DNA of 64,000 nucleotides. Origin: Trypanosoma brucei (lineage: Eukaryota). This document shows positions 1 to 64,000 of the stretch, one piece after another (position 1 is the first letter of the stretch; each line of letters begins with the position of its first letter). The stretch is taken from assembly GCA_000002445.1 (NCBI GenBank), contig CH464491.1, positions 2,912,001-2,976,000 on the forward strand, in the 5' to 3' direction. The position numbers were made by a program, and so were the translations under genes. Under the pieces are notes generated by a model, which did no database searches, had not been told where the DNA came from, and was given only the letters and a program-made list of their open reading frames with translations.

Positions 1-3
1 AAG

Positions 4-1605
4 GTGAAGCCACTTTCTGGTGATCATTTGCGGGGGAAAACAGAGGTGCGAAGCGATTGCTGGCCTTGTGGCTGCAAGAGAACGTTTGTGTTGAGTCCTG
101 TTGACGGTGAATACGGATGCTCCGCGTTGCCGAAGGAGGATGCATCGAAGACTATTTCAAAGGCCAGCGAGAACGTTAAGGAGCAAGCTACCACTGGCGC
201 ACAAATACCAGTACAACCCGCAGCAACACCATTTAAGAGTGTATTTGATACACAGAGCAGTGGAGATGCGAAACCACCTGCAGCAACACCATTTAAGAGT
301 GTGTTTGGTACACAGAGCAGTGGAGATGCGAAACCACCTGCAGCAACACCATTTAAGAGTGTGTTTGGTACACAGAGCAGTGGAGATGCGAAACCACCTG
401 CAGCAACACCATTTAAGAGTGTATTTGATACACAGAGCAGTGGAGATGCGAAACCACCTGCAGCAACACCATTTAAGAGTGTATTTGGTACACAGAGCAG
501 TGGAGATGCGAAACCACCTGCAGCAACACCATTTAAGAGTGTATTTGATACACAGAGCAGTGGAGATGCGAAACCACCTGCAGCAACACCATTTAAGAGT
601 GTGTTTGGTACACAGAGCAGTGGAGATGCGAAACCACCTGCAGCAACACCATTTAAGAGTGTGTTTGGTACACAGAGCAGTGGAGATGCGAAACCACCTG
701 CAGCAACACCATTTAAGAGTGTATTTGGTACACAGAGCAGTGGAGATGCGAAACCACCTGCAGCAACACCATTTAAGAGTGTATTTGATACACAGAGCAG
801 TGGAGATGCGAAACCACCTGCAGCAACACCATTTAAGAGTGTATTTGATACACAGAGCAGTGGAGATGCGAAACCACCTGCAGCAACGCCATTTAAGAGT
901 GTGTTTGGTACACAGAGCAGTGGAGATGCGAAACCACCTGCAGCAACACCATTTAAGAGTGTGTTTGGTACACAGAGCAGTGGAGATGCGAAACCACCCG
1001 CAGCAACACCATTTAAGAGTGTGTTTGGTACACAGAGCAGTGGAGATGCGAAACCACCCGCAGCAACACCATTTAAGAGTGTATTTGGTACACAGAGCAG
1101 TGGAGATGCGAAACCACCCGCAGCAACACCATTTAAGAGTGTATTTGGTACACAGAGCAGTGGAGATGCGAATTGTCGAGGGGGTGTTGTTTCCATTTGT
1201 TTAGATGGTGAAAGTTCTGTGACTAATTCTGCTTCTTCCAGTTGTCGCTCCACAGTTCAGGCTAATATTTTACATGATAGTGTTGGTGGGGGAGTTGTTT
1301 GTGTGGCTGATGATTTGAGTGGATACCAGAGCAATTCTCTTGATGAGGCTCTGAACGTTACGGGCCTCTCTCCCCTTTTTTCTGCTTTTGAGAGGATGAT
1401 GAATGACGCGAAGGAAAAGGTGTTGTCAGCCTTGAAGGAGGAGTTGAATCAAATGGTTTCCTGTGTTGGTGGCCGTGATTGCTGTAAGTGCGGAAGGGCA
1501 ATCCAAAGTGGTAGGGAAGTAAAGGAGAATTATAGGGGTAGAAATAAGTCCGGTGATAAAATAATGTGGGCTCATTTGGAGAATGCTTTCACTAAACCCT
1601 ATTGA
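4..1605 (+). CDS. FG-repeat protein, 3' part of a gene that starts upstream of the window (nucleoporin-like); 16 x 20-aa 'PAATPFKSVF(G/D)TQSSGDAKP' repeats followed by a unique Cys-containing tail
   Basis: The frame is open from the window edge (the track 'M' is a GTG, not a real start). There are 16 near-identical 60-nt tandem units encoding an xFG-type peptide (SVFG). It is co-oriented with the downstream genes. Stop codon at 1603-1605. Confidence 0.6.
   Translation: MKPLSGDHLRGKTEVRSDCWPCGCKRTFVLSPVDGEYGCSALPKEDASKTISKASENVKEQATTGAQIPVQPAATPFKSVFDTQSSGDAKPPAATPFKSVFGTQSSGDAKPPAATPFKSVFGTQSSGDAKPPAATPFKSVFDTQSSGDAKPPAATPFKSVFGTQSSGDAKPPAATPFKSVFDTQSSGDAKPPAATPFKSVFGTQSSGDAKPPAATPFKSVFGTQSSGDAKPPAATPFKSVFGTQSSGDAKPPAATPFKSVFDTQSSGDAKPPAATPFKSVFDTQSSGDAKPPAATPFKSVFGTQSSGDAKPPAATPFKSVFGTQSSGDAKPPAATPFKSVFGTQSSGDAKPPAATPFKSVFGTQSSGDAKPPAATPFKSVFGTQSSGDANCRGGVVSICLDGESSVTNSASSSCRSTVQANILHDSVGGGVVCVADDLSGYQSNSLDEALNVTGLSPLFSAFERMMNDAKEKVLSALKEELNQMVSCVGGRDCCKCGRAIQSGREVKENYRGRNKSGDKIMWAHLENAFTKPY
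215..1172 (+). repeat. Tandem array of ~16 x 60-nt coding repeats, with two unit variants: gtatttgata (D) and gtgtttggta (G)
   Basis: Direct reading: the unit 'gcagcaacaccatttaagagtgtRtttgRtacacagagcagtggagatgcgaaaccacct' repeats with only 2-3 variable positions. The unit order is D,G,G,D,G,D,G,G,G,D,D,G,G,G,G,G. Confidence 0.9.
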
Positions 1606-1757
1606 ATTTATTGAAGTGTTACTTTGATGCTAATCACCTTCTGTTGCAAGCGCTGGTGATATAAATTGTTAGTGGGTTTGTTGCGTGTTGACCTTTCTGC
1701 TCCTTCCAAATAATCACTTACTCTACCTGCAGTTCGTGTAACAGATAAAAGGTGTAG

Positions 1758-4700
1758 ATGTCCCTGGACCCCCGTTCCTGTGACGCCATTTGTGAAGAAC
1801 TTCATGCAGAATCGTGCATCTGTGACGGAGCTGGCATTCTCAATTTATGTCGACAGGTAAAAGAACTTCGAGTTGGAATTCGCCGTCTGCTTACTGAAGA
1901 CATACCGACTCTTGGAGACATCATCACAGAATTTCAAGAGCCACACCTGAGGGAGTTTAGGGACTTCCACCGTGGTGCCAGAAGAGATAATGTTGTCAGA
2001 ACTCCAACCGATATAGTTTTTGCCACAACATCACTCCTGCGTTGTTGCAACGAACTGAGTTCCAATGTTACGAGAGGATTCAACCGCCTAGCCAATAAGG
2101 AAACTGTTAAACTTAATACCCATGCAATCGGTTACGCACCTATATTTTCCAGAGAGAAATATAGCAGTTATCCACCCGCAACTGTGGAGACAGAGAAAAA
2201 CGAAAACAGAACAAAAGATAAGAAATTAAACAGTAATCATTGCGCAGCGCCACAGGTAAAAGCGGGTGGCGAGAAAGAGGGAAAAGCTAACCCGCAAGCA
2301 AGACACGAAACAAGTAGATCACTGGTGTCACAAAAAGAAATTTTGACATCTCGGCTAACTACTGTAGACAAGTATCCTGCATTTGGTCAAGCAATTACTG
2401 AAGATAAGCCTCTCGCATTTGGTCAAGGTGCGACTGCAGATAAGCCTCCCGCATTTGGTCAAGGAGTGACTGCAGATAAGCCTCCCGCATTTGGTCAAGG
2501 TGCGGCTGCAGGCACAACTCCCGCATTTGGTCAAGGAGTGACTGCAGGCACAACTCCCGCATTTGGTCAAGGAGTGACTGCAGATAAGCCTCCCGCATTT
2601 GGTCAAGGTGCGGCTGCAGATAAGCCTCCCGCATTTGGTCAAGGAGTGAATGCAGATAAGCCTCCCGCATTTGGTCAAGGAGTGAATGCAGATAAGCCTC
2701 CCGCATTTGGTCAAGGAGTGACTGCAGATAAGCCTCCCGCATTTGGTCAAGGAGTGACTGCAGATAAGCCTCCCGCATTTGGTCAAGGTGCGGCTGCAGA
2801 TAAGCCTCTCGCATTTGGTCAAGGTGCGACTGCAGATAAGCCTCCCGCATTTGGTCAAGGAGTGACTGCAGATAAGCCTCCCGCATTTGGTCAAGGTGCG
2901 GCTGCAGATAAGCCTCCCGCATTTGGTCAAGGAGTGACTGCAGGCACAACTCCCGCATTTGGTCAAGGAGTGACTGCAGATAAGCCTCCCGCATTTGGTC
3001 AAGGAGTGAATGCAGATAAGCCTCCCGCATTTGGTCAAGGAGTGAATGCAGGCACAACTCCCGCATTTGGTCAAGGAGTGACTGCAGGCACAACTCCCGC
3101 ATTTGGTCAAGGAGTGACTGCAGGCACAACTCCCGCATTTGGTCAAGGTGCGGCTGCAGATAAGCCTCCCGCATTTGGTCAAGGAGTGAATGCAGATAAG
3201 CCTCCCGCATTTGGTCAAGGAGTGACTGCAGGCACAACTCCCGCATTTGGTCAAGGAGTGAATGCAGATAAGCCTCCCGCATTTGGTCAAGGAGTGACTG
3301 CAGGCACAACTCCCGCATTTGGTCAAGGAGCGGCTGCAGATAAGACTCCCGCATTTGGTCAAGGAGTGACTGCAGATAAACCTCCCGCATTTGGTCAAGG
3401 AGTGACTGCAGGCACAACTCCCGCATTTGGTCAAGGAGTGACTGCAGGCACAACTCCCGCATTTGGTCAAGGAGTGACTGCAGATAAGCCTCCCGCATTT
3501 GGTCAAGGAGTGAATGCAGATAAGCCTCCCGCATTTGGTCAAGGAGTGACTGCAGGCACAACTCCCGCATTTGGTCAAGGAGCGGCTGCAGGCACAACTC
3601 CCGCATTTGGTCAAGGAGTGAATGCAGATAAGCCTCCCGCATTTGGTCAAGGAGTGACTGCAGATAAGCCTCCTGCATTTGGTCAAGGTGCGGCTGCAGG
3701 CACAACTCCCGCATTTGGTCAAGGAGTGAATGCAGATAAGCCTCCCGCATTTGGTCAAGGAGCGGCTGCAGGCACAACTCCCGCATTTGGTCAAGGAGTG
3801 AATGCAGATAAGCCTCCCGCATTTGGTCAAGGAGCGGCTGCAGATAAGCCTCCTGCATTTGGTCAAGGTGCGGCTGCAGATAAGCCTCCTGCATTTGGTC
3901 AAGGTGCGGCTGCAGGCACAACTCCCGCATTTGGTCAAGGAGTGAATGCAGATAAGCCTCCTGCATTTGGTCAAGGTGCGGCTGCAGGCACAACTCCCGC
4001 ATTTGGTCAAGGAGTGACTGCAGATAAGACTCCCGCATTTGGTCAAGGTGTGGCTGCAGATAAGCCTCCCGCATTTGGTCAAGGTGTGGCTGCAGATAAG
4101 CCTCCCGCATTTGGTCAAGGTGCGGCTGCGAATAAAGCTTCTGTATTTGGTCAAGGAGTGACTGCAGGCACAACTCCCGCATTTGGTCAAGGAGTGGCTG
4201 CAGATAAGCCTCCCGCATTTGGTCAAGGTGTGGCTGCAGATAAGCCTCCCGCATTTGGTCAAGGTGCGGCTGCGAATAAAGCTTCAGCATTTGGTCAAGG
4301 AGTGACTGCAGGCACAACTCCCGCATTTGGTCAAGGAGTGGCTGCAGATAAGCCTCCCGTATTTGGTCAAGGTGTGGCTGCAGATAAGCCTCCCGCATTT
4401 GGTCAAGGTGCGGCTGCGAATAAAGCTTCTGTATTTGGTCAAGGAGTGACTGCAGGCACAACTCCCGCATTTGGTCAAGGAGTGGCTGCAGATAAGCCTC
4501 CCGTATTTGGTCAAGGAGTGACTGCAGATAAGCCTCCCGCATTTGGTCAAGGAGTGACTGCAGATAAGCCTCCCGCATTTGGTCAAGGAGTGGCTGCAGA
4601 TAAGCCTCCCGTATTTGGTCAAGGAGTGGCTGCAGATAAGCCTCCCGCATTTGGTCAAGGTGCGGCTGCGAATAAAGCTTCAGCATTTGGTCAAGGAGTG

Positions 4701-6152
4701 ACTGCAGGCACAACTCCCGCATTTGGTCAAGGAGTGGCTGCAGATAAGCCTCCCGCATTTGGTCAAGGTGCGGCTGCAGGCACAACTCCCGCATTTGGTC
4801 AAGGAGTGACTGCAGGCACAACTCCCGCATTTGGTCAAGGAGTGACTGCAGGCACAACTCCCGCATTTGGTCAAGGTGCGGCTGCGAATAAAGCTTCAGT
4901 ATTTGGTCAAGGAGTGACTGCAGGCACAACTCCCGCATTTGGTCAAGGAGTAACTGCAGGCACAACTCCCGCATTTGGTCAAGGTGCGACTGCAGGCACA
5001 ACTCCCGCATTTGGTCAAGGAGTGACTGCAGGCACAACTCCCGCATTTGGTCAAGGAGTAACTGCAGGCACAACTCCCGCATTTGGTCAAGGTGCTGCTG
5101 CGAATAAAGCTTCAGTATTTGGTCAAGGTGTGGCTGCAGATAAGCCTCCCGCATTTGGTCAAGGTGTGGCTGCAGATAAGCCTCCCGCATTTGGTCAAGG
5201 TGCTGCTGCGAATAAAGCTTCAGTATTTGGTCAAGGTGCTGCTGCGAATAAAGCTTCAGTATTTGGTCAAGGAGTGGCTGCAGATAAGCCTCCCGCATTT
5301 GGTCAAGGTGCTGCTGCGAATAAAGCTTCAGTATTTGGTCAAGGTGCGGCTGCAGGCACAACTCCCGCATTTGGTCAAGGTGCGGCTGCAGATAAGCCTC
5401 CTGCATTTGGTCAAGGTGCGGCTGCAGGCACAACTCCCGCATTTGGTCAAGGAGTGACTGCAGGCACAACTCCCGCATTTGGTCAAGGAGCTGCTGCGAA
5501 TAAAGCTTCAGTATTTGGTCAAGGTGCGGCTGCAGGCACAACTCCCGCATTTGGTCAAGGTGCGGCTGCAGGCACAACTCCCGCATTTGGTCAAGGTGCG
5601 GCTGCAGGCACAACGCCCGCATTTGGTCAAGGTGCGGCTGCAGGCACAACTCCCGCATTTGGTCAAGGTGCGGCTGCAGGCACAACTCCCGCATTTGGTC
5701 AAGGAGTGACTGCAGGCACAACTCCCGCATTTGGTCAAGGTGCGGCTGCAGGCACAACTCCCGCATTTGGTCAAGGTGCGGCTGCGAATAAAGCTTCAGT
5801 ATTTGGTCAAGGAGTGACTGCAGGCACAACTCCCGCATTTGGTCAAGGTGCTGGTGGGTGTGTATCCAACTCTGTCTTTGGGACGACTCCGGCAAGCGGT
5901 GGATGTGAATTGGGTACAATATGTGGATTCGGCTCTGACCCGAGTGGAGTGAAGTCGTTGCGTGTTAACCTTGGTGCTAATTGCGGTGTAGGGACTCCTT
6001 CTGTTTTTGGTGTGCCCGGTCATGTTTCGAGTCCGCAAGTTGCTCCCTTTGGTTCCGCTGCTACGTCTCATGTTTTTCAGTCTTCTTCTTTTTCTAGTAT
6101 TGCCGGCAATTATAAGGCCACACCTGATTTTAAAAGTGTCTTTTCGCAGTAG
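1758..6152 (+). CDS. FG-repeat nucleoporin-like protein (about 97 x 12-aa 'PAFGQG[VA][TAN]A[DGN][KT][PTAS]' repeats); possible TbNup149-family orthologue
   Basis: ATG at 1758. The ~200-aa unique N-terminus is followed by ~3.5 kb of 36-nt in-frame tandem repeats, each carrying an FG dipeptide. The short unique C-terminus also contains FG/GFG. It sits immediately upstream of GNA1, matching my recollection of T. brucei chromosome 11 synteny, but this was not verified by search. Confidence 0.7.
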   Translation: MSLDPRSCDAICEELHAESCICDGAGILNLCRQVKELRVGIRRLLTEDIPTLGDIITEFQEPHLREFRDFHRGARRDNVVRTPTDIVFATTSLLRCCNELSSNVTRGFNRLANKETVKLNTHAIGYAPIFSREKYSSYPPATVETEKNENRTKDKKLNSNHCAAPQVKAGGEKEGKANPQARHETSRSLVSQKEILTSRLTTVDKYPAFGQAITEDKPLAFGQGATADKPPAFGQGVTADKPPAFGQGAAAGTTPAFGQGVTAGTTPAFGQGVTADKPPAFGQGAAADKPPAFGQGVNADKPPAFGQGVNADKPPAFGQGVTADKPPAFGQGVTADKPPAFGQGAAADKPLAFGQGATADKPPAFGQGVTADKPPAFGQGAAADKPPAFGQGVTAGTTPAFGQGVTADKPPAFGQGVNADKPPAFGQGVNAGTTPAFGQGVTAGTTPAFGQGVTAGTTPAFGQGAAADKPPAFGQGVNADKPPAFGQGVTAGTTPAFGQGVNADKPPAFGQGVTAGTTPAFGQGAAADKTPAFGQGVTADKPPAFGQGVTAGTTPAFGQGVTAGTTPAFGQGVTADKPPAFGQGVNADKPPAFGQGVTAGTTPAFGQGAAAGTTPAFGQGVNADKPPAFGQGVTADKPPAFGQGAAAGTTPAFGQGVNADKPPAFGQGAAAGTTPAFGQGVNADKPPAFGQGAAADKPPAFGQGAAADKPPAFGQGAAAGTTPAFGQGVNADKPPAFGQGAAAGTTPAFGQGVTADKTPAFGQGVAADKPPAFGQGVAADKPPAFGQGAAANKASVFGQGVTAGTTPAFGQGVAADKPPAFGQGVAADKPPAFGQGAAANKASAFGQGVTAGTTPAFGQGVAADKPPVFGQGVAADKPPAFGQGAAANKASVFGQGVTAGTTPAFGQGVAADKPPVFGQGVTADKPPAFGQGVTADKPPAFGQGVAADKPPVFGQGVAADKPPAFGQGAAANKASAFGQGVTAGTTPAFGQGVAADKPPAFGQGAAAGTTPAFGQGVTAGTTPAFGQGVTAGTTPAFGQGAAANKASVFGQGVTAGTTPAFGQGVTAGTTPAFGQGATAGTTPAFGQGVTAGTTPAFGQGVTAGTTPAFGQGAAANKASVFGQGVAADKPPAFGQGVAADKPPAFGQGAAANKASVFGQGAAANKASVFGQGVAADKPPAFGQGAAANKASVFGQGAAAGTTPAFGQGAAADKPPAFGQGAAAGTTPAFGQGVTAGTTPAFGQGAAANKASVFGQGAAAGTTPAFGQGAAAGTTPAFGQGAAAGTTPAFGQGAAAGTTPAFGQGAAAGTTPAFGQGVTAGTTPAFGQGAAAGTTPAFGQGAAANKASVFGQGVTAGTTPAFGQGAGGCVSNSVFGTTPASGGCELGTICGFGSDPSGVKSLRVNLGANCGVGTPSVFGVPGHVSSPQVAPFGSAATSHVFQSSSFSSIAGNYKATPDFKSVFSQ
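2368..5853 (+). repeat. Tandem array of ~96-97 x 36-nt coding repeats (FG-repeat module)
   Basis: Strict 36-nt periodicity, 'cc(t/c)gcatttggtcaagg(a/t)g(t/c)g(a/g)(c/a)tgcag(ataag|gcaca)(c/a)c(t/a)c'. A few variant cassettes are used combinatorially: VTADKP, AAADKP, VNADKP, VAADKP, VTAGTT, AAAGTT and AAANKAS. Confidence 0.95.
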
Positions 6153-6335
6153 AAGTTTATGGTTATGGGAGGTAACTAAAAAATCATGTGAATGAGGTGC
6201 TTAAATATTTTTGTTATTATACTTAAATTTCGTTAGATGATGTTCTTTGTGAAGGCGCTTTCGTTTGTTGTTTTGATGTGTAGTTCTTAGAGGTTATTCT
6301 TGCTAGCATCAGGACGAAAGTTGTGAAGCTATACA

Positions 6336-6779
6336 ATGACCGATATAGTGGACCTGGAACTTAGGGTGTTGGAGGAGAGTGACTTGTCCAGTCACTTGGA
6401 GCTGTTGGGGCATCTGACTGAGGCACCACCGTTGAGCGGGGTCGAACTCGCGAACATCGCGGACATGCGGAGGAGAGCTGGAATTGTAACTAAAGTGTTC
6501 TGTCACCAACCAACTGGAGGGATTGTGGGGTCAGCATCTCTAATGATTCAACCGAAATTCACTCGTGGCGGTAGGGCTGTAGGACACATTGAAGATGTCG
6601 TTGTAGACCCCTCGTACAGAGGGGCTGGACTTGGCAAAGCACTTATCATGGACCTTTGCGAAATATCTAGGTCGAAAGGTTGCTACAAAGTGATACTCGA
6701 CAGTTCTGAAAAGTCGCTTCCGTTCTACGAAAAGTTGGGGTTTCGAGCACATGAGAGACAAATGAGGCTGGATTTGTAG
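6336..6779 (+). CDS. GNA1: Glucosamine-6-phosphate N-acetyltransferase (GNAT family, GNA1)
   Basis: 147 aa. GNAT motif A 'GHIEDVVVDPSYRGAGLGKALI' and the C-terminal 'YEKLGF' are typical of GNA1 enzymes. Clean ATG start and stop. Confidence 0.8.
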   Translation: MTDIVDLELRVLEESDLSSHLELLGHLTEAPPLSGVELANIADMRRRAGIVTKVFCHQPTGGIVGSASLMIQPKFTRGGRAVGHIEDVVVDPSYRGAGLGKALIMDLCEISRSKGCYKVILDSSEKSLPFYEKLGFRAHERQMRLDL

Positions 6780-7020
6780 TTTTTTTTGTCTGCATTTTCG
6801 ATTTAACATGAGTATTCACTTATCTACTTTCAGCAAAGTGGTGGGGGTTACTGATGAAACGTAATGGGGAGAGACTGAGGTTATAGAGCGGCAAGTCAAC
6901 ATTGCATCCTGCCTTCGCATGTGTGCTCGTTCTATTATATCTGTGCTTGTGCGCTGTTTCTATTCTTCTGCTTTCTCACTCTTTACCATCAGTGTGTTTA
7001 CGTAGGATATCAACATTTTC

Positions 7021-8127
7021 ATGCACCGGGGGAGCCAACTTGACGTAGATCGGTACAGTGTTGTAAAGCACCTTGGAAGTGGGGGATTTGGTGATGCATT
7101 CCTTGTAAAGGATGCTAACGATGGCATGGAGTATGTGCTGAAGTGTTCAAAAACTGTTGGCAGTAATGACACACTGTTGTCCGAGGCACAGAATCTCTTG
7201 CTCACAACATGTGACCATGTTGTGCACTGTTTTGGTGTTTGGTTGGAACCTATGGGTAACAGGTGCTGTATGCTACTTGAATACTGTGATGGGGGGGACT
7301 TGGAGGATTACCTAAGTTACTCCTTTCCCCTGACAGAATCGGAGCTTGTTTCAATATTTGCGCAGCTGCTATTGGGTCTGGATCACATCCATCTTAAGCA
7401 TCTTATACATAGGGATATCAAATTGCAGAACTTGATGCTACACCGTTCTACGGGAGTTGTGAAGATTGGTGATTTCGGCATGAGCAAAGCTCTTCGCTTT
7501 ACGGACGAGGTCTCTTCCACAAGGCTTGGCACCCCTCTTTACACTTCACCAGAGGTTCTAAAAGGCCTTGGATATACAAGAAAAACAGATGTATGGAGCA
7601 TGGGTGTGGCGTTCTACCGTTTGATGACCAACAGACTTCCGTTCCCAGCTTCCAATGTGGAGGAGATGTATGAAAGCTATAGGACCACCCGGCCCGTGCA
7701 CCCTTGCCGAGTGCACAACGAATATTCCGAACCGCTTGGTGATTTGGTAATGAAGATGCTGACTAAGAGTAGAAGGAAACGGCCGAATGCGCGTGAGCTG
7801 CTTGCTCTTCCACTGTTTACGGAAACACTTAGTGCGCGTCCATGGCATCCGCCCCATCTTCGCGGATCAAACTACTTGTTTTCGTGTCGTCCAATGACCA
7901 ACATCAATATCCGGAGTCTTCCTTCCTTGGCTGCTGAGCGGGTTGGCGAGGTTTCGTATGGTGATCAGGTTCTTGTAAGTGAAGAAGAGGTGAGCAGTGA
8001 GGGTATGATGTGGTACAGGGTTCTTTATCCCCTGGAAGGATACTGCATTACAACTACAGATGGTCATCAGTTATTTCAGCGGGTTAGTGACCCTGCGCGT
8101 TTTCCCCCGATTTCGTCCCTAGAGTGA
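7021..8127 (+). CDS. Serine/threonine protein kinase, NEK-like
   Basis: Gly-loop 'LGSGGFGDAF', the VLK lysine, catalytic loop 'HRDIKLQNLML', 'IGDFGMS' and 'GTPLYTSPEV' (NEK-type activation segment), plus a ~90-aa C-terminal extension. Confidence 0.8.
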   Translation: MHRGSQLDVDRYSVVKHLGSGGFGDAFLVKDANDGMEYVLKCSKTVGSNDTLLSEAQNLLLTTCDHVVHCFGVWLEPMGNRCCMLLEYCDGGDLEDYLSYSFPLTESELVSIFAQLLLGLDHIHLKHLIHRDIKLQNLMLHRSTGVVKIGDFGMSKALRFTDEVSSTRLGTPLYTSPEVLKGLGYTRKTDVWSMGVAFYRLMTNRLPFPASNVEEMYESYRTTRPVHPCRVHNEYSEPLGDLVMKMLTKSRRKRPNARELLALPLFTETLSARPWHPPHLRGSNYLFSCRPMTNINIRSLPSLAAERVGEVSYGDQVLVSEEEVSSEGMMWYRVLYPLEGYCITTTDGHQLFQRVSDPARFPPISSLE

Positions 8128-8652
8128 TATTTATCCTCTTGCTTCATTTTCTGGTGATATAGTGATGGTACATTCAATGTATTATCCCTCATGTTATTTT
8201 TTAAAACTTCCTTTCCTCAACTATTTGTTTTACATCTCTAAGTAAATTGTTGGTTTATTTTGTTCTTCTTAGCTTTCATTGAACTTGTTATTATTTTATC
8301 CTGGAGAGTTGACACAGTTCTGTTGGTAACAATATTTCGTTGTAGTGTCTCTTCACTAGCGGCTGCGACATGCTTTCTTCTCCCCACCTGTTCTGTGGTC
8401 AGGGAAGAGACTGTATGAATCGGGTCGAGAAGACATTCGGCGGAAATAGTTTTTTTTTCTTTTTAAAGCTCTGCTTTTTATCGCAGGCGCAGTGCTTCCG
8501 ATCTTCTTGTTAGAGAAAGGATCCGGGCTCGACAGTCGCGTTGCATCACCACCAGCGATGTCCTTCTTATCTCTGCTCGTTAATCCTTTCTACCCCTCAC
8601 CTTAACAAATACATGGCTCTCTTTTTTTCCTTTTAGGCGCAAAGTTTTGGAA

Positions 8653-9249
8653 ATGCGTTGTGTGAGACGATCTGTTTTGGGCTCACGCGGCTTGAAGCGG
8701 CCCATGTTTAATTACACCCGTATTTTTAGCATGGGGATCACACAGCACACATTTACTGGTGCTCTGCTGGAGGACTTAAGGGCCGGGGGGTGCTGCGGGG
8801 ATCAAACAGAAGACAACCCTGGGAGCTCCCTTCGACATGGGGAGCTCGACCACTTTGAAAGTCCGGAAGCCGAGGCTGCGCACGTTGAGAAGGTGAATAC
8901 CGTAGTTGATGATTTATTTTCCCGGATGCCCTTGCCCGAAGATCCAATGGGGGCTGCGTTGGCCCCAACCAAAGAAGAAATGGAGGAAAAGGCCGAATGG
9001 GATGTGTTAAAGGAGGTTGTGCGTGAGCGATACCAACGCAAGATTGCACTCAAAGAGGCTGAGAGAGTCAGGATTGATAAGGCGATGCAGCATTACCGAG
9101 TGGATAAGGATATTGAGGGGGGAGTCTCAGGTGTAACTGGTGCCACCGGCGATTCTGAAAAAATTCGAAAGAAAATTGAGCGGATGAAACAGGAAATCGT
9201 TGAACTTGAGCGGCGCCTTGAAGCAGCGAACCACGATGATAATTTGTAG
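8653..9249 (+). CDS. Hypothetical protein with a basic presequence-like N-terminus and a C-terminal coiled coil
   Basis: ORF of about 198 aa from the first ATG (the track start at 8647 is TTG). N-terminus 'MRCVRRSVLGSRGLKRPMF' is Arg-rich and looks like a mitochondrial targeting presequence. The C-terminus is charged heptad-like, 'KKIERMKQEIVELERRLEA'. Confidence 0.4.
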   Translation: MRCVRRSVLGSRGLKRPMFNYTRIFSMGITQHTFTGALLEDLRAGGCCGDQTEDNPGSSLRHGELDHFESPEAEAAHVEKVNTVVDDLFSRMPLPEDPMGAALAPTKEEMEEKAEWDVLKEVVRERYQRKIALKEAERVRIDKAMQHYRVDKDIEGGVSGVTGATGDSEKIRKKIERMKQEIVELERRLEAANHDDNL

Positions 9250-9272
9250 TGTCTGCGGAGGTGTGAGGCTTC

Positions 9273-9288
9273 TTTTTTTTTTTTTTTT
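9273..9288 (+). promoter_or_regulatory. T16 homopolymer / polypyrimidine tract in an intergenic region
   Basis: 16 consecutive T residues just 3' of the 8653-9249 ORF's stop codon. A second T-run lies at 9483-9494. Confidence 0.3.
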
Positions 9289-9845
9289 GCCAGATAGTTG
9301 TTCTTTGCCTGTATTCACTGGTGCGTACCCTCATTTCTTATAGTGACCCCCCTGTGGTATGGCCGTTGTGCTGACGGTACCGCAAAACGAATTTGAAACG
9401 GCGTCACATAAAAGATACCGGGGACTGGGGTGTTGTTGAGGTCCGGTGTTGGCTTAAGAGGGATCCGACCAATGGCGTCCTCTTTTTTTTTTTTCTTTAT
9501 TCATGGAGGAGATTACGTTCTGGTGTGCCGGTTGACGGTGTTTTGATGTGGTGCTGTAGGTGGCGCACAGCGCTGCGTAGTTAGCGTTCGGTGGGTTGTA
9601 AGTAGTCCATGGATAAACTGTTGCGGTGTAGCATTGGGAAATGGAGGGCCTAAGCAGATGGCACCCTCTAGGACTCATTAGTCCGTGGCCTTAACCGCTC
9701 TTCTTGCTCTCGTAAACTCTTTGGCTGTTTTTCTTTCTGCATGTTTACCCCGGATAATCTCAACGGGGAAATCAGTGCCTGGCGTACCGTCCCTTTACCG
9801 TATTTGTTTGTAGGTATTTAACCTTGTGGTTGTTTCTGTAGGACG

Positions 9846-10355
9846 ATGTTCCACAGGGCATTCGTCAGTTCAAGTGATTTAACGGGCTGTACGATAGCGC
9901 TTTCAAGCGTTTGCACGCAGAAGAGGTACTGGGCTAAGCCCAAAAAAAGACCGAAAGTCGGTCAAGGTTTTCACGAGAAGGCTCAGAAGTGGCGCGAAGA
10001 ATATCTTCTTGATAGGCATCGTGCCCTTGCCGACAGTCTTCGCGCTTATGTAGAGTTTAGTACCTCTAAGCGCGTGGAACCTTGGGATGCGCGCTTTAAA
10101 CCATTTGACCGTATCGAGAAGGATGGTGTTTATGTGCTTATGCGTTACATGATGGAGGAGAAACTGCAGCTGTGCAACTACCATCATCGCCCCGTCAAGC
10201 GTTTGTTTTGTAACATTGGACTCATGGGACCCCAGATAACGACGAAGGCCCGCTGGAAACCGTATCGCTTTGCAACTAACCCTGCCGGCACCTCGAAGGC
10301 CGAGCGAATGTATCAGAGAGACAAGACTGTGTACACACATGGGCACAACGATTAA
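9846..10355 (+). CDS. Hypothetical basic protein (possible mitochondrial protein)
   Basis: 169-aa ORF with an ATG start. N-terminus 'MFHRAFVSSS' is presequence-like. Lys/Arg-rich. Same strand as the neighbours. Confidence 0.45.
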   Translation: MFHRAFVSSSDLTGCTIALSSVCTQKRYWAKPKKRPKVGQGFHEKAQKWREEYLLDRHRALADSLRAYVEFSTSKRVEPWDARFKPFDRIEKDGVYVLMRYMMEEKLQLCNYHHRPVKRLFCNIGLMGPQITTKARWKPYRFATNPAGTSKAERMYQRDKTVYTHGHND

Positions 10356-10527
10356 GAAAGAAAGGGTGTCGCTGACGCAACCTTCAGTTGCGTGGTACTG
10401 ATGATGGTTTAATGCTGTTGAACTAATTTATCACCTTAGTGACTCATGTTTGGTTGCTGTAAACTAATAAGTGAGTTTGTGTTGCATATGCCCCACCCTC
10501 CCCTATAGCTTTTATCTCGCTCGTTAG

Positions 10528-10869
10528 ATGGGTGGGCCACCAAGGAAGAGAGAGCGTGAAGGGGAAGCTCTTAAGCCAAAGTCTAAAGAGGAACAATTGC
10601 CTATAAAAAACGAATGCACCTTGGACAGGCGCGAGGGAAAGCAAATTGTCGCTGAGAAATGGAGTGAGGTGGTTGTTGACGACAATGAAAGTCAGGAACG
10701 CTCAAACGAAAGTGTATCCGAATCTCAGGTGTATGACACTGAGGAGGAGCTACTGGCGGCAGGTGAGGACCTGAGCGGCGATGCTCTAAAAGATTTCCTG
10801 CGTAAGAACTTCGTCGACTTCATCGATGAGAAGGTGGCCCGTGTCGGTGATCTGGATCTAATGAATTGA
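10528..10869 (+). CDS. Hypothetical small acidic protein
   Basis: 113-aa ORF with an ATG start. Basic N-terminus followed by a highly acidic Ser/Glu-rich body. No recognisable domain. Confidence 0.3.
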   Translation: MGGPPRKREREGEALKPKSKEEQLPIKNECTLDRREGKQIVAEKWSEVVVDDNESQERSNESVSESQVYDTEEELLAAGEDLSGDALKDFLRKNFVDFIDEKVARVGDLDLMN

Positions 10870-11306
10870 TGAAAGACCTTTTCCTCCTTTCTCCACTCGT
10901 CTTTACTCCTCCCTGACGAGGGCGAGAATGCCACGCAGCTGTGGATGTTAGCAAGATGCAACGCTTGGGGTCGGGAAGAGGTGCCAGCTCTCGGAGTCTC
11001 TTCCGTGTGTTTTGTCTTTACCTCACAATACGGATGAAAAGTGGTTGCAGTGGCTGCTTCGATATGTTTCTTGCCCTGTCTTTTTTCTTTGTGCTACTAT
11101 TCCCATCTATTTCCTTTTTCATACACTATTTGTGGCGATTTGAAACCCCAGCTGGTGAGCCCGCTTCTTGGTAGACGAAACCCTGATCACGTGTTTGTGT
11201 TTGTGTGTGTGTGTTTGAGACTTCCCCGCGCTCCCTTGGGATCATCCACCTTTACAGAGACATACTTTTTACTTTCGCGTTTCCTTATGCAAGTAGTTAT
11301 TGGAGC

Positions 11307-14285
11307 ATGTCAGCTACGAGTTTTCATTTCGCAGCGTCAGGGAAAAGCATTCATCATCTGGATGCCGTTGGTGACGTTAGATACTGCAGTGAGCAAGGGA
11401 TCGTGTCCGATATCCTGAATAATATCGGGAGCGGCACTCTGGTCTTTGCTATAGTAGATAATCGCGGGGATGGAGAGGAGCTACTGAGGATGCTGTTTAC
11501 GAGTTTTGCGGATACGTGGGGGAGTCCGCTTGGCGCCTGGACGCAGTTTGGTGTATCATTTATTGATGAAGCTTCGTGCGAGTTGCTTCAGTACCAGTGT
11601 GATCGCCATTCCGATATTGTAAGTATCATTGAAGATGAAGGCGCTCAGTACCGATGTTGTTCAGTAACCGCCTCCGTGGTAGAACCCACGAGTGATTCCT
11701 TCGATTTTTTGAGAGTCACTCTGACCCTGGTGATTTGGAGTGAGAGAAGTGGTGACAAAGATTTTCTCCGAACAGCAGAAATGGTGACAACAGCGCAAGG
11801 GATAAAGCTGGGGTCTATCTTCTTTTACTTTGCTTCTGAAGATATTTCGTTTGTGGACCGATGTTTGTCCATGGCCAACAAACTTCGGGATGTTTGTCTC
11901 ACTCGCACCCTTGGGTCTAACAAAAAAAGAGACTTTGATACACTTTTGAAACAGGTGAGGGGATGGTCACTCTTCACAAACGAGTTCTATCGTATGGGTC
12001 CGCAGTTGGAGGGTCCGTATTTAATCAATCTCAATCCCCGTTTGGTTGTCGGAGAGAAGCTTGCCCACCTTGTGTCGCGTGGTGTTAGTTGGATTGTGGC
12101 GGATGGGTCTAGTGCGAGTTACAGCGATATTGTTGTACTTCCATTGGGTTGTGGTAGCGATGGGAAAAATCCTGGAAATGTGTTCTCACCTCACTGCAGT
12201 CTTAGTTACGAAGGGGAAACTGTGTTTATCCGCCCAGAGTGCGGTATGACGTACGTTAACGGAAAATTTTTATCATGCGAGACAGAGTTACAGCATGACG
12301 ATCGTATTTTGCTGGGGAGTGGAATGGCCTTTCGCTTCGTCTTGGTAACTGCAAAGGAGCAGCAAGAACAATCGCCAAGAGTCGTTGATTGGGAATCTAC
12401 TTTCAAAGAGTTCGAGATGGCGGCAGTGAACGTTACCAAGGAGGCCGAGCTACGCCAGCTCAATGATGAGGTTGCAGACTTACGCGAGGAGTGCGACCAA
12501 CTTCGGCTTCAGCTCCAACAGGGAAGCCAAAGGAGTAACAAGGCGTGGTTGGTTCTCAGTAATCCTTCGGACACCCACGCAGGGCCTTGTGTTTGGGACT
12601 TGTGTTGGATGGTTGACGGTGATTCTGTAACCCTTGGGCCAGGGGGTGACATCTCTCCCCATTTAACCGAATCTGCTGCAATTTTACGAACGGCGGAGGG
12701 CTTCGTATGCCGTTCGGACTCTGGGGACACGGAGCTGGCTCATCTACAGCCATTTACTATAGGAGGAGGCGTATTTTCATTATGCCTACAGAGTGCTCTG
12801 GTGAACGCGAAGAGCAGCGCGGCACAGAGCGGCTCGAGTTCCGAGCTGGCTAGGTTGGAGCGCGAGCGAGGGGATGATGTAAACGAAGTTAAGAGAACTC
12901 TTTATACGCTGCAGTGGACAATCGCTCATTTGTTGGACTTCGCTTTTCCAAAAGGAAAGGGGGCTGCCGACGACTTGAATGATGTTGCAGATCCGCCAAT
13001 CAGGGCGCTGGTAACAGACTACAGCATATACACAGATGGCGAGTTTACGCTGCAGGGGCTGGCAGCGCAGGCAAGGACCATGATTGAAGCGATACAAATG
13101 TCTATGTCCAGAATGGCAGGGGAAATCAGTGGCGTCCTTACGCCGGTGAAACGTGCTGGTGGTGACGTTCGACTCCCCGAGACTCTGAGAGAAGGAACCC
13201 TTGGACGAGTTAAGAGGGAAAAATATCTTTCGTGTGAGACAAACGAAAAAGTGGCAAATTCAGCACGGAGAGCACTAACCGATCTTAATTCGAGGTCAAA
13301 GAGACCCCACAAGTCTACCATTTCTCAACTAAGTGAAGAGGAGTTACATGCACGTACGCTTGACCACCTTAGCGCCCAGGTGATGATTTTAAAAGCCAAG
13401 TGTTTCGTTGCTGCTCCCTTAGTTGTGAGGCAGATGAGCGTAGCCCTGCAAGTTCTTTCCTATGCCTGTGATTCTAAAATACAATTGAAACGGTACATCA
13501 GGGAGCTGGACTTGATATTGGAGAAGGACCCAAACGTGGTGGAGCTCAATGAGTGCAAGAAGCGGAACATCGCACTCGCTCTCGTTGACGTGCTTGTCTC
13601 TTTGAATTATGTAATGAGAAACTGTCACTTTACTCTTGCTGATAGGGAAACCGTGGATAGCCGACTGAAGCAATGGACATCCATTGCCGACATTTGTATT
13701 CCCGTTATCAGCAATGCCGAATCGTGGAGGCACAAGCCAAACATGGATCCAAGTCTCATGGCTCGGCAACGGCGTGCGCCTGCTGCTGTACACAATACTG
13801 CCCTTGCAAGTGCTGCCACTGTAAACGCTACTACCACCATTTTGAACACGCGGAGGACGCGTTTGCAGCCGACCACACCGCGTGAGGTGGGGCAGACGCT
13901 GCGCAGTGCGCCGCCGGGTGGACAGGAGCATGTTGCGGCTTCGTACACAGTGCATCAAAGACGGCAGATGCTGAGCGGCACACCGGCTTCAACGTTAAGA
14001 AAGGCCCCAGCCGCCGACTCAGTTAATCGGGGAGTGAGCAAGTCATCGTTTCCCAAGCACATTCCTGTTTCCCCCCGGTTGGGCGCGCACGCTAAGGCAT
14101 CTGGAAAGGTGACACCATTGCGACTCAACCTTGCCACGCCATACCAATGCGCAGTAAGCAGCCCAAGGATCAACTCGGCCGCAAGGTCCGTGCCGCCTGA
14201 TGTATCTAATTTTAATTCCTCAAGAACAGCGACGATGGGACGGTCTGCGACCACTGGGACACCTCTCAAAGCAAGAAAGGCGTGA
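11307..14285 (+). CDS. FHA-domain-containing coiled-coil protein (hypothetical)
   Basis: The long ORF's track start at 11205 is GTG. The first ATG is at 11307 ('MSATSFHF'). FHA-like segment 'GETVFIRPECGMTYVNGKFL...DDRILLGSGMAFRFV', then a coiled coil ('EAELRQLNDEVADLREECDQLRLQLQQ') and a Ser/Thr/Pro/Ala-rich basic tail. Confidence 0.6.
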   Translation: MSATSFHFAASGKSIHHLDAVGDVRYCSEQGIVSDILNNIGSGTLVFAIVDNRGDGEELLRMLFTSFADTWGSPLGAWTQFGVSFIDEASCELLQYQCDRHSDIVSIIEDEGAQYRCCSVTASVVEPTSDSFDFLRVTLTLVIWSERSGDKDFLRTAEMVTTAQGIKLGSIFFYFASEDISFVDRCLSMANKLRDVCLTRTLGSNKKRDFDTLLKQVRGWSLFTNEFYRMGPQLEGPYLINLNPRLVVGEKLAHLVSRGVSWIVADGSSASYSDIVVLPLGCGSDGKNPGNVFSPHCSLSYEGETVFIRPECGMTYVNGKFLSCETELQHDDRILLGSGMAFRFVLVTAKEQQEQSPRVVDWESTFKEFEMAAVNVTKEAELRQLNDEVADLREECDQLRLQLQQGSQRSNKAWLVLSNPSDTHAGPCVWDLCWMVDGDSVTLGPGGDISPHLTESAAILRTAEGFVCRSDSGDTELAHLQPFTIGGGVFSLCLQSALVNAKSSAAQSGSSSELARLERERGDDVNEVKRTLYTLQWTIAHLLDFAFPKGKGAADDLNDVADPPIRALVTDYSIYTDGEFTLQGLAAQARTMIEAIQMSMSRMAGEISGVLTPVKRAGGDVRLPETLREGTLGRVKREKYLSCETNEKVANSARRALTDLNSRSKRPHKSTISQLSEEELHARTLDHLSAQVMILKAKCFVAAPLVVRQMSVALQVLSYACDSKIQLKRYIRELDLILEKDPNVVELNECKKRNIALALVDVLVSLNYVMRNCHFTLADRETVDSRLKQWTSIADICIPVISNAESWRHKPNMDPSLMARQRRAPAAVHNTALASAATVNATTTILNTRRTRLQPTTPREVGQTLRSAPPGGQEHVAASYTVHQRRQMLSGTPASTLRKAPAADSVNRGVSKSSFPKHIPVSPRLGAHAKASGKVTPLRLNLATPYQCAVSSPRINSAARSVPPDVSNFNSSRTATMGRSATTGTPLKARKA

Positions 14286-15504
14286 GGTGGCAATGTGATT
14301 TGTTTCGTTTTCTCTCACTGTCCCCCCTTTTCCCTAACCCCTTTTATCTATTTTTTTTTTGCCTGTGTGGGGATAACGAAGAAAACGACAGCAATAAAAT
14401 CGCTTTGCTCCCTGCTTAGGTGTGTTCATGCTTTGTCGGTACGTTTTGTGGAAGAACTGAATGCAGAACTCCTCTCTTTTTTTTAAAACACTTTCATTAT
14501 TCGCGCTGAAACCTGGTTGGCCACCTATGTTCCCAATCGTGCGCCGCAGTTGTGAGCAAGGTGCTCGCACACATCTTTCCTTGTTCATTTCCCCTCGTTG
14601 TAATCGATCTTTTTGGCATTCAATGTTACTTTTCTCGACACTTCAACGTTTGAGTACCACTCACGCTGCGTGACCAGACCCTCAGAGTGACGCGTTTGTG
14701 TTTCGCAACAGTCAGTTGACTGTGTGCGCGTATGCATTTGTATGTCCTTGGCAGCAGGGGCTCCACATAATTTAAGTCTTTGCCTTCGCAAGGCGTACCT
14801 TTTCTTTCCCTTTCGCCAAACACCTGTCAGGATGGAGTGATCTACAACGATTAGATACCCCAGGTTCCCGGATCGTTTCCGTACTGCTCTGTGTTTCAAA
14901 ACTTGTCTTAGGAGGCGGAAGACCTATATGTTGCGGTGGAGTTTACTACGAAGAGATCAAGTAGTCACGCATTTATTTATAAAAATGCTATACATATATG
15001 CCTATATGTATGTATATCGGGATGGAAGGCAGGGTTAGCGACTTCTTGATGTAGGGGGTTTGGACCTTAGTGGAACTCGGTTTAACTTCCCGTGTTTGCT
15101 AATGGAAAACCCACCTGAAGGAAACGCTAAGATACTTATTGCCTTTTCATGTTTATGCGGACGCAGGGGGGTGGATTGAACGTTCAGTTTTCTGAAGTTG
15201 ACGATCCAACTAGAGGGGATGGGGTGGGAATCTGCTTGTGGTTTGAACCTAGGTGTAAAATGTAGTGGCAGCCAACAACTTTCTCTTTGCTACCCTGGAT
15301 AACAACGTTGAACATGTTCCGTTAATTACGTTTTTAGGTACTGTACAGTTTCGCCTTTCACGTGCAACCAGCTTTCCAGATGCAACTAAAATGTGGGGAC
15401 GCTTGCATTAGATTCTGTTATTTTTTCTATTTTCCTATTTAAATTTCTTTCCTGGAATGCGCACCGAACCGCCCGCAATTCCGAACGTACACCACGTAGG
15501 ATAG

Positions 15505-16485
15505 ATGGAAAGGATGTCTCTCGCGGTGGTGAGACAGCTTGACGCTGACCACGAAAGGGGGGGAATCTGGTATCTTTCCGGACACCGGGACCATGTGCTT
15601 TCGATTGCTGCTAGCAGTCATGGTGTGTTCGCGACGTGCGACGCAAAAGGATTGGGTCTGTTATGGAAACACGATACTTCCCATTCTAACAGTGATCCCT
15701 CTCATGTCAGCAGGATATCTAGTGAGGGACCGGCTATCGTTGCGGCCTGTTTCCCTTCCAGCACGCGACTTTGTACGGCTCAAGGTAATGGACGGGTTGG
15801 CGTATGGGATATCGAAGCCTCCACGGAAGTGCAGTCACTTTCGCGTCTCCCCAGTCGTGGCAAGTCGGTAAATTGGCCGGTTATTAACGCACTTTCGGCG
15901 TGGGAGAGCGATCTTGTTGCCTACGGTGGCGATGATGGCTATTTGGTTCTTAGCAGTCTTGCGGTAAGGAATCCTGTTGTGTCAGTGAACCTGCGGGTTC
16001 CCATTACATCTGTTGCCGCAGCGGCCACTTCATTGCTTGTTGGTGATGTTCTTGGGAACATTCGTTGCTTTGATACGCGGACATTTAAAAGCCTCTATTG
16101 TTTTCAGGGACACCGTGGTGTCGTGACCTCTGTATCGGTGAAGGAAGATGCTTCCTTGGCGGTGTCGTACGGCATGGATGACTCCCTTGCTTTGTGGAAT
16201 GCGCTGCCCTTTTCACTCACCACAGAGGACCGTTTGATTCACAGGGGAGAATTCCACCAAGGCGACACAAAGACTCTTTTACGCTGTGATTGGGCAACTA
16301 GCGGTGCAGCTCTAGTTCCCGTGAGCGATGGTCGTGTTGTGTATCTTAGTGCCCCGACGCTTGATGGTATCAGAACAATACTCCCTGGGCGTCACCGACG
16401 GGAGCCGGCACAGTGTGCCGCATTCATTGGGGATGGCTATGCTGTAAGCTCGGCTGAGACCGAGGTAATATTACAGCGAATTTAA
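15505..16485 (+). CDS. WD40-repeat protein
   Basis: 326 aa. Repeated 'GH..(V)..V...(D).....(W)' blocks: 'GHRDHVLSIAAS...LLWKHD', 'NGRVGVWDIEA' and 'GHRGVVTSVSV...LALWNA'. Confidence 0.65.
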   Translation: MERMSLAVVRQLDADHERGGIWYLSGHRDHVLSIAASSHGVFATCDAKGLGLLWKHDTSHSNSDPSHVSRISSEGPAIVAACFPSSTRLCTAQGNGRVGVWDIEASTEVQSLSRLPSRGKSVNWPVINALSAWESDLVAYGGDDGYLVLSSLAVRNPVVSVNLRVPITSVAAAATSLLVGDVLGNIRCFDTRTFKSLYCFQGHRGVVTSVSVKEDASLAVSYGMDDSLALWNALPFSLTTEDRLIHRGEFHQGDTKTLLRCDWATSGAALVPVSDGRVVYLSAPTLDGIRTILPGRHRREPAQCAAFIGDGYAVSSAETEVILQRI

Positions 16486-16625
16486 TAAAACCATTCTGTA
16501 CCGGCCCTTCGTTCACTGTGAACTATATTGCTGTGCATGCATATTGACTTTAGGTCCTCTTGGTACCTTTCCCTCTGCTCTTCCTGTTCCCTTCTTATTT
16601 TTAGTCCCGACAGTGCAGGCACGCC

Positions 16626-18812
16626 ATGAAGTTCGGAAAGCGGCTTATAGAGGAGGAGGTGGAGCAGTGGAAGGATTTCTATGTAAATTACAAACGGCTG
16701 AAAAAGTTCATACACAGTTCCCCGTTGACAGGAGTCGAGTTTAGCGAAGAACTGTTTCGAATTATAGGTGAGGAACTTGAACGCGCCGGGGGGCTGTTTA
16801 AAGAGCTTCTGGAAGAACTTCATCGGTGCCATGATGAGCTCCTTGAACAGGATCCTCAACTTCCCGCTGTGCCATCCAAGCTACCCTGGATGTTCAACAG
16901 GAAGCGTGTGCATCGTGAGAAACTAAACTCGCCAAGGGAGGGGCTCTCTATCGCCTTCGAGAGTTCAACTGAGAACTCAATGATGAATGAGATAGTGGTG
17001 GAACAGCGTGAGGGCTTTGTCTCCAAGTTTAAGAAATGTTTCTTGAAGCTCATTGGTGATTCGCAGAAGCAGGAAATTGAAGAGGATACACCAAGGGCTA
17101 GGTTTCTTGAGTGGCACTCGAGTGCGCACATGCTGCAACATTTTGCCGAGTTGAACCTGGAAGCAATACGTAAATCAGCGAAGAAGCTTCGAAAGTACCG
17201 TCGAAATGAGGGGGACTTCACCATCTCCATTGAAGCAGAGATTAGCCGTTCGCAGATTGGTAGATCACTTCCTCGCCTTCATGTTTTTATGACTGATGTT
17301 GATGCTGACTACGAGCGTAAGTTTGGAGAGGCTCTGGTCCAATTTAAAAACATTACCATAAACCAGACCTACCATGCGAAGTGGCGTTTTGTCTTTCTCT
17401 CGGCTGCTCTCTTCTGGATTCTGATGTTTTTCCCAATATTAGAGAGTCACCCGTCGGCACATAATTGTGTGGCACTGTTTGGTGTTATAATCTCGTTGTG
17501 GATAACGGAGGCTATTCCTTTCTTCTGCACTGCCATGCTCATTCCCATTATAGCCGTACCGCTTGGAATAATTACTGACCCGGCAACACATCGAGTCGCC
17601 AGCACAACTGTTGCATCCCGCATTATCCTTAGCAGAATGATGGATCACGTTCAGATACTTGTGCTTGGCGGTCTAACTATTGGAAAGGCACTGGGCCGCA
17701 CACACTTGGAGGTTTACGCCGCCGGCGCACTTTACCGTCTCACTGCTCACCGTCCTTCGATGTATTTGCTGGGTGTAATGCTGTGTAGCAGCGTCTTGTG
17801 TGCATTCGTATCTAATATCGCCGCTCCTCTTTTGGTTCTTGGTGTGATACGACCAACGCTGTGGGAATTTCCAGAAGATACGGAGGCCCCGCATGCCATC
17901 TTACTTGGTTTAGCTTTCGCCTGCGACATTGGTGGGATGCTGTCGCCCATAGCCTCGCCTCAAAATGCTGTAGCGCTGTCCGTGCTAAGTTTCCATGATG
18001 TGTCCTTTTTGTCGTGGGTCACCGTTGCGCTCCCTCTCGTGTTGGTTGGTGTGGTTGCATCGTGGGCTATCATTTTGCTCGTGTGGAAACCCTTCAAGAA
18101 CGTGTCGAGCATTCCTCTGCAAGTGGTTAACACAGAGGGGAACAAGGAAGTGAGACTTGCGGATCAAGTTGTTGTGGTAATGGTGTCACTCATTACTGTC
18201 GTACTGTGGGTGCTGCCGCCTAATTTGCTGTTTGGAGACACTGGTGTGGTTGCCTTAATACCCATCGTAGTTTTTTTTGGGATTGGTATATTGGCTAAGG
18301 AGGATTTTAACACACTCTCATGGCATCTCATGTTTCTGTTGGCTGGAGGAAACATGCTTGGCCTTTGCGCAAGGGATTCGAAGATGCTAGACATCATTGC
18401 CGACAGTTTGCACGACACGCTGGTATCACAGCCACCGTACACAACACTAGTGTCTCTGATTCTTGTGGTAGGGGTCGTGACGACATTCGTTTCTCATACC
18501 GTGGCAGCTATGATACTTCTCCCGATGATTCTTAAGATTGGCTTGGTGCTACCCAAGGAGGAGGGAGTTTTTGCGGTGTCTCCTTTCACCCTTGTGTTTC
18601 TTAGTGCACTCATGTGTTCTGGTGCCATGGCATTTCCCATCAGCTCCTTTCCCAATGTCAACTCGCTGCTTGCGGAGGACTCGCGCGGCCGCCCGTATCT
18701 CAAAGCGAAAGACTTCCTCTTCTGTGGAACCATCATTACATTCTTGCTGTTCATCTGTTTTGTCACATGGATGGTTCCATTTACATATGTTGTGTTTGAA
18801 GGCAAACCGTAG
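16626..18812 (+). CDS. PHO91: SPX-domain / SLC13 (DASS) family phosphate transporter, Pho91-like
   Basis: N-terminal SPX signature 'MKFGKRLIEEEVEQWKDFYVNYKRLKK', then about 12 hydrophobic helices carrying the Na+/sulfate–dicarboxylate symporter motif region ('SPIASPQNAVA', 'AFPISSFPNVNS'). Confidence 0.85.
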   Translation: MKFGKRLIEEEVEQWKDFYVNYKRLKKFIHSSPLTGVEFSEELFRIIGEELERAGGLFKELLEELHRCHDELLEQDPQLPAVPSKLPWMFNRKRVHREKLNSPREGLSIAFESSTENSMMNEIVVEQREGFVSKFKKCFLKLIGDSQKQEIEEDTPRARFLEWHSSAHMLQHFAELNLEAIRKSAKKLRKYRRNEGDFTISIEAEISRSQIGRSLPRLHVFMTDVDADYERKFGEALVQFKNITINQTYHAKWRFVFLSAALFWILMFFPILESHPSAHNCVALFGVIISLWITEAIPFFCTAMLIPIIAVPLGIITDPATHRVASTTVASRIILSRMMDHVQILVLGGLTIGKALGRTHLEVYAAGALYRLTAHRPSMYLLGVMLCSSVLCAFVSNIAAPLLVLGVIRPTLWEFPEDTEAPHAILLGLAFACDIGGMLSPIASPQNAVALSVLSFHDVSFLSWVTVALPLVLVGVVASWAIILLVWKPFKNVSSIPLQVVNTEGNKEVRLADQVVVVMVSLITVVLWVLPPNLLFGDTGVVALIPIVVFFGIGILAKEDFNTLSWHLMFLLAGGNMLGLCARDSKMLDIIADSLHDTLVSQPPYTTLVSLILVVGVVTTFVSHTVAAMILLPMILKIGLVLPKEEGVFAVSPFTLVFLSALMCSGAMAFPISSFPNVNSLLAEDSRGRPYLKAKDFLFCGTIITFLLFICFVTWMVPFTYVVFEGKP

Positions 18813-19979
18813 CTGTGGTCGTGGTGGTTTATTGGGGTATTGTTTGGTTGCCAGTTGTCTTGTTCCGTTCGCATCGACAGAAGGGTACAGGAGCTGGACT
18901 GCGGTTTCGTCGTGCTGTCATTATTGTTATTATCTCTACGTCCTCCGTGCTTTTTGTGCCGTTTTCGTTTTCGTTGCCTTTTTTTTTTACATATATCGAG
19001 AAACCTAATCTTTCAACTTCCCAGTTTTGGCAGAGGGATGTCTCCTTCCAGGTAGCGCCCAGTGCCGCAGTCAGGGGGGGGGGACGGGGAGAGAAGTCTG
19101 GTGGATATTGGTCATGGTATGCACAGGGAGGCAGGGCAAGAGGTCGAAACGTTAAATACCATATGAGCGCTTGTGCGTAGCGTGTGTGGGTTTAGGAAGG
19201 TATGTGATGGGAACAGGAAAATGAAACTGCGGGAAATCGGCAAGTATATGGCGGATGCCAACACTTTCCACTGGGGTGGACGATGTACATGCTCATGCTG
19301 ACGCAAGTTCATGGTTCTTACGTGTGCGTTTATGTTTTTCGTGGTGAATAAGAGGTTGTTTTCGCTTCGTTACAGAGCGGTAGAGAAAGGGAGTGGGGTT
19401 GGCGCAATGGTAGGGAGGGTGGGGGAGGAACGGTCACAGTGCAGTCCATGCCCTGAGCTTATTCGTATCGTGTTGCTAATCACTACCGCATTCCCCTTTT
19501 TGTGTACTTTGTCGCGCGGTTCAGGTATTATTTATTGGTAGGCACACTTGCTCCATTACGTTTTACCCTCGTTGGTTTTTGTTATTTCTCAACCACAAAG
19601 ATTTTGCGGTGCGGAGAGAAACCGAAAGCAAGTCTCGTATTGTCTCCACTTGTACCTTGTATACCTCCACCCTGTGGCATCATCCTCCGCTTTCTTTCCA
19701 CTTATTTTCCTGCTTTCGTACAAGGTTTTTGTTGCGCTTGCCCGTCCACCCACCTTTCCACCGTGTTCTTGCCTCAAGTGTTTTTTTTCTGGAATCATAA
19801 CGTTATTGTCGCTATCACGTGCTATTCGGCCGCTTTGATTCTTTCTACTGCGGCTCCCCTCTCGTTCCAGTGGTTTCACGTCTAGCAGACCCTTTCTAGG
19901 ATTCGGTGCTTTGAGTGTAGAAGGCCAACGTCGGGGGGCAAAAGGGCGGTGGGTTGTGTTGAGCGCTGCCACCGTCTAC

Positions 19980-20495
19980 ATGAACCTAGAGCTGTATGTA
20001 ACACTCGCTGATTTGTCGAGGCTGCCGCGTGGAGAGCCTCACGATGTTAAGACGCTTATATGCCGTGCGGACACGGTACGGGCTCCAAGGCCTAGGGAAC
20101 TTCTTTCCGGGCGTGTGTTTGACATTAGTGGGCAGCTGCTTGATACAGAGTACAAGGGGATGCCAGGCGAGACGTGCGTGCACGTTTTTTTCTACGATGA
20201 GTGGGCCTCCGCTGCTTCTTTCATCGAAAGGGATGATATTGTAATTCTTAAGGGATTTACTGTGTACGACACCCCACGCGTTGGAGACCATGATGTCGAG
20301 TTCCCATTTTTTGTTACACCGATTCCTCATATGGCCGCGTTGCGTGCCTTGCAGAAGGGGCACAAAGATGACATCATGGAGGTGACGGTGACGGCCGATG
20401 CGCTGGAGACGCCGAACATTCGTGTCATGCCTAAAAGGCTCTGGGGCTCGTACATCGCTAACGACATGCAGTGTCCACGCACAAACAACGACTGA
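19980..20495 (+). CDS. Hypothetical protein (possible OB-fold)
   Basis: The track start at 19911 is TTG. The first ATG is at 19980, giving a 171-aa ORF. No confident domain. Confidence 0.4.
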   Translation: MNLELYVTLADLSRLPRGEPHDVKTLICRADTVRAPRPRELLSGRVFDISGQLLDTEYKGMPGETCVHVFFYDEWASAASFIERDDIVILKGFTVYDTPRVGDHDVEFPFFVTPIPHMAALRALQKGHKDDIMEVTVTADALETPNIRVMPKRLWGSYIANDMQCPRTNND

Positions 20496-20825
20496 AAATT
20501 CCTCTAATTGACTCCCTTTCCGCGGAAGTACCCGGCGGAAAGGCGGGAAATTAGCTAAGCTACAAAGGGTGTGTTTAGATCGTAAAGTGTTGACAGCTAC
20601 CGACACTGCGGACCGCACGCCCCCGCCTTTGTCTGAGAGGAAGGAAGCCCGTCTTTCCCTTTTTTGGAATTACAAGCTGACGGAGTCACTATGTAATTTG
20701 CATTTGTATTGTCCTTTCAGTGGTTTCTTCTCTATGTTTGTATATGGTTTCTGGGCGACTATTGCACCGCTTCTTGTATTCAATTTTGCCACGAATGATT
20801 ATGTAGAAGACTTTGCTCTTTTCCT

Positions 20826-21359
20826 ATGTCGGTGAAGGTTTGGGTAAAATGCAGTGGGATGACAGACGACGAGGCACTTGGAATCCAAGTTCTGTCGGAT
20901 GGGACGGCATTGGACGTCGTTGAGGCCTGCAAAGGGGTGTTCCGGTGGCCGAAGTTATCTACCGCAGCGTTGTGCACTGAAGGCGGTGAGATCGTTCCAC
21001 CTTCCTCGGCAGCGGCATCCCTCACAAATCTCACACTCCAAATCGTTCAGTTTCCGCCGCTGGCGTCGGTTCTGAAGCGCAATGCGTCCCATAGACCGCT
21101 CTCAACTGGTCACAGAAAGGACCAAGTGCCAACGACTAGTACACCCTCCATCCTTTGTTTCCAAAATGTTACTATTCCCCGTCGTGGGAAAAGGAGGATG
21201 AACCCCAATGCTAAAAAACGAGAAGCAGTGGGTACCCCGACAAGGATTGCCCGACTATGGGATAGTTTGCCTGTGGCGGAGCTTGCATTTGTCAGTGGGA
21301 GCGACCCGCGCCCCGCGCAAGCACTTTGCGCCTGGAGCTGCCGGAGTACTATCTTTTGA
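20826..21359 (+). CDS. Hypothetical protein (weak; may be a 5' fragment or UTR)
   Basis: 177-aa ORF with an ATG start. Only the first ~40 aa look globular ('VKVWVKCSGMTDDEALGIQVL'); the rest is low-complexity. An overlapping ATG-less ORF follows at 21326-21829, which could indicate a frameshift. Confidence 0.2.
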   Translation: MSVKVWVKCSGMTDDEALGIQVLSDGTALDVVEACKGVFRWPKLSTAALCTEGGEIVPPSSAAASLTNLTLQIVQFPPLASVLKRNASHRPLSTGHRKDQVPTTSTPSILCFQNVTIPRRGKRRMNPNAKKREAVGTPTRIARLWDSLPVAELAFVSGSDPRPAQALCAWSCRSTIF

Positions 21360-22634
21360 GGCACCCCCGAGAGGGTATTTCCGCAGGAAATGGAGAAGAG
21401 TCCACTTACTGCTGTGCAAGCTCAACCATTGACGGGACGAAGGTACAACACGTGTCTGAAAATGTTACCTTGCCCCCTGACTGTGGACGTCAAGTGCCTC
21501 TGCGGTCGTGTCGGTTACCGTACGTATGCGTTGGTGTGAGAGAAGAGCCAAGTCCCAGCTTCAGAAGTACTGCCACCGACGCCTTAACTGTCTTTGAGCA
21601 GGCAATTCCTGAAGTGTTGAGTCCCGTGGAAGGGCCGTCGAAGGGGATGCCGTTGCTGGGGCCACCGGTCGGTGCCGGTGGCGGAGGTGCCTCGTGTGCG
21701 TGCAATAAAGATATTAAAGTGGCTAAAGTGGAAGCTGACATGAGGAATCAGGTTGCTGAATGCGGGCTCACAACTACGTTTCCCGTTCCGTGTATGGACC
21801 ACATCAGTGGGTGGTGTTGTGTAATATAGCTCTGTTTTTTTTTGATATTTATTGTTTGCATCTTTCCTTTTTTGTTTTTTCATGCCGTGCCTTGTACTCT
21901 ACATTCACTGTAATTATTTATTTTCAGTTCTCGGCCTACGGGGTGGCGCTTGCGGCCGCGGGGTAGTCAGATCTTCCTGGCTTTTATTTCATTGTTTTTC
22001 CTTTGAGGCGTACACAAATATGAAAAAAAGCAAACAAACAGACGGTCCGTGGAATGAAATCCTGCATCATCGCCACCACCGTTATTTTCCTCCTTCTCTT
22101 TTTACACTTCTCCCTCTTCCTTCAGTGTGACGCCTGTTTGCACAATGCGGTGAAAGCCCGTATTTACATCACTGTACGGCTGCACCTGTGACGGCTGTGC
22201 ATGCTGGATTGTGGGGAGGGGGTAGTATTTTTTGATTAATCACACCAGCGTGCGGTGAAGCACTGGGTCGGCGTTTTCTGTTCGTCGGTCCGACTTATGT
22301 GTGTTTCCTCGTTCTCTCCGCAACTTCTTAATTTATACTTGTTGGATCTGTTGCCTCTTGCTGGACGAGCTCTCGCCGTTTTTTTTGTTTTGCACAAATT
22401 CGACGTGCAAGCATCCTTCACCGGGGGAGCGGATGGGTATGGTTGTGCACAGGGTCACTGGTGGTGCCATCATACCGTTTCGGTATTGCGCAGTTTCTTG
22501 TTATATAAGCACGCTCTGTTGCAGGCGCTCAAGCACTTACTTAGTGGCGTGGATTTTCTTTTTCCTGTGCGTTTGTCCTGTTGCTATTCAAGTAGAAGGT
22601 TTCGGCTAGGAAAAAAAAAAGGCCACTGGCTCCA

Positions 22635-24200
22635 ATGGAACTTGAGGTGAGTGAGGAGTCACGCATCCGCAGTAGCATTGTTGAGGCAATGGTACAAAAC
22701 TACCCGCTGATGTCGTGCACACAAGAGGTGAACGTCAAGGTTGCCACCGCTTCAGATGCTGCGCTTTCGTGCGCGACGCGCCTCGGCGACTCTCTCACGA
22801 AGTTGCAGGCGCTTAGTCAGGCCATGAGCCGCGTAGGGCAATTATGGCGCAAGGAGAGGCAAGTGGCCCTGGGCACTGTGGAGCAGCACCAAAAGTTGTT
22901 AGCTTTCTTGGAGGCCCCTTCAGTTTTACAGGAGTGCATTCGGAATGAGATGTATCACGAAGCACTGGTGGTGTTGGAGCACGTTAGGCGGTCTTCTCAG
23001 CCCATCGAAAATGTGGAGTTCCTTCACTGCGTTGAGGCTGAAGTGCTCATCGCGCTCCAACAGGCCTTAGAGGAGCAAATTCTTCCTCGACTAGCGGAGC
23101 AGTTGACAGTTGCCTCCGCACTAAAGTTGACCACTTTTCTCCGGAGGCTCGGTGTGGAAGAGACGTACATCCGGCAACTGTTCTTGCTAAAAAGGGGAGA
23201 GTACATCGACGGTCACATGCACGAAGCTGAGCGTAGCGGTGCCCCGTACTCGCGTATATTTCGCTATCTAACAACATTCAAGGTCCACGTTGCTGAGGTG
23301 GTCCTTCAGTATACTGCCTGCTTCTCTGGCGAGGTAGATGGAGGCTCATGTAGTGAGTTGGTCGGGTGGTGCCACGCGAGGTCTTTTGTGTTCCTCGAGC
23401 GCCTCCGCGCCTGTCTGGAGAGGATTGCCAACGGCTCCGAGCTTGCATCTGTTATTGAGCAGTACAATAACTGCGCGAGTGCTGCAGCGCTGGTGCACAT
23501 GGACATGTTTGGCCTCATTAGCGAGGCAGTTTCGAGCCGAGTGAAGTCTCTTTTCGCCGAGCAGCTTTCCCTTGCCACACAGTCCTACTCCGCATCCATG
23601 GCAACGTTCTCTTGGCGGCCTCCAACAGACGCCCAGCGACAAGCGTTGCAGATAAATAGTGAGGTGGAAGTGGTGCCGGGTATCACGTCGTCACCACCTG
23701 TGGTCCTTTTGCAGTGGCTGCCACTTGCATATGCACTGAATGGGATACTGACTGCGTTCAATTCGATTCGTAAATGTGTTGTGCCTGGCGTAGAGTCTTT
23801 TTGTGTCGCAAAGGTGGAGGAGTTAATGCAGATTATAGCGAGGGACTTGTCACGTGACAGAGACATCCTTATGGCAGTGGAGGGAGCTGAGAAGCATGCA
23901 TATTTACTTTTTGTCCATGCGTTTGTGCACGAATTTTATACACACGTCCTGGTCTGTGTCCGAGAGCTTCTGGGTGACGAGGCGCAGCAGCAGTTGGCCA
24001 TGACTATGCAATATAGCGTGGAGGGCCTGCGTGGTTTGCTTTCCCATGAAAATAAACCGTCACGAGATGCGACCCGGCACGTACCTCATTGCTGTCCGTC
24101 CCCGGACATCACTCTCTCGCAGAATGCACCCCCAATCAACGATGTTGGTGTCGCTCACGGTAGCGAGCAGTTCCTTGAAACGAGGGAGAAACATTCGTGA
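22635..24200 (+). CDS. Conserved oligomeric Golgi complex subunit 8 (Dor1)-like protein, putative
   Basis: 521 aa. The N-terminal region 'LLAFLEAPSVLQECIRNEMYHEALVVLEHV...ALKLTTFLRRLGVEETYIRQLFLLKRGEYI' matches the COG8/Dor1 pattern as I remember it (LEiPqLmdtCvR..yYeEAL.L, then L..LRRl....e.eLr.lFL..R). The match is from memory only. Confidence 0.5.
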   Translation: MELEVSEESRIRSSIVEAMVQNYPLMSCTQEVNVKVATASDAALSCATRLGDSLTKLQALSQAMSRVGQLWRKERQVALGTVEQHQKLLAFLEAPSVLQECIRNEMYHEALVVLEHVRRSSQPIENVEFLHCVEAEVLIALQQALEEQILPRLAEQLTVASALKLTTFLRRLGVEETYIRQLFLLKRGEYIDGHMHEAERSGAPYSRIFRYLTTFKVHVAEVVLQYTACFSGEVDGGSCSELVGWCHARSFVFLERLRACLERIANGSELASVIEQYNNCASAAALVHMDMFGLISEAVSSRVKSLFAEQLSLATQSYSASMATFSWRPPTDAQRQALQINSEVEVVPGITSSPPVVLLQWLPLAYALNGILTAFNSIRKCVVPGVESFCVAKVEELMQIIARDLSRDRDILMAVEGAEKHAYLLFVHAFVHEFYTHVLVCVRELLGDEAQQQLAMTMQYSVEGLRGLLSHENKPSRDATRHVPHCCPSPDITLSQNAPPINDVGVAHGSEQFLETREKHS

Positions 24201-24509
24201 ACGGTCGGTTGAATGCGTGTGCGCACACCCGGAGGGGGCTTGTTGATTTGATATTTCCTTCTTTCCCTTTATCTGTGTGGTATTCTTTGCCGTTGAAGGC
24301 GTCTGACCGTCCCTTTGGCAAGGGAGCACAGACGTTGGCGGGCCGTGAGTCCACATAACCACACGTATACAAGCATGCAATTCTATACACTTCTCCTTTC
24401 GTAAAAGGCATACTAGCCTTAAGGGAATTCTCTCCTTTAGTCGCCTAAGGATCAACAGTTACAAGCAGCAATCAGTCGAAAAACAGAATATATATATTTA
24501 TAACAGAAG

Positions 24510-25592
24510 ATGAAGACTAAGTTCTATACATATAAGAACAAACCCAGTAGTTATGCCCAGGTGAGCACTATTCTCACCATGTCGCATGAGGTTGTGGATC
24601 GTGTTTCTGTGGAGCGTGCTGAAGATGGGCAGTTCGCGTACTACATGGCAAAATGTGAGTACAACGCCGTAAAAAACCGTATATCTGGGCGTTTGCCGCC
24701 AATTGTCCCGCTCGTATACGATTTTGACGAAGATGACCTCAGTAACTACTGCAGCAGTACCGCCGACAGTAGATCTGCCACTCTAAGGAGGGGAGAAGAC
24801 ATGGATTTGGACTGCACGGAAATCGATGGGGAACTTCTTAAACTTTCTGCGGCGCACCGCGAGCGGGATATTGAATCGAGGGGCATGCGTAAAATGAAGC
24901 CGTCCCCACTTGAGCTTATTCTGCATCGTGAGACACTCGCTCGGGGAGACATTAACCACGTTGAATCTTTGTTCTTTCGCCGCATGGTTGCACCTTTTCG
25001 AGACAACCCGATGTTCAAAGTGCTTGACTTCTTTCGACAGGAGCAACTGGGTCGAAAGCAGGTTGAGGACGAGTGGGCGAGTGAGTCGATGCCCTTTCTT
25101 GAGATGTGCAGAATGGAACAAACGGATTACATGGAGGACTTCTTAATCCGTGCGATTAGGGGGAAAAATAAGTACAGGGGTCCATCTGCTGGAGAGAGCA
25201 TGACATTCGAAAAGGTTCCGTTGGATGTTCGTTTGTATGCTCCACTAAAGCACCGATGCGACATTATACGAAGTGAAACAGAATCGGAGCAGGAAATAGC
25301 TTTCTATTACCTGATGTTGGGTCAGGCCGCGCAGCGTGACCTTGTTGAGAAGAACGTTATCTGCCGTAACCCGACATCAGGTCTTATGGACTCAGTTCAA
25401 CATCCCATCGACGTATCTAATTACGAGGCTGTGGATCTTGCCTTCAGCGCGGAGTGCCGGTATCTCCAACAGCGTGAGGAAACAGGTCGTATGGAGGTTA
25501 TAAACTTGGAGTTTGACGAAAAGGAAGCGATACTTGCCGCAGAAGAGGAGAAAAAGGCTAGGGCCATCTCAGAGCGCAGAAACAGAAGGTGA
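24510..25592 (+). CDS. Hypothetical protein
   Basis: 360-aa ORF with an ATG start, same strand. Acidic, with no recognisable domain. The C-terminus 'EEEKKARAISERRNRR' is charged. Confidence 0.45.
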   Translation: MKTKFYTYKNKPSSYAQVSTILTMSHEVVDRVSVERAEDGQFAYYMAKCEYNAVKNRISGRLPPIVPLVYDFDEDDLSNYCSSTADSRSATLRRGEDMDLDCTEIDGELLKLSAAHRERDIESRGMRKMKPSPLELILHRETLARGDINHVESLFFRRMVAPFRDNPMFKVLDFFRQEQLGRKQVEDEWASESMPFLEMCRMEQTDYMEDFLIRAIRGKNKYRGPSAGESMTFEKVPLDVRLYAPLKHRCDIIRSETESEQEIAFYYLMLGQAAQRDLVEKNVICRNPTSGLMDSVQHPIDVSNYEAVDLAFSAECRYLQQREETGRMEVINLEFDEKEAILAAEEEKKARAISERRNRR

Positions 25593-26450
25593 CCTGTGAA
25601 CCCACTAATTTTTCCCCTCCACGAAAGAAAGCTAGAACAAAAAAAAGTAGCCTCGGTTTTGGAGTCAAGCATGTGTAAGCAAATGTACAAATTGGCATGT
25701 CTCGTCACTTGTGTGAGTTGCTTGGTGAAGGCCGTCGCGTGGAACGTGGAGGCATATGTATTGCGGGGCCTGATCTGGATATCCTTGCCATTGCAATTCT
25801 TTTCCACAGCCAAAGCGTGAGAGCGTGCTTCCATCACTGTCTCTGTATCCCTTTTTTTTTTCCTGAATCTCTTCCTTGCACGTAGAAGCGGTGGCCCTCT
25901 CGGCTTTTGCATGTATATATGAGTCTTATGTGCGTCGGAATTTATGTGTGCGTATCCGTTTGTATGTTTGATTACAATCAGCCTTGATGTTTTTTTTTTT
26001 AAATTATGTTAGGCGTGTTTGTTTGACTTTTCCTCCACTAGTTTTCTTTTTTTTTTGCTTGTGTGCCTCTTTGACAATGTGCAACAACGCTGTTGTGGCC
26101 ACTCGCACACTTCATATGCAATCTGTTGGTTCTACAGGGTTTGTTTTCTTCGTGCCGTTTTCCAAGTTTCAACCGACTGTCACCACTCCTCCCGACGACG
26201 CCGTATTCTTTTTTGTCCCCTTGTGCCTCTTACGGCACATATTACCCATATACCTGTGCCAAGTAAATTTGCTGTTCCCGTTGGGCAAACAGCTCAAACA
26301 AGACTGAAAAAAGGGCCGGAGGCGCTGGATTAGTCACAAAGGTTCAAGGGAGCTTCGAAAGAGAGAGAGAGAGCGTAAGGACAAAGGAAGATTGAAAGCT
26401 TTAAAAAACACAATAGAAGTGAAGTGGCCGAAGGGGCGATAAACTCGGCT

Positions 26451-29400
26451 ATGGGCACCGGTGCAGACGACGGGAAGGCGGGGCGGCATCAGCCAATGCC
26501 GCAAGTACAGAAGAAAGAAATCGTACACCGCAATCCAAACCATGTTGCACGGGATGTGTTTGATTTGCGTGGGACCAGTAACCCACTAGCTATGCAATTG
26601 TACAGCGACGGCATATCAAGTGGACCACTACTTGGCATTCCCAATCGTCTTGTGCGTGATCTTCAACCGCTTTCCACCAACGCACGTAAACGGTGTCACA
26701 GTGATGCCGCCTTCTCCCACCACAGTGGCGATGGCGCAGGCCATGACGGACGGACGACGAAGCACGGCACACTGCAGCTATACCGCCCCCCGGTATGTGG
26801 TGAAGAAGAGCTGAAGGAGCATTTCGCCGCCGTGGCGCTTGAGGGGAAAGAGGTGAGGGTACCGACGAAGCGGCACCGCTCTCGACCTGGGCGGCTTGAT
26901 CCACTAAAGGGTACTTTGCAATCATCAACCTCGGGTTCGCCATCATACGGCGAAAATGAGGGTAATGAAGGCAGAGAGGGGCAAAAAAATATAGGAGATG
27001 CAAATAATTCCGCGCCAAATGAGAACGTGGGGCCGATTCCACGGTTTACGAAGTTGCGATCAAACGCACCGAATGAGTTCACATATCTTGTGATGCGCCC
27101 TCGTGGGATACGCAGTCCCTACAATCCCTACGATTTGCAGGTAGTGTCGCATAGGGATGTTGACCCGTCTCATTATTACACAGTTTCCGCAGCCGGTGTG
27201 ACTAAATTCTCTGGCCATGAGGCTGAGTTTATTGAGTTACACACATGGGAACGGGATTGCCGTGTTTTCAATCAACTGAGGGAACTAGACGTTTTCCGTG
27301 AATACAAGAAGTGGAAGAGTTTTCTGTTGTGGCGTGGCCTTGTGCGCAACCACGCTATGTCGAACTGCAAAACTTTTCTCACGAAGAACCTTTTTCACGT
27401 CCATCCTCAACTGTCTGCTGCCCTACAAACTGTGCAGCGTATCTGTCTTAATTTTGTCAACAGCAGCAGAATCCACCCTCCCGCGACAGAGACGCGCACG
27501 TTGGAGGCTCTGTGCGCAACACTTGCAGCGCACCTCAACTTTCAGCGCAACCGACTTGACAAAATGATTAAAAACATTCGCGACACCGTTGAGCGCGCCG
27601 CGAAGGCGGCGATGTTGGCAGCACAAATAGAGCGGGAGAGTATTAGTGCCCTCCACGCAGAGGATGAAAAGAAAAAGAAGAAACTCATTGACGTGCGGGA
27701 ATTGGGAACACAACAGAAGCCTACTTACATTGAAATGTCACAGAAGAAGGCTGTCTGTCAGCGCATCACTGCGTTTATTCGTCTTTGTGATTACATAATC
27801 GTGAACTGTCTAACAAAGCTTGCCGCAACAGCGGTTGAGGATGTAGATCGCGACTTTCAGTACCCGAGGCCAGACAAACAGCAAGATTCGGTAACATCAC
27901 CTCTTAACAAGAATTCCTGGAGGGGAAAGCGGCAGGAAGGACACAAGGCTGAGGCACCAAAGCCGACAGGACCATTTACCGGCCCTATTCTTAGCCTCAA
28001 TGTTGTTTACAGGGAGGACAGCCAATCCATTGAGATTACACCGTCACTTGCCCACATAACTGAATGTGTGGAGGACGTGGTGGAAGATTACATAAAAACA
28101 CTGAGTGCTGTACCCCGGCTCTTGACGATGGATGCGTTCAAGGTATTCACTGAAAACGCCGCTCATGACTCCCAAAAGGAGGTCCTCTCTGGCCCTGCCG
28201 TTGGTGAAATGATCGTCTCAGAGGAGGCATATAAACAGCACATGACATCCGTTCGTTATGGAATCACAAGGGCGTTCGGCGACGTGGAGGAATATGTGAA
28301 TAGCTTCCAGTGCTTCAGAGATATGTACGTGGAGAATAGCAGTCTGGACGCTGATAGCATCCAGAAACGTACCCAGAACCTGGAGTTCTTCCGTGAGCGC
28401 CTGGCTCTCTACAAGTCGCAGAGCGACGCCATATCAACGAAGATACCAAGCTCGAAGGACGTGGCACTGTTTACAGTCTACACCGAGGAGTTACGGGACT
28501 TCTTTACACCGAGCCCCGTCGTTTGCCTGGAGACATTTCACCGTCTTCTTCCTGTCATTGCGCACCAACAGAACGAATTGCTGCTTGCGGATCTGCAAAG
28601 TTGCAATACCTATCTGGCAGCCCAGCCAAAGACAGTGGAGCATTACGTGGAATATCTTGCATACAACAAGGCACTTGAAGCCCGTTTTGATACTCTGGCA
28701 GCGTCTTACGACTTCGTCCGCGAGTTTTTCACTTTGCTGCAGGATGAAAAGGTTGAAATTGAGGAGGACCTTGAGGAGACATACCGAAGCGGGACTCGTC
28801 CGCAGTTTGAGAAGTTGCGTACGCAGATGCAAATCGTAGAGGACGCAAAAGATTCTCAACAGCGGTACTTCATTCGGAATGTGGATGAGCAGCTTGATGA
28901 GCTTCGACGGTCCATTGAGGACGTGTATAATCGAGCTGGGCAGCCTGTTATTGCCGATGCAAACGCGGATATGGATGAGGTGATTCATTTTATTACCGAT
29001 TTGCAGGCTGAGGCCGAAAGAATTGCCGCAAGGGAGAAAAAGCTTCGGCAATACCAAATTGCAATTGGGGCCGAAGAGACAGTCGTAGAGACAATGTCAG
29101 ATATGTTGAATGATGTGAATATCAAGGCGCGGTTATGGGTCGGGATGCGAGAGTGGGATGAGTTCGTGGAATCGTACGGGCCAATACCGTTCGATCAGCT
29201 CAATGTGCAGGAGGTGCAGGAAACTGTTCAAAAGTATGTGATGACTGTCAAGCAGGTGTCTACAAAGTTACCTGGAAATAGTGCGGTAAACAAATTAAAA
29301 TCAAAAGTGGAAGCATGGCGCATTCTTTTACCCATTTTACAGGCCCTGACGAACCCAAAGATGAAGTTGGAGCATATCACAAAAGTATCCAATGCCGTAG

Positions 29401-32400
29401 GACCGTTGAAGGACGATAATGGTGTCTCAAAGACCATTGCTGATTGGAACAATCAGTTCACCCTTGGCATGCTCCACTCGAATGAAGTCGTTAAGTTCAA
29501 GGATGAGATCGTCGCGATTAGCGCGGCTGCAACTGAGGAGGACAAACTGCAGCAACAGATCGACAAGGTCAATGCTCTCTGGAATGGCGGGGGCCCGAAG
29601 CCACCTGTAGAATTTCAGTTTCACAATCATAAAGAGCTTAAGGACGTCTACGTTCTTGTCGGTTCTTCGGTTGAGGATGTGATGGCTCTGCTGGATGACT
29701 CAGTTATTGCGATGTCAAGTATAGGCTCGAGTAGGTGCTGTCAGGGTGTTCTCCGCGCACAGGTGGACCGTTGGGAAAATCGACTTCGGTACATGCAGGA
29801 GACGTTGGACCGTTGGGTGGAGCTGCAGCGGCACTGGATCTACCTAGAAAACATTTTTTCCTCCGCAGAAATTCGTTCGCAGTGGAAGGACGATGCCAAA
29901 CGTTTCGAAAAAGTTGACCGCTTTTACCGCGACCTAATGCGGAAGGCGCATGATATGCCCACCGCCTATCGCGGGCTCCTCATCAATGCCCCAGTGGAGA
30001 CCGGTGAGCAACAGAATACGAAAACGCTCAAGTACGATCTCGAAGGGAATATTAAGGAATTAGAGAAAGTTTTGGCAAGTCTAGAGCGAAAGCTGGAAGA
30101 AAAACGCTGTGCATTCCCTCGGTTCTACTTCCTAAGCAACGACGATATGCTCGACATTTTTGCTAAGGTCAAGTCGCCTGAGTTGATCATGCCACATATG
30201 CTGAAGATGTTTGACGGTATTAAAACATTATCCTTCACGGAGACGAATGATATCACTCATCTTGTGTCGATGGAGGGGGAGCGTGTTGAGTTAGTGAACA
30301 AGAGCATCAAGGCGCGTGGGCCAGTGGAGGTGTGGATCGATATGTTGGAGCGGGAGATGTTCTCTACACTTCGCAAGCATGCTAACACCTGTCTCACTGA
30401 CTACGAGCAGCGTGGTGACCGCGAGTCATGGATGTTTCAGCATGCAGTGCAGCTTGTTCTGATCATGGAACAATTGCTGTGGACGCGTGGGGTGGAAGAG
30501 GCACTCACAAGTGAAAACCCTGCGGAGGCGATGAGTCGTTTCAAGGAAGCAAACTACAAAGCTTTGGAGAGCCTTGCCGGTCTCACAGCGAGGAAATTGT
30601 CGAAGGTGCAGCGTATTCTTCTTTCCACACTTATTACGATTGATGTTCATGGACGCGACTTGGTGGACGAGATGTATGAAAGCAATGTGCTAGACGTCAA
30701 AGAATTTGGGTGGACGAAGCAACTCCGCGTGTATTGGGAGCAAGATACGGACGGGTATGGTAATTGCTTTATAAGGCAGAACAACTCACGTTTTGTTTAC
30801 GGGTACGAATACCTGGGAGCTCAGGGGCGTCTAGTCATTACCCCTCTTACGGATCGCATTTACATGACTGTAACAGGTGCACTCAAGCTGCAGTTGGGAG
30901 CAGCTCCTGCGGGCCCCGCTGGCACAGGGAAAACAGAGACTGTGAAGGACTTAGCAAAGAATTTGGCACGCCAGTGTATCGTGTACAACTGCTCCGATGG
31001 TGTAACGTACAAGATGATGGAAAAATTCTTCTCAGGCCTCATTCAGACGGGAGCATGGACGTGCCTTGATGAGTTTAATCGAATCAATATAGAGGTGCTA
31101 TCCGTGATTGCCTCACAGCTATTTGAAATCAAGCTTGCGCTGCAGAATGGACTGGAGACATTCACGTTCCAGGGTACACCGAATGTTCGTGTGCGCCCCA
31201 CCTATGGTGCTTTTGTTACCATGAACCCCGGTTATGCAGGACGTACTGAGCTTCCTGATAACCTGAAGATACTCTTCCGTCCAGTGGCCGTCATGACACC
31301 TGACTTCCGCATGATCGCAGAAGTGATCCTGTATTCGGAAGGCTTCAAAAATGCGAAGGATCTTTCTCTTAAAATTACGCAACTGTACAAGCTTAGTTCG
31401 GAGCAACTGTCTCCCCAAGACCACTACGATTTCGGTATGCGTGCGCTCAAGTCCATTCTTGTAATGGCCGGTGACCTGAAGAGGTCGCAGCCGGATGTGG
31501 AGGAGGATCTTACTTTGATTGTTGCCTGTAATGATTCAAACGTCCCGAAGTTTGTCGCGGAAGATCTCCCGCTGTTTCGTGGTATTATGCAAGATCTTTT
31601 CCCTGGGGTCCACTTCCCCGAACGGCAGTATGAGGAATTGCTACCTGCCATGCAGAAAAGTATTGATGGGAATAAGTTGGTGGCACTCGATACGTGGGTA
31701 ACAAAAGGCATTCAGTTCTATGAAACGTTGATTGTTCGCCATGGTGTTATGTTGGTTGGTGTCACGGGGACAGGGAAGACAGAGATACGCACGTGTATAT
31801 CAGAGGCACTTACGTCAATGTCCGAGGCGGAATCAAGCAACCCCATGGCACGACCAGTGCATCAGTTTATCATGAATCCCAAATCTGTGATGATGCATGA
31901 GCTGTACGGTCTTTTAGACGTAAATACTAACGAGTGGCGAGACGGCGTTCTGTCAGTGATTGCGAAGAACTGTGTCCGTGAGTCTGAGGTTAACAAAGAT
32001 CACCGGTGGATTGTTTTTGACGGACCTGTCGATACACTTTGGGTGGAGTCATTAAACTCCGTTTTGGATGACTCCAAGCTTCTTTGTCTTGACAGTGGTG
32101 AGCGCATTAAACTTCCTGATACCATTCATATGTTGTTCGAGGTTGCCGATCTGGCAGTGGCGTCTCCCGCTACCGTGTCAAGGTGCGGTATGGTTTACCT
32201 TGACACCACAGATCTTCATTGGAGTGCCGTGGTGCGTCACTGGTCCGAATCCAAACTGGCTGAGGCTGGTGGGGAACCACAGTGCCGTGAGTTCATAGTT
32301 TCCCTGTTCGATGCCCATGTGCAGAAAGGGCTTGATTGGCTCGCAATGCAGAAGGTTCTGATTTCGGGTGGCATGGTGAATGTGGTGCAGTCAATGTGCG

Positions 32401-35400
32401 ATCTCTTTACAGCCTTAATTAAATGCAATAACGTTCAGCTTATGCCCGACCCACGATGTGAGGCAAAGCTCCAACATGACTCCAAAGTTTTCAAAGAGCG
32501 CAACGAACTTTGTGGCATCCTGTTTGCCTTCTCTTTTGTATGGTCAATTGGTGGGAACGTGGATGTGGCTTCAATGGACCTGTTTGACACATTTGTTCGT
32601 AATTTATTGGAGTCAGTGGTTCGCTTCCCTAATAGTGGTTCTGTATACGATTACACTATTGACTACGGCACGCGACTCTTTGTGCCTTGGGAAAGTCGTA
32701 TGGTGGAGTTTAAGTACGACCCGAAGATTCCCTTCTTTGATATACTCGTTCCCACTGTGGACACCATGCGGTACAGCGCGATCGCAAACACATTGATTCA
32801 ATATGGCAAGCCGCTACTCTTCAACGGCCAGACAGGTGTCGGCAAAACCGTGATCCTTATGGATCACCTCAGCCGCCATAAGGAAGAGCTGATGTTGTCA
32901 GTTATCGTTTTCCAGTTCTCCGCCCAGACATCGTCTGAACGAACGCAGGAACTGATTGAGTCGAAGTTGAAACAGAAGCGCAAGAACATCCTTGGTGCTC
33001 CTCCTGGACGGAAAGTAGTACTTTTCATTGATGACCTCAACATGCCAGCACTCGAGACGTTTGGCGCCTCGCCACCCATTGAACTGCTGCGACAGGTAAT
33101 GGGTAATGGAGGTTTTTATGACCGTAAGATAGCCGGTTTCTGGAAACACGTGCAGGATGTGACTGTTGTAGCCGCATGTGGCCCTCCGGAGGGCGGTCGG
33201 AATCCCATCACGGCGCGGCTGACGCGTCTCTTCCATCTACTGCATATACCTACCCTGAGCGATGAGTCCATGAAACGTGTCTTCCACTCAATTTTGCATG
33301 GGTGCTTCCAGGCGAGGAACTTCAGTATGGAAGTACGGGAGATGGCTAAACCACTTGTCGCGGCTAGTGTTGATATATTCAATAAGGTACGTGATGCAAT
33401 GAGGCCCAAGCCAGCTACACCTCACTACACGTTCAACCTGCGTGATCTGGCCAAGGTATTTCAGGGTGTCACGCAGGTGACTCAACGTGTCTGCAAAACA
33501 CGGTTGTCTATCACACGGCTTTGGATTCATGAGATGTTGCGCTGTTTTTTCGATCGCTTGGCAACGAAGGAAGATCGTCAATGTTTTACGGAGGAGCTCA
33601 TGATGGAGACGATGACGCGTCTCGTCCCTGGAAATCACGTGTATGCTGATTACTTCGAGAACAAGCCACTCGTCTGGGGTGATTTTCTGCGCATTGGTGC
33701 ATCAGAGAGAGTATACGAGGAGTTACCGGATGTTAGCAAACTTCCCAGTCTTTTTGAGGAGTATCAGGATGACTATAACACGTTTTTGACTGGAAGTGGT
33801 ATTGGGGCTTCGTCTGGGGGTGGTGGTGAAGAGGACGAAGGCGGCTCGGGAGGAGGGGCGTCGTCGTTGAATCTAGTTTTCTTCAAGGATCACTGTGAGC
33901 ATTTAGTGCGCATCATCAGGATCCTGCGGCAGCCCCGTGGTAACGCGCTGTTGGTGGGTGTTGGTGGCTCTGGCAAGCGGTCGCTAACACGACTTGCTGC
34001 GTATATTGCTGGACGGCAAACAGTTGAGATTTCCGTTGGAAAGGGTTACTCTATGAATGAATTTCATGAGTTCCTTCTTGAGCTGTATACTACCACCGGT
34101 GTGAATTGCAAGCCTACGGTGTTTCTGCTCTCCGACAACCAAATCGTACACGAGGGAATGCTGGAGGACGTGAACAGTATGCTAAACTCGGGCGAGGTTC
34201 CGTCACTTTTCACGGCTGAAGAGCGCGAGAAACGTGTCAATGCATGTCTGGAAGCTGCGCAACAGCGCGGTTTCGTAGATCGGGACGACGTCTACAACTT
34301 TTTCATTTCACGTGTCCGGGACAACACGCACATCGTCCTTTGCATGAGCCCCGTTGGAGACACATTCCGTGCCCGTTGCCGCCAGTTCCCATCTCTCACT
34401 AATTGCTGCGCCATAGATTGGTTTGATGAATGGCCGCACGAGGCGCTTCTTGGTGTGGCACAACAACTGTTTGACGACGAAGAAGATGGCATCTCGAACG
34501 AACTTCTACCCGTATTGGCCCCACTCTGTGTAGATATTCATACGGCAGTGATTGAGGTGGCGCACGAGTACTGGGAGGAATTGCGACGGCGCTACTACAT
34601 TACTCCCACCTCATATTTGGAGTTCATTGATTTTTACAAGGATCTGTACACCACACAACGCAAGTTATTGGAGGAACAGCTTTCTCGTGTTATCAACGGA
34701 AAGGAGAAGATGAAGGAGACCGACGAGACAATTGCCAAAATGCGCGTCGAGATTGAGACAAAAAGACCGCTGCTGGAGAAGGCGTCAAAGGAGACTGAAG
34801 AGGTCGTTGCTGATCTATCTGTGAGGCAGGCGCGGGCAAGTGAGGTGCAGGTTCAAGTGCGCGCCCAGCAGGACAGTGCTGCTGACCAGCAGAGGCATGC
34901 CTCGAAAATCGCTAACGAAGCTAATGCTCGTCTTGCCGAGGCCAAGCCTATCATTGACAGGGCTAAGGCTGCGCTAGACACCATTCAGGCCAGCGACTTA
35001 AATGAGCTGCGCTCCTTTGCGAACCCACCTTCAGCAGTTCTGAAGACGGCACAGGCTTGCATGGTGATGTTTGATCCGAAAGACTTCGGTGGTGCATGGT
35101 CGGGAAACACCGACTGGAAAGGCGCACGCGAATTTTTGTCGTACCGTCAGCTCCTCGATATGATTCGCAGCTATCCCACAGACAACGTGAAACCAGCTAT
35201 CTTGCAGAAAATGCAGAAGTACGTAAACGATGAGGAATTCACAGCAGAGATATGCTCCCAGAAGGGTTCTCAGACTTGCGGAAATCTTTGTTTGTGGGTG
35301 CATGCTGTAAATGAGTACTCCAAGGTTGTGAAGGAGGTGGCGCCCATGCGTGAAGCCGCGGCGGAAGCGGAGAGGCATCTTTCCGAAACGAACGCGAAAC

Positions 35401-38400
35401 TTCTATCTGCTCAGGAGACGCTTCGGGGCGTTGAACAAGAACTCGTGGAGCTGCAAAAGAACTACGAGAAGTCCCTCAAGCGGAAAAATGATCTGGAAGA
35501 AGGTTTGAAGGTGTGCATCAGGCGACTTGAGAATGCGGAGAGCCTGTCTAATTCTCTGAAGAGTGAGGGCGCCCGGTGGGAAGAGAACATTAATCAACTG
35601 AAGAAGCGCTTGGAAGCCTTACCGTTACAGATGTTTATGGCGAGCGCATGTGCCGCCTACTTTGGTGTTTTTACTCCACGTTTCCGTAAGCGTCTGGTTC
35701 GCATTTGGGTGGAAAAACTGGCACAGCGCGGCTTCGATGCTGCGGACTTTAGCTTGCCCAACACTTTGGGTGATCCCATGGATATTCTAACTTGGCAAAT
35801 TAATGGTCTTCCCACAGACGAGAGCTCAACGGAGAATGCTATAATTGCGTCTCTCTCAACGGCACCACGGCGCTGGCCGCTTTTCATTGATCCACAAGAA
35901 CAGGGTGTGAAGTGGCTACTGCAGCAGTACGCCACACCGGGGACTGGAGGAGGGGGAGGAGGAACAAGTCCTAGCGGTGTGCTGGGTAGTGGTGGTGCAA
36001 AGGGTTTGGCAAAACCCGTGCCCTCTGTCAAGGTAATCAAACTAACCGAACCAACCTGGATGCGTACTTTAGAAACACAAATTCGCCTTGGTGGCATCGT
36101 TATTTTGGATGATGTTGGAGAGACGCTTGACCCCGCATTGGACCCACTGCTTTCGCGGCGTATTTTCGCGTCAGAGGGTGGCGTCCCACAGATTCGACTG
36201 ACACCCAACACTGGCCCCATTGACTACAATCCAAATTTCCGATTCTTTATTTGCACAAAGTTTCCGAACCCGCATTACTTGCCAGATATCAGCACTCGCG
36301 TCGCGCTACTCAATTTCACCGTTACCATTGACGGCTTGGAGGACCAGTTGCTTGGAGAGGTGGTTGCTATAGAGAAGCGTGAGTTGGAGGAGGAGAAGAA
36401 TCACATCATTCAAAGCATTTCACTTGGGCAAAAGAAGCTGAAGATTATTGAAGAGACTATCCTTGGGAAATTGAAGTCTACTCAGGGTAATATTCTTGAC
36501 GACAGTGATCTTATAGCAGAGCTTAAATCTGCCCAGTCCAATGCGAAGGTCCTCAGTGAAAATCAGAAGGAGGCCAACGAAAAAATGACAATCATCACAT
36601 CGACGCGTGACCGTTACCGCGACGTCGCTGCCCGTGCCTCAGTGCTGTTCTTCGTGCTGGCAGATATTTCCCGCATTGATCCTATGTACCAATATTCGTT
36701 GCAGTTCTTTGTGAAACTTGTGCAAAATGAGGTGCGTGTTACAGGGAAACCGGATGACTTTTCGGAGGAGGACCCAGTGGTACTGCAAGCACACCTTGAA
36801 AAAATTGTTTCGAGGTTAACTGTAGCCACGTACGAGCAGGTGTGCCGTGGTCTTTTCAACAAGGACAAGATCATTTTGTCGCTTCTCATATGTACTGCTA
36901 TTGAGCGGCACGGCAGGAGACTACCAGATGACGAGTGGCAGTATTTGGTTCGTGCGTCTGCCTTTGTACCCAATGAACTGCCACCATTACCCGAGGAATT
37001 GTCATATCTCACCAGGCAACAATGGGAACTTGCCAACGCTCTCTTCGTCCATGTCCATTGCTTCAGTGAACTTGGCAAAGACCTCCTTGAAAATGGTGAG
37101 TTATGGAAAAATTTTATTTTGTCCGAGTCACCGCAAGGGGCAGAACTCCCTGGAAAATGGGGGCAGACGCTTAATCCTTTCCGCCGCATCTTGCTTATCC
37201 GTTGCTTCCGTGAAGAGAAGCTTTTCTTCTCCGTGATAGATTACGTGAGCAAGGCAATGGGCCAAAGATTTGTAGAGCCTCCACCGTTCAACCTGGAGGT
37301 GGCACTTGCTGATAGTTCCCCGACAGTACCGATAGTGTTTATCTTATCTCAGGGAGCCGACCCCATGGGTGCCCTTCAGGCGTTTGCACAAAGCCAGGAG
37401 CAGAAACTGCAGTATGTTTCGTTAGGTCAGGGTCAAGGGGAGAACGCAAAGAGGCTAATTGCGTCGTGCAAAAAGGAAGGTGATTGGGCCCTTCTGCAAA
37501 ACTGTCACTTGTCCAAAACGTTCATGCCCGAGTTGGAGCAGCAGGTGGCTCTTCTACTCCAATCAGGAGATACACTCCACCCCAACTTCCGTCTGTGGTT
37601 GACTTCGATGCCGACGGATTTCTTCCCTGTGTTTGTGCTTCAAAACAGCGTTAAGCTGACAAATGAACCCCCAACCGGCCTCAAAGCGAATATGGTTCGG
37701 TGCTTTGGTGAAATTACGGAGGAGGAGTTCAACGTTTTCAGCGAAGGCCAAACAATGGGTGAGTTCTCCAAAGATTTTGCCTTCAAAAAGTTGTTGTATG
37801 GTCTTTGTTTCTTCCACTCGGTTGTGTTGGAGCGCCGCAAGTTCGGTCCACTCGGGTGGAACGTGAAGTATGAATGGAACGACACCGATTTCCATGTGTC
37901 GAAGCAATGGCTGCGGCTCTTCTTTGAAGAACAGGACGTTATCCCGTGGGAGTCACTCGAGTATATTATTGGGCAGATCAATTACGGGGGTCGTGTGACT
38001 GATCCTCTTGACCGCGGTACGTTGCAGACCATTCTTCGACGATACATTTGCCCTGGCATCATGCAGGCCGATTTCAAGTTTAGCCCAAGCGGTCTGTATT
38101 ACGCTCCTGATGCGGTTAGACTTGAGGGTTTCATGGATCACATCCAAAAAATGTCCTTGGTAGACGAGCCGGAGGTGTTCGGCATGCACACGAATGCGAA
38201 CCTACGTTATCAGCTGCAGGTCTCGCAGTATTTACTGAACACCGTCACCTCCATCCAACCGCGGTTGGTAGGTGGGGGTGGTGCACATAAGGGTGATGGC
38301 GATGGGGGTAATGCTTTAACACCTGAAGAGGAAGTGAAGCGGAAATGTGAAGAATTTGAGGCCACATTACCGGAAATTCTCACACGTGAGGAGGCTGGCC

Positions 38401-39179
38401 CACGGAGCTTTACGACACTAGAAAGTGGACTGCCTAACTCCATGTCCACTGTTCTGACGCACGAGCTAGTGAAGTACAACAAGTTAATTCAAACGATGCG
38501 GAAGTCGCTGCACGATCTTCAGAAGGCACTGCAGGGTCTAACCGTTCTTTCAACGGATCTGGACGCTATGCATGAATCGTTCCTCACGGACCGAGTTCCA
38601 CAACTGTGGAGCGCTGTGGGTTACGTCTCCCTGAAACCTTTAGGTGCTTGGTACCGTGACTTTTTAGCGCGCGTCGATTTTATCCGTACGTGGTTGCGGA
38701 AGGGTGAACCCAATAGCTTCTGGATTGGTGGCCTCTTTAACCCAAGTGCGTTCATGACCGGTGTCTTTCAAGCCTTTTCTCGCGCCGAAGGGGTATCAGT
38801 CGACAAGTTGGGATTTCGGTTCGAAGTTATTAGCAGGGAACCCTCTGAAATTGATGAGGGACCTCTACGTGGTTGCTATGTTCACGGCATTCACACCGAC
38901 TCCTGGAGGTGGGATGCGGCAAGCGGCGTCATGACGGACTCATTGCCTGGGGAGCCGTACGCAACACTGCCAGTTGTTCACTTCTTGCCGGAACCTCACC
39001 ACCGCACGGGGGAGGGATGGCAGCGTATACCACTTTATCGAACGGTGATTCGCGCGGGTGTCATATCGTCTCTCGGTGCAAGCTCAAACTATGTCCTTTC
39101 AATTGAAGTGCCTACTGACAAGGAAACGGACTACTGGCAACTTATGGGGGCAGCTTGTGTGTGCGCTCTCGCTGTTTAG
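26451..39179 (+). CDS. Dynein heavy chain (axonemal-type size, ~4,243 aa)
   Basis: The track start at 26424 is GTG; the first ATG is at 26451. Four P-loops in canonical order and spacing: AAA1 'GPAGTGKTET' (~30901), AAA2 'GVTGTGKTE' (~31756), AAA3 'GQTGVGKT' (~32830) and AAA4 'GVGGSGKRS' (~33960). Then a long coiled-coil stalk (~34650-35600) and a C-terminal domain. The ~1,480-aa tail and overall length fit an axonemal rather than a cytoplasmic DHC. Confidence 0.9.
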   Translation: MGTGADDGKAGRHQPMPQVQKKEIVHRNPNHVARDVFDLRGTSNPLAMQLYSDGISSGPLLGIPNRLVRDLQPLSTNARKRCHSDAAFSHHSGDGAGHDGRTTKHGTLQLYRPPVCGEEELKEHFAAVALEGKEVRVPTKRHRSRPGRLDPLKGTLQSSTSGSPSYGENEGNEGREGQKNIGDANNSAPNENVGPIPRFTKLRSNAPNEFTYLVMRPRGIRSPYNPYDLQVVSHRDVDPSHYYTVSAAGVTKFSGHEAEFIELHTWERDCRVFNQLRELDVFREYKKWKSFLLWRGLVRNHAMSNCKTFLTKNLFHVHPQLSAALQTVQRICLNFVNSSRIHPPATETRTLEALCATLAAHLNFQRNRLDKMIKNIRDTVERAAKAAMLAAQIERESISALHAEDEKKKKKLIDVRELGTQQKPTYIEMSQKKAVCQRITAFIRLCDYIIVNCLTKLAATAVEDVDRDFQYPRPDKQQDSVTSPLNKNSWRGKRQEGHKAEAPKPTGPFTGPILSLNVVYREDSQSIEITPSLAHITECVEDVVEDYIKTLSAVPRLLTMDAFKVFTENAAHDSQKEVLSGPAVGEMIVSEEAYKQHMTSVRYGITRAFGDVEEYVNSFQCFRDMYVENSSLDADSIQKRTQNLEFFRERLALYKSQSDAISTKIPSSKDVALFTVYTEELRDFFTPSPVVCLETFHRLLPVIAHQQNELLLADLQSCNTYLAAQPKTVEHYVEYLAYNKALEARFDTLAASYDFVREFFTLLQDEKVEIEEDLEETYRSGTRPQFEKLRTQMQIVEDAKDSQQRYFIRNVDEQLDELRRSIEDVYNRAGQPVIADANADMDEVIHFITDLQAEAERIAAREKKLRQYQIAIGAEETVVETMSDMLNDVNIKARLWVGMREWDEFVESYGPIPFDQLNVQEVQETVQKYVMTVKQVSTKLPGNSAVNKLKSKVEAWRILLPILQALTNPKMKLEHITKVSNAVGPLKDDNGVSKTIADWNNQFTLGMLHSNEVVKFKDEIVAISAAATEEDKLQQQIDKVNALWNGGGPKPPVEFQFHNHKELKDVYVLVGSSVEDVMALLDDSVIAMSSIGSSRCCQGVLRAQVDRWENRLRYMQETLDRWVELQRHWIYLENIFSSAEIRSQWKDDAKRFEKVDRFYRDLMRKAHDMPTAYRGLLINAPVETGEQQNTKTLKYDLEGNIKELEKVLASLERKLEEKRCAFPRFYFLSNDDMLDIFAKVKSPELIMPHMLKMFDGIKTLSFTETNDITHLVSMEGERVELVNKSIKARGPVEVWIDMLEREMFSTLRKHANTCLTDYEQRGDRESWMFQHAVQLVLIMEQLLWTRGVEEALTSENPAEAMSRFKEANYKALESLAGLTARKLSKVQRILLSTLITIDVHGRDLVDEMYESNVLDVKEFGWTKQLRVYWEQDTDGYGNCFIRQNNSRFVYGYEYLGAQGRLVITPLTDRIYMTVTGALKLQLGAAPAGPAGTGKTETVKDLAKNLARQCIVYNCSDGVTYKMMEKFFSGLIQTGAWTCLDEFNRINIEVLSVIASQLFEIKLALQNGLETFTFQGTPNVRVRPTYGAFVTMNPGYAGRTELPDNLKILFRPVAVMTPDFRMIAEVILYSEGFKNAKDLSLKITQLYKLSSEQLSPQDHYDFGMRALKSILVMAGDLKRSQPDVEEDLTLIVACNDSNVPKFVAEDLPLFRGIMQDLFPGVHFPERQYEELLPAMQKSIDGNKLVALDTWVTKGIQFYETLIVRHGVMLVGVTGTGKTEIRTCISEALTSMSEAESSNPMARPVHQFIMNPKSVMMHELYGLLDVNTNEWRDGVLSVIAKNCVRESEVNKDHRWIVFDGPVDTLWVESLNSVLDDSKLLCLDSGERIKLPDTIHMLFEVADLAVASPATVSRCGMVYLDTTDLHWSAVVRHWSESKLAEAGGEPQCREFIVSLFDAHVQKGLDWLAMQKVLISGGMVNVVQSMCDLFTALIKCNNVQLMPDPRCEAKLQHDSKVFKERNELCGILFAFSFVWSIGGNVDVASMDLFDTFVRNLLESVVRFPNSGSVYDYTIDYGTRLFVPWESRMVEFKYDPKIPFFDILVPTVDTMRYSAIANTLIQYGKPLLFNGQTGVGKTVILMDHLSRHKEELMLSVIVFQFSAQTSSERTQELIESKLKQKRKNILGAPPGRKVVLFIDDLNMPALETFGASPPIELLRQVMGNGGFYDRKIAGFWKHVQDVTVVAACGPPEGGRNPITARLTRLFHLLHIPTLSDESMKRVFHSILHGCFQARNFSMEVREMAKPLVAASVDIFNKVRDAMRPKPATPHYTFNLRDLAKVFQGVTQVTQRVCKTRLSITRLWIHEMLRCFFDRLATKEDRQCFTEELMMETMTRLVPGNHVYADYFENKPLVWGDFLRIGASERVYEELPDVSKLPSLFEEYQDDYNTFLTGSGIGASSGGGGEEDEGGSGGGASSLNLVFFKDHCEHLVRIIRILRQPRGNALLVGVGGSGKRSLTRLAAYIAGRQTVEISVGKGYSMNEFHEFLLELYTTTGVNCKPTVFLLSDNQIVHEGMLEDVNSMLNSGEVPSLFTAEEREKRVNACLEAAQQRGFVDRDDVYNFFISRVRDNTHIVLCMSPVGDTFRARCRQFPSLTNCCAIDWFDEWPHEALLGVAQQLFDDEEDGISNELLPVLAPLCVDIHTAVIEVAHEYWEELRRRYYITPTSYLEFIDFYKDLYTTQRKLLEEQLSRVINGKEKMKETDETIAKMRVEIETKRPLLEKASKETEEVVADLSVRQARASEVQVQVRAQQDSAADQQRHASKIANEANARLAEAKPIIDRAKAALDTIQASDLNELRSFANPPSAVLKTAQACMVMFDPKDFGGAWSGNTDWKGAREFLSYRQLLDMIRSYPTDNVKPAILQKMQKYVNDEEFTAEICSQKGSQTCGNLCLWVHAVNEYSKVVKEVAPMREAAAEAERHLSETNAKLLSAQETLRGVEQELVELQKNYEKSLKRKNDLEEGLKVCIRRLENAESLSNSLKSEGARWEENINQLKKRLEALPLQMFMASACAAYFGVFTPRFRKRLVRIWVEKLAQRGFDAADFSLPNTLGDPMDILTWQINGLPTDESSTENAIIASLSTAPRRWPLFIDPQEQGVKWLLQQYATPGTGGGGGGTSPSGVLGSGGAKGLAKPVPSVKVIKLTEPTWMRTLETQIRLGGIVILDDVGETLDPALDPLLSRRIFASEGGVPQIRLTPNTGPIDYNPNFRFFICTKFPNPHYLPDISTRVALLNFTVTIDGLEDQLLGEVVAIEKRELEEEKNHIIQSISLGQKKLKIIEETILGKLKSTQGNILDDSDLIAELKSAQSNAKVLSENQKEANEKMTIITSTRDRYRDVAARASVLFFVLADISRIDPMYQYSLQFFVKLVQNEVRVTGKPDDFSEEDPVVLQAHLEKIVSRLTVATYEQVCRGLFNKDKIILSLLICTAIERHGRRLPDDEWQYLVRASAFVPNELPPLPEELSYLTRQQWELANALFVHVHCFSELGKDLLENGELWKNFILSESPQGAELPGKWGQTLNPFRRILLIRCFREEKLFFSVIDYVSKAMGQRFVEPPPFNLEVALADSSPTVPIVFILSQGADPMGALQAFAQSQEQKLQYVSLGQGQGENAKRLIASCKKEGDWALLQNCHLSKTFMPELEQQVALLLQSGDTLHPNFRLWLTSMPTDFFPVFVLQNSVKLTNEPPTGLKANMVRCFGEITEEEFNVFSEGQTMGEFSKDFAFKKLLYGLCFFHSVVLERRKFGPLGWNVKYEWNDTDFHVSKQWLRLFFEEQDVIPWESLEYIIGQINYGGRVTDPLDRGTLQTILRRYICPGIMQADFKFSPSGLYYAPDAVRLEGFMDHIQKMSLVDEPEVFGMHTNANLRYQLQVSQYLLNTVTSIQPRLVGGGGAHKGDGDGGNALTPEEEVKRKCEEFEATLPEILTREEAGPRSFTTLESGLPNSMSTVLTHELVKYNKLIQTMRKSLHDLQKALQGLTVLSTDLDAMHESFLTDRVPQLWSAVGYVSLKPLGAWYRDFLARVDFIRTWLRKGEPNSFWIGGLFNPSAFMTGVFQAFSRAEGVSVDKLGFRFEVISREPSEIDEGPLRGCYVHGIHTDSWRWDAASGVMTDSLPGEPYATLPVVHFLPEPHHRTGEGWQRIPLYRTVIRAGVISSLGASSNYVLSIEVPTDKETDYWQLMGAACVCALAV

Positions 39180-40036
39180 TTGTGCGGGGTGCGCTGCTTT
39201 ATGTCGTGTTTTTTTTTATTTTTTCTGGGTTTTGGCAAAGATAAAGTGCGGCTCAGAATGTTTTTTCTTTTTCGCCGTTATACGTTTAGATTTTTGTGTA
39301 GAATGTATCATTTAAGAGGCACCACTTCAATTTCCCCTTTTGTGAATGTGTGTGGGGTTTGTAATTGACTTCCTCCGGAAGGACTCTTCCCACTCTATAC
39401 AAACTTGAAAAAAGAATAAAACGAAGTAAAGAAACTGTGGAAACCAGATATTACGGGAGTTTGTTCTCCCCCCCTCGCTTCCCCACGAAAATGGCAGCAG
39501 ATTTATCTGATATCTTTATAAGTTATGGAGCACTCTGCATGTAGTTGCTTGCAAATGTATGCGTGGGATGATAATAGCACGCGACGGCGCAAATTAGATG
39601 TACACACTCGTGACTGGAGGCGCCACAGAACCTATGGAGTGAGGCGGTATACCTGTGATTGAGTTTGTATCCCTTTCCTCTCACATTTATTTCCCTTCCT
39701 TTTCATACAGTTCCCTCCCCCAATGCATATGTATCAGTATAGAGGGTTGATGTTTTTACATGTCTTGTTACACGGTGCGCACTGGAACGAAATAGAAAAC
39801 GAACCCGGACACACAAAGAAGGTGACTCTGTGTATCGCTGTTGGGGCAATACCTTTTTGTCTTTCTGTTTCCGAAGTTGCACCCCTCCTAGGAGCATCGG
39901 GGGGAAGTTTTCATGTGTACTGATGAGGAGGAGTTTGAGTGGTTAAATATGGACAGTGATTGCCGTCACAACATTTACTTTCATTTTGTTTCTCACTTTT
40001 GACTATTTTTAGGTCGTCAGTAAGTGAAGGGCAACA

Positions 40037-40606
40037 ATGGTAAAGGCAAACTACATCCGTGCTGGCCGCCTTGTGCGCATCCTTCGTGGTCCCAGGCAGA
40101 ACCGTGTCGGCGTGATAGTCGACATCGTTGACGCCAACCGCGTCTTAGTGGAGAATCCTTGCGAGCAAAAGATGTGGCGTCATGTGCAAAACCTAAAGAA
40201 CGTCGAGCCTCTAAAGTTCTGTGTCTCCATCTCTCGCAACTGCAGCACCAAGGCACTAAAGGAGGCGCTCGAGTCAAAGAAGGTCCTTGAGAAATACGCC
40301 GCCACAAAGTCTGCCGTCCGCATCGCGGCGAAGAAGGCTTTTGCCGAATCAACTGATTTCGAGCGCTACCAGCTGCGTGTTGCCAAGCGGTCTCGCGCCT
40401 ACTGGGCACGCAAGATCTTCGACGATAACGACAAAAAGAACCCCGTCTCGTGGCACAAGGTTGCACTTAAGAAGCTTCTCAAGAACGCTAAGAAAGTGGA
40501 CAGCACGCCGGCTGCCAAAAAGCGCGTTGAAAAGGCCCGTGCAGCCCGCAAGGCCAGACTTGCTGCCGGTAAGTCCAAGACTAAGGTGGCTGCCAGTAAG
40601 AAATAG
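40037..40606 (+). CDS. RPL14: 60S ribosomal protein L14 (eL14)
   Basis: 'MVKANYIRAGRLVRILRGPRQNRVGVIVDIVDANRVLVENP' is the KOW-type eL14 N-terminus, and the tail is Lys/Ala-rich. 189 aa, with a clean ATG. Confidence 0.9.
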   Translation: MVKANYIRAGRLVRILRGPRQNRVGVIVDIVDANRVLVENPCEQKMWRHVQNLKNVEPLKFCVSISRNCSTKALKEALESKKVLEKYAATKSAVRIAAKKAFAESTDFERYQLRVAKRSRAYWARKIFDDNDKKNPVSWHKVALKKLLKNAKKVDSTPAAKKRVEKARAARKARLAAGKSKTKVAASKK

Positions 40607-40927
40607 TTGGGCAAGCTTCTTCACTGACGAAAAATGTTTTGATTTGAGTTGTTCTTTTCTTATTTATTTGACGAATGTGGTTATCCGCCCATCGTTAACA
40701 CTAAGGCCATTCGATAGCCTGTGTTTTTGGAACTACAGGGTGCACTGGCAACAGGGCCGTACGGTGATGGGTGGCACCTCTTATTGCCGTGTATGAATAT
40801 ATGCACATATGTGTGTACCTACGAGCTGTTTCCCTCCTTTCCATTCTTCATCTCCTTTGAGTATAGCCCCGTGTTTTCCCAACTTGTAGAGGAGCCTGTG
40901 GGTAAATAATATACCTACCTAAATTAG

Positions 40928-41566
40928 ATGTACAAGATAGATGGCGACGGCCTGCCTAACGCAGCGTGCGAAACGTTTGACGAGTTGGTGCTGAGGTGGA
41001 TGGACACAGTGCAGGGTCTTTGCAAAGAGGACCGCCTCCGTGTGTTGCGGCGCACACATGAATCCTTGGTGGGGCGGACCGATTCCGACAAAACACGAGC
41101 TGTGGTGAAAGCAGGCGCGGCACTAAGAGCTGCAGAGGCGCTTACGGACCCCCGCATGCTTCGGCAGATAGCCGTTTCTATTTCAAAAGGATGTACCGCT
41201 GCTGCGACGGAGGGGTATTTGGCACCTTGCTGTATGCTAACAATGCGAATTGGGTCTTGTGTGGTGCAGCGGCTCACCTCCGTGGGGGAAATTTCATCAG
41301 CACTTGCTGCGCAGAACATGGCCGCGAGCAAACAGTGGGGCATCGTTAGTGAATCCCAGGCATGGGTACTTGATTGTGGTGAAAGAACCTGTCTTTGCGT
41401 GTGGACAGTGTTTGCAACCGAAGGTGGGGTTGGGAGAGTTACATTTCACGACGAACACCTGTTTGATGCGTGTGCTCGTGTTACCCTCATTGAACGAACG
41501 CTGCTGGTCGATTGCATAGCCGCTGACGATGAGGTACAGACCGTACTGCCGTTGTGCACTTCGTAG
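40928..41566 (+). CDS. Hypothetical protein
   Basis: 212-aa ORF with an ATG start, same strand. Cys-rich, with no recognisable domain. Confidence 0.4.
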   Translation: MYKIDGDGLPNAACETFDELVLRWMDTVQGLCKEDRLRVLRRTHESLVGRTDSDKTRAVVKAGAALRAAEALTDPRMLRQIAVSISKGCTAAATEGYLAPCCMLTMRIGSCVVQRLTSVGEISSALAAQNMAASKQWGIVSESQAWVLDCGERTCLCVWTVFATEGGVGRVTFHDEHLFDACARVTLIERTLLVDCIAADDEVQTVLPLCTS

Positions 41567-41760
41567 GCCTCTTTTTCGACTTTTGCTTCCTCCACCTCCC
41601 GCTTTTCCCACCACCACCTCCTTGCGCAGAACGCTTGCGTGGGGGTTCCACCTCCCTCAAGAGCCATTCGCTACGCCCCTCATTGTCTCAGCAATGCCGT
41701 GCGCGCCGTCCATGTACGTGATGTCACGATTACCACTTAGATATAACCTGTTCTTTGTTG

Positions 41761-41820
41761 CTATTTTTCTTTTTTTTTTTTGCATACTTTTTTTTGTTAA
41801 TTTTCGTTTTATGATTGTTT
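41761..41820 (+). promoter_or_regulatory. Polypyrimidine tract, candidate trans-splicing/polyadenylation signal upstream of cMDH
   Basis: 'ttctttgttgctatttttcttttttttttttgcatacttttttttgttaattttcgtttt'. A U-rich tract ~200 nt upstream of ATG 42034 on the coding strand. Confidence 0.4.
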
Positions 41821-42033
41821 TTGACCCTGTTATCATACCACACTTCCTCACGTTTCTGCCACTGCCACCGCTTGCGTGTGCTTTTGCGCACGTACCAATG
41901 CGTATAACATTTTTGATTAAATGCAACCACGAAAACTTTCCCCCTTTTTTAAATGTCCCACAGGAGAGGCCTGCCTGTGACTTGTCCGTAAAAGAATAAT
42001 CAAATACTGGCATCGTGAGATATATACGAAAAG

Positions 42034-43020
42034 ATGTCTAACACATGTAAGCGTGTGGCTGTTACGGGGGCAGCGGGACAAATTGGTTACTCGCTGCTAC
42101 CACTTATTGCAGCAGGGCGTATGCTCGGTTTCGACCAGCGCGTGCAGCTGCAGCTATTGGATATTAGCCCGGCTCTGAAGGCGCTTGAGGGGATTCGAGC
42201 TGAACTTATGGATTGTTCTTTCCCTCTACTGGACGGCGTCGTTATTACAGACGAACCAAAGGTTGCCTTTGACAAGGCTGACATTGCCATTCTCTGCGGC
42301 GCCTTCCCGCGCAAACCGGGTATGGAAAGGAGGGATCTACTGCAGACAAATGCAAAAATATTTTCCGAGCAGGGTCGCGTGCTGGGTGAAGTTGCATCGC
42401 CCAATTGTCGTGTCTGCGTCGTGGGCAATCCAGCGAATACAAACGCTCTCATTCTGCTCCGTGAATCAAAGGGCAAGCTTAATCCCCGATTCGTGACGGC
42501 GCTTACTCGACTGGACCACAACCGCGCTACCGCCCAAGTGGCTGAGCGCGCGCGTGCCCGTGTTGAGGAGGTTAAAAATTGCATTATTTGGGGTAACCAC
42601 AGCGGCACTCAGGTGCCAGATGTCAACAGCGCAACTGTTGGTGGGAAGCCCGCGCGCGCTGCCGTGGATAACGGCGCTTTTTTTGACAATGAATTCATCA
42701 CAATCGTTCAGGAACGGGGAGCTGAGATAATGAAGCTACGAGGACTCTCGTCAGCACTATCAGCTGCGAAAGCAATCGTGGATCATGTTCACGACTGGAT
42801 GCTGGGCACGCCTTCCGGGACCCACGTGTCGATGGCTGTGTACTCCGACGGCAATCCCTACGGAGTACCTGGTGGCCTCATCTTTTCTTTCCCCGTTACT
42901 TGCAGTGGTGGGGAGTGGCAAATTGTCAGTGGACTCAATGTGACGCCCGCGATCTCCGAGCGCATTAAAGCAACAACAACGGAGCTCGAGGAGGAACGTA
43001 GAGAGGTCTCCACAGCCTAG
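42034..43020 (+). CDS. cMDH: Malate dehydrogenase, cytosolic type
   Basis: NAD-binding '[21 protein letters not shown]', catalytic 'LTRLDHNRA' and 'IWGNHS'. The 328-aa length and MDH2-like architecture fit a cytosolic eukaryotic MDH. Confidence 0.9.
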
Positions 43021-43685
43021 TTTATTTTGCTATTTTGCGGTGCTATATGAAACTAATGAGTATGATGTAATGGGGGGGGGAAAAAGAGTGACGGTGACAG
43101 GATCAAACGAAAAGAAGGCATGTATGCGTATATATTGTAATCTGACTATCTATATTATGCAGGTACTCACCTCAGGGGGGAGAATATGGAAACCGGGATG
43201 ATGCGGTGCCGTTGGTTGAAATGGATGTGTCCGATTCCCGTTGATTCTTTCTTTTGTATGGGTGATTTTGTTCAACTTTTGTTGGCGGAAGATGGCCCCC
43301 TCTTAACTAAAGGTTTCACTTCTCTTCGTTCGCGTCCTATTTATGTGATGGTGCTGTTCGTGACCCATTTCAATGAGGAGGTTGAAGCAGTTTTAATGAA
43401 GCCATTTTCTCAGCGTTTCTGCATGGGTGGGGGCGTGTGGGTCCCAGTGTTACTCCTCCACACTTGTATGTTTTCTGCTTCGGGCTGTGTTTGCGGATTC
43501 ATCTCCTGTTACTTTTATCCCGTCTTTCTCTTCGCTGTTTCTACATGTGTGTGTGTGTGTTGATACTACCTCTGATATCCCATAACTGCTGGGAAGGTGT
43601 GGGAACCGCGCAAAGGGAGTTTTTTACTTTTGTGTCCGTTTGTAAGTTTACGTCATCTGATTCTTTACGGGGCCGTGTAGCGGGA

Positions 43686-45026
43686 ATGGCGCTTTCATTA
43701 GAGGACAGCAATGCTGCGCTGCGGTGTCAGCGTAACCGAGCCGTGGCAGCCGCAACACTTGCCGACTCAATGCTTACGAGGTCTGGTCTTGTTTGTGACG
43801 AGGCTCACAGTAAAACTTTTTTTTCAACCCATACGAGGCCGATTGTACGGTACGGTAGCTTTGAAGAGTTGTTGCAGACGCACCTGAAACCCGATCCAAA
43901 TGGTGAAGCGCGCGAATTATTGCGTGTCCTTCAGTCAGTGCCTGTTCTGCGCGATGAGCTCGCTCTCCTCGACGATGCGACGCTGAAGAATGTTTGTTCG
44001 TTTCTTGGTACCAACTCAAGGGATCTGGCCCGGCTTGGTTCCGTATGCCGCCGCCTGCATGGCATTGCCATCGCCTTTACCCCTCCTGAGGTCGTTGTAG
44101 TGCCGAGCATGGTATCGTCACACGGCCTCATGAGCGATGTTATCATGGACTCCCTTTGCTCCTTCTTCAGTTCGTACAAGCGCGGGCAGTTTGTACAGCG
44201 CCTCAGGCTTGTCGCTTCCAAGTACGCTTCCACGTTGGCGATAAATGATTCCCTTCCACTTTGTAGTCCTCATGCCTTCCCAGCGCTGGCTAAGGTTTTT
44301 CCTTCACTAACGTATCTAGACTTGCGTGGTGTTCGCTGGAACGCTCAGTGCTTCCCAGGACTTGAGCAGAGCTTTTTCAGCGACCTCTACGTTGCGACGC
44401 CACATCTGCAGACGTTGAAGGTTGGTGTTTCCCTACTTGTTTATTGGTCACCGGGTTGGTGGCAACGGCTACCGACGCTTTCGCATTTTGTCGTGGGTTC
44501 TCGCCGCGACGACCAAGCAGCAGCACTGCCTTCCGATGTGTTTGAAATGCTCCGTGCACCGCAAAGGTCGTGGAGTGTGAAGTTTTGGTGCGTAGTGAAA
44601 CGGGAGACTTTGCTTCTTTTCTTCTTGGCTACACAGCCACTACCGGGGGTGCGTGAGCTTGCGCTCAACATAGGTAACATCGATTTGGCAGAGGCCTTTT
44701 CTCGGCAGCCCACGAGAGCAGTGCGTGAGGAGAGCCGCGGGCGGAAATCTGCGAAGGGTTCTAGGATGAACACACCCCGGCGTGCAGCTGGAGGCAACTC
44801 TAACGAAGGGGATTTGTGTGTATCTTTTCCGTCAATGACCGCACTCACAGTAGCAAATTTAGATCGTGTTCCCCTGTTGGCCCACAAACTCCTTTCGTGG
44901 ATTTCACAGCGTGCGCCGGCTCTAAGGCATTTTAATATAGTGACTACTGCACGTATCCCACCACCACCAACTCGACTCAAAAGGCAAATGATGGCTGAAC
45001 AAGCACATCTCACTGCAACCAGCTAG
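43686..45026 (+). CDS. F-box/LRR-like hypothetical protein
   Basis: The track start at 43437 is GTG and runs through a polypyrimidine tract. The first plausible ATG is 43686 ('MALSLEDSNAAL'). F-box-like segment 'LLRVLQSVPVLRDELALLDDATLKNVCSFL...LGSVCRRLHGIA', followed by LRR-like 'LTYLDLRGVRWN'. Confidence 0.5.
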   Translation: MALSLEDSNAALRCQRNRAVAAATLADSMLTRSGLVCDEAHSKTFFSTHTRPIVRYGSFEELLQTHLKPDPNGEARELLRVLQSVPVLRDELALLDDATLKNVCSFLGTNSRDLARLGSVCRRLHGIAIAFTPPEVVVVPSMVSSHGLMSDVIMDSLCSFFSSYKRGQFVQRLRLVASKYASTLAINDSLPLCSPHAFPALAKVFPSLTYLDLRGVRWNAQCFPGLEQSFFSDLYVATPHLQTLKVGVSLLVYWSPGWWQRLPTLSHFVVGSRRDDQAAALPSDVFEMLRAPQRSWSVKFWCVVKRETLLLFFLATQPLPGVRELALNIGNIDLAEAFSRQPTRAVREESRGRKSAKGSRMNTPRRAAGGNSNEGDLCVSFPSMTALTVANLDRVPLLAHKLLSWISQRAPALRHFNIVTTARIPPPPTRLKRQMMAEQAHLTATS

Positions 45027-45541
45027 GCGAAGAGGGGGTGAATCCTAGGGTGGTGCATACAGCCTGAGCGGGGGGAAGTGTACGTCTGCTTGTGGTGGTG
45101 AGGAGTAGAAAAACAAATGTAAAAAAGATATTAATACTCATAGAGCGCTAATTCGCCGCACGGCGATACCGCGCACTGTGTATTTGCGGGGGTAACGCCC
45201 AGGCATCGGGGGTACGGCATCCCGAATAACCACCAATTATGTGCATGGACACCTACCGTCCTAATGTTTCTGTGTGCTTCCGTTTCCGCATATCTATCTT
45301 TATCAGTTTCCGGTGTTGCCGGATTCTTTGTGTCTGCCCTGTTTTCCCTCTCTTTCTTTACTGTTTTCAGCTTTCTCACTGTTATTATTATTGTTACAGT
45401 TATTGCTATTATCATTTTTATTTAACCCTGATCTGGACGTATTTGCTGCGGTTACGAAGTTTAGGGCGCAGTCGTACATCATTTCCTCTCTTTCGTTTTC
45501 AGCGTGCAGGGTATTTACTTCCATCCACGATAACTGTCTGT

Positions 45542-46948
45542 ATGATGTCCACTGAATCCCTTGAGTGCTGTGAGTGTTCATTGCCTGTGGGCAATGAAGG
45601 GAAAATGCGGGCCGTTTTGCTTGTTCCGTGTCAACATGTCCTCCATGCTGGTTGCAGCGAGTTCATACGCAAGCGCAGAAGGATACAACAACGCCTCAGT
45701 GCCTGCGGGGACGGCTTTGACGCTGAGCCTGAGGCATGCGCCCCGGTGGAACCCAGTGATGGTCGTCTAGTCGCTTGTCCGGCTTGCTTGTGCCCCATTC
45801 AACGACTCGTACCGCTGTTCCTTAACAGCAGTAATACCCCCGGGGTCGGCGACACCAGTGGATATGGAGGTGCCGGCAACATTCGGCATGATGGTGATGA
45901 GGGGGATGTTATCGGGCAAGACATAAGTCAACGGGTTGTGGGAGATGGAAGAAGTGGCGACACGATGTTGCAGTTTAAGCAGGTTTTCTACAGACAGCAG
46001 TCGTTCATTGAAAAGATGAGTGAGCTGTGTAAACAGCGGGAGAACGTGGCGCAGTTAACCAGGTCATGTGCAATGCTGCACGCACGCCGCACAGATTTGG
46101 AGAGCGAGATAGAGAGGCTCTCTAGCATAATTCCGAACGTAATGGCCTCTGCGAACACACCCCGGTTGAACGGTGACAAACCTCCAGTAGAGCACATGAC
46201 GGCGACAGAACTGGAGCTCTATATCACTCAGTCTTCAGCAGAGTTGAGCAACTTAGAACGCGAATTACGTGATCAGCGATCGGCCACGGAGAAAAAAATA
46301 AAAAAAGCAAAAGAACTTCAAACGAAGTACCGCAGAATGAGGGCAACTGTGCTTGCGGACGTAAAGAAGGATAGCTACGTCGGTATTCACTGTGAAGAGA
46401 GTGAGCGCAAAACTCCGGTGGAAGAGGGTTCTTTGCTCCTGACTTGTAGCAGTGATGTAGAGAACGAGGTCGTGCGCTATAGTGAACGCCCTCACGCTTT
46501 ATCTGCTCCGGCTTCGGACACCGAAGAAGCTGTCATGAGGAAACATGCGTTAATAATCTCTTCCGGAAGCAGTTGTTGCAGTACCTCTGATGTTGAGGAG
46601 GTGAAGCATGTGGAAAGGGGCGCTGAAGAGATTTCTCTGGATGATGGTGACGGTGATGATGATGTTATCATTATTGATGACTCGCCCCAGCCTCGATCAT
46701 CAAGGTTGACGAGAGGCTCGTGGGGTCGTGTTGGCAGCGAATACAATCGCGGTAGAGGCTCAGCTGGTCAGCAGGGCCTTGCGAATGATAGAGCTGAACT
46801 GTTAGATGAAGACGATGTGATGTGGCACCCACAGGCGCAGCGCACCCGGCCGATGTTCAGTCAAACGGTGTCCACACCGCGTGCTTCGCAGTTTCTGCCT
46901 CGTCGAGTCGACCGTCTTTTTCAGTCGTCGCTGGAGGGTTTTCGGTGA
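45542..46948 (+). CDS. RING-type zinc finger protein with a coiled coil
   Basis: The track ORF starts at 45239 but first translates a pyrimidine-rich tract; the likely start is ATG 45542 ('MMSTESLECCECS'). Cys/His spacing C-x2-C...C-x-H-x2-H-x2-C...C-x2-C fits a RING variant. Followed by the coiled coil 'LERELRDQRSATEKKIKKAKELQ' and an acidic tail. Confidence 0.55.
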   Translation: MMSTESLECCECSLPVGNEGKMRAVLLVPCQHVLHAGCSEFIRKRRRIQQRLSACGDGFDAEPEACAPVEPSDGRLVACPACLCPIQRLVPLFLNSSNTPGVGDTSGYGGAGNIRHDGDEGDVIGQDISQRVVGDGRSGDTMLQFKQVFYRQQSFIEKMSELCKQRENVAQLTRSCAMLHARRTDLESEIERLSSIIPNVMASANTPRLNGDKPPVEHMTATELELYITQSSAELSNLERELRDQRSATEKKIKKAKELQTKYRRMRATVLADVKKDSYVGIHCEESERKTPVEEGSLLLTCSSDVENEVVRYSERPHALSAPASDTEEAVMRKHALIISSGSSCCSTSDVEEVKHVERGAEEISLDDGDGDDDVIIIDDSPQPRSSRLTRGSWGRVGSEYNRGRGSAGQQGLANDRAELLDEDDVMWHPQAQRTRPMFSQTVSTPRASQFLPRRVDRLFQSSLEGFR

Positions 46949-47340
46949 ATGGGAGATGGGTATAAATTGGGTTAAAACGACACTGATGATGTCGAGGTTG
47001 GGCACATGCAACATATATACGCAGACGTTTATATCGTCCGATCCAGTCGTTTATGTGAGCACAGCTTACCAACTTTTTTTTAGCGAAAGTGTACCTTTTC
47101 TACCCGCTTTTGTGGTTAGAGTTAGTCCCATATTGTTCTTGTGAGTGCATTTACTGTGTCGTTGTTGATCTGCTGGTTGTTCTCTTCCTCTCCCCACGAC
47201 CGTTGCCTCTTTGGGGATACCCCTGTCATTCCATTCCATGGTTCCCTTGTTTTTTCTCCCTCTCCAAAAACTTTATTTACCCTCAATCGATTTGGACGCC
47301 GACTTTTTTTTTTTACTTTTCAAATGCTGCAGCATGGTTG

Positions 47341-50300
47341 ATGAATCCGTTTATTTTACCGCCATTAGAGAGACCCGCTACTGGGGGGCCGTGGACTTCC
47401 CATGTGCGGCTGCCCCCGGAATCCGAAAAGATTTTGGAAACTATGCCCAAACGCCTTTTGCCAGCCATCGAAAAGAGTTACCTCTCGGCGAGTGTAAAAA
47501 AACTTAGTATATGGAAGCCGGAGCCTCGTTTTGAAGATATGATCGAGGCACTTGAGCGCCAGCAGCGCAAGTTGCGAGCGACGATTGGAGGCCGTGAGCA
47601 CGAATGCCGCTACCGTCTGCTCTGGCAGCACCAAGAAGAGAAGGTAATTATTGAGTGTCGAACTGAAGCGGCATCTGTATCCGAGCTGATGAGGCAGCGA
47701 GCGCGCTATTCCCAGAAGGTTCGGGATTTTGAGGCCCGCGGCCACGTTTTACACGTAGAGACGCTCACGCGTGGCCACATATATAAGTCGGAGGAGGATG
47801 CGCGAAAGCACATAGAATCACTTGAAGCCATGATGTCTCTAAAGGGGTTGCGACACAAGGCCTCACGGGATGTAGAATCAGCAGAGTCTATCCTGCATGG
47901 TTTATGTGACGTGCAGGAGTTCGAGAGATGTGTTGCCCAAGGTTCGTTTCACCCGTCAAAGATTTTCAAACCTGTAACATCGTTGATAATGACTCGCAAC
48001 ACCGGTACGGGTCATTATCAGGGTAGAACAGACCTTCTTATGGACTACACTGTTTGCGATGAGGAGTGTCGGGCAAGGGCCAGACTGCTGTTCGGCGAGA
48101 GGCTTGCACTAATGGACCTTTATTGCGAGCATAACGCGGTTGTGACGATAGCTGTGGAGGAGTCGTCCGCTCGTGCAGCAATGTGGCGCGCGTTTCGTTG
48201 GGGCAGGTGCCAGGCACGGCTGGAGGCTTTGCTTATAATACAGAGATGGTGGCGAATGTTACGTGTGAAACCGTGGTTAGTGCGACGTAAACAGGGTATC
48301 AGTGAGTGCTTTAGGAAGAAACGCTGGAAAATGACTGCATCTGACTACCATGCTTTGCTGTCACGCATGCGGCGGAGCCGCGCGCTGGTTGGTGGCCCGT
48401 CTTCTCTCACTGATATCAGGCAATCCATGGCTGCGGTAGAACGAGCGGCTGAATTGTCCCATCAATGGCTTTACGATTATTTTGTGTACACGTTGATGAA
48501 TCGAGCCGCACAACTGCATCGCCTGATTCAGCACGACCTGGGGATCCACTCTGTCGAAGAGTATGCTGAACGAAGCGCAGAAGAGGAAGATGAAGCCACC
48601 TCGTCGCTTCCCCTTTCATTGCTGCGGATGCCATACCGCGTTTTCGTTCGCATGCAGGCGAAGCAACCGTACCCTTCATGGCGTATCAATCGCTGGGTTG
48701 AGGGCTCTATCAGCCTCATGCGGCTTCAGGAGGGTCTTATGGCGGAAGAATCGCGGCTCCGTGATGTACTGCACGGAAGGGAAGCCCGTGAAACGGATGC
48801 GCTGAAGCTCTTTCAGTTTGTACTAAATAAAGGTGATTGGCCCTGGCGTTCGTTCTGTACAGCTATGCATTTCATTGTGCACGATGAGAGTATCGGGCGC
48901 GATCTTGTGGCAGAGAGTGAGCGGAATGCCAGGTCTACATTGTCCGTAGAAGAGGCCGCTGAGGCGTCACAGTATTTTACCCTGGAGAGTGAAAGGCTTT
49001 ACATTCTGCAGGAAGAGGCCCTGCGGCGAGAGGCCATTGAGAAGGAGGAGAGCACTGTGTTCGGTGATGCAACAGAAGGGGAGTGGCGTTGGGAGAATCT
49101 GTGCAAAACCCGGATGCGATTCGCAGCCTCTTGCGGCTGTGTCCTCCACTGGGAGCGGGAGCGGGACCGAGGTTTAGGGTCCAAACATGTTTCACTGGAT
49201 TCGGTTGCGCGTGTCATCACACGCTTCTTCCGCCGTGTTCAGCGACGCCGCAGGTTGGCCGCTGCCCGTTCCAAAGATGCCTCTGAGGAAACGCGTGTTC
49301 GGGAGATCGCGTCTGCCATGAAAAGGTTGTTGGAGGGCATTATTGAGGAGGACAAGCAGTTAATACCACATTACATAGCGCAGTTTGGGGCTGCCGCTAC
49401 CGCTGTTCTTTCCCCGGTTTCCACTAGTAGGGCCACTGAACTTTGTTCCCAGGCTATAGGAACCCAGGAAGACGCGTCCTATATTGACACTTCAGCCTCA
49501 CTGTTTAGCGAATGGTTTGATGCGCAGGCAAGTGAACCGATGGAGCGAAACTACAAGGAGATTGTTGCCCGGTTTATTGCCGCACACAAGGATCTATATA
49601 GGGACATGCAGCATCTTTTCTACATTGTGCGCCGGGTTAGGGAAGGTGTTGAGGAGTCTGAGTTGAGCGAGCGCATTGCATTGCAGCAAAGTGAGGCGTT
49701 TCTCCAAGTCGCCACCTACCAGGTAAGTGTTTGTGAGGAGAAAGGGCGATTGAAACTCGTTGAAGAGATTGAAAGTGCTCATTTGGACATGTGCGAGCAG
49801 TTGGAAATGCTGGGCGCTTTGGCTTGGTGCACAACTCCGAGTACTAGGCCTAAACCTTTCGTTTTCCCACTAACTAAGGCGAGGAAGGCGAAACCAGAGG
49901 TCACCAACGCGTTGCTACCACTTCCCATATACATGACAAATACCAATCGCCTCTTATGCCGGGAGGAAGTTACACGCGTCCGAATCGCTGTAGAGGAACT
50001 GAGGGAGTACAAGGCATATCTGGAGAACGCACACAACCTTCTGCATGACGATGTGGTGCGTGAAGAGGCTACTCAGCGCCTGTTGCTATGTGCTAAAGTG
50101 GACAACTATTACCCCAGTAATCCGCCTGTAGCCCAGCTTGCAGCGCTTGTAGAAGAAGAGACTCACACACGTATCCCGACAGAGGAGGAGGCTCTAGGCA
50201 CGTACAGTTCCCCTATGCTCCGATCTGTCTCTGAATACGCTGAGCACGTACTCTTCAAACGTTTCCTCCAGGGGTTCTTAAAGTTCTCGAGCGAGGCTCA

Positions 50301-50463
50301 GTACTTTGATCGCCATGTAACGGTGTTGCTCCTCCAGAGGGTTTCATTTCTTGGCAGTAAGCTTCGCGAGCTTTTGGCCATGGAGAGCTGTGCACGCGGG
50401 AGGTTGGAGTTTTATGAGGAACGATACCGTGACGCACTTCGCGAGGCATACTACGAGAAGTAA
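47341..50463 (+). CDS. Large hypothetical protein with IQ-like motifs
   Basis: The track start at 47089 is GTG. Candidate ATGs are at 47341 and 47443. IQ-like motifs 'LLIIQRWWRMLRVKPWLVRRK' and 'RVITRFFRRVQRRRRLAAARS'. The protein is helical and acidic. Confidence 0.5.
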   Translation: MNPFILPPLERPATGGPWTSHVRLPPESEKILETMPKRLLPAIEKSYLSASVKKLSIWKPEPRFEDMIEALERQQRKLRATIGGREHECRYRLLWQHQEEKVIIECRTEAASVSELMRQRARYSQKVRDFEARGHVLHVETLTRGHIYKSEEDARKHIESLEAMMSLKGLRHKASRDVESAESILHGLCDVQEFERCVAQGSFHPSKIFKPVTSLIMTRNTGTGHYQGRTDLLMDYTVCDEECRARARLLFGERLALMDLYCEHNAVVTIAVEESSARAAMWRAFRWGRCQARLEALLIIQRWWRMLRVKPWLVRRKQGISECFRKKRWKMTASDYHALLSRMRRSRALVGGPSSLTDIRQSMAAVERAAELSHQWLYDYFVYTLMNRAAQLHRLIQHDLGIHSVEEYAERSAEEEDEATSSLPLSLLRMPYRVFVRMQAKQPYPSWRINRWVEGSISLMRLQEGLMAEESRLRDVLHGREARETDALKLFQFVLNKGDWPWRSFCTAMHFIVHDESIGRDLVAESERNARSTLSVEEAAEASQYFTLESERLYILQEEALRREAIEKEESTVFGDATEGEWRWENLCKTRMRFAASCGCVLHWERERDRGLGSKHVSLDSVARVITRFFRRVQRRRRLAAARSKDASEETRVREIASAMKRLLEGIIEEDKQLIPHYIAQFGAAATAVLSPVSTSRATELCSQAIGTQEDASYIDTSASLFSEWFDAQASEPMERNYKEIVARFIAAHKDLYRDMQHLFYIVRRVREGVEESELSERIALQQSEAFLQVATYQVSVCEEKGRLKLVEEIESAHLDMCEQLEMLGALAWCTTPSTRPKPFVFPLTKARKAKPEVTNALLPLPIYMTNTNRLLCREEVTRVRIAVEELREYKAYLENAHNLLHDDVVREEATQRLLLCAKVDNYYPSNPPVAQLAALVEEETHTRIPTEEEALGTYSSPMLRSVSEYAEHVLFKRFLQGFLKFSSEAQYFDRHVTVLLLQRVSFLGSKLRELLAMESCARGRLEFYEERYRDALREAYYEK

Positions 50464-51243
50464 TGCCACCGTGTTTCTTAACCATGCTTTTTTTTAATTC
50501 TCCCCTTCCTGTCACTGTATCATTACGAACGAAGAAAAGGGGAAAGTGCCGCACATGTATTTTTATGAAATAAGAACCTATGTCATATAGCAGTAAGCCG
50601 TGGTAGCACCATGCCACGGAAATAAGTTTCACTATATGTAAGCGCTAACACACATATGCGCGCGAAAAGCAAAAAAAAAAAAAGAAAAAAAGTAGACGAG
50701 GAGAATTTTTAAAAAGGGTATATTTATTTAAGCATGTACCTAAGAGCGCACGGGCCAGACAAAGCATGAGTGCCAACACAGTTATCCGCACACACGCATC
50801 AGAAGGTACTGTTCTCCATTTTCTTCCATCAGGAAGCATGGTGTAATTATTTCTCACGAAAGTTGTACGACTAGTAGTACCCTTTTTCTCCCTTTTCTCT
50901 GTGGCTTTTTTAAAAGCTTCCTTTATTTTCTTTTTCCTTTTGAGCTAACTCTACCTCCGCAGCCGCCAGCGTTCTCAATGCAGTTTTGCGTGTAAGTCAC
51001 TTGCCTCTTGGCCAAGTAGACTCGATATGCAACACCAGGAGCGCCGCACGCATAACAATTTGCGTTTACGCGTCTACGTTAGTGTGCAGATGTTATGATA
51101 CTTTTGTTTTAACTTTGCTCCGCGTCCTTGGCGTTGGTATTGTTGCAATCTTTCATCGGCCAGTGCCTGTATATTTCAATATCCTCCTGCTTTTTATCCT
51201 TGCTACTGCCTCTGAAAACAAGGAATATCTGTCTCTTTGAAGG

Positions 51244-53274
51244 ATGACATACGAAGGCGCCATTGGTATCGACCTCGGTACGACGTACTCGTGCGTTGGT
51301 GTGTGGCAGAACGAACGTGTGGAAATCATTGCAAATGACCAGGGTAACCGTACGACGCCGTCCTACGTTGCTTTCGTCAATAATGAGGTTCTTGTTGGCG
51401 ATGCGGCGAAGAACCACGCCGCTCGTGGCTCGAATGGTGTTATATTCGACGCGAAACGGCTGATCGGACGGAAGTTCTCCGACTCTGTCGTGCAGTCCGA
51501 CATGAAGCACTGGCCCTTCAAGGTCGAGGAGGGCGAGAAAGGTGGTGCTGTGATGAGGGTAGAGCATCTTGGAGAGGGGATGTTACTGCAGCCCGAGCAA
51601 ATATCTGCCCGTGTCCTTGCGTACCTGAAGTCTTGTGCGGAGTCGTATCTTGGGAAGCAGGTGGCTAAGGCTGTCGTAACAGTGCCTGCATACTTCAACG
51701 ACTCGCAGCGCCAGGCAACGAAGGACGCGGGGACGATTGCTGGTCTGGAGGTGCTGCGCATCATCAACGAGCCAACGGCTGCTGCAATTGCCTATGGCCT
51801 GGACAAGGCTGATGAGGGGAAGGAACGCAACGTTTTGGTGTTTGACTTTGGAGGTGGAACGTTTGACGTCTCAATTATTTCAGTAAGCGGCGGTGTTTTC
51901 GAGGTGAAAGCCACAAATGGTGACACCCACCTTGGTGGAGAGGATGTGGACGCCGCACTGCTGGAGCACGCACTTGCTGATATAAGGAACCGTTATGGAA
52001 TAGAACAGGGCTCTCTGTCCCAAAAGATGCTATCCAAGCTGCGTTCACGGTGTGAGGAAGTGAAGCGAGTACTGTCACACTCGACAGTGGGGGAAATTGC
52101 ACTCGACGGGCTGCTTCCCGACGGCGAGGAATACGTGCTCAAGCTAACGCGAGCGAGGTTGGAAGAGCTATGCACGAAAATTTTTGCTCGCTGTTTGAGT
52201 GTGGTACAGAGGGCGTTGAAGGACGCTTCAATGAAGGTTGAGGATATTGAGGATGTTGTGCTTGTCGGGGGAAGTTCTCGGATTCCTGCTGTGCAGGCTC
52301 AGTTAAGGGAGCTATTCAGAGGTAAGCAACTCTGCAGCAGTGTGCACCCTGACGAGGCAGTGGCGTATGGGGCTGCAGTGCAGGCGCACGTACTTTCCGG
52401 TGGATATGGGGAGAGCTCTAGGACAGCAGGTATAGTGCTTCTGGATGTTGTGCCCCTTTCAATCGGCGTTGAAGTGGACGACGGTAAGTTTGATGTGATA
52501 ATTCGTCGGAACACAACCATTCCATACCTTGCGACCAAGGAGTACAGCACTGTGGATGACAATCAGAGTGAAGTGGAGATACAGGTTTTCGAAGGTGAGC
52601 GCCCCCTCACGCGTCACAACCACAGGCTAGGCTCCTTTGTTCTTGACGGTATTACCCCGGCAAAGCACGGTGAACCGACTATCACCGTTACTTTTAGTGT
52701 TGACGCCGACGGGATCCTGACCGTTACAGCCGCAGAAGAACTCGGGAGCGTAACAAAAACACTTGTTGTGGAGAACTCGGAGCGACTTACCAGTGAGGAA
52801 GTACAGAAGATGATTGAAGTTGCACAAAAGTTTGCCTTAACGGACGCCACCGCTCTGGCGAGGATGGAGGCCACCGAGAGGCTCACGCAGTGGTTTGACC
52901 GACTCGAAGCTGTAATGGAGACCGTCCCGCAACCATACTCAGAGAAGCTTCAAAAGCGTATTGCCTTTCTTCCGCACGGGAAAGAGTGGGTCGGCACACA
53001 GCTTCATACGTACACTGACGCGGCGTCGATAGAGGCGAAAGTAGCGAAGATTGAACGGCTTGCAAAGAGGGCCCTGAAATCGGCGCGTCGTGAAGGAAAG
53101 GATGGATGGGCACCGGGCAATGAGGACAATGGAAGCGGTGATGACAACGACGGTGACGATAACAGTGATGAGGACGACGAGCTCCAAAGGGGGAGGGGCG
53201 TGACAGAGGGATCGGGGAGGCCCCCGATAAGGAAACGCGACCGCATAGAGGCTATCAACGCAAACACAGAGTAA
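51244..53274 (+). CDS. HSP70.c: Atypical HSP70 with an acidic C-terminal tail (HSP70.c-like)
   Basis: Canonical HSP70 N-terminal signatures ('[12 protein letters not shown]', 'DLGGGTFD'-type '[10 protein letters not shown]', '[10 protein letters not shown]'), but a diverged substrate-binding domain and the tail '[15 protein letters not shown]'. No EEVD. Confidence 0.85.
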
Positions 53275-53686
53275 GTCGTAGAGGTGTCTAACGACCCCTT
53301 TACAATAATTTTTTAGTCCAGAAGTTTCTGAAGGTACCTATGCTTTCATTAAGGCTGCTATCATTACCGCTCTGTTATTCCCCTGTTCATCCATTCGTTA
53401 TACAACTTACTTTGACGAAATGTGTGATTGTTGAGCACGTTCTCTCGTCTTTCGTGATAACATACACATAGATGCATGCACTTGTATTTGTGAATGTCGT
53501 TGTGTGTGGCCGCGGTGTGCACATCCCCGCTCTACCGCAACATAACCGTGTATGTTTTTTATAAAATGGTTGACTTGTTTACACGTCCTGCTGTGTCTTT
53601 CTCTTACCATCTGCTTCACCTCTCTTTTCTGTGTTTCCCCCTTCCTTTCATGGAAATCGCCGGTAGTTTTCATTTATTTCGTGTAA

Positions 53687-54256
53687 ATGGTGTGGAAAGG
53701 ATCACGTGAACGAGGTGTTCAGGAGTACCGAAAGAAGAGCAAGGGGAATAAGCCCACCAAGGGTGAAAAGGTGTCGAAGAAGGGAGTTTCCTCCTCACGG
53801 CAGCCGAAACAGCGGGAGTTGTTATCAGCGAAACAACAGCAGCAGCAAAACAGGAAGAACGAGGAACTACGTGCGGCACTCGCTGGTGCCTTTTCCACCG
53901 AGGTATCCAGCAGCAACGCGGGCCCAGCGTTCGATGGATATGGAAAGGGTAGTCCTACTGACCGACTGCAGTTCGGTTACGCACCTGCTGTAGCTGCGGA
54001 AGCTGTTGCATATCACAGCACTATCTCTACTGATGCGTGGATTGAGGCGCGAAGGACGCGCTACCGCACGGCAATTGTGGAGCAGAAGAAGCTACGGAGG
54101 CCGAATTGTGAACCCATAACCTCTATACTGAAACTTCAGGGGCACTGGCGGAGCACTGAACTCTTTGAGAGAGAGGTTCACGGGAGCCACGCAGTCGCGC
54201 AGGACAAGGTGGACGATATTCTTGACACATTTGTTTCACGCCAACGTGTCGCTTAG
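53687..54256 (+). CDS. Hypothetical protein
   Basis: 189-aa ORF with an ATG start. Lys-rich N-terminus and a poly-Q stretch ('KQQQQQNRKNEE'). Confidence 0.35.
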   Translation: MVWKGSRERGVQEYRKKSKGNKPTKGEKVSKKGVSSSRQPKQRELLSAKQQQQQNRKNEELRAALAGAFSTEVSSSNAGPAFDGYGKGSPTDRLQFGYAPAVAAEAVAYHSTISTDAWIEARRTRYRTAIVEQKKLRRPNCEPITSILKLQGHWRSTELFEREVHGSHAVAQDKVDDILDTFVSRQRVA

Positions 54257-54574
54257 TTTGGGTTCCTGTTTATCACCTGGATGTTCACACAGGATCAGTT
54301 AGGTGACGTATCCTTCCTCCCAATACAGGCTAAGAAAAGAAGTCTGAAGTCCGGTGAAACTGACGGTGGAAATTTCTTATTAACGCTTATTCGCGTGACT
54401 TTTGTATGCCGGTTGTGTTGAGGGACGTTGAGCCCTCCGTCGTCATTCACTCATTGATTCTACCCCAGACTGAATGTTTTCTTTCATGTTTTCACCGTTG
54501 TTTGTTGTCCGAAGTTGAGTCCAGGGAGGGGGAACACGCGGTGGTAGCGAGTCCATTAGCGAAGGCGGCAAGTT

Positions 54575-56071
54575 ATGAACTCTGAAGAATGCACGAAGCG
54601 TCGAATTGGCATGAATTTTCCCCCGGTGAAGGATCGCGACGACGTTCTCAAAGCACAGAAGGGGGCTGTCACGCAGGAGCAAATTCGTGACGGCATGCAG
54701 GATGACACCCCTCCTGTGGTCCGCAGTGTTTTGGAATTGGCGCATCTGATGATGAGTGGGCACAGTCAGAAGCTGCGTGCGGCGCCAGGGTACCAAGGAG
54801 GTCTATTTTATTCCGGAAGCCCTTTCTGTTTCGCCAGTGGTTACCGCGACGGAACTCGGCCGCGCGACATGGATGAAAAAGGTAATCACATGAAACTGAA
54901 GGATCCCCTCACGTATGGTGTTCTTTCACTGCCTATTACGGCGGCGTACCTCTGCGAGTTACACGGCACCGGTGTGTTTGACTTGCACCAGCCCCTACGA
55001 CACTATTTGCCTGAGCTTGAACACAAACTCGACGCTGAAGTAACGGCGAGGAGCATTCTCTCCTTTAGAACTGTTCTTAATGAGCAGCAAATAATGAAAG
55101 ACGCGGGAGTTGACAGGGTGCGGCCCCACGTTACACGGAACATCTGCGCTGCAACGCAGCGCTATGTGTACATGCCAATAAACTGCTTTTTTGCAGGGGG
55201 GTCATCTGCGGCGCTCAGCGGGCAGGAGCAACGTGAAAATTTTGTACAGTACTTGCGCTCGTCACCTGCCTGCACGTTTAAGAAGGTCACTACTCATCGA
55301 GCTTACCGTTGTGGCGTGTCCCATTTCTCTGTAGCCCTACTCGTGGCAGCCGTTGAGCGGCAACTGGGCGGGATCAGCTTTGAAGCCTCAATCCGGAAAG
55401 TAGTTTTCGAACCGGCTCAGAGCCACGGTGCGGGGTACGGGCCACCCAAGCTTTGGCGTGACCCCAATGAAATATTCTACCAGCCGAGTGGTCTTGCACT
55501 GCAGCATCAGGGCTTTGTCAAACCGCTCGCTGCGGGTTCACTCGACAACTGTGGGCCGCCACTTTTGAACTCATCACTGAACCTTCACGCCCCCGTAGAG
55601 GATTACGGTAAATTACTCCTCCTATCTCTTGATGCTATTAGGCACGCGCGAAAGGAATTGGGTGAATTCGACTCTAACTCGGGGGCTATACCTTCGTACC
55701 CACATTACGACTTTGGCGTTGAGTGGTTGGACACTGGACGCAGACTTCAACTCACCCGACGAGTTTTGGGTATTGATTATATACCAACTGCATCGTCGTT
55801 CCGCTACAACTGCGAACACGACTTGGGTTGTTTTGGTATATGTAACTGTGGCACACGCGATGCATGTCTTCTTGGAAACACCATCTCGCGCGTCATCCAG
55901 CATCTTTTTGTAAAACACATCATTGAAAAGGGTGTCAACCCGATGAAGGGACCAAACCTCGACAACCCCAACGAAGGGGAAAGTGAAACGGAGCTGAAGT
56001 TCCGGAAGGTAGTAGACGAGCAGAAGTACACAAGTGTCTTCAAGAAACACGATGCGCATACACGATTTTAA
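54575..56071 (+). CDS. Hypothetical protein (498 aa)
   Basis: Long ATG-initiated ORF on the same strand. No confident domain; it loosely resembles a serine-hydrolase or beta-lactamase-like fold around 'LTYGVLSLPITAAYL', but the motifs are incomplete. Confidence 0.5.
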   Translation: MNSEECTKRRIGMNFPPVKDRDDVLKAQKGAVTQEQIRDGMQDDTPPVVRSVLELAHLMMSGHSQKLRAAPGYQGGLFYSGSPFCFASGYRDGTRPRDMDEKGNHMKLKDPLTYGVLSLPITAAYLCELHGTGVFDLHQPLRHYLPELEHKLDAEVTARSILSFRTVLNEQQIMKDAGVDRVRPHVTRNICAATQRYVYMPINCFFAGGSSAALSGQEQRENFVQYLRSSPACTFKKVTTHRAYRCGVSHFSVALLVAAVERQLGGISFEASIRKVVFEPAQSHGAGYGPPKLWRDPNEIFYQPSGLALQHQGFVKPLAAGSLDNCGPPLLNSSLNLHAPVEDYGKLLLLSLDAIRHARKELGEFDSNSGAIPSYPHYDFGVEWLDTGRRLQLTRRVLGIDYIPTASSFRYNCEHDLGCFGICNCGTRDACLLGNTISRVIQHLFVKHIIEKGVNPMKGPNLDNPNEGESETELKFRKVVDEQKYTSVFKKHDAHTRF

Positions 56072-56872
56072 TATTGTTACCCTGATCAGTTATAGGGAGC
56101 AGCGACGAAAGCAGGGGTAACGAGCTCAATTTCATTTTCGTGAGGCCTCTTTCCTCGTATGCCCAAATGAGCAGACACTGAAGAATGGTGTCTATTCCTT
56201 AGTTATAGCGTATCTGGGGGCTATAGTTTACTTTTACTGCGGCTGTGGTGGAACTGACAGCAGCCACGCTTATCCACACTATGCCCTTTTTTTTTCAGCG
56301 TGTAAGATGGAAAGAGATGCAACGGTAACGGATATCTCCACTGCCCTTTATCGTTTCAACATTACGTTTTGTATCCTTTTCTTTGTGTCAACTCCCCCTC
56401 TTTTCTTCCCATCGTTTGTAGCCGCCTTCCCTTTCATCTGAAGCTCTTATTTGAATGTCTGCGCGGAGACGCTGTGTATGACACCGCTCATCTGCAAAGT
56501 GGCGCGTTGCCCCTGAGGTTGTGGTGAGGTGTGCGGAGGTTTCGGGGTACTTGTGTAAGTCTGTATGCAGGTGTTGATACTGTAATCGCAAGGAGCCTGT
56601 GCGGAGCCGGTGGTGGCGGTGTTGAACGCATCAGTGGATGTGTTTCGCTTCTTTAACAGCCATCACAAGAATGGCTCATTGTCCTCTTTGTTACGACGGA
56701 ATGGTTAACCTGGCTGTCACCCCGTAATAATGGAGGTGGGATGTTGTTAACCTTTTGTTTTCACGGTGTCAAATGCTTCACCGTGCTATCGTTCTCAACT
56801 GGTCGTATCTCCTACGAAATTCTTCGCCAAACCACTGTGGTTGTGGCAATCTTCCTTGCACCTCGCGGCGCA

Positions 56873-56899
56873 TGTGTGTGAGTGTGTGTGTGTGTGTGT
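56873..56899. repeat. (GT/TG)n microsatellite
   Basis: 'tgtgtgtgagtgtgtgtgtgtgtgtgt' in an intergenic region. Similar shorter TG runs occur at ~11196-11215 and ~43546-43561. Confidence 0.8.
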
Positions 56900-57552
56900 T
56901 AGCACTCCACTGAGATGGCATTCGTGCCTGACTATCCGTCTGTTTGCACTGCCACTCGCGTGATTGTCAGCACAGCTTCGGGTTATCATGTGTTTTCTCG
57001 GTAGTGTGCAGTGTCCGAACTGGAGGCTGAAGAAAAAGATCAGCAAGGAACCAACTCTGTTCGGTGGGCGTCTAGTACTTTTTTCTCCTGTCTTAGTATT
57101 TGTTTCCGTTGTCATCACGTATGCTTGCACGTTTTAACCCCACCTTTTTGGTCGTCGTCGCCGTATGTCTGCAGGAAGTATCATTCTACAGCTTGCGGTA
57201 CGAAGAAACAGTTGGGGACACTGACCACTGGTTTAACGTGTAAGCTGGCCCTTTCTCTTTCATCAGTTGTGTTTCGTCAAAAACATTTATTACCCCCACT
57301 TCTTCACGCAACCGTCTTCGTTGCTGTATCTGCTAATATCGTTATTATTATTTTGCGTGAGGGAGTGGGACGTTTCGCTGCCCGTTCCCCCTTTTCCCTT
57401 TCCTACCACACGGAGCGAATGGTCTGTGGAGCGTGTGCACAGAACAATAATTTTAGCGGCGGTCACTTTTCACATAGAAAAATAGGCAACGGAAGAACAA
57501 AGTAAGGCGAAGCGACGGGAGAACGACGAAAAAAAACAAGAGGATAATAGAC

Positions 57553-58353
57553 ATGACGAGGAAAGTGGCCGGTGATATGTGGGACTCACGAGTAGAGGCA
57601 TCACTCCCTGCACTGAACTACCTCCGTACGGCACAACAATTGCAAAAGAAGGCGGACGAGTTAAGTCGCGCACAAGAGAGAGTACATAGGTTGCAAGAGG
57701 ACAACTCAGCACTACTGCTAGAGAATGAACTGCTTAAAAGAGAGCGTGACGCACTCCTTTGCAAAGTACAATTCTTAGAGTTAAACGAACACGGGCACTG
57801 CACAACAAATGATATAGTTGGACCCTGGGGAAATGTGAGATCCGTGCCCGCCGGCGGTCTTGGGAGCACCACAGGCGGTGATCTTTCGCCGGTGTTCAAA
57901 GATAATGTTAATAAAGCAAGTGAAACTCGTGTGAACATAAGTGAACAAGCCAGGACGCACACGAATAGCGAGCAGCAAGACCTTCATAATCCAAAGGAAG
58001 AAACAATATTGTGCCCTCTCTCAGCATCGTCAGAAACGTTAATTAACACCAACCGGCCAGATGCAAACATAGAAACATTCCATCGTAGCACAGAGTCTCA
58101 TGTGGAGTACTGCGCGAATGGTGAGTGTCGGTCACCTATCAGCATGACGAGAACCACACAGACCGTCGCTTACGAGCGTCGTGTTCCCTCTGTTGAGCGC
58201 GGCACCATGACAACAATGAACATTTACATTTGCTCGTACCAATCTTTGCCATCGAAAGCCGGTGCTTTTTTCGAGGTACCACTAAGCAACGTAGAAACGG
58301 CGATTCACCACGACCCCGAAAGTCTCACTAGCATCACAATCCCTCGCAGTTGA
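57553..58353 (+). CDS. Hypothetical protein with an N-terminal coiled coil
   Basis: 266-aa ORF with an ATG start. 'LQKKADELSRAQERVHRLQEDNSALLLENELLKRERDALLCKVQFLE' is a leucine-zipper-like coiled coil. Confidence 0.4.
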   Translation: MTRKVAGDMWDSRVEASLPALNYLRTAQQLQKKADELSRAQERVHRLQEDNSALLLENELLKRERDALLCKVQFLELNEHGHCTTNDIVGPWGNVRSVPAGGLGSTTGGDLSPVFKDNVNKASETRVNISEQARTHTNSEQQDLHNPKEETILCPLSASSETLINTNRPDANIETFHRSTESHVEYCANGECRSPISMTRTTQTVAYERRVPSVERGTMTTMNIYICSYQSLPSKAGAFFEVPLSNVETAIHHDPESLTSITIPRS

Positions 58354-59036
58354 TGAGAATGAGATGAAGAAAGACAAGACGCAAAAACCGTCTCCATATA
58401 ATAAACATAACAGTACCTTCTAGAACATGTGAAGAGAGGGACACGCTACTTCAAGGGGTGCTGCGTTATTGTTTAGCAGACCCAATACCATGACGATAGG
58501 ACATCACGATAACCTTGAAACAAAACTTAACCGACGACCTGTATAACAGCACACAATTAAAATGCAAAAAATAATCGGGACGACTGTCACTGCTGTACAG
58601 TGCGAAACATCACTTAAACAACACCTTTTGCAACCCATAAAGTAGGAACAGAGCAGTAAATGCGAAAGTACCATTAAAACATTACAAAAAACACTTTGGC
58701 AAGCAGATACTCGTTTACCTCGCAGGTTTAACGGGGAAATTTCAAAAGAAAAAAATTCCAGCGGTAAAAAAGGAAAAATAAATAAACACTGAAATCATAA
58801 TAAACCAAAAAAACTGAAAAAATAAAATTATCTCAACGAACAAAAAAGGATTAATTAATAAACACAAATTTTCCTTCGAATTGCAATACCTCCCCAGAAA
58901 GGATTGCGTACTCCCATACTTGCACTCCTGCTCTTCCTTCCTATTTGCATTTGCCCACGTGCCCCACGCGTGCATCACATAAGCATCAAGGAACAAGCAA
59001 CAGCTATAAAACAAGGAATATCTGCCTCTTTGAAGG

Positions 59037-61022
59037 ATGACATACGAAGGCGCCATTGGTATCGACCTCGGTACGACGTACTCGTGCGTTGGTGTGTGGC
59101 AGAACGAACGTGTGGAAATCATTGCAAATGACCAGGGTAACCGTACGACGCCGTCCTACGTTGCCTTCACGGACTCTGAGCGCCTGATCGGCGATGCGGC
59201 GAAGAACCAGGTGGCGATGAACCCTACGAACACGGTGTTCGACGCGAAACGGCTGATCGGACGGAAGTTCTCCGACTCTGTCGTGCAGTCCGACATGAAG
59301 CACTGGCCCTTCAAGGTCGTCACCAAGGGCGACGACAAGCCAGTGATCCAGGTACAGTTCCGCGGTGAGACGAAAACCTTCAATCCTGAGGAGATCAGTT
59401 CCATGGTACTATTGAAGATGAAGGAGGTTGCGGAGTCGTATCTTGGGAAGCAGGTGGCTAAGGCTGTCGTAACAGTGCCTGCATACTTCAACGACTCGCA
59501 GCGCCAGGCAACGAAGGACGCGGGGACGATTGCTGGTCTGGAGGTGCTGCGCATCATCAACGAGCCAACGGCTGCTGCAATTGCCTATGGCCTGGACAAG
59601 GCTGATGAGGGGAAGGAACGCAACGTGCTCATCTTCGATCTTGGTGGTGGCACCTTCGATGTGACATTGCTGACGATTGACGGCGGCATCTTCGAGGTGA
59701 AAGCCACAAATGGTGACACCCACCTTGGTGGAGAAGACTTCGACAATCGCCTTGTGGCTCACTTTACCGAGGAATTCAAGCGCAAGAACAAGGGCAAGGA
59801 TCTCTCATCGAACTTGCGCGCCCTTCGCCGCCTTCGTACGGCTTGTGAGCGCGCCAAGCGCACACTTTCTTCCGCTGCGCAGGCAACCATCGAGATCGAT
59901 GCACTCTTCGAAAACATTGACTTCCAGGCGACCATTACCCGTGCTCGTTTCGAGGAACTGTGCGGTGACCTGTTCCGTGGTACATTGCAACCCGTAGAGC
60001 GTGTGCTGCAGGATGCCAAGATGGACAAACGCGCCGTGCACGATGTGGTCCTGGTTGGTGGTTCCACCCGTATCCCCAAGGTGATGCAGCTTGTGTCTGA
60101 CTTTTTCGGTGGCAAGGAGCTTAACAAGAGCATCAACCCCGACGAGGCAGTGGCCTACGGCGCTGCTGTACAAGCTTTCATCTTGACCGGTGGTAAGAGC
60201 AAGCAAACGGAAGGTCTCCTCCTTCTGGATGTCGCCCCGCTTACGCTCGGCATCGAGACGGCAGGTGGCGTGATGACGGCACTGATCAAGCGCAACACGA
60301 CGATCCCCACCAAAAAGAGCCAAATCTTCTCCACATACTCAGACAATCAGCCCGGTGTGCACATTCAGGTCTTTGAGGGTGAGCGTACCATGACGAAGGA
60401 CTGCCATCTCTTGGGCACCTTCGATCTCTCTGGAATCCCCCCGGCACCCCGCGGCGTGCCACAGATAGAAGTGACCTTCGACCTAGACGCTAATGGTATT
60501 CTTAGCGTTTCTGCGGAGGAGAAGGGCACTGGCAAGCGCAACCAGATTGTCATCACAAACGACAAGGGTCGCCTGAGCAAGGCTGATATCGAACGCATGG
60601 TGTCTGATGCTGCGAAGTATGAGGCTGAGGATAAGGCGCAGCGTGAGCGCATTGATGCTAAGAACGGTCTTGAGAACTACGCCTTCTCGATGAAGAACAC
60701 TATCAATGACCCCAACGTTGCTGGCAAGCTTGACGACGCCGACAAGAACGCTGTCACCACTGCCGTGGAGGAGGCACTGCGATGGCTGAACGACAACCAG
60801 GAGGCCAGTTTGGATGAATACAACCACCGCCAGAAGGAGCTCGAAGGCGTGTGTGCTCCCATCTTATCAAAGATGTACCAGGGCATGGGCGGTGGCGACG
60901 CGGCTGGCGGTATGCCCGGAGGTATGCCCGGGGTATGCCCGGTGGTATGCCCGGAGGAATGGGTGGTGGGATGGGAGGCGCTGCGGCATCGTCCGGGCCT
61001 AAAGTCGAGGAGGTTGACTAAG
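59037..61022 (+). CDS. HSP70: Cytosolic HSP70 (canonical). As given, the reading frame is interrupted by a 1-nt deletion in the C-terminal GGMP repeat (~60931); the intact frame ends in EEVD at 61022
   Basis: Full HSP70 signature set: '[12 protein letters not shown]', '[12 protein letters not shown]', '[14 protein letters not shown]', the SBD and GGMP repeats. The '...PKVEEVD*' ending is in the +1 frame relative to the upstream ORF. The uncorrected ORF runs to 61109 with a nonsense tail. Confidence 0.85.
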
Positions 61023-61300
61023 TTCCCAGGTGTATTTCGGACCGGTGCTGCAGTCGTCTCATTGTCTACGGTGATGGTCCGCCGCCACATTTTCTCTTCG
61101 TCTCTGTAGCATTTAGGAACCCTCGTTACGGGAAAGATGCGTGACACATTGATGCTACTACTATTATTAATACTCTACTACTATTATTATTATTTTTATT
61201 TTAGTTCCCCACCACCGTCATTATTATTACCATTATTATTATCAATATTACCATTATTGTTTTTAATGTAATCATATATGTATATATTCTTTAGTTGTTT

Positions 61301-61327
61301 TATTTTTTTATTCTTTATTTTTTTTAG
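61301..61327 (+). promoter_or_regulatory. Polypyrimidine tract with an AG dinucleotide immediately upstream of the GCP-like gene
   Basis: 'ttagttgttttatttttttattctttattttttttag' ends 1 nt before ATG 61329. Confidence 0.35.
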
Positions 61328-61328
61328 T

Positions 61329-63677
61329 ATGTCTGACGGGGTGCAGTATTCAAAAGACGTTTTTCCTGCTCCTAAGTGGCACAGGGCGGAGGGTGATAGC
61401 GCTGCTAATAGGGAATGTGTGCAGCGTGTTGTTCCTTTTAAAGCTGTTTCTGCGGGGGAGAACGTTGATTCACTGACATGTGTTGGTGGTAGGCTTCCCT
61501 CTGTGGATTCTCTTTCCTCTCCTTTGGAGGGTGGGGAAATTGTGGGTAATGTTGATGATAAGTTAAAGCACTCTCATGTTTCTGTCGTTGATGATCGTCA
61601 ACCAGTGAGTTCTGTGACCGGAAGGAGAGGGAATAGTTTCGAACTTCCTGGCAGATTAATTGGTCGCAGGGATGGTAGTGGTGGTGTCGTTGGCAGTGGG
61701 AGGTTTGAAATTACTCCGTTGAAGCCATCGTCAACGATATCTGGAATCACACCTCGTCATTTTGACGTGCTGCATCCTTTGGAAGATAGCGCTGACCGTG
61801 GTAAGCATGATTTTGTAGGTGGTGTGTTGAATGCGGCGAATGATGCCGGAGGTGCGAAGGCCATTGAGGAGTTGGAGTTTATATCGGATATGTTGTTTAT
61901 GTGGATGGGTGTTGATAAAACGAAATATTTTGCGTATGATAACGCATGTTGTCGTTATGAAATGAACTCTGGATATGGTACCGTTCGTCAGAGGCAGGCT
62001 TTTTCTGCTTTTCAAGAGTGTGGTTGTCTGGCACATCAAATAGATGACGCTTTGAGGGGCGGTACGTCGGAAAGGTCGTTCTTGCAGCAAAGCCTTCGTG
62101 GAGCTGTTCGTCGGCACCTCTCACAGTACCACACTCTTGTAGCGTCTTTTCGCGGGCGGCAGACGCCGCCAATGGCATTTGGTGATTTGGTGGTTGCGTT
62201 CAAAAGAGTACAACCGAAACTTCGGGTTTTGCACACAATGCTGAAGGAAACAGAAAACGTGAAGGGTGGCGAACTGGCGTCTAAACTTCAACGTCTGGTA
62301 CAGCAGGGGTCAAGAAGACTATGCGCACTGCTGTCTGATGTGTATATGGAGGCTGTGAGTCCTCTCCTTCATATGACGGTGTCAAGCATTATAAAAGGTG
62401 ATGTCTCAGATCCATTTAACGAGTTCTTTGTGAAGTCCGATCCCAGAGTTGAAGATACGTCAGACACGTTTTGGTCTTCTAAGTTTTCCCTTCTGCCAGA
62501 TATGTTACCAACGACGGTGTCGTATTCGCTGGCGGAGCGGATCAGGCTTGTGGCTAAGAACGTCAGTTTCATTCGAAACTGTTGCAGGTGCAAGCAATGG
62601 CACATGGACCCCTCCATTGTTGCAGCCGCTCAAAGTGCAACATTTGATACGCTGGACAGTGTGGTTCGTGATGCCATGAGGTTCACCAATACTGCAGTGC
62701 TCCGACTGATTAGGGAGGAGTTCCACCTTGACAATGTTCTGCGTATGGTAAATGCCTTTCTTCTAGTCGGAAACGGAGACTTTTACGAGGTCCTTATACA
62801 CAAATTGGATCCCGTGCTTGGTAGGATGAGTCACATGGTGCAAACTTCACTGGTGCGCGACCACATGCAAAGCGCCTTGCTTGACATAACTCCGCACACG
62901 AAAAATTTGGATACGGATCTTTTCACGATGCTCCACTGCGAGATAGTTAAGGACGATAAAATCATTGGTTGGGATGCATTTGTTGTCACAATGTCGGTGC
63001 CCTCGCCACTCAACAATATCTTCGATGCCAGTGCCATGAAGGTTTACCGGCGCCTGTTTCGCATGATGTTCAAGGTGAAGCGGGCAGAAGTTGCTCTAAA
63101 AAACTCATGGAGGCAGAGCGTTGTTTTAGATAGGATCATAGGAGGGCTGCACAACGCGAAGCGGGAGACAACTGCGTGGCGGGAAGTGGCTGCTGATGCG
63201 CACCTGCTTGGTCTGCAGCTAAACCACTTTGTGAACAACTTATGGTCTTACCTTGTCGCAGAGGTTTCAACCGTTTCATGGGATCTGCTTATGCGAGCTC
63301 TTCGCCAGTGCAACTCCATGGATGACATCCGCGCAGCGCACATATCCTATCTGCAGTACCTCACCCTTCACTCCCTTTTGCACGGAGACTGTACTTCCAT
63401 TCGGCAAAATATCGAAAGCGTTCTCAGCGTAGTCCGACAATTCGTTGGAGCCCAGGCAGTACTGACTTCACTGCTGGAGCGCGGTCACGGTGACGTGTTT
63501 TCCATTAAGAACGAATACCAGAGGCTGGCTGACGACTTCCAACGTGAGATTTCCTCTCTATTAACCACGCTGGAAGAGCAGCATTTGCAGTTCGACTTTC
63601 TTAACTTCCTTCTTCTGCGTCTCAACTTCAACCACTTCTATCACGATAATGCATTCGGCGACAACACAGAGTTTTGA
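61329..63677 (+). CDS. Gamma-tubulin complex component (Spc97/Spc98, GCP family), putative
   Basis: The track ORF starts at 61278 inside a U-rich tract; the likely start is ATG 61329 ('MSDGVQY'). GRIP-like segment 'LIREEFHLDNVLRMVNAFLLVGNGDFYEVL' and the C-terminal 'FLLLRLNFNHFY', which resembles the GCP-family LDFNxFY ending. Confidence 0.6.
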   Translation: MSDGVQYSKDVFPAPKWHRAEGDSAANRECVQRVVPFKAVSAGENVDSLTCVGGRLPSVDSLSSPLEGGEIVGNVDDKLKHSHVSVVDDRQPVSSVTGRRGNSFELPGRLIGRRDGSGGVVGSGRFEITPLKPSSTISGITPRHFDVLHPLEDSADRGKHDFVGGVLNAANDAGGAKAIEELEFISDMLFMWMGVDKTKYFAYDNACCRYEMNSGYGTVRQRQAFSAFQECGCLAHQIDDALRGGTSERSFLQQSLRGAVRRHLSQYHTLVASFRGRQTPPMAFGDLVVAFKRVQPKLRVLHTMLKETENVKGGELASKLQRLVQQGSRRLCALLSDVYMEAVSPLLHMTVSSIIKGDVSDPFNEFFVKSDPRVEDTSDTFWSSKFSLLPDMLPTTVSYSLAERIRLVAKNVSFIRNCCRCKQWHMDPSIVAAAQSATFDTLDSVVRDAMRFTNTAVLRLIREEFHLDNVLRMVNAFLLVGNGDFYEVLIHKLDPVLGRMSHMVQTSLVRDHMQSALLDITPHTKNLDTDLFTMLHCEIVKDDKIIGWDAFVVTMSVPSPLNNIFDASAMKVYRRLFRMMFKVKRAEVALKNSWRQSVVLDRIIGGLHNAKRETTAWREVAADAHLLGLQLNHFVNNLWSYLVAEVSTVSWDLLMRALRQCNSMDDIRAAHISYLQYLTLHSLLHGDCTSIRQNIESVLSVVRQFVGAQAVLTSLLERGHGDVFSIKNEYQRLADDFQREISSLLTTLEEQHLQFDFLNFLLLRLNFNHFYHDNAFGDNTEF

Positions 63678-64000
63678 GAGTGAGGAGTATGCATACCTTT
63701 ATGCATGCATGAAGTAGGCTGAGCTTTTTCATCTCTATTTCTACCCTTGACCTGGTTCTCCAGTTCCAGAGTGATAACAGTCGTAACGAGGCTGGTAGAG
63801 GTGGAACACGAACCGACGTATAGATGTTTACCCGTTCCCACATAACGGGGGCGTTCGGTTGCTCAAGTTTAACATATTTCCTTTTTGCTGTCGTTTTATT
63901 TCCTTTCTTGGTAAGGAACTTTCGAGAGTGTGATGTCGGGAAAAGAGGGATAGAAAGGAAGTTTTTCTTGGGTGACACGCGCATGCTGTGTACGCGTAAC

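What the first reader, a model, noticed from the sequence alone, without database searches (positions are those of the whole stretch)
4..6152. Two adjacent FG-repeat genes with different repeat lengths (60 nt and 36 nt): tandem paralogues, or one gene historically split
The 3' part of an upstream gene (4-1605; 16 x 20-aa 'PAATPFKSVF[G/D]TQSSGDAKP' units) lies 152 nt from a second FG-repeat gene (1758-6152). The 152-nt spacer contains a short pyrimidine stretch ('cctttctgctccttcc') and AG dinucleotides, so two separate mRNAs are plausible. However, spacers this short are unusual for trypanosome trans-splicing and polyadenylation. Both repeat peptides share a 'KPPA...FG' flavour, which suggests common ancestry followed by divergence in unit length. 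In the first array two codon variants, G and D, alternate in the order D,G,G,D,G,D,G,G,G,D,D,G,G,G,G,G.
Basis: partly seen in the sequence, partly recalled or inferred. Interest (0 to 1): 0.5.

Follow-up and report, generated by a model that had tools for sequence, protein, structure and literature searches.

The report
Adjacent trypanosome nucleoporin genes NUP149 and NUP140
These are the already described Trypanosoma brucei nuclear-pore genes TbNup149 (its 3' end) and TbNup140, two separate genes divided by an unusually short 152-base spacer that was published and tested experimentally in 2009, so the finding is real but ordinary.

Summary
There are 16 x 60-nt units in the order D,G,G,D,G,D,G,G,G,D,D,G,G,G,G,G, a 152-nt spacer, and about 97 x 36-nt units.

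The window's first 534 codons match the C-terminus of published TbNup149 (Tb927.11.11080) exactly. ORF 1758-6152 reproduces the published TbNup140 (Tb927.11.11090) figures: 140 kDa, 101 FG, 81 PAFG, 11 SVFG.

DeGrasse et al. 2009 already reported the "abnormally small intergenic region". Their Northern and Western blots indicated two separate messages. Later work placed both proteins in the cytoplasmic NUP76 mRNA-export complex.

New here: eight trypanosomatid genomes all keep Nup149 -> Nup140, and GNA1 follows wherever the contig reaches that far. All eight conserve the Nup149 C-terminus and stop (HL.NAF..*) and the Nup140 start. Spacers are 118-209 nt in four Trypanosoma species, 1644 nt in T. 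rangeli, 350 nt in Phytomonas and about 1 kb in two Leishmania. No fused protein appeared among 1.84 billion representatives.

The 60-nt (57-63) and 36-nt unit types are gene-specific and old. The T. brucei "KPPA...FG" resemblance is not significant (p = 0.11-0.19), and the non-repeat domains are unrelated.

"Two genes" is supported. "Tandem paralogues" and "historically split" are not. Already known, low interest.

The parts
1..1605 (+). 3' part of TbNup149 (Tb927.11.11080): last 534 codons plus the stop at 1603-1605. The gene starts upstream of the window.
   Evidence: The translation of 1-1602 is 100% identical to residues 146-679 of the third repeat domain of published TbNup149 (Obado 2016 S7 Fig; exact substring match).
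1..87 (+). Second half of the last Nup149 zinc-finger module (KVKPLSGDHLRGKTEVRSDCWPCGCKRTF). The first CxxC lies upstream of the window.
   Evidence: The module W.C..C.K.K.L.G.HL.G...VRSDCWPC..K.TF recurs in the published sequence and in the Phytomonas, Leishmania, T. congolense and T. grayi orthologues. There is no Pfam match.
217..1176 (+). Array of 16 x 60 nt (20 aa, PAATPFKSVF[G/D]TQSSGDAKP). Eleven units are SVFG and five are SVFD.
   Evidence: TRF 216-1172, 98% matches. Unit list and D/G order. Codon combinations: GTG-GGT x7, GTA-GGT x4, GTA-GAT x5.
1369..1593 (+). Helical C-terminal region of Nup149 (long helix about 1369-1470; terminal helix 1558-1593 with the conserved HLENAF motif).
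   Evidence: AlphaFold2 model: helices at residues 66-99 and 129-140 of the last 143 aa, pLDDT about 56-75 for the long helix, low overall (45.6). The HL.NAF terminus is conserved in 8 genomes.
1606..1757 (+). 152-nt intergenic spacer. It must hold the Nup149 3'UTR and poly(A) site and the Nup140 trans-splice signals and 5'UTR.
   Evidence: 3-4 stop codons in each frame, GC 0.39. The 'abnormally small intergenic region' with two messages by Northern blot is published.
1692..1732 (+). Predicted Nup140 trans-splice signal. Pyrimidine tracts lie at 1692-1707 and 1714-1730, followed by the first downstream AG at 1731-1732 (predicted 5'UTR 25 nt). Alternative AGs end at 1744, 1751 and 1757.
   Evidence: Sequence scan. 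The geometry matches Kolev 2010: the tract starts a median 43 nt upstream of the splice site and has a median length of 18 nt. This is a prediction, not a mapped site.
1758..6152 (+). TbNup140 (Tb927.11.11090), complete CDS of 1464 aa.
   Evidence: 140.36 kDa, 101 FG, 81 PAFG, 11 SVFG. These equal the published values.
1758..2159 (+). Conserved N-terminal helical (putative coiled-coil) domain of Nup140, the likely NUP76-dependent anchor.
   Evidence: It aligns from residue 1 in 8 species, with invariant M1, C12, L30, C31, L37, P50, L52, E61, H63, L64, S92, L93, R110, A123, G125 and Y126. BLASTP E values are 2e-8 to 9e-25. The AlphaFold2 model is all-helical but of low confidence, pLDDT 48.9. 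NUP140 pore localisation depends on NUP76.
2361..5848 (+). Array of about 97 x 36 nt (12 aa, FGQG-xx-A-[DKPP/GTTP/NKAS]-[A/V]). The three spacer subtypes number 46, 39 and 11.
   Evidence: TRF. Unit census and subtype map: 29 distinct 36-mers, DKPP-rich at the 5' end and GTTP/NKAS-rich at the 3' end, longest exact internal repeat 143 nt.
5849..6149 (+). Degenerate C-terminal tail of Nup140 with scattered FGs, ending KATPDFKSVFSQ (6114-6149), which resembles the Nup149 unit.
   Evidence: The SSF.S.A.N[FY] motif is shared with the Leishmania orthologues.
6336..6779 (+). GNA1 (glucosamine-6-phosphate N-acetyltransferase), the synteny anchor, 183 nt downstream of Nup140.
   Evidence: PDB 3fb3/3i3g at E=2.9e-91, and GNA1 structures from other organisms. 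An acetyltransferase gene occupies the same position in L. panamensis, L. tarentolae, Phytomonas and T. theileri.

Best explanation
The region holds the 3' end of TbNup149 and the whole of TbNup140. These are two separate, neighbouring genes of one polycistronic unit on T. brucei chromosome 11. Both encode FG-nucleoporins of the cytoplasmic NUP76 complex.

Shown:
- The sequences are identical to the published proteins.
- In eight trypanosomatid genomes the order is Nup149 then Nup140, followed by GNA1 wherever the contig extends that far. The Nup149 stop and the Nup140 start are conserved in all eight.
- No fused form was found.

Published:
- Two messages by Northern blot and two proteins by Western blot.
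- The two proteins co-purify with NUP76 and Mex67.
- NUP140 needs NUP76 to stay at the pore; NUP149 does not.

Inferred:
- The 152-nt spacer works as a minimal trypanosome processing unit. The pyrimidine tract at 1692-1730 and the AG at 1731-1732 direct spliced-leader addition, giving a 5'UTR of about 25 nt or less.
- Through the usual coupling, the same tract sets the Nup149 poly(A) site within 1606-1690. Both UTRs therefore sit at the extreme short end of the known range.
- The FG arrays are disordered docking surfaces for transport receptors. They are anchored by the helical segments on either side of the spacer: the Nup149 C-terminus and the Nup140 N-terminus.
- The arrays evolve by unequal crossing-over or gene conversion. 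Units are homogenised within a species but diverge between species, while each gene keeps its own unit type.
For: Identity:
- Exact 534-aa match to published TbNup149, including the D/G order.
- ORF2 has 1464 aa, 140.36 kDa, 101 FG, 81 PAFG and 11 SVFG, equal to the published TbNup140 values.
- GNA1 is the next gene.

Two genes:
- DeGrasse 2009 reports Northern and Western evidence.
- Kolev 2010 lists a Tb11.01.2885 transcript at 6.4 RNAs per cell. The gene is absent from the table of ORFs whose splice site maps inside the ORF.
- The two proteins depend differently on NUP76.
- The spacer has stops in all frames.
- The C-terminus HL.NAF..* and the N-terminus M..P.RLDA.C are conserved in T. brucei, T. 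congolense, T. grayi, T. theileri, T. rangeli, Phytomonas, L. panamensis and L. tarentolae.
- All 6 library hits carry the Nup140 domain starting within their first 8 residues (1-8 to 127-136).

Spacer mechanism:
- The pyrimidine tract and AG geometry fit the published medians.
- Pyrimidine-rich stretches are visible in the short spacers of the other three Trypanosoma species.
- Short spacers are conserved in the genus: 118, 152, 159 and 209 nt.

Concerted evolution:
- T. brucei units are 98% alike, but only 65% identical to the T. congolense consensus unit.

Function.
Against: - No spliced-leader or poly(A) site could be read for this spacer. Kolev Tables S4 and S5 were truncated in the held copy, and the Siegel and DeGrasse supplements are not held.
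- With the median poly(A)-to-splice-site distance of 142 nt, a splice site at 1732 would put the poly(A) site inside the Nup149 coding sequence. The real geometry must therefore be atypical.
- DeGrasse 2009 states that the L. major orthologue is a single polypeptide. This was not testable here.
- The helical anchor models have low confidence, pLDDT 46-49.
- Array copy numbers in any assembly may be collapsed or mis-estimated.
Confidence: 0.93

Rival explanations
1. Gene fission. Nup149 and Nup140 are the two halves of an ancestral single gene. It was split between two helical (coiled-coil) segments that still associate within the NUP76 complex. Some lineage, L. major according to DeGrasse 2009, would retain the fused form.
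For: - The published remark on LmjF28.3030.
- The two proteins co-purify.
- The predicted helical segments lie immediately on either side of the spacer.
- The spacer is very short in four Trypanosoma species.
Against: - There are 3-4 stops in every frame of the T. brucei spacer, and 9-17 per frame in the Leishmania and Phytomonas spacers.
- The stop and start positions are conserved in eight genomes, including two Leishmania species with spacers of about 1 kb.
- No protein among 1.84 billion representatives carries the Nup140 N-terminal domain at an internal position.
- A non-syntenic Nup149-like gene in an unidentified metagenomic contig is followed by RPB1, not by a Nup140-like gene.
Confidence: 0.05
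2. Tandem paralogues. The two genes arose by duplication of one FG-repeat gene. Unit length then diverged from a common KPPA...FG unit to 20 aa in one copy and 12 aa in the other.
For: - KPPA is shared in T. brucei.
- Within-species unit similarity is significant in T. congolense (p=0.003-0.016) and L. tarentolae (p<=0.001).
- The Nup140 tail KATPDFKSVFSQ resembles the Nup149 unit.
- SVFG units occur in both genes.
Against: - The T. brucei units are not significantly similar (p=0.11-0.19 for protein, 0.15 for DNA). The same holds for T. grayi and Phytomonas.
- The non-repeat domains are unrelated (E=16).
- The architectures are opposite: zinc-finger/FG modules followed by a C-terminal helix, against an N-terminal helix followed by an FG array.
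- The Nup149 unit type persists across trypanosomatids, and the Nup140 12-aa DKPxxFGQ unit across Trypanosoma, with FGQ-type repeats of other lengths in Leishmania and Phytomonas.
- Similar spacers could reflect shared composition or shared binding partners.
Confidence: 0.1
3. Assembly artefact. The short spacer, or the two arrays, result from misassembly of highly repetitive DNA.
For: - Arrays of 98% identical units are hard to assemble.
- Several orthologous loci show gaps or frame breaks inside the arrays.
Against: - The spacer and both flanking non-repeat domains are unique sequence.
- The same junction, with a short spacer, is found in independent assemblies of four Trypanosoma species.
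- The predicted protein size of 140 kDa agrees with the published protein name, size and tagging results.
Confidence: 0.02

Closest known systems
TbNup149 (Tb927.11.11080, formerly Tb11.01.2880) and TbNup140 (Tb927.11.11090, formerly Tb11.01.2885) of Trypanosoma brucei (DeGrasse et al. 2009; Obado et al. 2016)
   Same: The sequences are identical (534/534 aa for Nup149; identical length, mass and FG counts for Nup140). The adjacency and the 'abnormally small intergenic region' are the same as published.
   Different: Nothing differs. The window simply starts inside the third repeat domain of Nup149.
Yeast Nup82-Nup159-Nsp1 and human NUP88-NUP214-NUP62 cytoplasmic filament complexes
   Same: All are cytoplasmic-side complexes built on a beta-propeller plus coiled-coil scaffold (NUP76 corresponds to Nup82/NUP88). 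Each carries two FG-Nups and serves as the Mex67 docking and mRNA-export platform. One FG partner depends on the scaffold and the other does not.
   Different: NUP140 and NUP149 have no sequence or structural homology to Nup159/NUP214 or Nsp1/NUP62, no beta-propeller and no Dbp5/Gle1 binding site. NUP149 carries zinc fingers. No Pfam domains were found here.
T. cruzi serodiagnostic antigen Ag2 / CA-2 / B13 / TCR39 (12-aa repeat PFGQAAAGDKPS; TcCLB.508831.140, annotated as a nucleoporin)
   Same: It has the same 12-aa FG repeat family (DKPxxFGQxxxx). The T. grayi, T. rangeli and T. theileri orthologues of the window's Nup140 are named 'surface antigen 2 (CA-2)' in NCBI.
   Different: The T. brucei units read PPAFGQGVTADK, TPAFGQGVTAGT and ASVFGQGAAANK. 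No antigenic role is known for them. Orthology to the T. cruzi gene itself was inferred through the related species and was not tested on T. cruzi sequence.
Zinc-finger FG-Nups NUP153 / NUP358 (RanBP2-type zinc fingers)
   Same: They combine FG repeats with several small Cys4 zinc fingers in a peripheral nucleoporin. NUP149 is strongly biotinylated by Ran-TurboID.
   Different: There is no zf-RanBP Pfam match for the full-length orthologues. The 2025 study reports no obvious sequence or structural homology.

Membership tests
TbNup149 / TbNup140 (identity with the published genes) | Protein sequence identical to the published TbNup149 | tested here: met
   534/534 residues match exactly, including the D/G order.
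TbNup149 / TbNup140 (identity with the published genes) | TbNup140: about 140 kDa, 101 FG (81 PAFG, 11 SVFG), FG region about 209-1432, adjacent to Nup149 | tested here: met
   1464 aa, 140.36 kDa, 101/81/11, first FGQ at residue 208.
FG-repeat nucleoporin | Many FG motifs separated by short hydrophilic, low-complexity spacers | tested here: met
   Nup140 has 101 FG, 96 of them spaced exactly 12 aa apart. The window's part of Nup149 has 11 FG and 5 FD in 20-aa units.
FG-repeat nucleoporin | Structured anchor domain (coiled-coil) that tethers the FG region to the pore scaffold | tested here: inconclusive
   AlphaFold2 gives all-helical segments, but at pLDDT 46-49. The NUP76 dependence of NUP140 is published.
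FG-repeat nucleoporin | Localisation at the nuclear pore and binding of transport receptors | not testable with these tools
   Published: tagging, expansion microscopy and Mex67 co-isolation.
Tandem paralogues (duplicated gene pair) | Detectable homology outside the low-complexity repeats | tested here: not met
   BLASTP of the Nup149 C-terminal 143 aa against the Nup140 N-terminal 207 aa gives E=16.
Tandem paralogues (duplicated gene pair) | Repeat units more similar than their composition predicts | tested here: inconclusive
   T. brucei p=0.11-0.19, DNA p=0.15. T. congolense p=0.003-0.016. L. tarentolae p<=0.001 to 0.036. T. grayi and Phytomonas not significant.
Split (fission) or fused gene pair | The two ORFs can be joined by one frameshift or stop read-through | tested here: not met
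   The ORFs are in different frames, and the spacer has 3, 4 and 4 stops in the three frames.
Split (fission) or fused gene pair | A fused orthologue exists in some lineage | tested here: not met
   There are two ORFs in all 8 genomes. The 6 library hits all have the domain at the N-terminus. L. major itself, claimed to be fused, was not available.
Trypanosome trans-splicing / polyadenylation intergenic unit | Pyrimidine tract followed by an AG acceptor upstream of the start codon | tested here: met
   Tracts at 1692-1707 and 1714-1730, AG at 1731-1732. The tract starts 40 nt upstream of the AG, against a published median of 43.
Trypanosome trans-splicing / polyadenylation intergenic unit | Mapped spliced-leader acceptor and upstream poly(A) site | not testable with these tools
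   The relevant supplementary tables are truncated or not held. Only transcript abundance for Tb11.01.2885 was retrievable.
RanBP2-type zinc-finger nucleoporins (NUP153/NUP358) | zf-RanBP domain | tested here: not met
   There is no Pfam hit at E<=0.1 other than sub-threshold matches to unrelated zinc-finger families.

The most novel reading that the evidence does not exclude
The pair is an ancient fission product. A single ancestral zinc-finger/FG nucleoporin was cut between two adjacent coiled-coil helices, and those helices now re-associate in trans within the NUP76 complex. The very short spacer kept in several Trypanosoma species would be a remnant of that event, and a fused form might survive in some unsampled kinetoplastid, for example L. 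major as claimed in 2009. A weaker variant is that the two neighbouring FG arrays co-evolve or exchange sequence. That would explain the species-specific similarity of their spacers in T. congolense and L. tarentolae.
Probability: 0.07. Interest if true: 0.4.

Novelty: already known. Interest (0 to 1): 0.12.

Why it matters
It matters little beyond confirmation. The genes, their adjacency, the unusually short spacer and the one-gene-or-two question were published in 2009. The proteins have since been characterised as the FG components of the trypanosome cytoplasmic mRNA-export platform.

The modest additions here are comparative:
- The two-gene layout, with a conserved stop and start, holds across eight trypanosomatid genomes.
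- A spacer of 118-209 nt is shared by four Trypanosoma species but not by T. rangeli, Phytomonas or Leishmania.
- The 20-aa and 12-aa unit types are old and specific to each gene.
- Two Leishmania genomes do not show the fusion reported for L. major.

The spacer could serve as a natural minimal test case for coupled polyadenylation and trans-splicing.

Tried and rejected
- Word-indexed protein search with the TbNup140 N-terminal 207 aa gave no hits. The same index also failed to return the L. panamensis protein when queried with its own N-terminus. Absences in that index are therefore not informative.
- Exact look-up of the window's GNA1 protein found nothing on record.
- Spliced-leader and poly(A) data could not be obtained. 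The Nilsson 2010 supplements have no entry for these genes. The Siegel 2010 and DeGrasse 2009 supplements are not held. Kolev Tables S4 and S5 are truncated.
- Pfam found no family for either window protein. Rfam found nothing in 1-7200.
- AlphaFold2 models of the two helical domains had low confidence (pLDDT 48.9 and 45.6). No fold search was run, because the matches would be meaningless.
- An alignment of the short Trypanosoma spacers showed no conserved blocks apart from pyrimidine-rich stretches visible by eye.
- The long antisense ORFs (24..1253 and 2395..5919, minus strand) were rejected as periodicity artefacts of the repeats.
- The zinc-finger proteins of T. grayi (P0005) and the metagenome (P0004) were rejected as orthologues because their loci are not syntenic.

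Full report
**Observation.** The window has an ORF open from base 1 to a stop at 1603-1605, and a second ORF at 1758-6152 encoding 1464 aa. Tandem Repeats Finder reports two arrays: 216-1172 (period 60, 15.9 copies, 98% matches) and 2361-5848 (period 36, 96.9 copies, 85% matches). A direct count gives 16 units PAATPFKSVF[G/D]TQSSGDA(KP/NC). The spacer is 152 nt and contains the quoted pyrimidine stretch.

**Identity.** Translating 1-1602 gives 534 residues that are an exact substring of published TbNup149 (Tb927.11.11080). They are the last 534 residues of its third repeat domain, in Obado et al. 2016 S7 Fig. ORF2 has 1464 aa, 140.36 kDa, 101 FG, 81 PAFG and 11 SVFG. These equal the published figures for TbNup140 (Tb927.11.11090, formerly Tb11.01.2885; (A/V)FGQ repeats at 209-1432). 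The next ORF, 6336-6779, matches the PDB acetyltransferase entries 3fb3/3i3g at E=2.9e-91 and GNA1 enzymes from other organisms. I recall, but did not verify here, that 3fb3/3i3g is the T. brucei protein. The window is therefore T. brucei chromosome 11 and starts inside Nup149.

**What is already published.**
- Obado et al. 2016 show that the two proteins co-purify with each other, with TbNup76 and with Mex67.
- The 2025 PLoS Biology study places NUP76, NUP140 and NUP149 exclusively on the cytoplasmic side of the pore. Depleting NUP76 blocks mRNA export and removes NUP140 from the pore, but not NUP149. NUP149 carries zinc fingers and is labelled by Ran-TurboID.
- Kolev et al. 2010 list a Tb11.01.2885 transcript at 6.4 RNAs per cell. 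They do not list the gene among ORFs whose splice site maps inside the ORF.

**New comparative evidence on 'one gene or two'.** I fetched the orthologous loci from seven other genomes.

| Species | Locus | Spacer between Nup149 stop and Nup140 start |
|---|---|---|
| T. brucei | window | 152 nt |
| T. grayi | L007 | 118 nt |
| T. theileri | L009 | 159 nt |
| T. congolense | L006 | 209 nt |
| T. rangeli | L008 | 1644 nt |
| Phytomonas EM1 | L002 | 350 nt |
| L. panamensis | L001 | 1013 nt |
| L. tarentolae | L005 | 1043 nt |

- Species names were confirmed.
- In all eight genomes a Nup149-like ORF ends with a conserved C-terminus. It reads HLENAFTKPY*, HLENAFRKPK*, HLANAFRKDY*, HLANAFRKQY*, HLSNAFRKYY*, HLSKAFRKF*, HLSKAFRKL* or HLSNAFE*.
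- A Nup140-like ORF then begins with a conserved N-terminus (M..P.RLDA.C...) that aligns from residue 1.
- GNA1 and a protein kinase follow in L. panamensis, L. tarentolae and T. theileri, and GNA1 alone in Phytomonas; the other contigs end before that point.
- The four spacers checked (T. brucei, Phytomonas, both Leishmania) have several stops in all three frames: 3-4 in T. brucei and 9-17 in the others.
- A profile of the Nup140 N-terminal domain, searched against 1.84 billion representative proteins, found six proteins. In each the domain starts within the first eight residues and ends by residue 136. No fused form was seen.

The two-gene layout is therefore ancestral for trypanosomatids. 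The two Leishmania genomes available do not show the fusion reported for L. major, which I could not examine directly. One possible reason for the 2009 remark is that Leishmania Nup149 and Nup140 repeats resemble each other. That is my speculation.

**The spacer.** Kolev et al. report these T. brucei statistics:
- The median 5'UTR is 130 nt including the 39-nt spliced leader.
- The median 3'UTR is 388 nt, with a range of 10 to about 6000 nt.
- The pyrimidine tract starts a median 43 nt upstream of the acceptor and has a median length of 18 nt.
- The median distance from poly(A) site to splice site is 142 nt, with half of all cases between 123 and 178 nt.

A typical distance between coding sequences is therefore about 620 nt, so 152 nt is indeed short. 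It is not unique, however. ORF gaps within this window range from 140 to 1481 nt, and the next two gaps are 183 and 241 nt. In the spacer the tracts at 1692-1707 and 1714-1730 are followed by the first AG at 1731-1732. The tract starts 40 nt upstream of that AG, and the predicted 5'UTR is 25 nt. The Nup149 poly(A) site must then fall within 1606-1690. That gives a 3'UTR of at most about 85 nt and a poly(A)-to-splice distance at or below the published lower quartile. This is feasible within the published extremes but is a prediction. The site tables I could reach were truncated or absent.

**Repeats: paralogy?** Each gene keeps its own unit type across species.
- Nup149 orthologues have PFKS[VA]F units. 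These are 60 nt long in T. congolense, T. theileri and L. tarentolae, 63 nt in T. grayi and 57 nt in Phytomonas.
- L. tarentolae also shows the three large zinc-finger/FG domains of the T. brucei protein.
- Nup140 orthologues in T. congolense, T. grayi and T. rangeli have the 12-aa DKPxxFGQxxxx unit; TRF reports period 36 in the first two. The part of the T. theileri gene that is assembled shows a related 48-nt FGQ unit. Leishmania and Phytomonas have other FGQ-type lengths.
- Orthologous Nup149 units are significantly similar (p<=0.001). Orthologous Nup140 units are more weakly so (p=0.003-0.048).
- The T. brucei 20-aa and 12-aa units share only KPPA. This is not significant against composition-preserving shuffles, whether FG is scored (p=0.19) or neutralised (p=0.11), or at the DNA level (p=0.15).
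- Similarity between the two genes within one species is significant in T. congolense and L. tarentolae only.
- The non-repeat domains are unrelated (E=16).

Common ancestry of the arrays can be neither shown nor excluded. If real, it predates the trypanosomatids. Units are 98% alike within T. brucei but only 65% identical to the T. congolense consensus unit, which indicates concerted evolution.

**Mechanism.** Both proteins are FG-nucleoporins of the cytoplasmic NUP76 complex, the Mex67 docking platform. AlphaFold2 predicts helices only on either side of the spacer. They lie at residues 66-99 and 129-140 of the Nup149 terminal 143 aa and at residues 6-110 of Nup140. Confidence is low, with pLDDT of 46-49, in agreement with the published low-confidence coiled-coil predictions. 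I infer that these helical segments are the anchors and the arrays are the disordered receptor-binding parts. No Pfam or Rfam family matches.

**Verdict.** The feature is real and its description is accurate. It is already known and experimentally addressed. 'Two separate genes' is strongly supported. 'Tandem paralogues' and 'historically split' are not supported by the tests possible here. Interest is low.

Noticed in passing
window 2361-5848; P0009-P0011 (L007, L008, L009): The 12-aa FG unit of TbNup140 belongs to the same repeat family as the T. cruzi Chagas serodiagnostic antigen Ag2/CA-2/B13/TCR39 (PFGQAAAGDKPS). NCBI names the T. grayi, T. rangeli and T. theileri orthologues 'surface antigen 2 (CA-2)'. 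Recent papers already map Ag2 to a nucleoporin gene, TcCLB.508831.140.
   Followed up: partly
window 6114-6149: The last 12 residues of Nup140 (KATPDFKSVFSQ) resemble the Nup149 repeat unit (ATPFKSVFGTQ). The synonymous codons differ, so this is not a recent copy. Phytomonas Nup140 ends ...QNKSVFGV, whereas the Leishmania orthologues lack this extension.
   Followed up: partly
window 217-1176: Five of the 16 Nup149 units read FD instead of FG through a single G-to-A change (GGT to GAT), and so lose the FG motif. Only three codon combinations occur: GTG-GGT x7, GTA-GGT x4 and GTA-GAT x5. The T. congolense, T. grayi and L. tarentolae units seen are all FG.
   Followed up: partly
window 2379-5850: The Nup140 array is graded along its length. 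DKPP-type units dominate the 5' half, and GTTP- and NKAS-type units the 3' half. Local higher-order patterns such as N-T-K-K recur, and the longest exact internal repeat is 143 nt (4073 and 4361). All 97 FGQ codon triplets are TTTGGTCAA.
   Followed up: partly
window 24-1253 (-) and 2395-5919 (-): Long antisense ORFs of 409 and 1174 aa, and other-frame ORFs, run through the arrays. They are stop-free only because the repeat unit happens to lack stops in those frames.
   Followed up: yes
window 6153-6335 and 6780-7020: The next two intergenic gaps (Nup140 to GNA1, 183 nt; GNA1 to a protein-kinase ORF at 7021-8127, 241 nt) are also short. The order Nup149-Nup140-GNA1-kinase is conserved in Leishmania and T. 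theileri.
   Followed up: partly
upstream of the window (Tb11.01.2880): Kolev 2010 Table S14 lists a putative Pol II transcription unit that starts at Tb11.01.2880 (class 'Internal'). Nup149 may therefore be the first gene of its polycistron.
   Followed up: no
L004 10001-11839 (T. grayi DQ04_03411010, P0005); P0003: A second, non-syntenic protein family carries the same double zinc-finger module (W.C..C.K.K.L.G.HL.GK..VRSDCWPC..K.TF) but has a different, conserved C-terminal domain. It looks like a paralogue family of Nup149.
   Followed up: no
L003 10001-11557 (metagenome contig, P0004): A Nup149-like protein in an unidentified eukaryotic contig from an ENA metagenome has two zinc fingers, NPF[SA]K repeats and a C-terminal helical region. 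It is followed 108 nt later by RPB1 rather than by a Nup140-like gene.
   Followed up: no
L005 8001-11370; L006 1745-1910: The L. tarentolae Nup140 and T. congolense Nup149 coding sequences show frame breaks inside their repeat arrays in these assemblies. The Phytomonas arrays contain runs of N. These are probably assembly errors in repeats, and they mean that annotated lengths (196-633 aa) underestimate the proteins.
   Followed up: partly
window 26451-39179: A very long ORF (4242 aa, + strand) appeared in the window-wide ORF listing. It was not examined.
   Followed up: no

What the first reader, a model, noticed from the sequence alone, without database searches (positions are those of the whole stretch)
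2368..5853. A ~3.5-kb array of ~96 near-identical 36-nt coding repeats encoding 12-aa FG units
The gene at 1758-6152 is about 80% a single tandem array in which each 12-codon unit carries one FG ('PAFGQG'). The units are identical even at synonymous sites and are built from a handful of interchangeable 6-codon cassettes (VTADKP, AAADKP, VNADKP, VAADKP, VTAGTT, AAAGTT, AAANKAS). Cassette usage shifts along the array: DKPP-types dominate the 5' half, while GTT and NKAS types dominate the 3' third. This pattern points to ongoing unequal-crossover homogenisation rather than selection at the amino-acid level. FG-repeat regions in nucleoporins form the permeability barrier, so copy number and unit type here could tune nuclear transport. 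Arrays of this kind are also collapsed or mis-sized in most assemblies, so the true length in the organism is uncertain.
Basis: partly seen in the sequence, partly recalled or inferred. Interest (0 to 1): 0.6.

Follow-up and report, generated by a model that had tools for sequence, protein, structure and literature searches.

The report
TbNup140 FG-repeat nucleoporin gene array
The repeat array is real, but it is the already characterised Trypanosoma brucei nuclear-pore protein TbNup140 (not TbNup149, which lies just upstream), whose T. cruzi counterpart is the classic Chagas diagnostic antigen CA-2/B13.

Summary
ORF 1758-6152 (+; 1464 aa, 140.4 kDa, 101 FG) contains 97 head-to-tail 36-nt units (2355-5846) with no indel or stop. 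"Near-identical" is overstated: there are 29 DNA unit types and 17 peptide unit types, with 84% mean pairwise identity.

The flanking genes are exact matches to T. b. brucei TREU927 chromosome 11 proteins. Mass, FG type ((A/V)FGQ), FG span (209-1432) and FG count equal the published TbNup140. This is a GFP-localised FG-nucleoporin of the NUP76 complex on the cytoplasmic face of the pore, and it co-purifies with Mex67.

The homogenisation idea is supported:
- FGQ is TTT GGT CAA in 95/95 units, against TTC GGA CAA in T. congolense and TTT GGA CAG in T. cruzi.
- Different unit types within T. brucei are closer to each other than the same type is across species.
- T. b. gambiense has 80 units and shares few types with the window, although its flanks are 99.3-99.8% identical.

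"Rather than amino-acid selection" is wrong. The 12-aa period and the DKP..FGQ motif are conserved across Trypanosoma, including the T. cruzi CA-2/B13 repeat AAAGDKPSPFGQ.

Six other fetched contigs or scaffolds break in the array. In this window, however, every 150-mer of the array is unique. The finding is ordinary and already known.

The parts
1758..6152 (+). Complete CDS of TbNup140 (Tb11.01.2885): 1464 aa, 140.36 kDa, pI 9.0, 101 FG dipeptides
   Evidence: ORF. They match DeGrasse 2009 Table I (140.2 kDa, (A/V)FGQ 209-1432; PMC2742445) and Obado 2016 (101 FGs; PMC4758718). The neighbouring genes are exact matches to TREU927 EAN80063.1 and EAN80064.1.
1758..2354 (+). Unique N-terminal region (aa 1-199). 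Residues 1-140 or so are the conserved helical domain that defines the Nup140/CA-2 orthologue group and is the presumed NUP76-binding anchor.
   Evidence: phmmer hits to T. congolense, T. grayi, T. theileri and T. rangeli at E 8e-28 to 5e-20. Profile hit to T. cruzi CA-2 at E 6.6e-57. The alignment has 28 invariant columns. The AF2 model is all-helical but has pLDDT 49.7. It differs from gambiense at 1 of 597 nt. The anchoring role is inferred from the NUP76-dependent pore localisation reported in PMC11825100.
2355..5846 (+). Array of 97 in-frame 36-nt units (12 aa each, consensus G-[VA]-[TAN]-A-[DKPP/GTTP/NKAS]-[AV]-F-G-Q), with 29 DNA unit types and 17 peptide unit types
   Evidence: There are no stops in the coding frame and 47 and 58 stops in the other two + frames.
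4047..4478 (+). Local higher-order repeat: three copies of a 4-unit (144-nt) block VAADKPP-VAADKPP-AAANKAS-VTAGTTP (units 48-59). It contains one copy (4073-4215) of the longest exact internal repeat; the other copy (4361-4503) starts here and runs 25 nt past this block (143 nt, lag 8 units).
   Evidence: Excess of identical peptide units at lag 3 and lag 4 (p<=0.0005 against shuffles) and the unit listing. At the DNA level no exact duplication exceeds 3 units, which is chance level.
5847..6152 (+). Unique C-terminal tail (101 aa) with four degenerate FG motifs (VFGT, GFGS, VFGV, PFGS)
   Evidence: It differs from gambiense at 1 of 306 nt. It has no hydrophobic GPI-like or TM-like segment (maximum KD-19 score 0.87).
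1606..1757 (+). Unusually short (152-nt) intergenic region between Nup149 and Nup140, with a pyrimidine-rich tract at 1692-1729 and an AG at 1731-1732 (candidate trans-splice acceptor)
   Evidence: Sequence. The 'abnormally small intergenic region' and the two separate messages are reported in PMC2742445. The splice-site assignment is my inference.
4..1605 (+). 3' part of the neighbouring gene TbNup149 (cut by the window start), with a CxxC zinc-finger remnant and a 60-nt / 20-aa SVFG repeat array at 216-1172
   Evidence: The gambiense and GCA_003543875.1 full-length proteins show the repeated zinc-finger plus VFGT domains. This matches TbNup149 as described in PMC2742445 and PMC4758718.

Best explanation
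The ORF is TbNup140, a kinetoplastid-specific FG-nucleoporin.

A short helical N-terminal domain (about 140 aa) anchors it to NUP76 on the cytoplasmic face of the nuclear pore. The 97 x 12-aa array forms a disordered filament of about 1160 residues with one Phe-Gly every 12 residues. These are about 100 weak binding sites for transport receptors, above all the mRNA exporter Mex67-Mtr2.

At the DNA level the array evolves in concert. Unequal sister-chromatid or homologue exchange and short-tract gene conversion, in 36-nt register, spread variants and change copy number quickly. Purifying selection keeps the frame, the FGQ core, the 12-aa spacing and the A/G/T/P-rich spacer with its DKP motif.

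What is shown here:
- the anatomy of the array;
- identity with the published TbNup140;
- the concerted-evolution signature;
- cross-species conservation of the motif;
- orthology to the T. cruzi CA-2/B13/Ag2 antigen.

Taken from the literature: pore localisation, cytoplasmic side, NUP76 dependence and Mex67 co-purification.

Inferred: the N-terminal domain is the NUP76 contact, the FG units are the Mex67 sites, and the recombination mechanism.
For: Identity:
- The GNA1 and kinase genes downstream are exact matches to T. b. brucei TREU927 proteins.
- The ORF gives 140.36 kDa, 101 FG, first FG at residue 209 and last at 1431-1432. Table I of PMC2742445 gives 140.2 kDa and (A/V)FGQ 209-1432. PMC4758718 gives 101 FGs.
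- Adjacency to Nup149 with a tiny intergenic region is as published.

Function (literature):
- GFP puncta at the nuclear rim.
- A NUP76-NUP140-NUP149 complex that co-isolates with Mex67 at high stringency.
- Location exclusively on the cytoplasmic side, with pore localisation lost on NUP76 depletion.

Concerted evolution:
- TTTGGTCAA in 95/95 units of the window and 77/78 in gambiense, against TTCGGACAA, TTTGGACAA and TTTGGTCAG in T. congolense and TTTGGACAG in T. cruzi.
- Within T. brucei, D-type and G-type units differ by 6.8 nt on average. The same types differ by 15.4 and 14.0 nt between T. brucei and T. congolense.
- TREU927-like against gambiense: flanks are 596/597 nt, 305/306 nt and 99.3% over 3 kb, but the arrays have 97 against 80 units. 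Nine unit types are shared out of 29 and 40. Only 13 of 73 aligned units are identical.

Selection:
- No frame-breaking indel or stop in 97 units.
- The 12-aa period and the DKP..FGQ motif are kept in four other Trypanosoma species whose N-terminal domains are 33-39% identical to the window's.
- Both DK/DNK-type and GTT-type units exist in T. congolense.
Against: - No Pfam family, including the nucleoporin FG families, matches the protein. Class membership therefore rests on composition and on published experiments, not on profile homology.
- The exact 1464-aa sequence is not in the protein collection, and a word-indexed search with the N-terminus found nothing. I could not align the window to the deposited TREU927 protein residue by residue.
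- The N-terminal model has low confidence (pLDDT 49.7), so the anchor role is unproven.
- The gambiense array comes from an older assembly and could itself be mis-sized, which would inflate the apparent turnover.
- No exact multi-unit duplication longer than 3 units exists, so large recent unequal crossovers are not directly visible. The mosaic fits short-tract conversion as well as it fits crossover.
Confidence: 0.93

Rival explanations
1. The array as written is an assembly artefact (collapsed, expanded or scrambled), so the unit count, unit order and cassette gradient are not those of the organism.
For: Every other fetched scaffold or contig except gambiense fails here. GCA_003543875.1 has a 100-N gap that removes most of Nup140. 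The T. equiperdum contig, two Logan contigs and the T. congolense and T. cruzi contigs all end in the array. The gambiense assembly has 80 units against 97.
Against: The longest exact repeat inside the array is 143 nt, and 100% of 150-mers are unique. Reads of 200 nt or more can place every unit. The frame is intact over 3.5 kb. The ORF reproduces the published mass, FG span and FG count. The same 5'-to-3' gradient is seen independently in gambiense.
Confidence: 0.1
2. The protein is a parasite surface antigen, as its orthologues are annotated ('surface antigen 2 (CA-2)', B13 'trypomastigote surface membrane'), and the repeats serve immune decoy or evasion rather than nuclear transport.
For: Orthologues in T. 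grayi, T. theileri, T. rangeli and T. cruzi carry this name. The T. cruzi repeat is the immunodominant epitope in Chagas sera (PMC9851536). The Leishmania orthologue Lci9 is also a serological antigen (PMC5619722).
Against: There is no signal peptide, TM segment or GPI-like hydrophobic tail (maximum KD-19 score 0.87). In T. brucei the protein was localised to nuclear pores by tagging in two independent studies and sits in the NUP76 complex. Recent Chagas literature already lists the gene as a nucleoporin (PMC11444392, PMC12987611). Abundant repetitive intracellular proteins are commonly immunodominant after parasite lysis (general knowledge).
Confidence: 0.04
3. The uniformity of the units reflects only strong codon-level or amino-acid selection, or one very recent amplification burst, with no ongoing recombinational homogenisation.
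For: The amino-acid motif is conserved across species. No long exact multi-unit duplicates are present.
Against: Selection on protein sequence does not explain why the F, G and Q third positions are invariant in 95/95 units while other species use other synonymous codons. Arrays of two subspecies with more than 99% identical flanks differ in count, unit types and order. Similarity between units decreases with distance along the array, from 4.9 to 6.4 mismatches. The four-gamete combinations of N-half and C-half cassettes are all present.
Confidence: 0.1
4. The long antisense ORF (2395-5919, minus strand, 1174 aa) is the real gene.
For: It is listed as an open frame.
Against: It exists only inside the repeat, because one antisense frame of the unit happens to lack stops. 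All 16 ORFs of 250 aa or more listed for 8000-64000 are on the + strand. The + frame continues into unique, cross-species-conserved N- and C-termini. The + strand product was found by proteomics.
Confidence: 0.01

Closest known systems
TbNup140 (Tb11.01.2885), T. brucei FG-nucleoporin of the NUP76 complex (DeGrasse 2009; Obado 2016; PLoS Biol 2025 e3003024)
   Same: Everything that could be compared is the same: organism and locus, adjacency to Nup149, 140 kDa, (A/V)FGQ repeat type, FG span 209-1432 and 101 FGs.
   Different: Nothing detectable. The papers do not describe the DNA-level unit types, the 5'-to-3' gradient or the comparison with gambiense.
T. cruzi Ag2 / TCR39 / CA-2 / B13 / PEP-2 antigen (TcCLB.508831.140), the 12-aa repeat antigen used in Chagas serology
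   Same: It has an orthologous N-terminal domain (39% identity, profile E 6.6e-57) followed directly by 12-aa xDKPxPFGQ units. It shares 6-7 of 12 residues with the T. brucei DK- and NK-type units. An upstream gene ends with a Nup149-like C-terminus, but that match is weak (E 0.009).
   Different: The T. cruzi unit is AAAGDKPSPFGQ (PFGQ rather than AFGQ, with no GTT-type units in the fragment seen). FGQ is coded TTT GGA CAG. It was historically annotated as a surface antigen, and its pore localisation in T. cruzi was not found in the papers read.
Yeast Nup159 / human NUP214 (cytoplasmic FG-Nups bound to Nup82/NUP88)
   Same: It works alike. It is a cytoplasmic-face FG-Nup whose pore localisation depends on the Nup82/88 orthologue NUP76, and it sits in the mRNA-export platform that engages Mex67.
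   Different: It has no N-terminal beta-propeller and no Dbp5-binding site. Its short helical domain is N-terminal rather than a C-terminal coiled coil. AlphaFold comparison in PMC11825100 found no structural homology. My model is all-helical. It is not a member.
   Same: It is an FG-Nup in the same complex and is the adjacent gene. In Leishmania major the two are reported as one polypeptide, LmjF28.3030.
   Different: Nup149 has few FGs (18), of VFGT type in 20-aa units, and is built of large repeated zinc-finger domains. In this window it is the ORF at 4-1605, not the ORF at 1758-6152.

Membership tests
TbNup140 / CA-2 orthologue group (Trypanosoma) | Conserved helical N-terminal domain of about 140 aa | tested here: met
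   phmmer E 8e-28 to 5e-20 to four Trypanosoma species. Profile E 6.6e-57 to T. cruzi CA-2. 28 invariant columns.
TbNup140 / CA-2 orthologue group (Trypanosoma) | The N-terminal domain is followed by a long array of xFGQ units, 12 aa in most species | tested here: met
   97 units here. 12-aa units in T. congolense, T. grayi, T. rangeli and T. cruzi; 16 aa in T. theileri.
TbNup140 / CA-2 orthologue group (Trypanosoma) | Published descriptors of TbNup140: 140.2 kDa, (A/V)FGQ at 209-1432, 101 FGs | tested here: met
   140.36 kDa, FG at 209 to 1431-1432, 101 FGs, against PMC2742445 and PMC4758718.
TbNup140 / CA-2 orthologue group (Trypanosoma) | Synteny: immediately downstream of Nup149 | tested here: met
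   Window, gambiense L001 and T. congolense L011. Only weak in T. cruzi L012 (E 0.009).
FG-nucleoporin (functional class) | Many FG motifs separated by short, low-complexity, hydrophilic spacers in a region without predicted fold | tested here: met
   97+4 FGs. The array is made of A, G, P, T, F, Q, V, K, D and N. No Pfam domain matches.
FG-nucleoporin (functional class) | Localisation at nuclear pore complexes | not testable with these tools
   Literature only: GFP tagging (PMC2742445) and expansion microscopy with TurboID (PMC11825100).
FG-nucleoporin (functional class) | Interaction with nuclear transport receptors | not testable with these tools
   Literature only: it co-isolates with Mex67-Mtr2 at high stringency (PMC4758718). 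Direct binding by the FG units has not been shown.
Pfam nucleoporin FG-repeat families | Profile match above threshold | tested here: not met
   0 families at E<=1 for the full protein, the N-terminus and the C-terminus.
Nup159/NUP214 | N-terminal beta-propeller that binds Dbp5/DDX19 | tested here: not met
   The N-terminus is predicted all-helical, at low confidence. PMC11825100 reports no homology and no Dbp5 in trypanosomes.
TbNup149 | Large repeated zinc-finger domains and sparse VFGT-type FGs in 20-aa units | tested here: not met
   This ORF has neither. The features are in the upstream ORF 4-1605 and in its full-length gambiense copy.
Surface antigen (as the orthologues are named) | Signal peptide, TM segment or GPI-anchor signal | tested here: not met
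   A crude scan only: the maximum Kyte-Doolittle 19-residue score is 0.87, and both termini are hydrophilic.

The most novel reading that the evidence does not exclude
The ordered change of unit type along the filament may be a selected functional zonation of the FG domain, not a by-product of local recombination. Zwitterionic DKPP units lie next to the NUP76-anchored N-terminus. Uncharged, Thr-rich GTTP units and +1 NKAS units lie toward the free C-terminal end. This would be comparable to the 'extended stalk plus cohesive tip' organisation proposed for yeast FG-Nups, and copy number (97 vs 80 units) would set the reach of the Mex67 docking filament. The gradient is present in both T. b. brucei and T. 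b. gambiense despite heavy unit turnover, and both unit classes also exist in T. congolense.
Probability: 0.2. Interest if true: 0.45.

Novelty: already known. Interest (0 to 1): 0.2.

Why it matters
It matters little as a discovery. TbNup140 has been identified, localised and placed in the NUP76/Mex67 mRNA-export platform. The analysis has three practical uses:

1. It corrects the gene assignment from Nup149 to Nup140.
2. It shows that this array can be resolved by reads of 150-200 nt or more, while six other fetched contigs or scaffolds truncate it. Orthologue annotations are therefore fragments: the proteins of 225-395 aa all end in the array.
3. It ties the trypanosome nuclear-pore literature to the Chagas serology literature. 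The immunodominant 'surface antigen' CA-2/B13/Ag2 is the orthologue of a cytoplasmic-face FG-nucleoporin. The species-specific, rapidly homogenised repeat explains why its epitope varies between lineages.

Tried and rejected
- Exact look-up of the 1464-aa protein: not in the collection.
- Word-indexed homology search with aa 1-207: 89 candidates, none significant. The full HMMER scan then found the orthologues.
- Fetching TREU927 DNA through GNA1 and through the kinase: the TREU927 record is not indexed. The window could therefore not be compared with the deposited chromosome or with a long-read Lister 427 assembly.
- Pfam on the full protein and both termini: no hit.
- AlphaFold2 on aa 1-150 with a 5-sequence alignment: pLDDT 49.7. 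That is too poor, so I ran no fold search.
- Search for exact multi-unit duplications as direct evidence of recent unequal crossover: the maximum is 3 units, equal to the shuffle expectation.
- Antisense 1174-aa ORF: rejected as a repeat artefact.
- Surface-antigen reading: rejected (no targeting signals, published pore localisation).
Full report
**1. The observation**

The + strand ORF at 1758-6152 encodes 1464 aa. Tandem Repeats Finder reports one array at 2361-5848 with period 36, 96.9 copies, 85% matches and 0% indels.

Read in codon register, there are 97 units of exactly 12 codons at 2355-5846. Each unit ends in F-G-Q, and all 96 FGQ-to-FGQ spacings are 12 aa. The array is 79% of the ORF.

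There are 17 peptide unit types and 29 DNA unit types. Seven types account for about 88 of the 97 units:
- VTAGTT (22)
- AAAGTT (15)
- VAADKP (13)
- VTADKP (11)
- AAANKAS (11)
- VNADKP (10)
- AAADKP (6-7)

The positional shift is real. DK-type units make up 32 of 48 in the 5' half and 5 of 33 in the 3' third. NKAS units appear only from unit 50 onward. The permutation p is below 5e-5.

- Units are on average 84% identical, not near-identical.
- Synonymous variants exist in six of the twelve codons.

The last three codons (F, G, Q), and also codons 3, 5 and 9, show no synonymous variation at all: TTT GGT CAA occurs in 95/95 units.

**2. What it is**

The two downstream genes, glucosamine-6-phosphate N-acetyltransferase (6336-6779) and a protein kinase (7021-8127), are exact matches to T. 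brucei brucei TREU927 proteins EAN80063.1 and EAN80064.1.

The ORF product weighs 140.36 kDa and has 101 FG dipeptides. The first is at residue 209 and the last at residues 1431-1432.

DeGrasse et al. 2009 (PMC2742445, Table I) list Tb11.01.2885 = TbNup140 at 140.2 kDa with FG type (A/V)FGQ at 209-1432. They list the adjacent Tb11.01.2880 = TbNup149 with VFGT repeats, and note an 'abnormally small intergenic region' between the two. Obado et al. 2016 (PMC4758718) give 101 FGs for TbNup140.

The upstream ORF at 4-1605 carries 20-aa PPAATPFKSVFGTQSSGDAK units (a 60-nt repeat at 216-1172) and a zinc-finger remnant, so it is the 3' end of TbNup149. The intergenic region is 152 nt. It has a pyrimidine-rich tract at 1692-1729 and an AG at 1731-1732, which I infer to be the trans-splice acceptor.

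The named candidate, Nup149, is the neighbour, and this ORF is Nup140.

**3. How it works**

From the literature:
- TbNup140-GFP gives nuclear-rim puncta.
- It forms a complex with NUP76 and NUP149 that co-isolates with the mRNA export receptor Mex67 at high stringency.
- By expansion microscopy and proximity labelling, the complex sits only on the cytoplasmic face.
- NUP140 leaves the pore when NUP76 is degraded, and NUP76 depletion causes nuclear poly(A) accumulation (PMC11825100).

From the sequence:
- The first 140 or so residues are the only conserved, foldable part. They are predicted all-helical, at low confidence (pLDDT 49.7).
- The rest is a disordered A/G/P/T/Q-rich chain with a Phe every 12 residues.

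My reading is partly inferred. The N-terminal helices dock on NUP76, and the filament of about 1160 residues offers about 100 weak FG contacts to Mex67-Mtr2 and other receptors at the cytoplasmic exit. It works like Nup159/NUP214 but is not a member of that family, because it lacks the beta-propeller and the Dbp5 site. No Pfam family matches the protein.

**4. Evolution of the array**

I retrieved the locus from other genomes through the neighbouring genes.

*T. b. gambiense DAL972 (L001)*
- The 5' unique part of the gene differs at 1 of 597 nt and the 3' unique part at 1 of 306 nt. The next 3 kb are 99.3% identical.
- The array has 80 units, not 97.
- Only 9 DNA unit types are shared, out of 29 and 40.
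- Several abundant types are private. GVAADKPP (13 copies) is found only in the window, while GTTADKPP and GxTADTTP are found only in gambiense.
- A unit-level global alignment finds 13 identical units among 73 aligned pairs.

*Orthologues found by a full HMMER scan with aa 1-207*
- These are from T. congolense, T. grayi, T. theileri and T. rangeli (E 8e-28 to 5e-20). A profile search added T. cruzi (E 6.6e-57).
- FGQ is coded TTT GGT CAA in all T. brucei units. In T. congolense it is mostly TTC GGA CAA, and in T. cruzi it is TTT GGA CAG.
- Within T. brucei, DK-type and GTT-type units differ by 6.8 nt on average. The same types differ by 15.4 and 14.0 nt between T. brucei and T. congolense.

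Paralogous units resemble each other more than they resemble their counterparts in another species.

The mosaic pattern points to frequent short exchanges rather than a few large duplications:
- No exact duplicate exceeds 3 units.
- All N-half by C-half cassette combinations are present.
- Similarity decays slowly with distance along the array, from 4.9 to 6.4 mismatches.
- There is a local 4-unit higher-order repeat at 4047-4478.

'Rather than selection at the amino-acid level' does not hold:
- The 12-aa period and the motif [AG]-D-K-P-x-[AP]-F-G-Q are retained in T. grayi (PAGGDKPAPFGQ), T. rangeli (AATGDKPTPFGQ) and T. cruzi (AAAGDKPSPFGQ). T. congolense has a rearranged form (PAAADNKPAFGQ). 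The unique N-terminal domains of these orthologues are only 33-39% identical to the window's.
- T. congolense also has GTT-like units (PAATGTTSAFGQ), so both unit classes probably predate the brucei/congolense split.
- The frame is never broken in 97 units.
- The DK-to-GTT gradient is present in both subspecies despite the turnover.

Homogenisation and purifying selection act together.

**5. Link to a well-known antigen**

The orthologues in T. grayi, T. theileri, T. rangeli and T. cruzi are named 'surface antigen 2 (CA-2)'.

The T. cruzi repeat AAAGDKPSPFGQ is the Ag2/TCR39/CA-2/B13/PEP-2 epitope. It is the most abundant antigen cluster recognised by Chagas sera in a phage-display study (PMC9851536) and a component of several commercial tests (PMC11444392).

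That review and a 2026 JCI paper already list the gene as a nucleoporin (TcCLB.508831.140; 'Ag2, a nucleoporin protein'). The link is therefore known at annotation level. However, the trypanosome pore paper I checked for this (PMC11825100) contains no occurrence of 'CA-2', 'B13' or 'surface antigen'. The Leishmania infantum orthologue (Lci9) is also a serological antigen, with repeats of 25 and 34 residues (PMC5619722).

The T. brucei protein has no signal peptide, TM segment or GPI-like segment on a simple hydropathy scan. The 'surface' label is therefore best treated as historical.

**6. Assembly question**

- GCA_003543875.1 has a 100-N gap that joins Nup149 repeats to the last three Nup140 units.
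- The T. equiperdum contig starts in the last unit.
- Two Logan contigs and the T. congolense and T. cruzi contigs end inside the array.

All database orthologues are consequently fragments of 225-395 aa.

For this window the position is better. The longest exact internal repeat is 143 nt, and every 150-mer of the array is unique. Sanger or long reads can therefore order the units unambiguously. The ORF also agrees with the published protein descriptors. I could not fetch the TREU927 record or any long-read T. brucei assembly, so the count of 97 is not independently confirmed.

**7. Verdict**

The feature is real and was accurately described. It is the known gene TbNup140.

The transport-tuning idea remains speculation. 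Published localisation points to the cytoplasmic mRNA-export platform rather than the central barrier.

- Novelty: already known.
- Interest: low (0.2).
- Least ordinary reading still open: the conserved 5'-to-3' gradient of unit chemistry is a selected zonation of the FG filament (probability about 0.2).

Noticed in passing
window 216-1172 (within ORF 4-1605, +): The TbNup149 60-nt repeat (15.9 copies, 98% identity) encodes PPAATPFKSVF[G/D]TQSSGDAK. Five of the 16 units read SVFD instead of SVFG (GGT to GAT), so a change that destroys the FG motif has spread to about a third of the units. A very similar T. cruzi peptide (PFKSVFGAPSSTDAKPPAESPFKS, hypothetical protein C4B63_133g26) appears among the Chagas-serum phage-display antigens in PMC9851536 Table 2.
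   Followed up: partly
window 1606-1757 and 6153-6335: The intergenic regions on both sides of Nup140 are very short (152 and 183 nt). The upstream one has a pyrimidine-rich tract at 1692-1729 followed by an AG at 1731-1732, about 25 nt before the ATG. The Nup149 and Nup140 ORFs are in different frames here, whereas the Leishmania major orthologue is reported as one fused polypeptide (PMC2742445).
   Followed up: partly
window 2395-5919 (-) and 2355-4262 (-): Long antisense ORFs (1174 and 635 aa) lie entirely inside the repeat. They are artefacts of a unit that lacks stops in those frames. Gene callers could mis-annotate them.
   Followed up: yes
L002 (GCA_003543875.1, CM010682.1) 4658-9395: In this assembly Nup149 is called as a 1503-aa protein with four near-identical zinc-finger/VFGT domains. 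Gambiense (L001) has two, and three are published for TREU927. The large domain repeat of Nup149 is thus also variable in copy number or mis-assembled.
   Followed up: no
window 59037-61109 (+), repeat 60909-60961: An HSP70 gene (Pfam E 3.7e-260) has a short 12-nt GGTATGCCCGGA (GMPG) tandem repeat near its 3' end. It is followed by a gamma-tubulin complex component gene at 61278-63677.
   Followed up: partly
window 26424-39179 (+): A 4251-aa ORF is the largest in the window. It was not examined. All 16 ORFs of 250 aa or more listed for 8000-64000 are on the + strand, consistent with a single polycistronic transcription unit.
   Followed up: no
P0009 (T. theileri orthologue): The T. theileri orthologue has a 16-aa unit (ATAGAGTEVKPSPFGQ) instead of 12 aa. 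The period is therefore not absolutely fixed in the genus. Only two units are visible in the truncated record.
   Followed up: no

Follow-up and report, generated by a model that had tools for sequence, protein, structure and literature searches.

Segmental gene conversion from the HSP70 array into the diverged HSP70.c gene of Trypanosoma brucei, and related tracts in other trypanosomatids

Segmental gene conversion involving the cognate hsp70 gene and the hsp70 array of Trypanosoma brucei was reported by Lee, Polvere and Van der Ploeg in 1990 (Mol Biochem Parasitol 41:213-220; pmid 2398917). Judged by the title of that paper, and with the identity of the gene traced through the SwissProt entry HSP7C_TRYBB, the case described below concerns the same locus and the same gene pair and leads to the same conclusion. 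Conversion of T. brucei HSP70.c has been known since 1990, and its detection here is a rediscovery. Beyond what that title conveys, the present comparison adds a polarity derived from orthologues, a shared SNP, a mosaic in T. congolense, and tracts in Leishmania and Phytomonas; as a comparison across lineages it is a modest addition to a known case. Papers on HSP70.c published in 2014 and 2016 make no mention of conversion, and the literature searched, with incomplete coverage, gave no report of the T. congolense mosaic, the Phytomonas tract or the Leishmania tracts.

Several other T. brucei genes have been shaped in a comparable way. The phosphoglycerate kinase genes are chimaeric (Le Blancq et al. 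1988), and partial conversions were found in 21 of 47 tandem arrays (Jackson 2007, PMC1855330). As there, conversion at HSP70.c is partial and biased, involves neighbouring paralogues within one polycistronic unit, and leaves a chimaeric gene. In those cases the partners are far more alike and belong to one array, whereas the acceptor HSP70.c is diverged, functionally distinct and outside the array, and its tract is in five pieces. The GAF-A domain of TbrPDEB1, as outlined in PMC2689650, was moved to TbrPDEB2 by gene conversion. That pair, as outlined there, resembles the present one in organism, in consisting of adjacent paralogues a few kb apart, and in that only the 5′ part of the gene is affected; it differs in that TbrPDEB2 has one domain-sized tract that is polymorphic between the alleles of one strain, while the tracts of HSP70.c are several, short and fixed throughout the T. 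brucei group.

The inducible Hsp70 genes of mammals, Drosophila and nematodes are said to undergo concerted evolution (Kudla 2004; Nikolaidis and Nei 2004), reportedly with homogenization by conversion and a raised GC3 in the converted sequence, both of which have counterparts here. In those animals it is reportedly whole, near-identical inducible copies that are homogenized; in HSP70.c the overwriting affects a divergent paralogue and is confined to its conserved core segments. The mosaic VSG genes of T. brucei are built by segmental gene conversion, in the account given in PMC3708902. On that account, they too are patchworks of short tracts between diverged relatives in the same organism, presumably made with the same recombination machinery, though VSG mosaics arise within an infection, under immune selection and at an expression site, and that of HSP70.c is stable, carried in the germline at a housekeeping locus. 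The cross-lineage set described below is a clean natural case of conversion in which the paralogues are old and differ in function.

Two paralogues and the runs they share

The window, a 64,000-nt stretch of T. brucei DNA (GCA_000002445.1 CH464491.1:2912001-2976000) that most likely belongs to chromosome 11, contains two HSP70-type genes on one strand (Table 1). Kinetoplastid HSP70.c is an atypical cytosolic Hsp70 that lacks the C-terminal EEVD and has an acidic C-terminal region (Burger et al. 2014). An acidic C-terminal region, the Hsp70 fold and the absence of EEVD are all found in the product of the upstream gene. This protein is identical to a T. equiperdum database entry (P0001), to which Pfam PF00012 is assigned, and is 99% identical to HSP7C_TRYBB (P0004, "Heat shock cognate HSP70 protein"), the four differing residues among its 676 all being outside the blocks described below. 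Outside those blocks its best matches are HSP70.c orthologues, and the gene order around it is kept in T. cruzi, T. theileri, Leishmania, Phytomonas and Leptomonas. By its sequence and setting, the gene is trypanosomatid HSP70.c, an anciently diverged paralogue of HSP70.

Between HSP70.c and the HSP70 tandem array, which follows it downstream in the same orientation, are 5.8 kb and three unrelated genes. Orthologous loci were fetched from T. b. gambiense, two T. equiperdum assemblies, T. cruzi, T. theileri, four Leishmania species, Phytomonas and Leptomonas, and at every one but that of T. theileri an HSP70 array is found 4-9 kb downstream of HSP70.c. The T. cruzi reference for HSP70 was the gene at 21254 of its locus (L002); another T. 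cruzi protein, P0087, was set aside as a different cytosolic paralogue. A first-pass annotation, made from the T. brucei sequence alone, had placed HSP70 at 59037-61022. The start holds; the reading frame of that ATG continues past 61022, where the EEVD stop sits in a different frame, the window being short of one T at 60931/60932. At one T. equiperdum locus (L009) the tandem HSP70 copies encode 661 aa and end in EEVD.

Base-by-base comparison of HSP70.c and HSP70 at a constant offset of 7,793 nt, with which a repeat search agrees, yields five runs of identity (Table 1). The first-pass annotation had recognized identity blocks between the diverged paralogues at this offset. All four of the blocks it named are present, and a fifth run, the mini-block, had gone unlisted. 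Its bounds for Block B are exact. The other three need small corrections: Block A, put at 51214-51372, does have its one mismatch within slightly narrower limits; Block C, put at 51637-51833, has the correct right end and begins one nucleotide earlier; Block D, put at 51898-51951, has the correct start and is perfect only as far as 51941, with 6 of the next 10 positions (51942-51951) matching.

Table 1. Coordinates, in the window, of the two genes, the identity runs and the segments between them
Feature	Position	Strand	Description
HSP70.c CDS, acceptor gene	51244..53274	+	ORF reading; 676 aa, without EEVD
Canonical HSP70, donor	59037..61109	+	ORF in frame with its own ATG, 690 aa; single collapsed copy of a tandem array; equals the TREU927 annotation (P0044)
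Block A	51215..51371	+	157 nt, matching 59008-59164 save for a mismatch at 51232; 29 nt of 5′ UTR and 128 nt of CDS, codons 1-42
Mini-block	51397..51416	+	20 nt, matching 59190-59209; codons 52-57; not significant taken alone
Block B	51445..51526	+	82 nt, perfect match to 59238-59319; codons 68-94; holds the strain-variable synonymous site 51459 / 59252
Block C	51636..51833	+	198 nt, matching 59429-59626; codons 132-196
Block D	51898..51941	+	44 nt, matching 59691-59734; codons 219-232
Largest unconverted segment	51527..51635	+	codons 95-131; HSP70.c ancestry
Remaining unconverted segments	51372-51396, 51417-51444, 51834-51897	+	between runs
Donor region in HSP70 with five matching runs	59008..59734	+	identity map

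Inside the runs HSP70.c and HSP70 differ at 0 of 150 degenerate codons for the same amino acid and at 0 of 82 four-fold sites. Beyond the runs the count is 127 of 183 such codons, and four-fold sites are saturated (a proportion of about 0.75 different). The sequence separating the runs is 30-58% identical between the two genes. One of the separating segments, 51834-51897, serves as an internal control: its protein is conserved, and nearly all of its codons are synonymously different. When synonymous states were shuffled among codons for the same amino acid (5,000 permutations), no permutation reached the observed run, the maximum being 27 codons as against the 56-66 observed (P<1/5000); column shuffling gives longest runs of 17.6 nt on average and 36 nt at most, as against the 198 nt observed. 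The pattern is far beyond chance.

The sole mismatch in Block A is 12 nt before the ATG and divides the block into perfect runs of 51215-51231 and 51233-51371. Of the 29 nt immediately upstream of the ATG 28 are identical, and similarity then ends abruptly. Conversion mediated by RNA was considered and gained no support; on a by-eye reading, the 5′ edge of Block A at −29 is not at an obvious splice-acceptor position upstream of HSP70. By blastn, the 3′ two-thirds of both genes have just one match, of 31 nt at 87% identity (52346-52376), which is not significant, and a blastn search over the window gave no further copies and no further similarity between the loci.

Ancestry of the runs and direction of transfer

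Within the blocks the T. brucei HSP70.c protein has 90-96% identity to HSP70 from other species, as against 63-73% to its own HSP70.c orthologues. Outside the blocks the relation flips, with 29-44% identity to HSP70 as against 46-68% to HSP70.c orthologues, and the protein encoded between blocks has 39% identity to T. brucei HSP70 as against 55-68% to HSP70.c orthologues. T. brucei HSP70 itself keeps 90-96% identity in the blocks to its counterparts in other genera. The HSP70.c proteins of other species have signature residues and an insertion of 7-8 aa in the block-C region, and T. brucei HSP70.c is without both. The blocks match HSP70 in GC3 (0.69), and the sequence between them has a GC3 of 0.48. 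Blocks of HSP70 ancestry thus lie inside an HSP70.c gene, and HSP70 is therefore the donor. Such phylogenetic incongruence is what would be expected of conversion from HSP70 into HSP70.c, and the transfer, judging from its outcome, appears to have been non-reciprocal.

The favored reading, with a probability of roughly nine in ten, is that in African trypanosomes the first ~730 nt of HSP70.c (−29 to +698) have been overwritten piecewise from the HSP70 array by interlocus gene conversion that is ongoing or very recent. The proposal of recurrent short-tract conversion in the first-pass annotation is backed by the synonymous identity, by the HSP70 ancestry of the runs and by tract boundaries that are specific to lineages.

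By the mechanism envisaged, non-reciprocal homologous recombination would copy segments of the HSP70 array into HSP70.c. Breaks in HSP70.c would be repaired with the multi-copy array as template, and probably as non-crossovers, because the three intervening genes would be lost if direct repeats such as these crossed over. Tracts would tend to begin and end where the genes were already most alike, and an identical tract, once formed, would promote more exchange at the same place. Selection may then remove those tracts that overwrite HSP70.c-specific segments, and so preserve one mosaic in both T. brucei and T. congolense.

Tracts in other trypanosomatids and the placement of their edges

Phytomonas has a perfect 149-nt tract between its HSP70.c and HSP70. 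Its left edge is that of T. brucei Block C (position +394 of the HSP70 CDS in Phytomonas, +393 in T. brucei, which is where similarity begins), and its right edge is 48 nt earlier. The Phytomonas tract is judged to be independent of the T. brucei mosaic. Short tracts occur in the block-C region of three of the four Leishmania species compared: two in L. infantum, of 57 and 53 nt (P about 6e-4), and related ones with different edges in L. tarentolae and L. enriettii. In L. utingensis the region of the Leishmania tract retains HSP70.c-type codons and is not homogenized. Within a 17-codon Leishmania tract several synonymous sites vary among species and are identical in both paralogues of each species; the sites flanking this tract follow orthology. 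They supply, for Leishmania, the kind of between-species comparison called for in the first-pass annotation. T. cruzi has no tract, its longest run of identical codons being 7 (P=0.08), and Leptomonas pyrrhocoris has none between HSP70.c and its own HSP70. Boundaries that differ among lineages had been predicted for conversion in the first-pass annotation, and they are seen across T. brucei, Phytomonas and Leishmania.

The positions of the tracts have some relation to the similarity that would have been available for pairing. In species whose genes are unconverted, the segments corresponding to the T. brucei tracts are 60-81% identical in nucleotides between the two paralogues, as against 27-62% for most of the gaps, and tract placement fits homology-limited exchange. 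Conversion might recur with boundaries that are purely mechanistic, heteroduplex stopping and mismatch repair rejecting exchange where divergence is high, with no part for selection. The location of the blocks on these more similar segments favors that account, as does the near coincidence of the Block C left edge in T. brucei and Phytomonas at the point where similarity starts, but it is on the whole unlikely. The right edges differ among lineages, and codons 197-218, between Blocks C and D, are as similar in unconverted species (67-73% in nucleotides) as Block C, yet are unconverted and of HSP70.c type in both T. brucei and T. congolense, with agreement at 21 of 22 residues. Since these codons have remained unconverted despite their similarity, homology alone does not explain the boundaries. 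They point to probable selection for residues specific to HSP70.c, and the boundaries look to be partly homology-limited and partly selection-limited.

Repeated exchange, remaining alternatives and consequences

The same mosaic is present in five independent T. brucei-group sequences: the window, T. b. gambiense DAL972, two T. equiperdum assemblies and the product of the gene cloned in 1990. There are small differences among them. Block A is perfect across its 157 nt in T. equiperdum and T. b. gambiense, the mismatch at 51232 being private to the window, and the mini-block is 16 nt in the other strains (N57S). At the synonymous site +216 of the CDS (51459 / 59252), the nucleotides in HSP70.c and HSP70, respectively, are G and G in the window, A and A at the T. 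equiperdum locus L009 (in both array copies), and G and A in T. b. gambiense. This pattern requires at least one transfer, or a parallel mutation, after the strains separated; it is suggestive, as a single SNP with two of the arrays represented by collapsed consensus. A shared SNP could be mimicked at +216 if an assembly had been polished with array reads mapped to the wrong gene.

Beyond the T. brucei group, African trypanosomes were compared at the protein level only, with T. congolense. Of the 154 block residues of its HSP70.c protein, 150 agree with T. brucei HSP70; between the blocks the protein is of HSP70.c type, and in the rest of HSP70.c the two species have ~75% protein identity. A mosaic common to two well-diverged species, together with zero synonymous divergence in the T. 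brucei blocks, means that exchange has been repeated.

In yeast recombination one event can leave a discontinuous tract. The five pieces could have come from one event long ago, in an ancestor common to African trypanosomes, by way of a long heteroduplex with patchy mismatch repair, or by repair synthesis with template switching, with no later exchange. That the block pattern of T. brucei and T. congolense is the same at the protein level is in keeping with such an origin. A lone event is, all the same, very improbable. The ~75% identity between these species elsewhere implies many synonymous differences in the ~500 nt concerned, and the coding blocks show none; sites +216, −12 and +170 vary among strains and alter tract length; and the species-specific variants common to both paralogues in Leishmania indicate repeated exchange at the homologous place. 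It may have been a single event that founded the mosaic; on these comparisons it cannot have been the last.

An alternative raised in the first-pass annotation was nucleotide-level constraint. By this account mRNA structure, a translational element or extreme codon optimization alone would keep the blocks identical, with no exchange between the genes. The blocks do fall on those parts of the Hsp70 nucleotide-binding domain that are most conserved, and the GC3 of HSP70 is high. The expectation that the blocks would be identical across species was, however, not borne out: orthologues are as different inside the blocks as between them. Block codons for the same amino acid differ from those of T. 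brucei HSP70 at 71 of 144 positions in T. cruzi, 55 of 142 in L. infantum, 62 of 135 in Phytomonas and 57 of 142 in Leptomonas, that is at 39-49%, and the nucleotides are therefore not constrained. Moreover, T. cruzi and Leptomonas HSP70.c are without identity runs to their own HSP70, and the block residues of T. brucei HSP70.c are those of HSP70 and not of HSP70.c. Constraint in place of exchange has hardly any claim to be the explanation. An artefact of assembly or consensus, in which reads from the HSP70 array were merged into single-copy HSP70.c, might be imagined from the collapse of the array to one copy with a 1-nt frameshift in the window and from the break of the T. equiperdum OVI contig within HSP70, but it is scarcely credible: four independent assemblies of differing technologies have the same blocks, as does the product of the gene that was cloned and sequenced in 1990, and in T. 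congolense the protein shows this mosaic against a background that has diverged.

For gene conversion from HSP70 into HSP70.c the comparisons allow a wider proposal, which is rather better than an even bet. Conversion would be recurrent, having occurred independently in African trypanosomes, Phytomonas and several Leishmania lineages in the same core of the nucleotide-binding domain, with T. cruzi, Leptomonas and one Viannia-type Leishmania spared. The five-piece African mosaic would have been held since before the split of T. brucei and T. congolense and refreshed continually, with selection policing which parts are swappable. If so, the HSP70.c locus would amount to a natural domain-swap map of two chaperones.

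Recent papers on HSP70.c present it as a chaperone in its own right. About 150 of its first 232 residues are nevertheless HSP70 sequence, a fact that those papers leave unmentioned and that bears on phylogenies, on the design of antibodies and peptides, on the assignment of proteomic peptides and on read mapping. Reagents derived from the first 700 nt of HSP70 will also match HSP70.c, and a published sgRNA for N-terminal tagging of HSP70 has an exact match in HSP70.c, PAM included.

Conversion tracts and the lost insertion in HSP70.c

After the 'YGLG' motif, all the other HSP70.c orthologues examined carry a 7–8 amino acid glycine/serine-rich insertion that is absent from African-trypanosome HSP70.c, and it is a conversion tract that deleted the insertion there. 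The site lies within block C, one of the runs of identity between HSP70.c and canonical HSP70 (Table). The corresponding perfect tract of Phytomonas sp. Hart1 arose independently; outside it, codons specifying the same amino acid are identical between that organism's HSP70.c and HSP70 in only 51% of cases. The short HSP70-to-HSP70.c tracts of Leishmania have lineage-specific edges, and in L. infantum, L. tarentolae and L. enriettii species-specific synonymous variants are common to both paralogues; in L. utingensis the tract region is mostly unconverted. Within the T. brucei group, block B contains a synonymous G/A site (CDS +216; window 51459 and 59252) that is G/G across the paralogues in the window, A/A in T. 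equiperdum L009 and split G/A in T. b. gambiense. Variation between strains extends to the tract-edge sites 51232, in the 5′ UTR, and 51413 (N57S). In T. theileri, HSP70.c is of HSP70.c type along its whole length.

Coordinates of features at the T. brucei and related loci
Feature	Locus	Position	Remarks
Position of lost HSP70.c insertion	window	block C, 51636-51833	protein residues about 187-190
HSP70.c/HSP70 perfect tract, Phytomonas sp. Hart1	L007	10406-10554 and 16519-16667	149 nt; counterpart of block C region
Short HSP70-to-HSP70.c tracts, Leishmania	L004 (L. infantum)	10414-10470 / 19156-19212; 10502-10554 / 19244-19296	further Leishmania loci compared: L010, L011, L012
HSP70 single copy and gamma-tubulin-complex gene directly after it	window	59037-61277	
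HSP70 tandem 661-aa copies, T. equiperdum	L009	17793-22031	copies identical across 1,800 nt
Long ORFs antisense to Hsp70 genes	window	51109-51567, 51363-51767, 58742-59122, 59156-59560	(-)
Antisense ORF called as gene, Leishmania	L010	18216-20696	(-); Pfam PF10712 (NAD-GH)

HSP70 array and the 3′ end of the window copy

Given the tandem copies of T. equiperdum and the eight HSP70 copies reported for Lister 427 (PMC11858757), the solitary HSP70 of the window means that the array is collapsed there. At 60931-60932, in the GGMP repeat near its 3′ end, this copy lacks one T (CCCGG-GGTATG), the same site being CCCGGTGGTATG in T. equiperdum (L009) and T. b. gambiense (L006). Its ORF consequently extends as far as 61109, and the 690-aa product lacks EEVD; the usual stop, after ...GPKVEEVD at 61022, is in a different frame. 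The 690-aa form is also that of the database annotation for TREU927, P0044. The version lacking T probably represents either an error of the collapsed array or a single defective copy. T. theileri has no HSP70 gene in the interval from the 639-aa gene to the gamma-tubulin-complex gene (L003 17211-22121), so in that species the array does not occupy the syntenic location. An older L. infantum JPCM5 assembly has an additional HSP70 copy, a 736-aa call, upstream of HSP70.c (L005 2219-4429), where the newer assembly (L004) has different genes; this extra copy is probably an array misassembly.

Antisense ORFs and shared reagent targets

The long ORFs opposite the Hsp70 genes are duplicated via the identity blocks, and one in Leishmania has been called as a gene. 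They are interpreted here as spurious rather than as true genes. The sgRNA CTTTGAAGGATGACATACGA (PAM AGG), published for N-terminal tagging of HSP70 (PMC11858757), has an exact match in HSP70.c as well (window 51235-51254 and 59028-59047), and the 25-nt homology arms of the design match the HSP70.c locus with no more than one mismatch. Reagents directed to the 5′ end of HSP70 may also target HSP70.c.

Follow-up and report, generated by a model that had tools for sequence, protein, structure and literature searches.

The GGMP repeat of HSP70 is one base short in the Trypanosoma brucei TREU927 reference, most likely because of a reference error in a collapsed tandem array

The canonical HSP70 gene in the reference sequence of Trypanosoma brucei brucei TREU927 is one base short in its GGMP repeat, and the deposited open reading frame (ORF) runs out of frame before it reaches the EEVD C terminus. 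TPR co-chaperones, STI1/HOP among them, dock to HSP70 through this EEVD tail. Because every other related assembly that we examined has the missing base, a T, the gap is most likely an error of the reference rather than a piece of biology. Judged by sequence comparison, the consensus of the collapsed TREU927 HSP70 array is probably wrong at this one base, and the HSP70 that the parasite produces is almost certainly an ordinary one that ends in EEVD.

The deposited HSP70 reading frame and the site of the gap

We analyzed a 64-kb stretch of DNA (here called the window), which contains one copy only of canonical HSP70. This locus is Tb927.11.11330 (old identifier, Tb11.01.3110) on chromosome 11 of T. 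brucei brucei TREU927. Its ORF of 690 aa equals the deposited HSP70 (XP_829198.1/EAN80086.1/Q383E5) in every residue, and four neighboring ORFs in the window are likewise exact TREU927 proteins. The features of the gene and of the frameshift site are as follows:

59037..61109, + strand: HSP70 ORF as in the reference; 690 aa, the final 58 of them out of frame
59037..61021, + strand: expected HSP70 coding region with a T restored between 60931 and 60932; 1986 nt, 661 aa, 71.4 kDa, EEVD end
60906..60952, + strand: four GGMP units of 12 nt (60906-17, 60918-29, 60930-40 with 11 nt only, and 60941-52), followed by GGMGGGMGG to 60979
60931..60932, + strand: one-base gap; T (GGT GGT) in 9/9 other Trypanozoon copies covering the site, GG-GGT in the window
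60943, + strand: polymorphism; T in TREU927, A in DAL972 and, judging from V636E, in the T. evansi clone
61019..61021, + strand: true stop codon TAA, right after ...KVEEVD
61022..61109, + strand: spurious ORF extension, being the start of the HSP70 3' untranslated region (3'UTR), also found in the inter-copy spacer of the uncollapsed array

A preliminary description of this DNA had reported that one base is deleted within the GGMP repeat of canonical HSP70, with loss of the EEVD. The deletion is seen in the sequence, and both the reading frames and the 661-aa repair agree with it. The site reads GCT GGC GGT ATG CCC GGA GGT ATG CCC GGG GTA TGC CCG GTG GTA TGC CCG GAG GAA TGG, and TRF assigned the repeat a period of 12, 4.5 copies, and 4% indels. 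The Gly/Met/Pro-rich (GGMP) linker that follows the helical lid in canonical cytosolic HSP70 is therefore present, with four units, one of them 11 nt long, and what is missing from the deposited protein is the C-terminal EEVD. The protein leaves the frame at residue 633 of 690 and ends in ...RRHIFSSSL, with its stop at 61107-61109. This model has a mass of 75.4 kDa, and its shifted tail is basic (pI, ∼11.3). The out-of-frame continuation to 61109 was described correctly at the outset.

The frame one base behind the main ORF encodes 29 residues, including the EEVD, and then reaches the TAA at 61019-61021, so that the end of this frame, first placed at 61022, is moved to the stop codon itself. 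The third reading frame downstream of the site has an early stop. Inserting one base yields a 661-aa HSP70 with GGMP repeats and an EEVD C terminus.

Two further details of the preliminary description, which had placed a missing G in the second GGMP unit and thought of a homopolymer or repeat error, are changed as well. The broken unit is the third (60930-60940), units 1 and 2 lying at 60906-60917 and 60918-60929, and the nine copies from other assemblies that cover the site (see below) give a T between 60931 and 60932. The loss falls in the first glycine codon of unit 3, where CCC GGT GGT ATG has become CCC GG-GGT ATG. The GGGG at 60930-60933 is hence a product of the T deletion and not a shortened homopolymer. 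The T-carrying local form is CCCGGTGGTATG and the T-deleted form is CCCGGGGTATG; the next GGMP unit in TREU927 shares the identical local context, CCCGGTGGTATG, yet is read correctly.

The Pfam HSP70 domain (PF00012) spans residues 6 to 615 (E = 3.7e-260; profile positions 1 to 599 of 599), and since the frameshift falls at residue 633, only the disordered tail of HSP70 is affected. The shifted 58-residue tail had no Pfam match. A search with the C-terminal 130 aa, shifted tail included, gave no listed match reaching into the tail, at a sensitivity so low that the parent protein was not returned either; it returned distant short HSP70 fragments only, aligned to the part before the shift. TbHsp70 has been described with GGMP repeats and EEVD (PMC8269394), whereas the deposited ORF does not encode the EEVD.

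HSP70 copies in Trypanozoon and other kinetoplastids

We aligned eleven HSP70 copies, namely, those of TREU927, DAL972, and OVI and eight of IVM-t1, the other assemblies being reached via neighboring genes. Nine copies other than that of TREU927 cover the site: DAL972 (Sanger), OVI (Illumina), and 7 of the 8 IVM-t1 copies (PacBio). All nine have the T, across three assemblies and three sequencing technologies, and among them the gap is private to TREU927.

The HSP70 on chromosome 11 of T. b. gambiense DAL972 contains a 100-N gap, with its 3' part intact. In T. brucei equiperdum IVM-t1 (CM010682.1), HSP70 is present in eight tandem copies that recur every 2417 nt. Of these, six are 661 aa long; another carries two deletions of a single C within C runs, which are probably long-read errors; and the last copy, of 657 aa, is without one 12-nt GGMP unit and stays in frame. 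The HSP70 of T. equiperdum OVI (CZPT02000771.1), also 661 aa long, is immediately followed by the same gamma-tubulin complex gene. The 661-aa IVM-t1 and OVI copies share their flanking genes with TREU927, but they carry the T and end in EEVD.

The gap aside, the TREU927 coding sequence differs from the other copies at 1 to 5 single positions. From the 661-aa copies of OVI and IVM-t1 it is separated by 1 to 2 single-base differences, all synonymous, and seven copies (six from IVM-t1 and that of OVI) encode exactly the repaired TREU927 protein. This bears out the initial view that the other frame holds the conserved C terminus of cytosolic HSP70. The repaired length equals that of T. brucei HSP70 gene 4 (UniProt P11145; Glass et al. 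1986), which we take to be 661 aa with an EEVD end. The same 10-residue EEVD-type C-terminal ending is found in all eight kinetoplastid homologues that we inspected (8/8), and it is also the end of the repaired TREU927 HSP70. Because of this shared ending and of the identity to seven copies from sister taxa, the restored frame is not a product of chance.

Upstream of HSP70, OVI and TREU927 differ by 2 SNPs in 11.6 kb, which makes them nearly the same haplotype, and OVI carries the T. When 14.5 kb of flanks was compared between TREU927 and DAL972 or OVI, every other indel was intergenic, as determined by setting indel positions against ORF coordinates; the HSP70 gap was the sole coding indel. 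The T/A polymorphism at 60943 changes GGT to GGA, which is synonymous (Gly) in the EEVD frame and exchanges Val for Glu in the shifted frame. This points weakly to the EEVD frame as the one under selection.

These comparisons make it very improbable that all or most TREU927 HSP70 copies are without the T, in which case the main cytosolic HSP70 of this strain would have lost its EEVD docking to TPR co-chaperones. The consensus of a collapsed array would normally be expected to mirror the majority of reads, and proteomics databases carry the 690-aa model, but these databases merely repeat the annotation. All sister Trypanozoon copies and all eight kinetoplastid homologues keep the EEVD ending without variation, and OVI, nearly identical to TREU927 in its flanks, has an intact HSP70. 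Further, TbHsp70 has been published with the EEVD and as binding TbSTi1 (PMC8269394), and it is reported at ∼70 kDa from strain 927 cells (PMC6928772).

Another way to retain the EEVD would be recoding, in which a ribosomal -1 shift at CCC GGG G, or polymerase slippage, regains the EEVD frame. It is true that the EEVD frame is the -1 frame of the upstream frame and is open to the conserved stop. However, an in-phase heptamer of the form X XXY YYZ is lacking; the 0-frame is CCC GGG GTA (60926-60935, G CCC GGG GTA), and the tRNAs, once shifted, would be mispaired at first positions. For the 104 nt that start at the site, the minimum free energy (MFE) is -40.1 kcal/mol, and shuffled sequences fold about as well, with a mean of -39.2 (z = -0.28). 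A +1 slip on GGGG leads into the third frame with its early stop. The sister genes are single-frame genes from which the gap is absent, and therefore there is nothing conserved to recode. We rejected programmed frameshifting and slippage, finding no slippery site, structure, or conservation, and we regard recoding as effectively refuted.

Wider searches added little. An exact look-up of the repaired 661-aa protein in a collection of 15 billion proteins gave no match, but the collection is incomplete, given that identical genes exist in the loci that we fetched, and this negative carries no weight. Read-level assemblies (Logan) had no match to the 690-aa HSP70 or to the TREU927 gamma-tubulin complex protein and are uninformative both ways. 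A scan for the junction pattern found one unrelated Hip-like gene in metagenomes and nothing in bacterial and archaeal genomes.

The collapsed array and the origin of the gap

The collapse of the array at Tb927.11.11330 is already known from the literature. Droll et al. (PMC3616968) described the tandem HSP70 array as collapsed to one locus in the TREU927 assembly, and Gilabert Carbajo et al. (2025; PMC11858757) noted the same collapse and counted eight copies in Lister 427-2018 (Tb427_110128800-110129500). Two features of the window border the single copy:

58906..59036, + strand: 5' portion of the repeat unit of the array, the same as the IVM-t1/OVI inter-copy spacer; upstream of ∼58906 lies the unique first-copy flank
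61022..61229, + strand: 3' portion of the repeat unit of the array, (ATT)n runs included; the unique last-copy flank starts at 61230 and extends toward the gamma-tubulin complex gene

The flanks of the window HSP70 match the upstream flank of the first copy and the downstream flank of the last copy in the 8-copy array of IVM-t1. Homology to the spacer starts only ∼130 nt before the HSP70 ATG and diverges at 61230, and the core of the inter-copy spacer is absent from the whole 64-kb window. The combination of a first-copy 5' flank and a last-copy 3' flank with no spacer between copies means that an array of 5 to 8 copies was collapsed here. As a general matter, consensus errors are likeliest in a collapsed repeat.

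Our reading of the locus is as follows. The major cytosolic HSP70 is encoded by a head-to-tail array of ∼5 to 8 near-identical genes, which is collapsed in this assembly into one chimeric copy with the 5' flank of the first gene and the 3' flank of the last. The consensus of this copy is one T short in the third GGMP unit. As a result, the ORF leaves its frame at residue 633, overruns the stop at 61019-61021 into the 3'UTR, and ends at 61109, giving a 690-aa, 75.4-kDa model with a basic nonsense tail of 58 residues. The real protein of the parasite is almost certainly the 661-aa, 71.4-kDa HSP70 with GGMP repeats and EEVD. We infer that the gap originated in base calling or consensus building and not in parasite DNA. 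As for a specific cause, a context-driven Sanger compression is not an obvious one and did not convince us: the next unit, and DAL972 (also Sanger), were read correctly.

The preliminary description had left the choice between a homopolymer or repeat sequencing error and a real allele or array member. An error is now favored, given the T in 9/9 copies and the collapsed array; a homopolymer as its cause is not, and the allele is kept alive by one sequence from T. evansi. It had also proposed a comparison with other array copies. The window offers no other canonical copy, only the divergent HSP70.c, and the nine copies from other assemblies all have the T.

The T. evansi sequence, AGC92558.1 (L7WW52), which was deposited independently, stands against a consensus error, as it has the same shifted tail together with a nearby polymorphism relative to TREU927. 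This HSP70 of 690 aa shares the one-base frameshift, the 58-residue tail, and the downstream stop. It differs from TREU927 by three amino acids, V636E corresponding to the DAL972-type base at 60943, and this base shows that it was not copied from the TREU927 record. AGC92558.1 is a single cloned sequence and not a genome assembly. Speculatively, it may equally have been adjusted to match the TREU927 ORF, the presumed source of its primers. We also considered the UniRef100 label "n=6 Trypanozoon" on the 690-aa entry as support for the tail and rejected it, since UniRef100 merges subfragments as an established practice.

On this evidence, the T deletion may be real in one or a few array members (e.g., the last copy) of TREU927 and T. 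evansi and have been taken into the consensus, a reading that we hold to be unlikely while giving it serious weight. Such a member would encode an EEVD-less HSP70 with the basic 58-residue tail, or would be a decaying copy, beside a majority of normal copies. AGC92558.1 argues for it by pairing the same deletion with an independent nearby polymorphism. The copies at array edges do vary in the GGMP repeat, the last IVM-t1 copy being one unit short, and reads anchored in the unique 3' flank ∼210 nt past the stop would span the GGMP repeat, so that an allele of the last copy could dominate the consensus. Yet the deletion is absent from all eight IVM-t1 copies, from the OVI copy beside the same downstream gene, and from the 3' part of DAL972, and OVI is intact despite flanks nearly identical to those of TREU927. 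The variation seen in the sister array is in frame (12 nt) and not of 1 nt, and the T. evansi sequence may, speculatively, have been edited to the TREU927 ORF. The fuller version of this reading, in which at least one array member in both TREU927 and T. evansi carries a real T-deletion allele and yields a minority isoform with its EEVD replaced by a basic 58-residue tail translated from the 3'UTR, seems to us slightly more doubtful again. A consensus error in the collapsed array remains our preferred explanation.

Consequences for annotation and for HSP70 biology

A cytosolic HSP70-family protein truly without GGMP repeats and EEVD does exist in T. brucei, namely, TbHsp70.c (PMC3953656, PMC8269394). 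Its gene (Tb927.11.11290; 51244..53274) is the upstream neighbor of HSP70 in the window; it is 57.5% identical to HSP70 and shares gene-converted blocks with it. The two EEVD-less C termini are nevertheless different in kind: that of TbHsp70.c is an evolved, conserved, acidic domain, whereas the tail of the TREU927 HSP70 is frameshift read-through into the 3'UTR.

We found no mention of the frameshift in Tb927.11.11330 in the literature that we searched, and a literature search with a 14-residue tail peptide gave no matches. The flawed model can be followed through published masses. The supplement of a 2013 plasma proteomics study lists Tb11.01.3110 at 75,764.7 Da (PMC3738533). By our calculation, the 690-aa sequence bearing 7 carbamidomethyl-Cys weighs 75,765.1 Da and the 661-aa form weighs 71,693 Da; the listed mass is that of the 690-aa model, and the true C-terminal peptides were therefore unmatchable. 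A 2021 paper gives 76,002 Da for Tb927.11.11330 (PMC8682746), which again fits the 690-aa model. We considered whether the model had already been corrected in TriTrypDB and rejected this, as the 2021 value is still ∼76 kDa.

The coding sequence of Tb927.11.11330 has been synthesized for recombinant work (PMC6928772). The same group later described TbHsp70 with the EEVD and a TbSTi1-TbHsp70 far-western assay (PMC8269394), the recombinant sequence being unstated. A tagging study (PMC11858757) gives a junction PCR product of 409 bp and predicted masses of 98 and 101 kDa. These values fit a 71.4-kDa HSP70 that stops after the EEVD, which is circumstantial evidence for that form.

Anyone who synthesizes or amplifies the annotated ORF risks obtaining 58 wrong residues and no EEVD; the gene of PMC6928772 and the 690-aa T. 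evansi clone are examples of where this risk applies. A wrong C terminus matters directly for assays of co-chaperone binding, for antigen work, and for tagging at the C terminus, and the reference entry that holds the flawed 690-aa model belongs to a protein that ranks among the most abundant and most intensively studied in trypanosomes. Fixing or flagging the model would be cheap, and collapsed arrays deserve scrutiny. The biological weight of the finding is small; its value is that of an annotation correction, and the gap is ordinary as biology. If the deletion were after all real in an array member, there would be a minority HSP70 isoform uncoupled from STI1/HOP and other TPR co-chaperones.

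HSP70 copies in other Trypanozoon assemblies

In the HSP70 array of T. b. equiperdum IVM-t1, exactly one 12-nt GGMP unit was missing from the last copy (L010:7768-9741; 657 aa), which had three units versus four, and the repeat is therefore naturally variable, but in frame. The third copy (L003:16321-18304), for which there was no gene call, had lost a single C at two places, each within a run of C (aligned to window positions 60074 and 60437); this probably reflects long-read homopolymer errors and not a pseudogene. T. b. gambiense DAL972 had just one HSP70 gene (L002:11487-13306), with a 100-N gap in place of ∼166 nt and a called product of 572 aa; the array is likewise collapsed, and also gapped, in this reference.

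A eukaryotic but unrelated ORF on metagenome contig Ga0314684_10081078 (L012:960-1440) carried GGMP/GGFP repeats and a DP/STI1-like segment and likewise ended in GPKVEEVD. This ORF, which resembles a Hip-like co-chaperone, was matched solely because GGMP-encoding DNA fits the search pattern.

Haplotype and mosaic structure of the TREU927 copy

Three single-base marks distinguished the TREU927 HSP70 copy. Two were private to it (G at 59252, T at 61062), and the third, C at 60749, occurred otherwise only in T. equiperdum OVI; both coding differences are synonymous. Upstream of HSP70 (window 47553-59036, compared with L001), only 2 SNPs separated OVI from TREU927 over 11.6 kb, versus ∼90 SNPs for DAL972 and IVM-t1, and downstream OVI and TREU927 differed by 10 SNPs in 3 kb. 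From these SNP counts, OVI and TREU927 appear to have a common haplotype that changes near the HSP70 array.

The divergent upstream neighbor HSP70.c (window 51244-53274) shared four perfectly identical blocks with HSP70 (59026-59734), set in a background identity of ∼45 to 50%.

HSP70.c-identical blocks, in HSP70 coordinates (+ strand)
59026-59164, 139 nt
59238-59319, 82 nt
59429-59626, 198 nt
59691-59734, 44 nt

Such a mosaic is the mark expected if the cognate gene and the array had undergone segmental gene conversion with each other, as Lee et al. 1990 reported (cited in PMC11858757).

Downstream genes

The annotated start of the gamma-tubulin complex ORF was ATG 61278 (799 aa) in TREU927, DAL972, and IVM-t1 and ATG 61329 (782 aa) in OVI. 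In this stretch (window 61278-61331), the first 17 codons of the 799-aa ORF (MYIFFSCFIFLFFIFFS) lie in a polypyrimidine tract closed by an AG at 61326-61327. This arrangement looks like a trans-splice acceptor, and the true start is probably ATG 61329.

Past the window end, 3' of the locus, the long-read assembly of IVM-t1 had a 318-aa WD40-repeat gene in triplicate, arranged in tandem (L010:15092-18659), and DAL972 (L002:18655-19611) and OVI (L011:7595-8551) had one copy each. This difference reflects either a second collapsed array or real copy number variation.

AUU repeats in the HSP70 3' UTR

Three (ATT)3-4 runs were found in the HSP70 3' UTR.

(ATT)3-4 runs, window positions (+ strand)
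61183-61194, first run
61220-61228, second run
61232-61240, third run

The first run lies within the portion common to the 3' UTR and the inter-copy spacer, and a 3-nt indel at 61178 causes its length to differ among strains. The runs correspond to the AUU-repeat element that stabilizes HSP70 mRNA and to which ZC3H11 binds (PMC3616968).
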